Virus record (IMG/VR): IMGVR_UViG_3300030330_001233
Coordinates: 1-30,476 of that record
Length of the DNA stretch: 30,476 nucleotides
Origin: a virus
Lineage: Duplodnaviria; Caudoviricetes
Direction: 5' to 3' (one strand)
The translations under genes were made by a program, and so were the position numbers. The notes under the pieces were generated by a model. It saw only the letters and a program-made list of their open reading frames with translations, searched no databases and was not told the DNA's origin. This document shows positions 1 to 30,476 of the stretch, piece by piece. How positions within the stretch are numbered: the stretch's first letter is position 1; every line of letters begins with the position of its first letter.

Positions 1-557
1 TGGAAGACTCTCCGGCAAATACTTTTTTCCTTGAATATATAGCAAGGCCACAAACAGCTGAAATATTTTTTGAAGATGTTTTAATGGCATTAGTATTTTA
101 TGGCATGCCATTGCTTGCGGAAAATAATAAACCAAGATTGCTGTACTATTTAAGAAGAAGAGGTTATAGAGCATTTAGTATGAACAGGCCAGATAAAGTT
201 TGGAATAAGCTGTCAACTACAGAAAAAGAAGTAGGTGGTATACCAAACTCTAGTGAAGATATAAAACAAGCCCATGCCGCTGCTATTGAAATGTACATTA
301 ACGACCATGTTGGTTTATTGAAAGACGGAACTTACGGTACTATGTATTTTAATAATACATTGAACGACTGGTCTAAGTTTGATATTAATAGACGAACAAG
401 ACACGATGCATCAATAAGCTCTGGTCTAGCAGTTATGGCTTGCAATAGACATTTATACCGACCTAATCCAAAACAAAAAAGAGAACCGTTAAATTTAACT
501 ATATCAAAATACAATAATACTGGATTTTCATCTAAGATAATTAATAATAAAATATGA
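1..557 (+). CDS. terL: Terminase large subunit, C-terminal nuclease region (partial, begins before the window)
   Basis: The frame of ORF 84..557 is open from position 3 (EDSPANTFFLEYIARPQTAEIFFEDVLM...). It has an 'LAENNK' acidic motif and a C-terminal 'RHDASISSGLAVMA' (HD...-type RNase H-like nuclease end), and lies directly upstream of the portal with an ATGA overlap. Confidence 0.8.
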   Translation, partial: EDSPANTFFLEYIARPQTAEIFFEDVLMALVFYGMPLLAENNKPRLLYYLRRRGYRAFSMNRPDKVWNKLSTTEKEVGGIPNSSEDIKQAHAAAIEMYINDHVGLLKDGTYGTMYFNNTLNDWSKFDINRRTRHDASISSGLAVMACNRHLYRPNPKQKREPLNLTISKYNNTGFSSKIINNKI

Positions 558-2944
558 GACAAGAACACTCTATACATTTTCCATCACAAGCCGTTAGCGA
601 TTTAGAAAAATTAAGCGAAGAGTATGGTTTGAAAGTAGCGAGAGCTATAAGGCATGAATGGTTTTCAGGAACTACATCTAAATATAACAGCCATAAATAT
701 AACTTTCATACGCTAAGATTATACGCTAGAGGAGAACAGCCAATACAAAAATATAAAAACGAATTATCTATTAACGGTGATTTATCATATCTTAATTTAG
801 ACTGGAAGCCAGTACCAGTTGTACCTAAGTTTGTAGATATAGTTGTTAATGGCATGGCTCAAAGAAATTATGAAATAAATTGTTTTTCGCAAGATGAATA
901 TGGAGTTCAAAAAAGAACTGAATATATGGAGTCTATAATTAGAGACATGGAATCTAAACAATTTAATGATGTGGCTAAAGAACAGTTTGGCGTTGATTTA
1001 TATGAAAATGATCCTGAAACTTTACCTCAAAATCAAGAAGAATTACAACTTCATATGCAGCTAGATTATAAACAAGCTGTTGAGTTAGCTGAAGAACAAG
1101 CGTTAGGCGTTTTGTTAGAAGGCAGCGATTATGATTTAGTTAGAAGAAGATGTTTATACGATTTAACTGTTATAGGTATTGGTGCTACAAAAACTACCTT
1201 TGATTATAGTAGTGGTGCAAAAGCTGAATATGTAGACCCAGCTGATTTAGTTTATTCCCATACTGAATCACCTTATTTTGAAGATATATATTATGTAGGT
1301 GAAGTAAAAGAGTTACCTATAAATGAATTAGTAAAAGAGTTTCCAGATTTAACAGAAGAAGAAATAAAAGAACTATTAGATAAATACGCATATCCAATAG
1401 ATTATGTTTCTAATAGAGATAAAAACAAAGTTCAAGTGCTATACTTTAATTACAAAACGCACATGAACAATGTTTATAAACTAAAAACTACAGGTAGTGG
1501 TGCTGAAAAAGTAATTGAAAAAGATGAATCATTTAATCCACCTGAGGACAAGACTGGAGATTTTGAAAAGTTAGAAAGAGTAGTTGAAACTTTGTATGAA
1601 GGCGTTTATATACTGGGTGCTGATAGATTACTAAAATGGAGAATGTGTCCTAATATGATGAGAACTGACTCTGATTTTAGTAGAGTAAAAATGAATTATC
1701 AAATAGTAGCACCTAGAATGTATCAAGGAAGAATAGAAAGTTTAGTTAGTAGAATAACTAGTTTTGCTGATATGATACAGTTAACTCATTTAAAGCTGCA
1801 ACAAGTTATGGCGCGTATGGTGCCAGATGGTGTTTACTTAGATGCCGATGGTTTAGCCGAAATAGATTTAGGTAATGGAACAAACTATAATCCGCAAGAA
1901 GCTTTAAATATGTTTTTCCAAACTGGTTCTGTTATTGGTAGAAGCTTTACATCTGAAGGCGATCCTAATCCTGGCAAAGTACCAATACAACAAATAAGTA
2001 ATGGCATTAATGGTGGTAAATTACAAAGTTTAATTACTACGTACAACTATTATATGCAAATGATTCGTGACGTAACAGGATTAAACGAGGCTAGAGATGG
2101 TAGCACTCCAGATAAAAACGCTTTAGTTGGTGTACAAAAGCTAGCAGCTGCTAATTCAAATACGGCTACTAGACACGTACTTCAATCAATGTTATTTTTA
2201 ACAGCTGAGATTGCTGAGTGCTTATCGTTAAGAATATCTGATATTATAGAATATTCACCAACAAAAGAAGCTTTTATAAGAGCGCTAGGTTCTCATAATG
2301 TAGCAACATTAGATGAAATGAAAAACTTACATCTGTATGATTTTGGTATATTTATAGAGCTAATGCCAGATGAAGAAGAAAAAGCTATGTTAGAAAATAA
2401 CATACAAGTTTCTTTATCACAAAAGTTAATTGATTTAGATGACGCTATTGATTTACGTAACGTTAGAAACGTAAAGCTAGCTAATCAGTTATTAAAAATA
2501 AAACGTAAAGCAAAAGCGCAAAGAGATCAACAGGCTCAACAATCAAATATGCAAGCTCAAGCTAGCGCTAATGCTCAAGCTCAACAAGCGGCTGCTCAAG
2601 CGGAGATACAAAAAAATAATGCTAAAGTCCAAGCTGAAACTCAATTAGAACAAACTAAAAATCAATTGCAAATTAATTATTTACAAAAAGAAGTTGAGTC
2701 TAAAAAACAATTAATGCAATTTGAGTTTGATTTAAATGCTAAATTAGAATCAATGCGTAGTAGCTCAAATGACGAAAAAGAAAATAAAAAAGAAGATAGA
2801 AAAGACGCAAGAGTTGATAGGCAAGCTCAACATCAAATGAATATGATAGATAAAAGAAAGCAGGGTGATTCGCTTAATAAATTTGAATCATCAGGTAATG
2901 ATATACTTAGCGGAGGTGCAAACATGGAAAAGTTTGGTCTCTAA
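554..2944 (+). CDS. Portal protein
   Basis: 796 aa, between terminase and scaffold/MCP. Portal-like segments 'PVVPKFVDIVVNGM' and 'MIRDVTGLNEARDG...ALVG'. Long Q/A-rich C-terminal coiled coil resembling the barrel of P22-type and crAss-type portals. Confidence 0.85.
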   Translation: MRQEHSIHFPSQAVSDLEKLSEEYGLKVARAIRHEWFSGTTSKYNSHKYNFHTLRLYARGEQPIQKYKNELSINGDLSYLNLDWKPVPVVPKFVDIVVNGMAQRNYEINCFSQDEYGVQKRTEYMESIIRDMESKQFNDVAKEQFGVDLYENDPETLPQNQEELQLHMQLDYKQAVELAEEQALGVLLEGSDYDLVRRRCLYDLTVIGIGATKTTFDYSSGAKAEYVDPADLVYSHTESPYFEDIYYVGEVKELPINELVKEFPDLTEEEIKELLDKYAYPIDYVSNRDKNKVQVLYFNYKTHMNNVYKLKTTGSGAEKVIEKDESFNPPEDKTGDFEKLERVVETLYEGVYILGADRLLKWRMCPNMMRTDSDFSRVKMNYQIVAPRMYQGRIESLVSRITSFADMIQLTHLKLQQVMARMVPDGVYLDADGLAEIDLGNGTNYNPQEALNMFFQTGSVIGRSFTSEGDPNPGKVPIQQISNGINGGKLQSLITTYNYYMQMIRDVTGLNEARDGSTPDKNALVGVQKLAAANSNTATRHVLQSMLFLTAEIAECLSLRISDIIEYSPTKEAFIRALGSHNVATLDEMKNLHLYDFGIFIELMPDEEEKAMLENNIQVSLSQKLIDLDDAIDLRNVRNVKLANQLLKIKRKAKAQRDQQAQQSNMQAQASANAQAQQAAAQAEIQKNNAKVQAETQLEQTKNQLQINYLQKEVESKKQLMQFEFDLNAKLESMRSSSNDEKENKKEDRKDARVDRQAQHQMNMIDKRKQGDSLNKFESSGNDILSGGANMEKFGL

Positions 2945-2971
2945 ATTTTTAATATTTTATAAAATTTTATT

Positions 2972-4129
2972 ATGACAGAAGAAATTAAAAAAGAGTTTAC
3001 CGAAGAGGTAACTCAAAACGAAAACGAACAACCTTTAGAAGAAGCTATAGAAGAGGCTATAGATGAATCTAAATTCGATAGCGCTGAAGACCCTACAGTA
3101 TTTAAAGTAGACTTAGACAAAAAGCCTGTTGAGAAAAAAGAAGAGGTTGTTGAAGAACAAAAAGAAAACGTAGAAGAAGTTGTAGAAGAAGTAATTGATC
3201 AGCCAATTATGGAAGAAGTTACTGAAGAAGAAAAAGTTGAAGAAGTTCAAGAAGCAGTTGAAGAAGCGGTTGAAGAATCTGTATCTACAGGAAAGCCGTT
3301 ACCAGAAAACATACAAAAGCTTGTTGACTTTATAGAAGATACTGGAGGTAATATACAAGATTACGTGAATTTAAATAGAGATATTTCTAAGCTAGATGAC
3401 TCTGATGTGCTAGACGAGTATTATAAAACTACTAAATCACATCTGTCAGCAGAAGAAAGAAATTTTTTATTAGAAGATACGTTTGGTGTTGATGAAGAAG
3501 TTGATGATGAAAAAACAATACGTAAAAAGAAAATAGCCCTCAAAGAGCAAGTTGCCGAGGCTAGAGCCTACTTAGACAGGCAAAAGTCTAAATATTATGA
3601 AGAAATTAAAGCTGGAAGCAAGCTTACAGACGAGCAGCAAAAAGCTATTAATTTTTTTAATGAATCTGAAAGATTAAAAGAAGAAGGTAAAAAAAGCAAA
3701 AGAACATTTTTAAATAAAACAGATAGTTTCTTTGGACAAAATTTCAAAGGTTTTGAATATAATGTTGGAGATAAAAAATATAGGTTTAATGTTAAAGATG
3801 TTAATAAAGTGAAAGAAGCTCAAAGTGATATTAATAACTTTATTAATAAGTTTAGTAATAAAGAAAAAACAAATATTGAAGATACTGCTGGTTATCATAA
3901 ATCTTTATTCACAGCTATGAACGCTGATGCTATTGCTAAACATTTTTATGAACAAGGTAAAGCAGATGCTATTAAAGACACTGTTGCTAAAGGTAAAAAT
4001 ATTGATTTAAATCCTAGAAAAACACACGGCGAAACTAATGTTGGTGGCGTAAAGTATAGAGTATTAGGTCAATCTTCTTCTGATATGAAAAACAGATCGT
4101 TTAAAATTAGAAGTAACAAAAAAAATTAA
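2972..4129 (+). CDS. Putative capsid scaffolding protein
   Basis: 385 aa with a very acidic N-terminal half (EEV-rich), a helical C-terminal half and a basic tail. Sits between portal and MCP. Confidence 0.65.
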   Translation: MTEEIKKEFTEEVTQNENEQPLEEAIEEAIDESKFDSAEDPTVFKVDLDKKPVEKKEEVVEEQKENVEEVVEEVIDQPIMEEVTEEEKVEEVQEAVEEAVEESVSTGKPLPENIQKLVDFIEDTGGNIQDYVNLNRDISKLDDSDVLDEYYKTTKSHLSAEERNFLLEDTFGVDEEVDDEKTIRKKKIALKEQVAEARAYLDRQKSKYYEEIKAGSKLTDEQQKAINFFNESERLKEEGKKSKRTFLNKTDSFFGQNFKGFEYNVGDKKYRFNVKDVNKVKEAQSDINNFINKFSNKEKTNIEDTAGYHKSLFTAMNADAIAKHFYEQGKADAIKDTVAKGKNIDLNPRKTHGETNVGGVKYRVLGQSSSDMKNRSFKIRSNKKN

Positions 4130-4149
4130 CTTAATAAAAATTTATAATT

Positions 4150-5655
4150 ATGGCAATAACTGCAGGACAAAATTTAAATAGTGTTCCAGCGCCAACTAAG
4201 GCAACTTTGGAAAATAACTATTTAGATTTAGCGTCAGAAGCTGGGAAAGGCTGGGCGCAACAATATGTACCTGACTTGATGGAAAAAGAAGCTGAAGTGT
4301 TCGGACCAAGAACTATTTCAGGTTTTTTAGCTCAAGTAGGTGCAGAAGAATCTATGACTGCTGATCAAGTTGTTTGGTCAGAACAAGGTAGATTACATTT
4401 ATCATACAAAGGACACATTGCTAATGCAACTCAACAAACTGGTAACAGTAACGAAGAGGGTGGTACTTTTGAAATAGACACTGATATTGATGGTAACGCT
4501 GTTGACACAAGTTCTATTGATCACGGTGTTAGAGTTAACGATATGGTTTTAGTAGCTGATTCAAGCGCAACCGCACAAGGTATCGTTACCGCTGTTGCAA
4601 ATGATCAAATTAGTATAGCTTTATATGATGCTGGTAATACAACAGCTACTTTTGATAATGCTGGTTTAGCTGCTGGATCTGGTGATTCTGCTACTTTATT
4701 AGTTTATGGATCTGAATTTAAAAAAGGTGATGACTATAATGGCAATCCTTCAAGAACTGCTAACGAACCTCAGTTTCAATCTTTTCAAAACAAACCAATT
4801 ATTATGAAAGATTACTACGAAGTATCTGGATCAGACGCTTCTAGAATTGGTTGGGTTGAAATTTCATCTGAGCAAGGGCAATCAGGTTATCTATGGTATT
4901 TAAAAGCTGAAGCTGATACAAGAGCTAGATTTAATGATTACATTGAAATGGCTATGCTTGAGTCTAAGAAAACCGTAGCTGCTAACTCTAAAGTAGATGC
5001 ATTTTTAGGAACTGACGGTACTACATTAACTGGTACTGAAGGTTTATTTGCTGCTATTGAAGACAGAGGTAACATTACTACTGGTGTAACTGGTGTTAAT
5101 GCTGCTACTGATTTAGCAGAGTTTGATGCTATTTTAGCTGAGTTTGACAAGCAAGGTGCTATTGAAGAATACATGATGTTTATTAACAGAGCTACTAGTT
5201 TAGCTATTGATGATATGCTTGCTTCAATGAACTCTTACGGAGCTGGAGGTACTTCTTACGGAGTATTTGACAATGACGAAGATATGGCATTAAATTTAGG
5301 TTTTTCAGGATTTAGAAGAGGTTCTTATGACTTTTACAAATCTGACTTTAGATACTTAAATGACAAAGCTACAAGAGGTGGAATTAACACTAGAGATACG
5401 GTTAACGCTATTAGAGGTGTTATGATTCCAGCTGGTGTTTCAACTGTTTATGACCAACAAATGGGTAAAAACATGAAGAGACCTTTCTTACACGTAAGAT
5501 TTAGATCTTCAGGAACTGACGACCGAAGAATGAAAACTTGGGTTACTGGTTCTGTTGGAGCTGCTACGTCTGCATTAGATGCAATGCAACTTCACTTTTT
5601 AACTGAAAGATGTTTAGTGGTACAAGGCGCTAACAACTTTATGTTAATGAAGTAA
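4150..5655 (+). CDS. Major capsid protein
   Basis: 501 aa following the scaffold. Motifs 'VVWSEQGRLH', 'NKPIIMKDYYEVSGSD', 'GTEGLFAAIEDRGN' and 'HFLTERCLVVQGANNF'. Codon choice typical of a highly expressed gene (many AAC/TAC/GAC), and followed by a strong intrinsic terminator. Confidence 0.85.
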   Translation: MAITAGQNLNSVPAPTKATLENNYLDLASEAGKGWAQQYVPDLMEKEAEVFGPRTISGFLAQVGAEESMTADQVVWSEQGRLHLSYKGHIANATQQTGNSNEEGGTFEIDTDIDGNAVDTSSIDHGVRVNDMVLVADSSATAQGIVTAVANDQISIALYDAGNTTATFDNAGLAAGSGDSATLLVYGSEFKKGDDYNGNPSRTANEPQFQSFQNKPIIMKDYYEVSGSDASRIGWVEISSEQGQSGYLWYLKAEADTRARFNDYIEMAMLESKKTVAANSKVDAFLGTDGTTLTGTEGLFAAIEDRGNITTGVTGVNAATDLAEFDAILAEFDKQGAIEEYMMFINRATSLAIDDMLASMNSYGAGGTSYGVFDNDEDMALNLGFSGFRRGSYDFYKSDFRYLNDKATRGGINTRDTVNAIRGVMIPAGVSTVYDQQMGKNMKRPFLHVRFRSSGTDDRRMKTWVTGSVGAATSALDAMQLHFLTERCLVVQGANNFMLMK

Positions 5656-5666
5656 GAATATTTATT

Positions 5667-5701
5667 TATAAGGGCGGTCTAGCATCGCCCTTATATTTTT
5701 A
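5667..5701 (+). terminator. Intrinsic terminator after MCP
   Basis: TATAAGGGCG (5667-5676) pairs with CGCCCTTATA (5686-5695), followed by TTTTTT. Confidence 0.85.
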
Positions 5702-5724
5702 TTAATTATATTATATATTATATT

Positions 5725-6555
5725 ATGGCAAAGAAAAAAGAAACAGCTAAGGTTGAAGAACCTATAGTTGAAAAAAAAGTTGTTATTGAGCAACCTAAGG
5801 TTCAAGCTCCTGAAATAAAAGCTAAACCAAAAAACACTTGGGAAATAAAAGATAGAGTATATTATTTAAAAAATAATAGAAAGCCTCTTTCTTATATGTT
5901 AAAATCAGCTGGTATATTTTACTTTGATGAAAACCAAGGATTTGAAAGAGAGTTAAAATATTGTGAAAATCAAAGAACTTGCTTTGTTGATGAAATGAAA
6001 GGTGATCATAGACTGTCACATATTGTTTTTAGAAACGGAGCGTTGTTTGTACCTAGAAATAAAACAGTTTTACAAAAAATGCTTTCACTATACCATCCTC
6101 ATAAAGGCAAAATTTATTTTGAGTGGAAGCCTGTTAAAGTTGCAGAAAATCAAATTGAAATATTAGAAATGGAAGCTGACGCAATATTAATGGCTAGACA
6201 AATAGACATTGATTTAGCTGAAGCTATAATGAGAGTAGAAAAAGGATCTGAGGTATCTAAAATGAGTTCTAAAGAACTTAAACGAGATTTATTATTATTT
6301 GCTAGAAATAATCCTAGACTATTTTTAGAATTAGCAAATGACGATAATGTTCAACTTAGAAACTTTGGTATAAAAGCAGTTGAATCAGGAATAATAAGTT
6401 TATCTGGTGATCAAAGATATTTCATGTGGTCATCTAATAACAGAAAAATTATGACTGTACCGTTTGATGAGCATCCATATACAGCTTTGGCCCACTGGTT
6501 TAAAACTGATGAAGGTATGGAAATATATCAAAACATAGAAAGAAGGTTAATGTAA
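5725..6555 (+). CDS. Conserved hypothetical head-module protein
   Basis: 276 aa ORF with a K/E/P-rich N-terminus and globular C-terminus, flanked by two terminators immediately after MCP. Function not identifiable. Confidence 0.6.
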   Translation: MAKKKETAKVEEPIVEKKVVIEQPKVQAPEIKAKPKNTWEIKDRVYYLKNNRKPLSYMLKSAGIFYFDENQGFERELKYCENQRTCFVDEMKGDHRLSHIVFRNGALFVPRNKTVLQKMLSLYHPHKGKIYFEWKPVKVAENQIEILEMEADAILMARQIDIDLAEAIMRVEKGSEVSKMSSKELKRDLLLFARNNPRLFLELANDDNVQLRNFGIKAVESGIISLSGDQRYFMWSSNNRKIMTVPFDEHPYTALAHWFKTDEGMEIYQNIERRLM

Positions 6556-6573
6556 AAATAATTAACTAACATT

Positions 6574-6606
6574 AATAGCCACCTTAACGGGTGGCTATTT
6601 TTATTT
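6574..6606 (+). terminator. Intrinsic terminator
   Basis: AATAGCCACC (6574-6583) pairs with GGTGGCTATT (6590-6599), followed by TTTATTT. Confidence 0.85.
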
Positions 6607-6630
6607 AGAGGCTAACCTTCCGCTTTATTA

Positions 6631-6651
6631 TGTAACTATATAATAGTAAAA
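6631..6651 (+). promoter_or_regulatory. Repeated intergenic motif, copy 1 (candidate phage late promoter)
   Basis: TGTAACTATATAATAGTAAAA, matching 16560-16580 at 20/21 positions. Starts 30 nt upstream of ATG 6661, just after a terminator. Confidence 0.6.
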
Positions 6652-6660
6652 TAAGTAACA

Positions 6661-7365
6661 ATGGCAGTAAATATAAACAGTGTATATCAAAAGGTTTTAG
6701 CTATATCTAATAAAGAACAAAGAGGTTATATAACACCACAAGAATTTAATTTATTAGCAGATAGAGCTCAAAATGAAATATATGAAAATTATTTTCATCA
6801 AGCAAGAAACTCAAATGCTAAAATAAAAGACGATGATACACATACAGACACTTTGGAAATGTTAGAAGCTAAACTAGCTCCTTTTTTAAAATCAGAAACA
6901 ACTGCTAGTATTGCTAGTGGTGTGCTATTACTTCCAACAGATTTATATAAATTAGATATTGTAAAAGTAGGAACTAATCTTGCTACAGAAGTAAATAAAA
7001 AAGAAGAACATTATATTACTTCTCTTGGCGAAACTGGCTCGGTGCTATATCCTAAAACAACAAGACCTATATTTACTAGAATAGCACCAACAAAAATTAA
7101 AATAACGCCGTCGCCCGTTGACAGCACTAGTTGTACTGTTAATTATTACAAAGAGCCTACAACTCCAAGCTTTGGTTATGTTGTAGTTAATGAAAAAGCT
7201 TTGTATAATTCTAATACTAGTGTTGATTTTGAATTAGCTTCTTCAGAAGAAGAGCAGCTAGTTTCAAGAATATTACTATTATCTGGAACTATAATTAAAC
7301 AACCTGATATAGCTCAAACAGGTGCAGCTTTTTTACAACAAAAAAATCAAGAACAAAATAGTTAA
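6661..7365 (+). CDS. Putative tail ring / head-tail adaptor protein
   Basis: 234 aa with N-terminal 'NKEQRGYITPQEFNLLADRAQ' and C-terminal 'VNYYKEP...DFEL' pattern. First gene of the tail module. Confidence 0.6.
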   Translation: MAVNINSVYQKVLAISNKEQRGYITPQEFNLLADRAQNEIYENYFHQARNSNAKIKDDDTHTDTLEMLEAKLAPFLKSETTASIASGVLLLPTDLYKLDIVKVGTNLATEVNKKEEHYITSLGETGSVLYPKTTRPIFTRIAPTKIKITPSPVDSTSCTVNYYKEPTTPSFGYVVVNEKALYNSNTSVDFELASSEEEQLVSRILLLSGTIIKQPDIAQTGAAFLQQKNQEQNS

Positions 7366-7367
7366 TT

Positions 7368-8783
7368 ATGGGATTACTAGGATCAACAACTCAAGCCGCA
7401 TATTATCAAGGTAGCGATTTTGGCACGTATCAATTCGTAAACCTTGATAGTATTATAAATAACTTTATGTATATTTATGTAGGTGAAAACAAAATAATAT
7501 CTAAAGTTAATAGAACAGACGTGCAGTTTCACGCTATGAGAGCTTTACAAGAACTTTCATACGATGTATTAAAATCTTTTAAATCCCAAGAAATAGAAGT
7601 ACCTAATACATTAACAATGGTGCTACCACAAGATTATGTTAACTATAGAAAAATAGCAAGAGTTGGTAGTGATGGTATAGAAAGACCTTTATATCCAACT
7701 AGACATACATCAAATCCCTTTGCAATAACTCAAGCAGCTGATGGAACTTATACTACAGATCCTACTAGTCAAAAAAGAAAATACAAAATGAGAGTTCCTG
7801 GCGATGAAGTTGAAGTAAATCCAGATGGCTCTACAGAAACTACATTAGCTGGGGCTAGAATTGCAGACGGAGATTATTTAAGTTTAAATTATTTAGATGA
7901 ATCAGGAGCGCAAGAACGTATGTTTTTTATATTTAATTCTGACGGTGATATTAATGATGGGGCTAATCCTGCAGGTAATTTACCAGGCCCTCGTTTTGAA
8001 GTTGCATACACTACTAGTATGAATAGAGGACAATTATTAAATGCTTTAAAGACAGCTATAGATACTAGTAAAAGATTTACAACAGAAATAGATGGCGTTG
8101 ATCTAGTTGTTACTAATAAATTTGATGGAGGCGTTGATTCACCTTTTTATATTGTGGGAACTGGAAATATAGGATTTTTTTCAGCCTCTCAGGCAATTAC
8201 TGGAGGTTCTAACATAACACTTCCTGCGGTTATGGCTGATGCTAATAGCGCTGATAATAACGAGTACGCTTTTAACGCCGTAACTGGTGGAGATTCATCA
8301 ACATTTAGTTTAGTAGAACAAACGCCTAGCGATACTTTATCTAATTTTCAAGACGCGAATCCTGTTGATTACAACTTGTATGATATTAATTACGCATCAG
8401 ATGTAGAAATATCTGTAGAAGGTAGAAGATATGGATTAGAGCCAGAGCTTTCACAAATGAACGGTAGTTTTTATATAGATAATTTAAGAGGTAAAATACA
8501 TTTTGGTTCTTCATTATCTGGTCAAACAGTAGTATTACATTACGTTAGTGATGGACTTGGTACTGATGAAGAAATGGTAGTACATAAGTTTTGTGAAGAA
8601 GCTTGTTATAAACATATAATGTATGGTGTACTTTCTGGTAGATCTAATATACCTGAGTACATTGTACAAAGATTTAAAAAAGAAAAGTTTGCTGAAACTA
8701 GAAAAGCAAAAATAAGATTATCAAATATTAAAATAGAAGAATTTACTCAAGTAGTAAAAGGTATGGGTAAACAAATTAAATAA
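7368..8783 (+). CDS. Putative tail ring/tubular protein with a central inserted domain
   Basis: 471 aa with 'LPQDYVNY' and 'VVLHYVSDGL...EEACYKHIMY' segments typical of tail tubular/adaptor-type proteins, and a G/T/D/N-rich central segment. Confidence 0.55.
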   Translation: MGLLGSTTQAAYYQGSDFGTYQFVNLDSIINNFMYIYVGENKIISKVNRTDVQFHAMRALQELSYDVLKSFKSQEIEVPNTLTMVLPQDYVNYRKIARVGSDGIERPLYPTRHTSNPFAITQAADGTYTTDPTSQKRKYKMRVPGDEVEVNPDGSTETTLAGARIADGDYLSLNYLDESGAQERMFFIFNSDGDINDGANPAGNLPGPRFEVAYTTSMNRGQLLNALKTAIDTSKRFTTEIDGVDLVVTNKFDGGVDSPFYIVGTGNIGFFSASQAITGGSNITLPAVMADANSADNNEYAFNAVTGGDSSTFSLVEQTPSDTLSNFQDANPVDYNLYDINYASDVEISVEGRRYGLEPELSQMNGSFYIDNLRGKIHFGSSLSGQTVVLHYVSDGLGTDEEMVVHKFCEEACYKHIMYGVLSGRSNIPEYIVQRFKKEKFAETRKAKIRLSNIKIEEFTQVVKGMGKQIK

Positions 8784-8785
8784 TT

Positions 8786-11700
8786 ATGCCAGAGATAAAA
8801 CGTTATTTTTCAAAGGCCAAAATGAACAAAGATCTTGATGAAAGAATTGTTCCTAATGGTGAATATAGAGACGCTATGAATATTCAGATATCTACGTCTG
8901 ATGCTGATGCTACGACTGGCGTAGGTAATGTTGGTGTTGTTCAAAATATACAAGGTAACTCAGAAGTAACTGAAACTTCAACAACGACTTGGAATAACAA
9001 TAATTCTAAAATTATAGCTAGCGCTGCCGATGAAGGTAATAATAAAACTTATTATTTTACAGCGGCTCCAGTTCCTATAGATGGTATACTAGATGGCGTT
9101 GATCCATCTACTATAACTGAAGAAGTTATTTGGATAGATAGTATAGTTGAAGTTGGAGTAGAAGGTCAAAGTGAAGATTTAAGTAGAAAATTTATTTTTA
9201 TAGATAAGTTTGCAATTACAAATACGGTATCTGGCGTTTTTGGACAAAATGCTATACCTGATGGCAGTAGTGATATTAGCACTTTAACTGTAGATAACGC
9301 TTCTAAATATAGAGTTGGTATGGAAATATATGTCCAAAAGCCAGACGGAGGTGCGGCATTAAGCGGTATAAGAATAACAAAAATAGATACTACTTTAAAT
9401 ATCTTATATTTATCTGATACTACAAGTTTTAATTTTACTCTTGCAAACATTGTTTTTAAATTTATTTATCCGCAAAGAGTTTTAGAATTTGATTATTACA
9501 ATGGTGACGCTTTTAGTTCTTTAAATTTAATTCCTTCAGCGTCTATAAATATTTTAGATAATTTATTAATGTGGTCAGATGGTAAGCATGAGCCTAAAAA
9601 AATAAATATAGATCGATGCGAAGCTGGAACTAACATAGGTGGCACGGCTAATGACGGTCAAACTCATACTAAATTATTTGTAAAAGATCCAGTTACAAAA
9701 GAATTAATTGATGTAGAAGATATAGAGCTTTTAGACACTGACACAAATTATACTTATCAAAGCTCTGACATAAAACTAGAAAATATAACTACAATTAAAA
9801 AAGCTCCTCTTTTACCACCTAATATTGAAATGTCAATTATAGAAAGAGATGAGGCAGTATTAGAGTTCCCACTAACACATCAATTTGTTATAGATAACAA
9901 TGTTCCAGAAGCAGGTGATATTCAAGTAATAGGTTTTGCAAGCTCTATAAATTATCAAGAAGATGATATATTTACGTTTACAGCACAAAACATAGAACCA
10001 CCAGTTGTTATAAGAGGTAAAGTTGTTGAGTCTGACGGAAATAACGCTGATGTTGAAATAATATTTGTAGACTCTGATTTAAGTGATTCAAACGACCCTA
10101 CTAATTGGATAGCTACATTAGAAGTAAAAAAACCTTTATTTGAAACAAAGTTTGGTAGACTTGGGTATAGATATAAATACGAAGACAATGAGTGTTCAAG
10201 TTTTTCTCCTTGGTCAGAATTAGCATTTTTACCTGGACCGTTTGAATATACTCCTCAAAAAGGATTTAATGAAGGTATGGCAAATACTGCTAGAAAAATA
10301 ATTATTAAAGACTTTATTCCAACTGTATATTCAAGGCCTTTAGACGTAAAAGCTATAGATATACTTTGGAAAACTACAGACAATGCTAACGTGTATATTG
10401 TTAAAACTTTGACAAGAGGTATAGATACTGAATGGAAAAATGTTAACGTTGACGGTATAGATGAAAGAGGCTCTCTTACTATAACTTCTGAAATGATATA
10501 CAAGGTTCTTGAAGAAACTCAACTTCTTAGATCTTGGGATAATGTTCCAAGGTATGCAAGAGCTCAAGGCATATCAAGTAATAGAATTTTATACGGAAAC
10601 TACGTTCAAGGCTACGATATGAAATCTAAAGTTAGTTTAATTCAATCAATAATATCACAACCGGTATCTTTTCCTACACCAAAAAAATCTGTAAAATCTT
10701 TAAGAAGTTATCAATTAGGTGTAGTTATTGGTGACGAGTTTGGCAGAGAAACTCCAGTTATATCAAGTGGTTATGAAATTAATCAAGACGACGGCACTTT
10801 TGAGGTTGTTCCAAACACTACAAAAATAGAAAAAAGTTTATCTAAATTTTCTAACAAAATTAAAGTAAAACCAAGATGGGAAAATTATGACCCAGTTAGC
10901 TCTGGCTGGATGAAATATCTTAAATACTATGTTAAAGAAACTAGTAACGAATATTATAATTTAGTTTTAAATAGATGGTATGATGCGTCAGATGACAATG
11001 TGTGGCTAGCTTTTAATTCAGCTGATAGAAACAAGGTTCAAGAAGGAGATTATTTAATACTAAAAAACGAACATGGTAGTCAAAATGCAGTTGAAGAAAA
11101 AGCTAGATATAAAATATTATCTATAGAAAACGAAGCTCCAGACTTTATTAAAACTAGCAATAATGATTTTCCTAAAGAAAAGATGGCTCCTAAACATATT
11201 TTTGGAGAAGATGGTTCTGGTACGGTATTACAACCAACAAACGCACACCCTAACAATATAATATCAGACGGCTCAGTAGCTTCACAAAGTGGTATTGATA
11301 GAATTTTATTAGAATCAGCAGAGCCAAATGATGATGATGAAACTCCATATTTAGACAATTTAAAATTTACAGGAACACCAATGTTGCGAATAGTTGGTGA
11401 ATTTACAGATACTGATGGAACTAAGTATGAAGCGTTTAGTCCATTTAAAAAAGTTACTAGAGTAATACAAGGTGGTGGCAATGGTGGCGAATATGGATTT
11501 GGTATTAGAGACCCATTTACTTTGTCTGAAGTTTTTATGTATCAAAAAATACAATTACAATTACCAGATGCTAGTACTATAGGAACTCCGCTACAATCAG
11601 TACAGGCGTTTATAGATTCAACAGCTCAGCAAGTAGAATATCACGTACAGCTTAGAGACGCTGTTGTAGAAAATAAACCAGAGTTTGATGGTAAGTTTTT

Positions 11701-14614
11701 TGTAAAAATAGCTAAAGACGCTGTTCTAAAAAATAAAGTCTTAGGTGATTCATTAGGCGAATATCAAGTCTTAGGTTCTTTTCAAGTAGCTTTTATAAGT
11801 AGTTTAGTAACAAATCCTGCTTACGCTACTAATGATTATGCAAGTGATATGCTTTATGAGACCTCAACTTGGGACAGTTATCTTGACGATGATACGTTTA
11901 CAAATAGTGATTTAAGCACAGATTTTGAAAATCAACCTGCTAATAACTTTGGCTCTGACGAAGCTTTGACAGATGCGTTTTGGGTTGATTGGTCTGACGA
12001 TCCAGATAGAACAGCAGATATATTTATAGATGGAGCTACTGCGTTTAGTGGGTTTGGTTACGAAAGTACTACTGGTAACGATGCAATGCCTGCTTTTAAT
12101 TTTGGAACATCTAAACAGGTTGTTGACGGTGACACTAGCAATTATCATCATTTTGGACTTTCTAATGGAACGTTTGTTAACGGAACTGAAGGTCAAATAA
12201 TTTTTTCTGTTATAGGTAAAGACAGATTTACTGGTTCTAGTTCTTATTTTAAAACTAAAATGCAAACTCCTGGTACTTTGTTTAGATTTGCAGATGATCC
12301 TAATCAAGTAGTTTATAGAGTTTTTCAATCTGTTCAAAACGTGCAAGCCGGCGGTCAAGTTGATGCTGGCCCTATAACTATAGAAAGTAAAAACTTTAAT
12401 AACGATGGTAGTAGTGATTTTGTAGATAGAACATCAATAATAGTTAGGTTTCATCGAGATGACGATAATAGCAGAGGTTTAGATAAAACAGTTTGGGATC
12501 CTAGAGGTGTAATACAACATAACGGACGTGGTAGTATGGCTATTGAAGTAGTTGATAAAGTCGCTGTTCAAAGCTTATCTGAAGATTCTATAGCTACATC
12601 AGCAGCTTGTTTTGAAACAGAGCCTAAAGAAGATTTAGGATTAGATATATACTATGAAGCTAGTAGAGCTTTACCAATAAACTTAGATGAAACTAATATT
12701 ATAGATTATACTGGCGCTCATATAATTGAAGAAAATGCAGCTAAATTTTCTGTTGGTGCTAGAAATAATCAGCCAGTAATTTTAACTGGTGATCCTTACG
12801 TTCATAGCGCTATAAATGAAAATGCTATTACTGTTAAAAGACTTACAAACTCAAACTTAACAACTGATATAAGCGATGATGGAGTAAGTGATGGAGTATG
12901 TGCTGCTATTAATGATTTTGTTTCATTTACACATAAAGATGATTTAGTGACTAAAGCACAAATATCTGATCATGCTAAAATAGTTAATAACACTACCGCG
13001 CCTTTAGCAATACCGTCGGATAGATATACTATATCTGGTAGTGGAGTACTTGATACTGTCAATATTCCTATTGCAGATTCTAACGCTAATAATGTTACTG
13101 TTGGCATGGAAGTTACTGGAGCAAATGTAGAGGCAGGAACATTTATAACACAAATAACAGACGGTGCTATTATTAGAATTTGCTCATTAAATCAGCAATT
13201 AATAACTAACGGTGACTCTAGTTTTACATTTATTGACGTAACAGGTGTTTTCTTTTTAAAGAAAAATGTTTATGTTCTTCCAGTAGAATTAGGTTGGTTT
13301 AATTGTTATTCGTTTGGCAATGGTGTAGAGTCTGATAGAATAAGAGATGATTTTAATACGCCTCAAATAGACAACGGTATTAAAGTTTCTTCAACGTTTT
13401 TAGAGTATGGACAAGAAGAAAAAACTAGTAGTATAATATACTCAGGCTTATATAACTCCACGTCAAGCACTAACGAGCTTAATCAGTTTAACATGGCTAA
13501 CAAAATAACTAAAGATTTAAATACTACTTACGGCTCTATACAAGCTATGAAAGCTAGAGATAATGATGTCGTAGTATTCACTGAAGATAAAATATTAAAA
13601 GTTTTATCAAGTGGTAAAGATGCTTTGTTTAACGCTGACGGTAACGCTCAATTAACTGCTACTAGTAGAGTTTTAGGAACGGCTATGCCATTTGCTGGAG
13701 ATTATGGTATATCTAAAAATCCAGAATCTTTAGCCACTGACGCTTATAGAATGTATTTTACAGACAAACAAAGAGGCGCTGTATTAAGATTATCAAGAGA
13801 TGGTTTAACACCTATATCAGATGTAGGTATGAAAGGATATTTTAGAGAAAAACTAAAATACCACACTAATATTTTAGGTTCATTTGATGGCGTTAATGAT
13901 GAGTATAATTTAACATTATTAAGATGGAACAAGTTTGGAGAAAGTAATACAGTTTCGCCGTCTGGTGATCAAACTATTTCTTTTAACGAAAAATCAAAAG
14001 GTTGGATAAGCTTTAAATCATTTATTCCAACGTCTTCTACTAACGTTACAGATAGGTATTATACAACTAATGAAAATAAAATATATAAACATTATGCTGC
14101 TACGGATCTTGTTGTTAATATTCCTGTTAGTAATTATAATACTTTTTATGGAACATATACGCCTTCTACTATAGATGTATTATTTAATGAATCAGCTAGC
14201 TCAATTAAATCTTTTAAAACAGTTAATTACGAAGGAACTCAAGGTAAAATAAATCAATTTACAACAGAAAGTATTGAAGACTCTACTGGCGCTATTGTTG
14301 ATTCTATAAACACAAACGGTGATGGAGAGTTTTATAATTTAGGAGCTACTAAAAAAGGATGGAGTGTTGAAAGCATAGAAACAGATTTACAAAAAGGTTC
14401 TGTTCCTGAGTTTGTAGAAAAAGAAGGTAAATGGTTTAATTATATTAAAGGAAACGATGAAGGTTTTATTTCCCAAAATTTGACAAATTTTAACACTCAA
14501 GGTTTAGGTTTTATATTAGCCGCCCCTGTAGCAACTGGCTTTACACCACAACAAGAAACAACGGCTTCAGGTACAGATGCTGATGGTAATGATTATCCAC
14601 AAACACCAGAATAA
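8786..14614 (+). CDS. Tail stabilisation / nozzle (muzzle) protein, P22 gp10-like
   Basis: 1942 aa. N-terminal 'KMNKDLDERIVPNGEYRDAMNI'; C-terminal beta-propeller-type segments 'YGISKNPESLA...YFTDKQRGAVLRLS.DGLTPIS..GM' and 'FNEKSKGWISFKSF'. Position in the tail module agrees. Confidence 0.7.
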   Translation: MPEIKRYFSKAKMNKDLDERIVPNGEYRDAMNIQISTSDADATTGVGNVGVVQNIQGNSEVTETSTTTWNNNNSKIIASAADEGNNKTYYFTAAPVPIDGILDGVDPSTITEEVIWIDSIVEVGVEGQSEDLSRKFIFIDKFAITNTVSGVFGQNAIPDGSSDISTLTVDNASKYRVGMEIYVQKPDGGAALSGIRITKIDTTLNILYLSDTTSFNFTLANIVFKFIYPQRVLEFDYYNGDAFSSLNLIPSASINILDNLLMWSDGKHEPKKINIDRCEAGTNIGGTANDGQTHTKLFVKDPVTKELIDVEDIELLDTDTNYTYQSSDIKLENITTIKKAPLLPPNIEMSIIERDEAVLEFPLTHQFVIDNNVPEAGDIQVIGFASSINYQEDDIFTFTAQNIEPPVVIRGKVVESDGNNADVEIIFVDSDLSDSNDPTNWIATLEVKKPLFETKFGRLGYRYKYEDNECSSFSPWSELAFLPGPFEYTPQKGFNEGMANTARKIIIKDFIPTVYSRPLDVKAIDILWKTTDNANVYIVKTLTRGIDTEWKNVNVDGIDERGSLTITSEMIYKVLEETQLLRSWDNVPRYARAQGISSNRILYGNYVQGYDMKSKVSLIQSIISQPVSFPTPKKSVKSLRSYQLGVVIGDEFGRETPVISSGYEINQDDGTFEVVPNTTKIEKSLSKFSNKIKVKPRWENYDPVSSGWMKYLKYYVKETSNEYYNLVLNRWYDASDDNVWLAFNSADRNKVQEGDYLILKNEHGSQNAVEEKARYKILSIENEAPDFIKTSNNDFPKEKMAPKHIFGEDGSGTVLQPTNAHPNNIISDGSVASQSGIDRILLESAEPNDDDETPYLDNLKFTGTPMLRIVGEFTDTDGTKYEAFSPFKKVTRVIQGGGNGGEYGFGIRDPFTLSEVFMYQKIQLQLPDASTIGTPLQSVQAFIDSTAQQVEYHVQLRDAVVENKPEFDGKFFVKIAKDAVLKNKVLGDSLGEYQVLGSFQVAFISSLVTNPAYATNDYASDMLYETSTWDSYLDDDTFTNSDLSTDFENQPANNFGSDEALTDAFWVDWSDDPDRTADIFIDGATAFSGFGYESTTGNDAMPAFNFGTSKQVVDGDTSNYHHFGLSNGTFVNGTEGQIIFSVIGKDRFTGSSSYFKTKMQTPGTLFRFADDPNQVVYRVFQSVQNVQAGGQVDAGPITIESKNFNNDGSSDFVDRTSIIVRFHRDDDNSRGLDKTVWDPRGVIQHNGRGSMAIEVVDKVAVQSLSEDSIATSAACFETEPKEDLGLDIYYEASRALPINLDETNIIDYTGAHIIEENAAKFSVGARNNQPVILTGDPYVHSAINENAITVKRLTNSNLTTDISDDGVSDGVCAAINDFVSFTHKDDLVTKAQISDHAKIVNNTTAPLAIPSDRYTISGSGVLDTVNIPIADSNANNVTVGMEVTGANVEAGTFITQITDGAIIRICSLNQQLITNGDSSFTFIDVTGVFFLKKNVYVLPVELGWFNCYSFGNGVESDRIRDDFNTPQIDNGIKVSSTFLEYGQEEKTSSIIYSGLYNSTSSTNELNQFNMANKITKDLNTTYGSIQAMKARDNDVVVFTEDKILKVLSSGKDALFNADGNAQLTATSRVLGTAMPFAGDYGISKNPESLATDAYRMYFTDKQRGAVLRLSRDGLTPISDVGMKGYFREKLKYHTNILGSFDGVNDEYNLTLLRWNKFGESNTVSPSGDQTISFNEKSKGWISFKSFIPTSSTNVTDRYYTTNENKIYKHYAATDLVVNIPVSNYNTFYGTYTPSTIDVLFNESASSIKSFKTVNYEGTQGKINQFTTESIEDSTGAIVDSINTNGDGEFYNLGATKKGWSVESIETDLQKGSVPEFVEKEGKWFNYIKGNDEGFISQNLTNFNTQGLGFILAAPVATGFTPQQETTASGTDADGNDYPQTPE

Positions 14615-14616
14615 TT

Positions 14617-16158
14617 ATGGCAATAAATTTCACAGTATCAACTTTTACTTTTACAGAAGATCCAAGCGCTAGCATAATGGGTCAAAACATGATTAGTGGT
14701 GGTAGTTTTACTATTACTCCTAATGAAGGATTTACAGTGTCTGCTTCAGATTTTTCTGCACCTGGAACTTTGCCTGGTCAGTTTGATAGCATAACTTTTA
14801 CTGATACGGCAGTTGCTGGTGAAATAAATAATACTGTCACAGTATCATTTGTTTTTTCTATTTTGTTTGAAATGTCAGCTGAGCTAAACACTATAAACGT
14901 ACCGTTTACAGGGCACGCTAGACCTGTTGATAATAAAAGATATATAGATTTTAGGATAGCATTTATAGATGACACGTCTGTAAATTTAAATGGTAGCTCT
15001 GCAGTGTCTAGCTTTGGATCAACGGTTACTCAATCAGGACCAACGCCCGAACCTACAGTAATTACAAATCTTTCTGCTTCAAACGTAACAGCTGGTTTTT
15101 TAGTTCAAATTGGTACTTTAGTGGTAACAGCAGATGACTCTCCTGAAATATGTAATTTTATAAATCCACCTACTATTGAATTAGTAAACATGCCTAATGG
15201 TACTGTATCTTTACAGTTAGATTCTATAACTAGAAGAGACGGCGAGACTGATACTGTTAAAGAGTGGAATTATAAAATAATGTTTGTAAGTGAGTTTAGC
15301 TTAACATCTAACGCTCAAGTTATAATAAGTTACACTGGCATAGTAAAGAAAACGGCTAAAGAAATAAAACAAATTATAGTTGGTGGCACCGAAGTAGCAT
15401 TTATTGGTGGTAATAAAAATATAAAAGTAGTAGGTGATGTAGGTGCGAAATTTGATTTAACATTAATTAAAAATAGCAATAGCACGTCGATAATAGATAC
15501 TAATTTAGCAAACGCTGATATATTAGATCGTAACGCTGGAGTAATAAGAGGAGTTAACAAAACTCTAGAAGGGGCTAAAACTAAGTCAGCATACGGTACT
15601 TTTGAATTTACACAAAATTTTCCTACTATATCTTCTAATGAATCATATAATTTAAATATATATCCTGGCGAAAATACTACCTTAAACTCAAGCATAACTC
15701 AACCACCATCTTCGCAGGTCGTTTTTAATCAATACATAAGACCGACAATAACAATAAATACTGATGACGATGGAGGTCCAAACACTTACGATGTAACATC
15801 ACAAACTACTATTTCATTAAAAGGACATGCTAACAAAACTCCTAGCCAACTAAGGCATATGAAGAAAATAGTTGATAAGATTAGTTTTACCTATGTTTAC
15901 ACAGTAACAAATACATCTGGTACTACATTTTCAACGGCTAATGTACCAACATGGTCTATGACTGATGCTAATTCTAATTGGGATCAAAGCGTTACTAACC
16001 ATGGAAATATAATAGAAATAGTTAATATAGCAATAGCTCTTTCAGGAACTCCATCAAATACTATAGCAACTGTAACTGGAGATGTTATAATTAGGAAATT
16101 TGGAACAGCAGATGTTACGTTTACTTTAGATTCATCAGACTTTTTAACGGTAACTTAA
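14617..16158 (+). CDS. Beta-rich tail-associated structural protein (Ig-like/fibre-like)
   Basis: 513 aa rich in T/S/V/I/N with alternating beta-strand patterns, located in the tail module. Confidence 0.5.
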   Translation: MAINFTVSTFTFTEDPSASIMGQNMISGGSFTITPNEGFTVSASDFSAPGTLPGQFDSITFTDTAVAGEINNTVTVSFVFSILFEMSAELNTINVPFTGHARPVDNKRYIDFRIAFIDDTSVNLNGSSAVSSFGSTVTQSGPTPEPTVITNLSASNVTAGFLVQIGTLVVTADDSPEICNFINPPTIELVNMPNGTVSLQLDSITRRDGETDTVKEWNYKIMFVSEFSLTSNAQVIISYTGIVKKTAKEIKQIIVGGTEVAFIGGNKNIKVVGDVGAKFDLTLIKNSNSTSIIDTNLANADILDRNAGVIRGVNKTLEGAKTKSAYGTFEFTQNFPTISSNESYNLNIYPGENTTLNSSITQPPSSQVVFNQYIRPTITINTDDDGGPNTYDVTSQTTISLKGHANKTPSQLRHMKKIVDKISFTYVYTVTNTSGTTFSTANVPTWSMTDANSNWDQSVTNHGNIIEIVNIAIALSGTPSNTIATVTGDVIIRKFGTADVTFTLDSSDFLTVT

Positions 16159-16167
16159 ATAAAAATT

Positions 16168-16548
16168 ATGGCAACGTGGACAATACAAATACCTAGAAAT
16201 CAATACACTTCACTACAAGTTGGTGATGAAGTTTACTCTGCGTCAAACTTAGTGTCTGGCTCTGGGTTTCAACAAATGAGTACTGGTCTTAGATTAGGAG
16301 ATATAGCAAGTATAAATAACACAACATCTTTAGATGATGGAACAGAAACTACAACTTTAGTAATAAATGCTTTTAATACCGGTGGGCCTTCACCTTCAAT
16401 AAATGATTTTGTGTTTTTTGTAAAAGATAGTAAAGTAAATATGACTTCTTTATTAGGTTACTTTGCTAAAATGCAATTTAAAAATAACGATAGAGATAGA
16501 GCTGAGCTTTTTGCTGTTTCTACTGAAATAAGCGAAAGTAGTAAATAA
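16168..16548 (+). CDS. Small tail structural protein
   Basis: 126 aa with 'SLQVGD' and C-terminal 'LLGYFAKMQFKNN...AELFAVSTEISESSK'. Confidence 0.55.
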   Translation: MATWTIQIPRNQYTSLQVGDEVYSASNLVSGSGFQQMSTGLRLGDIASINNTTSLDDGTETTTLVINAFNTGGPSPSINDFVFFVKDSKVNMTSLLGYFAKMQFKNNDRDRAELFAVSTEISESSK

Positions 16549-16559
16549 TAAGTAAAAAA

Positions 16560-16580
16560 TGTAACTATATTATAGTAAAA
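16560..16580 (+). promoter_or_regulatory. Repeated intergenic motif, copy 2 (candidate phage late promoter)
   Basis: TGTAACTATATTATAGTAAAA, containing the dyad ACTATA-T-TATAGT. Starts 35 nt upstream of ATG 16595. Confidence 0.6.
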
Positions 16581-16594
16581 ATTAATTAATAATT

Positions 16595-17251
16595 ATGGGA
16601 TTAGGAAGTATTTTTTCAGGTATATATCAAGGCATTTCTGCTGGTAAAAGAAAGCGCGAGGCTAAAAAAGAAGAGCGCCAGGCTAAAAAAGAATACGATA
16701 GAATGAAAGAGGTGTATTCAAATGTAGATACTAGTAATCCATTTGAAGGCTTAATAAACCAATATGCTGGTTTAGAAAATACAATGGAAGATTTAACTAT
16801 TAATAAGCAGCAAGCAGAGTTTGAGTCTCAACAATTTGCACAAAGCCAAGCTAATGTACTAAGTGGTTTAAGAGGAGCCGCTGGTAGTAGTGGTATAGCA
16901 GCATTAGCTCAATCGTTAGCAAAACAAGGGCAAATAGCAGCGCAAAAAGCTTCTGCTAGTATAGGAGCGCAAGAAGCCGCTAATCAAAAATCTGAAGCTG
17001 CAATGGCAGGTAAACTTCAAGAAGCTGAAGCTAGAGGTCAAGCAGAAGTTGATAAACAAATAGCTGCTGGAGAGCAAACGTCTCAACAGTTAGAAATGAA
17101 AAAACAAGCTACGCTAATGGATATGGCTAACCAGCAATATACTTCAGCTCAGGCCGCTACAGATCAAGCAGCTAGAGATCAAGAGCAGGGTATATCTACC
17201 GCTATAAGCGGAACTGGTGATTTATTACAAAGCGCTATAGGTCTAGTTTAA
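16595..17251 (+). CDS. Putative internal virion / ejection (pilot-like) protein
   Basis: 218 aa, A/Q/G-rich and helical, with a Gly-rich amphipathic N-terminus (MGLGSIFSGIYQG) followed by a basic run. Composition and position fit small podoviral ejection proteins. Confidence 0.6.
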   Translation: MGLGSIFSGIYQGISAGKRKREAKKEERQAKKEYDRMKEVYSNVDTSNPFEGLINQYAGLENTMEDLTINKQQAEFESQQFAQSQANVLSGLRGAAGSSGIAALAQSLAKQGQIAAQKASASIGAQEAANQKSEAAMAGKLQEAEARGQAEVDKQIAAGEQTSQQLEMKKQATLMDMANQQYTSAQAATDQAARDQEQGISTAISGTGDLLQSAIGLV

Positions 17252-17263
17252 AATATTATAATA

Positions 17264-18223
17264 ATGGAAGAAGAATACGTACCACAAAGTCAACTTAGTC
17301 AATACGAAAGTTTTATTAAACAAATAAATGTTAACAAAGAACGCGATCCTGGTCCAGATAAAAATGAAAAAGATCAGATTAATAAGTATATAACTAATAA
17401 AAAAAAAGAGTATTTAAAGTCTGATAATAATAAAAAAGGTGAAATAAATGATGAAATTACTAAGTACGCTAACAATATAGTTACTAATGAAAATTTTATT
17501 GGTGAAATAAGTGATGCGTTAACTGATAGTTCTTTGTTTACTGAAAACAGTTATAATCAATTAGGAAATTTAGGACCTCAACTATTAGATATAATAAATA
17601 AAAAAAATAAACCAATTAATAAAGGCCAAAAATTAGGTTATCTTATTGATGGTGAATTTATGACAGCTGGTCAAATACAACAAAAAATAAAGTCAGTTCA
17701 GCTAGACCAAGACAGTATTAAAAAGTTTAATATAATGAGAGATGATATTATAACTAATGCTTCAAAAATACAGTCTTCTGAGTTTTCAGAGTTTAATCAA
17801 AATAAAATTAGAGAAAATGTTTATGATAATCTAGTATCTGTTGGCAATATAAGTTCGCTAGCTAATGACACTATAATAGGTAATAGAACATTTAAAAATG
17901 ATTTTAAAAAAGCTTTAACAGCAGGAACGTATAAAGATCTTGGTGTAACAGATGATATGATAGTAGATCCTACTCCAGCTGATAATAAAATAACATCAGA
18001 AGACGCCGATATTATATTTAATAATATTTCTAAAGATGAAGAAATGTTTAAAAACATGTTGACAGATTACTTTACTAATTCTTTATCTAATAATCACTAC
18101 ACTAATTTATCACCGCAGATTCAAAGAGATAGAAAAATGAATCAATACACACCACAGTCTACACAAGGCAACAACCAATACACACCTCAGGCTATAGCAT
18201 ATAAGCCTGGTATGCAATTATAG
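17264..18223 (+). CDS. Putative internal virion protein
   Basis: 319 aa, N/K/D-rich, between the pilot-like gene and the giant gene. Duplicated NQYTPQ at the C-terminus. Confidence 0.45.
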   Translation: MEEEYVPQSQLSQYESFIKQINVNKERDPGPDKNEKDQINKYITNKKKEYLKSDNNKKGEINDEITKYANNIVTNENFIGEISDALTDSSLFTENSYNQLGNLGPQLLDIINKKNKPINKGQKLGYLIDGEFMTAGQIQQKIKSVQLDQDSIKKFNIMRDDIITNASKIQSSEFSEFNQNKIRENVYDNLVSVGNISSLANDTIIGNRTFKNDFKKALTAGTYKDLGVTDDMIVDPTPADNKITSEDADIIFNNISKDEEMFKNMLTDYFTNSLSNNHYTNLSPQIQRDRKMNQYTPQSTQGNNQYTPQAIAYKPGMQL

Positions 18224-18251
18224 TATTAACGGGTAACTAACGAAACAGTTT

Positions 18252-18514
18252 ATGGAAAGAGAATTTTATATCATTAAAGACGAAAATGGTACAGAACGAA
18301 AATATGCGATTAATAGTCAAGAAGAAAAAGATGACTTTTTTAATAATGCAAAAACAAATAATAAAAAAGTGTTTGACCAGTCAGGCAACGCTATAGATTT
18401 TAATAACATCCCTCGGCCGGGAAAGTCTCAAGGGACAGATCAGTCCCAAAACAATCAACAACAAAATACGGAATCCAGTTCGGAAAATACTTCATCGGAC
18501 TCACAATTAAATAA
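18252..18514 (+). CDS. Predicted 87-aa -1 transframe product of the giant gene
   Basis: Codons 1-58 (...PRPGK) joined to the -1 frame VSRDRSVPKQSTTKYGIQFGKYFIGLTIK, ending at TAA 18512-18514. The -1 frame is closed by TAA at 18404 and has no ATG of its own. Confidence 0.45.
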
Positions 18515-21500
18515 TACTGATTCTAAGATAGAAAAATCTTCAGAAAATGTAGTAGAAATAGGTGATGCAAGTAAAGGAAAAAAAACTAGCATGCTTAGCT
18601 TTTTGAAAAATGAAATTGAAAAAGATAATATAAGAGTTGAAGAGGCTGAAAGTAAATTAAAAAATATACCTGAAATAACTAAGCCAATAAAAAACGAAAC
18701 TGAGCTAGCTGAAAAACTTACTAATCAATATATTGAATTTGGATTTGAATTTGCTGAAGCAAATTACCTTGGGCAGACAGTTAAAATGATATCACCTGAT
18801 GGAAAACACTCAATAAAAATACATTTAAATAAATTAGATAAATCTCAAAAATTAATTAAAGATTTTTTTAAAAAACACTACGATCCAAACGCGCAAGATA
18901 TAACCCCTACTAAAGAAAGCGTAAAAAATCAAGTTGAAAAAACACGTAAAGAATCTGAAAAGAAAACTAAAACCGATATTGATGTTTTAGCTTCAAACTT
19001 TAATCCAGAGCAAGAAAAAACAGATAAAGAAAATTTATTAAATCAAATTAAAAATAAAAAATATTATACATACAACCCATCAGGAGAGACCAAAGAAGAA
19101 AGAGTAAATGAGTTCAATGCGTATGACGCGGTGCCTGCTCATATAGAAGAATATAGAAAACACAAAGTAACGCAATATAACGCACTTCATAAATATAAAA
19201 ACTTTTACGATCCAAACTTTGATACCTCAATAAGTGATGACGACATACTTATGTCGCCAGATTTTATGAAGTTTGTTAAGAAAAAACATGGAATTCAAGG
19301 AGACTTAGTTACTAAACGAATGGGTCTTGATGAAATAGAAAAATACAACAATAATAGAAAAACTCAAAAAGACAATGAAGCTGTTAGATTAGTTTCTAAA
19401 GAACAGTTTAGAAAATTTTTATCTGAAAAAAAACCGCCAGAAAAATTTGATGAGCAGTTATGGAACAGAGGCCTTCAAGGTGAAGGTGGTTATTTTAAAA
19501 ACCCAGAGTATTTAAAAATTGAAAATGAAAACAAAAAAAGAATTGGTGAGTACCTTTCAAAGTATAATCAAATACAGCAAAACCCCAATTATAGCGAGGA
19601 AGAACGTTTAACTTTACAAAACGAGTTAAAAAGTGAATACGATTTATTAGCAAACTCTTTACATGGTAATATACTACAGGAAAACAAGGTAGAAAATATT
19701 ACTAAGCAAGAAACAGAAGAAACAAGAAATTTAACAAAAGCTACTAAAAAGTATTTAGAAAAACAAAATTTAAAGCTTGGCAAAGAGCTAGCTGAAGAAG
19801 GATCAGTGTTGCTCAGCGAAAAAAATATTATTGAAGCTGAATTTGCTCCAATTCAAAAAGAATTAGTTAAAATTAATAACGAGTTAAAATCTACTCAGCC
19901 TGCACTAAATAAATTAAACAAAAAATATAATATAAATTTTAAAGAAGACGAAGAAGGTAATAAAATTTATAATCTTGACTATATAAATGAAGGTATTGAA
20001 AAAATAAATAAAAAGTATAAAGATTTACCTAAAACAGAAGAAGAATTAAAAGCATTATTAGACAAAAAAGTAGATGAAGTTAAAGCTAAATACGATCTTA
20101 CAGATCCAAAACAAGTTGAAAAAGCTAATAAAGAAGTAACAGAGTATCAACAAAACATACAAGATCAATTAAATACTGCAAATGACGAAATAAATACTTA
20201 TACAGAAAATGAGTTAAATAAAATACGACAGTATGAAAAAGAAAAAGATTTAATAATTAGCAAGCATAATAATAATTTAAAATTACATAAAGAAAAATAT
20301 AATGATTATTTATCTTTTGAAAAAAAGTATAATGAAATAAATGCTAAGCTAGATGGTTTTCAAGATACAAAGTTAGTTTTAGATTTATCTTTAGCTGAAA
20401 ATAGAAAAAGACTAACTGCTTTTGGTGACGGTGAGTGGTGGAATATAAAAAGCAAAGAAGTTCTTGGTAATTTTGCTCAAAATTTTATAGAAGCTGCTGG
20501 AGCTATTTACGATATAGGTGATAGATTTACAGATAATCTTGTAGACATATTTGTTGAAGACAAAGACAGCGCTCAATTTTTAAAAACAGTAAAAGCACAT
20601 ATGATACCATTAGGTCATTATTTTGATGAAGACTCTATGGGTGCAGTAACAGATAAAAAAACAGGATTAAAAATAAGCATGTACGATGAAGATAAGTTTA
20701 ATTTTGACAAAAGCATGGCTCTTGCTAATGAAAGAATAAAACAACCTTTATCTTGGGAAGATTTAAAAACTAACGGTGATGGAGCTGATTGGGCTGAATA
20801 TTTTATATCTCATGGTGTTAGTCAAGTTCCTGTATTATTAACAATAGCTAGTACTGGAGGTTATGCTTTACCTTTATTAGGACTAAATAGTGCCGGTGGC
20901 AAATATAAAGAATTAATTAAAGAAAAAAATTTATATGAGCAATCAGGCGGCTTGTATGGCCAAGATTTAAGTTACGGGCAAATAACTCTTAACGCTGGCG
21001 TAACTGGTCTTTTTGAAGGTGGATCTGAATATTTTACAGGTAGAATATTTTCAAGAACAATTAAAGCTTTAGCAGCTACACCTAAGCCTCTTGTTCAACG
21101 AGGCTTTATAAATCACATTGCTAGTATATTTAAACCTAAGAACTTATTGCACGTAGGTGGTGAGTGGGTTTCAGAAGGAGCCTCTGAAGTCTTAGCGCAG
21201 GCAGGTAGCAACATGGCTGACATATATATAAACGGAGACAAAACTGTTAACGTGTTAGATGGTTGGCAGGAAAATTTTGTAAACGGCTCAGCTTTTGCGG
21301 CAATGCTGCAATCGCCTAGAATATATGCTAACGCTATAGCTCCATTTACAAGTAACAACAAAGCAGTGTTAGGTAATATTGCTAGATCTTTAAATGATGT
21401 AGCTGTTGATATTTCTGATTTAAAAAACTTTGGTCCTAAGTATAGAGACTTAAGTAAAAAGGAACGTGAAAAACAAATAGAAGAGTTAGAAAATAAACAC

Positions 21501-24500
21501 GTGCAGTTAGTTACTCAATACGCAGATATAACTAATACTGATATAAAAAGAATAGATTTATTAAGTTCTAATGAAAAGAAAACTTTACTTAATATAAATA
21601 AATCTAATTTACAAGATCAAGAGCTAATAAATAAAACATTAAATGATAAACGTCTTAATGATGGCACTAGAGATCAAAGAATAAAAGATATAGAAAAAAG
21701 AATAAACAATAGAAATAATAAAAAGCAAAACATATTAGATAAATATCCACCAGAAGTAGTTAATAAAAACTACAAAAACCAAATGCAAAACATGCAGCAA
21801 ATGGCTAACATGGTTGCTAAAATGGGTGGACCAACCATATCAATACAGCAACTTACAAATGAAAAATATCAGCAAGCTGTAAAAGAAATAGAGTCTAAAA
21901 AACAAGACATGTCTAAGTCTGAAATAGAAGCTCGTACATCTGAGTTAGAAGCTTTATATGATGACTATACTAATATAATTGATAATTCAAAAAATAAAAA
22001 AGACGTAGAAGCTGCTAAAAAGAAAAGAGCAGAAATAACTAACGAGCTTGGTGTTGGTATAAATATTTTAAAAAGTAACAGCGCTGGTGTTATGTCACCT
22101 ATTATTGAAGACGGCAAAATTACTGGCATGAATATTTTAATTAATAAAGATGCAGTTGTAGATAATGGCATGTTTAATACCGGAGCACATGAGTTTATAC
22201 ATGCTACTTTTGCTAACACACTAAAGGGTGATCCAGCTATGAGGCAAGTATTAGGCGGTCAGCTTCAAAATATAATGGATGGTAAAGGCATTACGTTTAA
22301 ACCTGGTAAAGAAGCTGAATTTAAAGCAAAAATTTCACAATATAGACAAGATCAACAAGGTGAAGAAATGATGGCTGTTATGTCAGAAATGTTGATAAAA
22401 GGAGATATATCTATTAACAATAGCGTTTCAGAAAAAATAGCAGGTGTTTTTAGAAGATTTTCTCAAAATTACTTAGGTTACGATATTAAATTTGATTCTC
22501 AACAAGATATTAAAAATTTCTTAACTGACTATAGCAAATCATTTAAAAATAATAAGCCTAGTAAAGCTATAGCTAGAATGATAGCTGAAGGAGCTAATGG
22601 TAAAATATTTAAAGACGCTAGAACTCCTGAACAAATAAAAGATGAATCTATGTTTAGTTTAGCTGTTCAAAAAAATTTAAAATCAAATCCAGATTTAAGA
22701 CAAGATATAGACAGCGCTGTTCAAAATAATGATGGATCTTCTAAGCACTTAAATAACGAAGACTTCAAAGCATCTCCAGAATATATAGAAGCGTTTAATA
22801 AAATAACCGAAAGTAGGTTATTAGATGGTTTAATACAACAAGGTATGACTGATAAAGGCTTGCCAGGTGAAGCATTAAGAGATTTTACTAGAAAAGTAAA
22901 AGAAGAATTAGGTATTAGATATTTAAAAAACTTTGACTTAGATAAAAACGATAGCTTGTTCGGTTGGCTAACAGGCGTATCAGGTGGTGCTGGTATGTCT
23001 ATTATATATAGAGCCAAAGGTGACGTAATGAAACAATATGTTAAAGAAGGTAGAGCTCAAGACGTTTCTATAGATAAACCTATTAGTGAAGCTGGTACAA
23101 TAGCAGATGTTATAGAAGGTGATATAAATCAAGAAACAAAAGACGCTTTTGAAACTGAAGAAATAATACTTACTAGAGAAACAGAAACAGAAGTTCAAGG
23201 TACTTTAGTTAAAAAAGCTCTTAACTTTTCTGACCAAACAATAACAACTATAGAGAATTTAGCTAGAGATGTAGACTATAGCAATAAAAGTTTAAATTAT
23301 AAAAGTGTAAAAGATAATTTAACTAAAAAAGATGGTATATTGTATGATGCTTTAGATGCTGTTAGTAATGAAATAGGTATTGACGCTAACAGAATAATAA
23401 AAAATCAAGATTTAAATAATAAGCAAAGAACAGCTGCTCAAAAATACATTGTTGAAAATGCAGATACATTAATTAAATTATTACCAGAAGGCCAAGATCA
23501 AAGTGGTCAAGCTACAGGTGTAGCTAATACTAAGTTAGGTCAGTTTTATGTAAAAGGTGAAAGAGCTAAAATGAAAACTGGCGCTACAGCTGCTGGTCTA
23601 GCAACGCAAACAAAAAGAACAGACATAACTAAAGAAGAATTTTTAAATGTGTTTGGTGTAAATCCAGATGGCACGTTTCAAAAAGGAACTAAGGCTGATG
23701 GAGCTATAAGAGCTTTAGTTACTCAAGTTGCTACAACTGTAACTAATCAAGAGTTGCGTATGTCTGGTAATGCTGGTGCTAGATTAAAAGATGGTATGTC
23801 TGACGCTATGTATAGCTTAACTCCAGAGTTACAAGATATAACTACACAAGTAGTAAAATCATTTGACACCGCGTCATACGAAATAGCTAGAGAAGATTTA
23901 TTAAAAACACCTAACGGAGAAAAAATAGCTAATTTTCTCGATCAAATGTTATTTGAAAATAATATAGAAAGCCCGGGTGGTTATAACGATCAAGTTAGTA
24001 AATACATGCCTGGTTTATTTAAAGACTCTAAAACTGGTAAGAAAAAAATATATACAGGGCCTAAATTATCTAAGAAGTCAGATACTAGAAGTGATAAAGG
24101 AATTTGGGGTAAACCTATAGATGATTTAGCTATAAACACAGCGGCTACAATATCTACGCTACATCCTTCAATTAGTACTCAAGAAGCTATTTACGCATTT
24201 GGATTTAAAGACTCAGGCGCTTTTAAAATAAATGGAAAGCAAGTTGTGATTGATGGTGATCCAGCCGTTACTTTACGTACGCCTGCTGATAAATATTATC
24301 CAGCTCTATCAAACATAAATAGAATGACAGAGCAACAGGCTTTAAAAGAACGTAACGATATTATTAAGTCAGGATTAATGACAGAGGCAGAGTTTGATGC
24401 TATGGAAAATTCTAGTCCAATGGAAATGAAAGGTTTTATTGGAAAAACAATTACATCAATATATAGCGAAACTGATTTAAATAAAAAGCGCGACATGCTT

Positions 24501-27500
24501 AAAGAGGCGCTACCTCAAATACAAAAAATAAACGATGGCAATAGAGCTAAAATGAAGTATTTATCTATAAAGATGAAGCAAGCTTATGATGCAGGAAAAT
24601 TAACAATGCTAGACACATACTTGATTAACAAATTTCAAACTAATATTGTTGAAGGCACTAGAGCTTTAAGCTCTTTACACTCTATGTATTTAATAGAAGG
24701 TAAGCAAATAGGGCAAATGAAAAAACCACCAAAGCAAGTAACAAGAAATAAGAAAAGAGTACCAAATCCAAATTACGACTCTCAATTAAAGGAGTACTAT
24801 GATTCGTGGAAAACTTGTAAAGAGTTTGACAAAGTTACTAAAATAGCTAAAAAGAAATTTCCTAAAGCTAAAGGTCAAGAATTAGTAGATAAAACTATAA
24901 GTTTAATGAGGCCTAAAAACGAACATTTAGTTGGTTCTGCTATAACACATGCTAGAAGGGCGGGTTATACATTGGGTGATTCTAATATAACGCCTGATAA
25001 TATAGCTAACAATCATGAGACATTTTTTGGCCCTGTTTGGATCACTGATTTGTTTGATAGAAAACTTGAAGTTGATGGTAAATTAATAGATAATAAAGTT
25101 AGTTTAGAAGGAGAAAACAGATTAATAAAGTTTGCTGGTGGCAACCAAGCAAATATATATCATGTTAGCGGTGATAATATTGCTGATTTTAAAGTTAAAA
25201 AAGAACTAGCGCCTATATATAATGATCTTCAAAGTAAAAAAATTAAAAACACTGATACTCTTAATAGTTTAATACCTGAATCAGATGGTAAGCTAATGGG
25301 TAAAGATCCTGTAGAAGTTAAAGGAATGTCTGTATTTGACTTTGATGATACTTTAGGTATAACTAAATCTGGCGTTAGAGTAAAAATGCCTAATATAGAC
25401 GGTTTGCCTAAACCAAAACGTAAAGTTATATTTTTAGCTGGAGGCGCCGGTAGTGGTAAATCTAACGTTGTTAAAAAACTTAACTTAGAAAAACAAGGAT
25501 TTAAAATAGTTAACTCAGATATATCGCTAGAGTGGTTAAAGAAAAACTCAGGATTACCAGCTGATATGCGAGACTTAACTAAAGCGCAAAGAAGTACGTT
25601 AGGTAAATTAAGCGCAGAGTCTAGAAAAATAGCTAGACGTAAAATGATGAAATACAAAGGCGAAGGTAATGGCGTTGTTGTTGACGGCACTGGAGGTTCT
25701 ATAAAATCAATGACTAACTTAGTTAATGAGTTTAAAGACAAAGGTTATGATATTAGCATGTTGTACGTAGAAACTTCGTTAAACACAGCTTTAGAGCGTA
25801 ATAGAGCTAGAAAAGAAAGATCATTGCTAGATAAAATTGTACAACGTAACCACGAGGCCGTACAAAATAATAAACCTGCATTTAAAGATATGTTTGGTAA
25901 TAGGTTTATGCAAGTCAAAACAGATAACTTAGAGATAGGAGATCCTATGCCTAAAAATCTAGTTAGTAAGATGGACGACTTTGTATCTGGTTATGAAAAA
26001 CGTAGATTAGATGCTACTGAATTCGCGGAACAAGGTGAAACTATATTAGAGCAAGGTGGTGAGTTTGATTTTTCAGAATTCAATCAAGTTGTTGAAGGTA
26101 GACCAGGTCCATTACTAGATAAAGCTCTACAACGAGCTAAAAAATATGGAACTAAAGATATGTTTGTATTAACGGCTAGGCCGCCTAAATCAGCTGAAGC
26201 TATACAACAATTTTTAAAATCACAAGGTTTAGACATACCATTAAAAAATATAACTGGTTTAGCTAATAGTACTGGTGATGCTAAAGCTGAGTGGATGTTA
26301 GGTAAATTTAAAGAAGGCTATAACGATATGTACTTCGCTGATGATGCAATGCAAAACGTTACAGCTGTTAAAGAAGTGTTAGATCAACTTGATATTAAAT
26401 CAGATGTTGTTCAAGCAAAATTAAAACAGTCTAATAGGTTAGTTGATAATAGTGATACTATGCAAAGTAAAATTATAGAGCCTAGCCAAAACATAGATAT
26501 GGATTTTAACGAAATGCTTGAGCGTAAAAAAGGCATGGATGCTAAAAAAAGAATATCAGGTGCTGAAGCTAGAGTACGTGGTAGAGACATAGGTAGATTT
26601 GATTTTTACATACCACCATCAGCAGAAGATTTTAAAGGCTTATTATATTACTTTTTAGGTAAAGGTAAGCAAGGTGATGCTGACATGAAATTTTTTAGCG
26701 ATAAGTTATTAAAACCTTTTGCAGCTGGTATTAGAACTTGGAATACTTATAAACAAAGTATGGCTAATGATTTTAGATCTTTAAAAAAACAAAGTCCTAA
26801 TGTTGTAAAAATATTAAATGATTTAGTGCCTGGAACTAACTTTACTAATGATTCTGCTATAAGAGTTTATTTATGGAACAAAGCTGGTAAACAGATACCT
26901 AATATATCTAAAAATTTAGAAAAAGAATTAGTTAGGCATATTAGTAACAATCCTGCATTAAAATCTTTTGCCGAAGCATTAGCTAAAATATCAAGAACAA
27001 ATAATAATTACACAGAGCCCGGGCAAAATTGGGTTATTGGTAGTATAGCTAGAGACTTATCAGAAACTGTAAACAAGGTTGGTAGAAAACAATTTTTATC
27101 TGAGTGGATTAATAATAAAGATATTATATTTAGTCCAGACAATATTAACAAAATAGAAGCTCTATATGGTACTAGATATAGAGAGGCTTTAGAAAACATA
27201 TTGTATCGTATGGAAAACGGTGGCAATAGAGTTATGAGCAATGATAGAGACACTAACTTTATGGTTAACTGGATTAATGGTGCAGTTGGTTCTATAATGT
27301 TTTTTAATATGAGATCTGCTATACTTCAAACTATATCAGCTGTTAACTTTGTAAACTTTAGTGATAATAATATATTTAAAGCAACAGCTGCTTTTGCTAA
27401 TCAACCGCAGTTTTGGAAAGACTTTGTAATGTTGTTTAATTCTGATCAACTAAAACAAAGAAGAGCAGGGCTACAAACAGACGTATCAGCCTCTGAACTT

Positions 27501-28820
27501 GTTAAATCATTTAAAGAAAATGGTAACACTTATGGAGCTGTAGTTAATTATTTATTAGAAAAAGGTTTTACGCCTACACAAATTGCTGACAGCGTAGCTA
27601 TAGCTTTTGGTGGTGCTAGTTTTTATAGAAACAGATTTAAAAAATATAAAAAACAAGGCATGACAGATGCTCAAGCTAATGAGCAGGCTATGTTAGACTT
27701 TCAAGAAATAGCAGAAGAAACACAGCAGTCATCAAGAGAAGATTTAGTTTCTAAACAACAGGCTAGTATATTAGGTCGTATCATATTAGCGTTTCAAAAT
27801 GTTACAATGCAATATGGTAGATTAACTAAGAAAGCTTTATCTGATTTAGTTAATCGTAGAGGTGATACTAAAACTAACATATCTAAAATATTATACTACG
27901 GCGCTGTACAAAATATAGTATTTGCTAGTTTACAATCAGCGTTAGCATTTATGATGTTTGGTGATGAAGAAGAAGAAGTAATAAAAGAAAAAGAAGTTAG
28001 AGTAGCTAATACTATTTTAGATTCATTTTTAAGAGGTACTGGTATATATGGAGCGTTAGCATCTACATTAAAAAACGTGGCTCTAGAATGGCACGTGCAA
28101 TCACAAAAAGCTAAAGAAGGTTTTAAAAAAGATGAAATAATGGATATAGCTCAAGAAGCTTTAAACTTATCTCCTCCAATTGGCGCTAAAGTTAGAAAGT
28201 TAATTCAAGCTTATAAAATGAAGGAGTTTGGTAGAACAGCCACAAGAGATAAATTAAAATATAGATTAGAAAACCCTAAGTTAGCTGCCGCTGCTAGCTT
28301 AATAGAAGGCGTTACAAACATACCACTAGCTAGATTATTAAATAAGGCTAACAACTTAGAGGAAGCTATAACTGGACAACACGAAACATGGAAACGTGTA
28401 GCTATGGCATTAGGTTGGAGCAGATGGGAATTAGGACTAAAAGATGAAGAAGTTGAAGCTGCTAGAGAAGAAGTTAAAGAAGAAAAGAAAGTCGAAAGAG
28501 AAATTAAGAGAGAAGAAAAGAAAGAAGAAAAAAGAAAAGAAAAAGAAGAGCAAAAGAAAAAAGAAGAAGAAGAGAAAAAGAAAAAAGGTATTAAAACAGT
28601 TAGATGTTCTGGTATAAGATCTAATGGTACTAGATGTAAGATAACAGGTGAGACTAATAAGAAAAAATTTTTATGTGTTCATCATGCTGAATTTAAAGAT
28701 GGTATGGATAGAGACGGTGATGGCAAGAAAGAATATAGGTGTACAGCTACTAAATCTAACGGCAAAAGATGTAAGAACAAAACAGAGAATAAAAACAAAA
28801 AGTGTTATGCTCACCAATAA
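18252..28820 (+). CDS. Giant multidomain (polyvalent) internal virion/ejection protein
   Basis: 3522 aa uninterrupted ORF with coiled coils, Gly/Ala hydrophobic segments (about 20790-21320), HEFIH (22188-22202), a sigma-like segment (about 22770-23130), HAD motifs DFDDT/LTAR/FADD, Walker A GGAGSGKS (25440-25463) and two C-terminal CCCH repeats. Confidence 0.75.
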   Translation: MEREFYIIKDENGTERKYAINSQEEKDDFFNNAKTNNKKVFDQSGNAIDFNNIPRPGKSQGTDQSQNNQQQNTESSSENTSSDSQLNNTDSKIEKSSENVVEIGDASKGKKTSMLSFLKNEIEKDNIRVEEAESKLKNIPEITKPIKNETELAEKLTNQYIEFGFEFAEANYLGQTVKMISPDGKHSIKIHLNKLDKSQKLIKDFFKKHYDPNAQDITPTKESVKNQVEKTRKESEKKTKTDIDVLASNFNPEQEKTDKENLLNQIKNKKYYTYNPSGETKEERVNEFNAYDAVPAHIEEYRKHKVTQYNALHKYKNFYDPNFDTSISDDDILMSPDFMKFVKKKHGIQGDLVTKRMGLDEIEKYNNNRKTQKDNEAVRLVSKEQFRKFLSEKKPPEKFDEQLWNRGLQGEGGYFKNPEYLKIENENKKRIGEYLSKYNQIQQNPNYSEEERLTLQNELKSEYDLLANSLHGNILQENKVENITKQETEETRNLTKATKKYLEKQNLKLGKELAEEGSVLLSEKNIIEAEFAPIQKELVKINNELKSTQPALNKLNKKYNINFKEDEEGNKIYNLDYINEGIEKINKKYKDLPKTEEELKALLDKKVDEVKAKYDLTDPKQVEKANKEVTEYQQNIQDQLNTANDEINTYTENELNKIRQYEKEKDLIISKHNNNLKLHKEKYNDYLSFEKKYNEINAKLDGFQDTKLVLDLSLAENRKRLTAFGDGEWWNIKSKEVLGNFAQNFIEAAGAIYDIGDRFTDNLVDIFVEDKDSAQFLKTVKAHMIPLGHYFDEDSMGAVTDKKTGLKISMYDEDKFNFDKSMALANERIKQPLSWEDLKTNGDGADWAEYFISHGVSQVPVLLTIASTGGYALPLLGLNSAGGKYKELIKEKNLYEQSGGLYGQDLSYGQITLNAGVTGLFEGGSEYFTGRIFSRTIKALAATPKPLVQRGFINHIASIFKPKNLLHVGGEWVSEGASEVLAQAGSNMADIYINGDKTVNVLDGWQENFVNGSAFAAMLQSPRIYANAIAPFTSNNKAVLGNIARSLNDVAVDISDLKNFGPKYRDLSKKEREKQIEELENKHVQLVTQYADITNTDIKRIDLLSSNEKKTLLNINKSNLQDQELINKTLNDKRLNDGTRDQRIKDIEKRINNRNNKKQNILDKYPPEVVNKNYKNQMQNMQQMANMVAKMGGPTISIQQLTNEKYQQAVKEIESKKQDMSKSEIEARTSELEALYDDYTNIIDNSKNKKDVEAAKKKRAEITNELGVGINILKSNSAGVMSPIIEDGKITGMNILINKDAVVDNGMFNTGAHEFIHATFANTLKGDPAMRQVLGGQLQNIMDGKGITFKPGKEAEFKAKISQYRQDQQGEEMMAVMSEMLIKGDISINNSVSEKIAGVFRRFSQNYLGYDIKFDSQQDIKNFLTDYSKSFKNNKPSKAIARMIAEGANGKIFKDARTPEQIKDESMFSLAVQKNLKSNPDLRQDIDSAVQNNDGSSKHLNNEDFKASPEYIEAFNKITESRLLDGLIQQGMTDKGLPGEALRDFTRKVKEELGIRYLKNFDLDKNDSLFGWLTGVSGGAGMSIIYRAKGDVMKQYVKEGRAQDVSIDKPISEAGTIADVIEGDINQETKDAFETEEIILTRETETEVQGTLVKKALNFSDQTITTIENLARDVDYSNKSLNYKSVKDNLTKKDGILYDALDAVSNEIGIDANRIIKNQDLNNKQRTAAQKYIVENADTLIKLLPEGQDQSGQATGVANTKLGQFYVKGERAKMKTGATAAGLATQTKRTDITKEEFLNVFGVNPDGTFQKGTKADGAIRALVTQVATTVTNQELRMSGNAGARLKDGMSDAMYSLTPELQDITTQVVKSFDTASYEIAREDLLKTPNGEKIANFLDQMLFENNIESPGGYNDQVSKYMPGLFKDSKTGKKKIYTGPKLSKKSDTRSDKGIWGKPIDDLAINTAATISTLHPSISTQEAIYAFGFKDSGAFKINGKQVVIDGDPAVTLRTPADKYYPALSNINRMTEQQALKERNDIIKSGLMTEAEFDAMENSSPMEMKGFIGKTITSIYSETDLNKKRDMLKEALPQIQKINDGNRAKMKYLSIKMKQAYDAGKLTMLDTYLINKFQTNIVEGTRALSSLHSMYLIEGKQIGQMKKPPKQVTRNKKRVPNPNYDSQLKEYYDSWKTCKEFDKVTKIAKKKFPKAKGQELVDKTISLMRPKNEHLVGSAITHARRAGYTLGDSNITPDNIANNHETFFGPVWITDLFDRKLEVDGKLIDNKVSLEGENRLIKFAGGNQANIYHVSGDNIADFKVKKELAPIYNDLQSKKIKNTDTLNSLIPESDGKLMGKDPVEVKGMSVFDFDDTLGITKSGVRVKMPNIDGLPKPKRKVIFLAGGAGSGKSNVVKKLNLEKQGFKIVNSDISLEWLKKNSGLPADMRDLTKAQRSTLGKLSAESRKIARRKMMKYKGEGNGVVVDGTGGSIKSMTNLVNEFKDKGYDISMLYVETSLNTALERNRARKERSLLDKIVQRNHEAVQNNKPAFKDMFGNRFMQVKTDNLEIGDPMPKNLVSKMDDFVSGYEKRRLDATEFAEQGETILEQGGEFDFSEFNQVVEGRPGPLLDKALQRAKKYGTKDMFVLTARPPKSAEAIQQFLKSQGLDIPLKNITGLANSTGDAKAEWMLGKFKEGYNDMYFADDAMQNVTAVKEVLDQLDIKSDVVQAKLKQSNRLVDNSDTMQSKIIEPSQNIDMDFNEMLERKKGMDAKKRISGAEARVRGRDIGRFDFYIPPSAEDFKGLLYYFLGKGKQGDADMKFFSDKLLKPFAAGIRTWNTYKQSMANDFRSLKKQSPNVVKILNDLVPGTNFTNDSAIRVYLWNKAGKQIPNISKNLEKELVRHISNNPALKSFAEALAKISRTNNNYTEPGQNWVIGSIARDLSETVNKVGRKQFLSEWINNKDIIFSPDNINKIEALYGTRYREALENILYRMENGGNRVMSNDRDTNFMVNWINGAVGSIMFFNMRSAILQTISAVNFVNFSDNNIFKATAAFANQPQFWKDFVMLFNSDQLKQRRAGLQTDVSASELVKSFKENGNTYGAVVNYLLEKGFTPTQIADSVAIAFGGASFYRNRFKKYKKQGMTDAQANEQAMLDFQEIAEETQQSSREDLVSKQQASILGRIILAFQNVTMQYGRLTKKALSDLVNRRGDTKTNISKILYYGAVQNIVFASLQSALAFMMFGDEEEEVIKEKEVRVANTILDSFLRGTGIYGALASTLKNVALEWHVQSQKAKEGFKKDEIMDIAQEALNLSPPIGAKVRKLIQAYKMKEFGRTATRDKLKYRLENPKLAAAASLIEGVTNIPLARLLNKANNLEEAITGQHETWKRVAMALGWSRWELGLKDEEVEAAREEVKEEKKVEREIKREEKKEEKRKEKEEQKKKEEEEKKKKGIKTVRCSGIRSNGTRCKITGETNKKKFLCVHHAEFKDGMDRDGDGKKEYRCTATKSNGKRCKNKTENKNKKCYAHQ
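18419..18447 (+). other. Candidate programmed -1 ribosomal frameshift signal
   Basis: In-phase G_GGA_AAG (18419-18425), a 6-nt spacer TCTCAA, then the hairpin GGGAC-AGATCA-GTCCC (18432-18447). Confidence 0.6.
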
Positions 28821-28823
28821 ACG

Positions 28824-28844
28824 TGTAATAATACTATAGTATAA
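28824..28844 (+). promoter_or_regulatory. Repeated intergenic motif, copy 3 (candidate phage late promoter)
   Basis: TGTAATAATACTATAGTATAA, which aligns without gaps to copies 1 and 2. Starts 38 nt upstream of ATG 28862. Confidence 0.55.
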
Positions 28845-28861
28845 CAAAAACAAAAAAAAAT

Positions 28862-29041
28862 ATGATAAACTGGATTAATTCCTGGAAAGCAGGTAATAAG
28901 AAAGAAATATATGAATTAACTTTTAGATTAGGAACGTGGACTATGTTTGAGCTTATGTTTTGCCCTTGCGCAAAGCGCGATAACAAAGTAATGTGTCCTA
29001 GATTTAGATTTATGATATTCAACTTTGGATTTGAAATATAA
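28862..29041 (+). CDS. Small hypothetical protein, 59 aa (absent from the ORF track)
   Basis: MINWINSWKAGNKKEIYELTFRLGTWTMFELMFCPCAKRDNKVMCPRFRFMIFNFGFEI. Has an A-rich leader, follows motif copy 3, and its TAA overlaps the next ATG (TAATG at 29039-29043). Confidence 0.75.
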   Translation: MINWINSWKAGNKKEIYELTFRLGTWTMFELMFCPCAKRDNKVMCPRFRFMIFNFGFEI

Positions 29042-29274
29042 TGAAGTTTATAGGTAGTAATCAATTAAAATATAAAAAAGCTATAAAAGATGGTAAGGTT
29101 GTCGATAAAAATAAAGACAACCTTATCACAGTTCCAAGAGGAACTACGGTTTCGTTTGGCGATATGACTGAATCAAGTGTTAAAGGTAAAACAGTTTACA
29201 GTATACAGCTTACAGTAGTTAAGGATTTTGGTAAAGGTAACGTTTCTAAAAAAACAACTTTAAATTTAATATAA
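29041..29274 (+). CDS. Hypothetical protein, 77 aa
   Basis: TAATG overlaps on both sides; same strand as the operon. Confidence 0.65.
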   Translation: MKFIGSNQLKYKKAIKDGKVVDKNKDNLITVPRGTTVSFGDMTESSVKGKTVYSIQLTVVKDFGKGNVSKKTTLNLI

Positions 29275-29588
29275 TGGCAGTATATAAAAATATAACATCA
29301 GCTTCTGCAGGAAATGTAGGTACAGTTTTAATAGCTAAAAATGGCAATGTTAGTAGCAATATAAGTAAAATTACAATATCAAATAATAGTGCTAATACTG
29401 CTACAGTTAGAGTTTATTTAGGAGAAGATAATTCTAATACAACTGATTTTTATTTTATAAAAAATGTAGAAATACCTACGGCTTCTACTTTGGTGTTATC
29501 AGATAATTTAAAATTTGACAAAAATAGATTTAATTTAATAATACACAACGCTGGCACGGGCCCAGACTTAACAGTAATAGTAAAATGA
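29274..29588 (+). CDS. Small beta-sandwich protein, possibly structural
   Basis: 104 aa with an all-beta pattern ('ISKITISNNSANTATVRVYL', 'FIKNVEIPTASTLVL'). ATGA overlap with the next gene. Confidence 0.6.
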   Translation: MAVYKNITSASAGNVGTVLIAKNGNVSSNISKITISNNSANTATVRVYLGEDNSNTTDFYFIKNVEIPTASTLVLSDNLKFDKNRFNLIIHNAGTGPDLTVIVK

Positions 29589-30193
29589 AATTAACAAAAG
29601 ACATAATAGAAAAAGCAGTAAAATGCAAAGGTTATAGATGGTTTGAGAACGGTGATTATAATCTTAATATAGTGGGTATTAGAAACTCTGATACAGGTAA
29701 CGAAGTAACAAATAAGTTTGACGATAAAATTACACTATCATTTATGTGTGATGGACAATGGGAGTTTTATTGTTATGATTGTACAACTGATCCCGGTAAG
29801 TATTGGGTGGAGAATATAATGAGAGTGGAAGGTGTGGCCGTCTTGAAGGAAGGGCAATATCCCGGTTCTCACAAAATTAGATTACATCAAGGTAGATATG
29901 AAGCATTAGGGCAATGCCGCCCTGTTACAGTATACCGTGATGCTAATAAAGATGACAAGTTTGATTTAAGTGATGACAATACACAAACAGGTTTATTTGG
30001 AATTAATATACATCGAGCTACTAAATGGGGTGGTAAAAAATCTAAACAGGTAGATAAATGGTCAGCTGGATGTCAAGTAATAGCAGCTAATGATGATTGG
30101 CATGAGTTCATGGATATATGTAGAGTTGCTAGAGATAAGTGGAGCAATAGCTTTACTTATACATTATTAGATAGTAAAGATTTAGATTTATAA
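29585..30193 (+). CDS. Putative endolysin with an L,D-transpeptidase (YkuD)-like His/Cys catalytic motif
   Basis: 202 aa containing 'GINIH-x16-SAGCQV', which resembles the YkuD H-x14-17-(S/T)-x-G-C signature, plus upstream 'TTDPG' and 'EGQY'. No signal peptide; late-region position. Confidence 0.6.
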   Translation: MKLTKDIIEKAVKCKGYRWFENGDYNLNIVGIRNSDTGNEVTNKFDDKITLSFMCDGQWEFYCYDCTTDPGKYWVENIMRVEGVAVLKEGQYPGSHKIRLHQGRYEALGQCRPVTVYRDANKDDKFDLSDDNTQTGLFGINIHRATKWGGKKSKQVDKWSAGCQVIAANDDWHEFMDICRVARDKWSNSFTYTLLDSKDLDL

Positions 30194-30194
30194 A

Positions 30195-30476
30195 ATGAAA
30201 CATTTATTAATATTATTTCTGTTAGTTAGTACTATAAGTACAGCTCAGATAAAAAACTTCTTTAAATATTCTACTTTCTATACATCGATGTCTATGAATA
30301 CATCATTTGTTGAAAGAGAAGATTATAGAGCTGTAAATAAAGGTTATGAAGATATAACTAAAATTAATGCGTACGATTACAATTTAACGTTAGGTTTGCG
30401 CAAAATAGCAAGATTTGATTATGAAACAAAAAGACAGACATGGTATACAGGTACTGAAAGAAACACTGCAGATAAC
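30195..30476 (+). CDS. Secreted protein with Sec signal peptide (partial, runs off the window)
   Basis: MKHLLILFLLVSTISTA|QIKNFFKYSTFYTSMSMNTSF...YDYNLTLGLRKIARFDYE..., open to the window end. Absent from the ORF track. Confidence 0.7.
   Translation, partial: MKHLLILFLLVSTISTAQIKNFFKYSTFYTSMSMNTSFVEREDYRAVNKGYEDITKINAYDYNLTLGLRKIARFDYETKRQTWYTGTERNTADN

Follow-up and report, generated by a model that had tools for sequence, protein, structure and literature searches.

A conserved dual-coding cassette for probable −1 recoding at the start of a giant, likely ejection gene in podoviruses of Bacteroidota

The viral DNA analysed here (30,476 nucleotides, hereafter the window) encodes a giant protein of 3522 amino acids, and the 5' end of this gene carries a cassette that, judged from sequence comparison, is a real and conserved dual-coding recoding element, i.e. 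a known mechanism in a new class of gene. Ribosomal −1 frameshifting on G_GGA_AAG, stimulated by a hairpin or pseudoknot, is the reading we hold with high confidence. The short product is very probably selected as a protein, and the combination of recoding with a functional short protein, its membrane role not included, is likely. In outline, a fraction of ribosomes would shift by −1 on the heptamer, aided by the hairpin, which many relatives replace with a pseudoknot, and would release an unannotated 87-aa protein composed of the shared N-terminal module and a predicted β-hairpin tail. The ratio of giant to short protein would be set by the shift rate.

The coordinates of the cassette and of its surroundings are collected in Table 1. 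A sequence-only reading of the window had proposed a frameshift site here, and its description of the parts proved accurate. The heptamer lies in X_XXY_YYZ phase, the GC-rich GGGAC/GTCCC hairpin follows 6 nt past it, and 58 shared plus 29 tail codons give the predicted 87-aa shift product. The −1 frame, described as start-less with a stop at 18404, indeed holds no ATG, GTG or TTG; it has stops at 18401 and 18404, is open over 18407–18511 and is closed by the stop at 18512–18514. GGGAAAG is unique among the 47 phased X_XXY_YYZ heptamers of the giant gene, and none of the 595 stop-free −1 segments in that gene is longer than the one in the cassette. The unusual codon usage noted around the cassette held in part: codons 55–87 comprise both TCC codons and the sole CGG of the giant gene, whereas GC3 is less striking, with 105 of 3489 windows equally high. 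Dual-coding constraint, also suspected earlier, is apparent from synonymous resampling with the frame-0 protein fixed, in which the −1 frame stayed open in 0 of 200 draws and a stem of equal strength arose in 0 of 200. The hairpin itself is predicted at −8.8 kcal/mol; its z-score is −3.4 to −4.3 when short segments are folded but only −1.7 for the full 110 nt. Contigs of runs X1 and X3, possibly the record's own source, match the cassette stretch letter for letter, and a single RNA run, X20, gave no cover over it. With Rfam covariance models nothing reached gathering score, the window giving two sub-threshold matches outside the element and the eight loci searched giving none. A second GGGAAAG-type heptamer, out of −1 phase, is found at 4243 in the capsid gene.

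Table 1 Features of the window discussed in the text
Feature	Position	Strand	Remark
Muzzle-like tail gene	8786..14614	+	Used for motif-independent choice of relatives
218-aa gene	16595..17251	+	First of likely ejection trio; phi18:3 equivalent gp120 MS/MS-detected
319-aa gene	17264..18223	+	Second of trio; phi18:3 positional equivalent gp121 MS/MS-detected
Intergenic stretch ahead of start codon	18220..18251	+	Conserved; 5' border of N-terminal module swaps
Giant 3522-aa ORF (frame 0)	18252..28820	+	Last of three likely ejection/cargo genes
Shared 58-aa N-terminal module	18252..18425	+	In both predicted products
Slippery heptamer G_GGA_AAG	18419..18425	+	X_XXY_YYZ phase, codons 57-58 of giant
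−1 frame tail, 29 codons and stop	18425..18514	+	Accessible by shift only
6-nt spacer	18426..18431	+	Between heptamer and stem
Predicted stimulatory hairpin	18432..18447	+	GGGAC-AGATCA-GTCCC
Conserved −1 motif YGIQFGKYFIGLT	18467..18505	+	Predicted β-hairpin
Zeta-toxin/PNK-like P-loop kinase domain	25413..25871	+	aa 2388-2540 of giant

Its capsid and portal homologues and its gene order place the window in a podovirus of Bacteroidota with relatives among Pachyviridae, Pervagoviridae and Elemovirus. Besides the genes for terminase, portal, capsid and muzzle it carries the three likely ejection genes and one that resembles an endolysin gene. The best identities of capsid and portal are 45% and 49%, with matches in phages of Flavobacterium, Cellulophaga, Maribacter and Tenacibaculum that are classified as Elemovirus, Pervagoviridae and Pachyviridae; the order of head, tail and ejection genes is likewise common to the window and podoviruses of these groups. 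Matches to crass phages were clear for the muzzle and weak, below cut-off, for the capsid. The positional equivalents of the giant, phi40:1 gp101 and phi18:3 gp123, carry annotations as structural proteins detected by MS/MS. Its first 1500 aa gave no match among GenBank phages. The kinase domain, present in P0002 too, is the single domain detected in the giant; no RNA polymerase domain was found in it by Pfam, PHROGs or NCBIfam, the virus record being 64% complete.

Relatives were chosen by the muzzle gene, independently of the motif. From 80 muzzle-picked loci, 30 that fall short of the giant's start, two whose last ORF is not the giant and one duplicate were removed, which left 47. Both the −1 peptide and the phased slip site, whose conservation had been put forward as a check on the sequence-only reading, recur in this set. 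A motif YG-hydrophobic-x-FG-[RK]-[WY]-F-[FI]-G near the 5' end of the giant gene is present in the −1 frame of 25 of the 47 relatives (21 strict, 4 near). A phased G_GGA_AA[GC], classed by eye, is present in 19 of these 25, in 0 of the 22 motif-less loci and in 0 of the 47 preceding genes (Fisher p 2.6e-8), and the two other phases hold it in 1/25 and 0/25 motif loci. A wider form of the motif pattern occurs nowhere else in the 25 positive loci and in none of the six frames of the 22 negatives. The depressed synonymous variation that had been predicted for frame 0 appears as a bias of substitutions towards silence in −1: among nearest-neighbour differences in the 25 loci, 59 are silent in −1 only, 20 in frame 0 only and 118 in neither, counts that are biased by the definition of motif classes in the −1 frame and in which four motif positions are fixed by the selection of loci. 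Under the same bias, motif identity is 0.54 in −1 versus 0.36 in frame 0, and motif entropy peaks at the −1 wobble position; a W/Y exchange in −1 corresponds to G/T in frame 0. The 25 loci, 36 pattern-picked ones and the window together form a set of 62 motif loci. Their slip sites are mostly G_GGA_AAG (25), the others being G_GAU_UUU, G_GGA_AAC, A_AAA_AAG, A_GUA_AAG and A_AAU_UUU. An ATG, GTG or TTG in the −1 frame is found in 0 of the 62, and this conserved −1 ORF without a start of its own is as expected of a frameshift element.

Closer to the window, L001 and L002 keep the heptamer and replace an A–U pair of the stem by G–C on both sides, a compensatory exchange; each also has one C-to-T change that is silent in −1 and alters frame 0. 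The end of DNA similarity in L002 coincides with the end of the −1 motif, while L006 retains slip site and motif with a longer linker. One contig, record 14 of run X9, has a changed slip site (window 18421) and has also lost 15 nt of the motif (window 18480), which fits a joint decay of the two, yet also shows dispensability. The 22 of 47 relatives that do without the cassette are scattered patchily on the muzzle tree (14 changes versus a shuffled mean of 16.2). With so many close relatives lacking it, the cassette is not universally essential and is either dispensable or often replaced. In a cassette-less close relative (L064, 15065 onward), A8 and A9 runs are seen at codons 87–90, without an aromatic tail.

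For the stem, the slip site of each of the 62 loci was picked from heptamer classes set by eye, structure playing no part in the choice. Stems of −10 kcal or below start at offset 6 in 37 and at offset 7 in 45 of the 62 loci; at offsets −30 to +4 they start in 0–5. In many relatives the stem folds as an H-type pseudoknot, as found by a simple search that returns weak, doubtful second stems too. Across 11 hand-chosen loci 90% of cells are paired and 6 of 14 pairs show two-sided changes, a covariation matched by 0 of 500 shuffles and above all slid controls, and inflated by the relatedness of the loci and the hand choice of structure. Together with the exchange in L001 and L002 this provides the covariation expected of the hairpin if the sequence-only reading was right, and a covarying stem or pseudoknot 5–9 nt downstream is in keeping with a frameshift element. 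The window's own hairpin is weak: its stem counts 5 bp and the pseudoknot search gave nothing convincing in the window, so that shifting may be infrequent. Structurally, the comparison identifies this simple hairpin as a reduced form of the H-type pseudoknot of the relatives. A CxC in 40 of the 62 linkers overlies a pseudoknot arm and is missing from 22, the window included; metal binding by CxC was set aside for these two reasons.

The spread of the arrangement was followed with peptide patterns. A degenerate pattern returned 44 viral loci (38 distinct), all 44 with the peptide read in −1 shortly after a long ORF begins, and the N-termini of these long ORFs are unrelated. The Trp variant returned at least 120 loci, 115 of them distinct; 114 have the same −1 context and one has a short frame 0, and about 340 stored IMG/VR stretches are estimated to carry the pattern. 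In L232 the motif is present and frame 0 stops 42 codons further on. Being selected on the peptide, these sets show spread and not constraint. Across all sets, the cassette arrangement is judged to be conserved in more than 100 related phage contigs. Among the 120 matches listed for genome contigs, 116 carry the Leu/Phe-tRNA protein transferase GES motif (Pfam check on 4), and one is a full cassette, on a 10-kb Flavobacteriales MAG contig (L345), reflecting either a host link or binning contamination. The likeness of the tail motif to an 11-residue stretch of the bacterial transferases (PF03588; L342–L461) is probably convergence, with mimicry as the alternative.

A second clade carries an A10 run. 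The 80 loci nearest phi18:3 contain 28 giant starts, 27 of them distinct, the phi46:3 record and one ambiguous locus being excluded. In all 27 an A10 or A11 run falls within codons 1–130 and the giant is in frame; runs of at least ten A occur in 0 of the 27 preceding genes and twice in 516 kb elsewhere. This clade has −1 tails of basic and aromatic character, and the motif recurs in many of them. Few loci (6 of 27) have a strong stem, and no more than 14 of the 27 keep the −1 frame open beyond chance (p <= 0.05). A similar division runs through the 115 Trp-pattern loci: 68 are of the heptamer type, 62 of them with a strong stem (the site there being picked by its stem), and 47 are of the A-run type, 5 of them with a strong stem and the run often 2–8 nt from the motif. 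An A10 run that mostly lacks a strong stem and leads into a similar tail suggests polymerase slippage. Here, as distinct from the window, a conserved run of nine or more A coincides with a constrained alternative frame, the combination looked for in transcriptional slippage, and the −1 frame of the A10 clade is probably entered when RNA polymerase slips or the ribosome slides. A three-product model that includes the +1 frame was rejected, as +1 is open for only 0–81 codons in heptamer loci and beyond chance in 6 of 27 A10 loci. In the window, A9 runs are found at 17399 (319-aa gene) and at 28852, just past the giant's stop.

The A10-type cassette is also present in cultured Cellulophaga, Flavobacterium and Tenacibaculum phages. 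All 11 GenBank phage records examined contain an A9–A11 run: six phages have A10–A11 with the giant in frame, and in five the run is A9 and the giant is out of frame. These five giants are annotated as split or truncated (phi18:3, L054:23310-23633; phi13:2, L058:6119; phi19:3, L059:8056; phi46:3, L060:6119; Panino, L052:31592). According to PMC11590407, Panino was Nanopore-sequenced. Because of this, and because 27 of 27 metagenomic giants are in frame, A9 is probably a homopolymer under-call; the Nanopore argument concerns Panino alone, the other four A9 records being Baltivirus. The idea that these giants need a shift was therefore dropped in favour of a likely sequencing error.

Both predicted products begin with the same 58 residues, in place of which relatives carry unrelated modules, and no stand-alone homologue (31–102 aa) of this part was found. 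On this comparison the N-terminal part is an interchangeable module rather than a conserved sequence. Module swaps are bounded by the conserved intergenic stretch on the 5' side and by the stimulator on the 3' side. Several unrelated short modules, often as tandem pairs, are seen at the 5' ends of giants L007–L341; giants that have the cassette and giants that lack it exchange these modules, which are candidate head-loading signals. The intergenic stretch is nearly invariant in relatives with differing N-termini and may be a regulatory or recombination site. Since the modules are of several unrelated, swapped types, the hairpin is unlikely to complete their fold.

The −1 tails comprise 28–56 codons, with invariant glycines and hairpin periodicity. 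AlphaFold2 places a hairpin at residues 19–25/28–34 (block pLDDT 84 and 75; pTM 0.24), and alternating tail positions form one hydrophobic face, Y1/I3/F5/Y8/I10/L12. The tails are basic and aromatic with a median charge of +5 (62 loci), and presumably resemble cationic β-hairpin antimicrobial peptides. The tail is predicted to be a cationic amphipathic β-hairpin, with membrane binding as its most likely role. Two hairpin-like motifs stand in tandem within the −1 tail of L164, L194 and L052. A search of the tail profile against 1.84 billion predicted proteins returned 24 matches, 23 of which, by eye, are a giant-type N-terminal module fused in frame to the tail; the 10 such fusions looked up (of P0004–P0027) are all singletons, therefore probably indel variants or errors, and are given little weight. 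Further searches gave no usable match for the tail and only sub-0.9 leads for the N-terminus in ESM Atlas, one chance-level match (E 0.24) for the tail profile in PDB sequences, nothing below E 6.8 for the hairpin in Foldseek (NhaA hairpin rows not being significant), and no PHROGs family for the 62 tails.

As to function, a co-packaged, membrane-binding ejection accessory is favoured over an assembly factor or a DNA or capsid tether, and these over a mere throttle. The shared module would act as a head-loading or docking signal by which the short protein is packaged together with the giant, and the tail would probably anchor that module to the membrane; with its net positive charge the hairpin may bind LPS or the membrane surface and help to seat the ejection channel. 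This packaging and binding scheme is offered tentatively. More tentative still is its extension to a large set of Bacteroidota podoviruses from sea and fresh water, in which a small, unannotated ejection protein would be encoded wholly by recoding, lineages would switch between pseudoknot-driven shift and A10 slippage to reach the same membrane-active hairpin, and the protein, loaded via the giant's N-terminal signal, would help to breach the host envelope.

A short protein made by a genuine shift could instead work in assembly, in the manner of lambda gpG/gpGT with the sizes reversed, and need not be ejected; the shared module would bind portal, scaffold or capsid, and the hairpin a conserved structural protein, DNA or itself, thereby setting the loading of the giant. 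We regard this as a serious but rather unlikely option. It would explain why the hairpin is conserved while ejection proteins diverge fast (the giants of L002 and the window are 37% identical over their first 400 aa), which suggests a conserved partner, and it would suit a basic and aromatic tail. There is also precedent in lambda, where G attaches to the tape measure and T to the major tail protein, and virions contain neither product (PMC5009743). On the other hand, gene layouts inspected by eye show no gene whose gain or loss clearly follows the cassette, and the one-sided hydrophobic face suits a membrane equally well.

It is improbable that the shift merely throttles synthesis of the giant and that the short product is a by-product tagged for degradation. 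A truncating shift near the 5' end does cut giant output directly, a "ribosome sink" has been suggested for lambda cI (PMC5009743), and the cassette is absent from 22 of 47 relatives. Yet an immediate −1 stop would do as well, and what is found are glycine-conserving tails of hairpin periodicity, reached in similar form by two different recoding signals.

Even less probable is an untranslated −1 frame, its letters being conserved as a DNA or RNA element or as the by-product of a Ser/Thr/Glu linker. By the genetic code, S/T/D/E/G codons yield aromatic residues and Gly when read in −1, and the CxC on the pseudoknot arm is probably such a by-product. Against this reading, the 62 loci yield no consensus RNA fold across the motif, differences are mostly silent in −1 and not in frame 0, and the motif co-occurs with phased heptamer and stem. 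An open −1 frame seldom survives synonymous resampling (mean 0.026), and the antisense frames have stops in 31, 62 and 28 of the 62 loci. Finally, translation of the −1 ORF from a non-standard start of its own, or a pattern created by assembly errors, to which the 24 database proteins with the tail in frame and the A9 variants of five GenBank records might point, is barely credible given 0/62 loci with ATG/GTG/TTG, a window identical in contigs of two runs, single-member clusters for 10/10 in-frame proteins looked up and the in-frame form in 0 of 115 viral loci.

The cassette would add a class of phage recoding beyond tail chaperones and capsid extensions, namely a truncating shift that heads a giant virion gene and encodes a conserved hidden peptide. 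It offers a wealth of naturally occurring pseudoknot variants that covary and are predicted to work on bacterial ribosomes, as well as a natural exchange between two recoding mechanisms. It also points to the N-terminal modules in the search for head-loading signals of ejection proteins, and suggests homopolymer errors behind the split or truncated giants of five GenBank phages. With the cultured relatives phi38:1, phi40:1, Calle_1, Gundel_1 and the elemo phages, some of which already have virion MS data, the proposal can be tested directly.

Among known systems, the giant resembles crassvirus cargo and the T7, P22 and N4 ejection proteins in being large and encoded past the muzzle (cargo concept from PMC10172136); unlike crassvirus cargo, it shows no detected RNA polymerase domain. 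Phage polyvalent proteins are likewise giant and likely virion-borne, with a zeta-toxin-like kinase among the domains listed in PMC5512222; the giant, by contrast, has one detected domain. The word "frameshift" is absent from the main texts of PMC5512222, PMC10172136 and PMC13434306, and no published description of the cassette was found in the literature covered, with most subscription journals and supplements outside its scope. As for the mechanism, PMC5009743 describes G_GGA_AAG as shift-prone in E. coli and both G_GGA_AAG and G_GGA_AAC as used at the g-t sites of haloarchaeal tailed viruses. The same paper describes shifts in T7/T3 gene 10 and capsid or tail Ig extensions, where, as proposed here, a −1 shift in a virion gene adds a C-terminal module. 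Those shifts lie near the 3' end and lengthen the protein, unlike the truncating cassette at the 5' end.

GGGAAAG is also the slip site of lambda gpG/gpGT itself. As proposed for the cassette, a −1 shift there gives two products with a common N-terminus at a set ratio, 30:1 according to PMC5009743. The lambda shift extends a short product, whereas the cassette would truncate a 3522-aa product at codon 58, and does so in the likely ejection or cargo gene of a podovirus, with a 3' stem or pseudoknot. Nor does the cassette gene sit between major tail and tape-measure genes as a chaperone would: none was matched in the window, the layout of which is podovirus-like. The truncated γ product of dnaX gains almost no new sequence. 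The dnaX γ/τ pair is a parallel in two respects: its recoding truncates, and a slippery heptamer and a homopolymer replace one another, Thermus thermophilus relying on polymerase slippage where E. coli uses a −1 ribosomal shift (PMC5009743). Unlike dnaX, the −1 frame of the cassette encodes a conserved tail of 28–56 aa, and both types of signal are found within one phage group.
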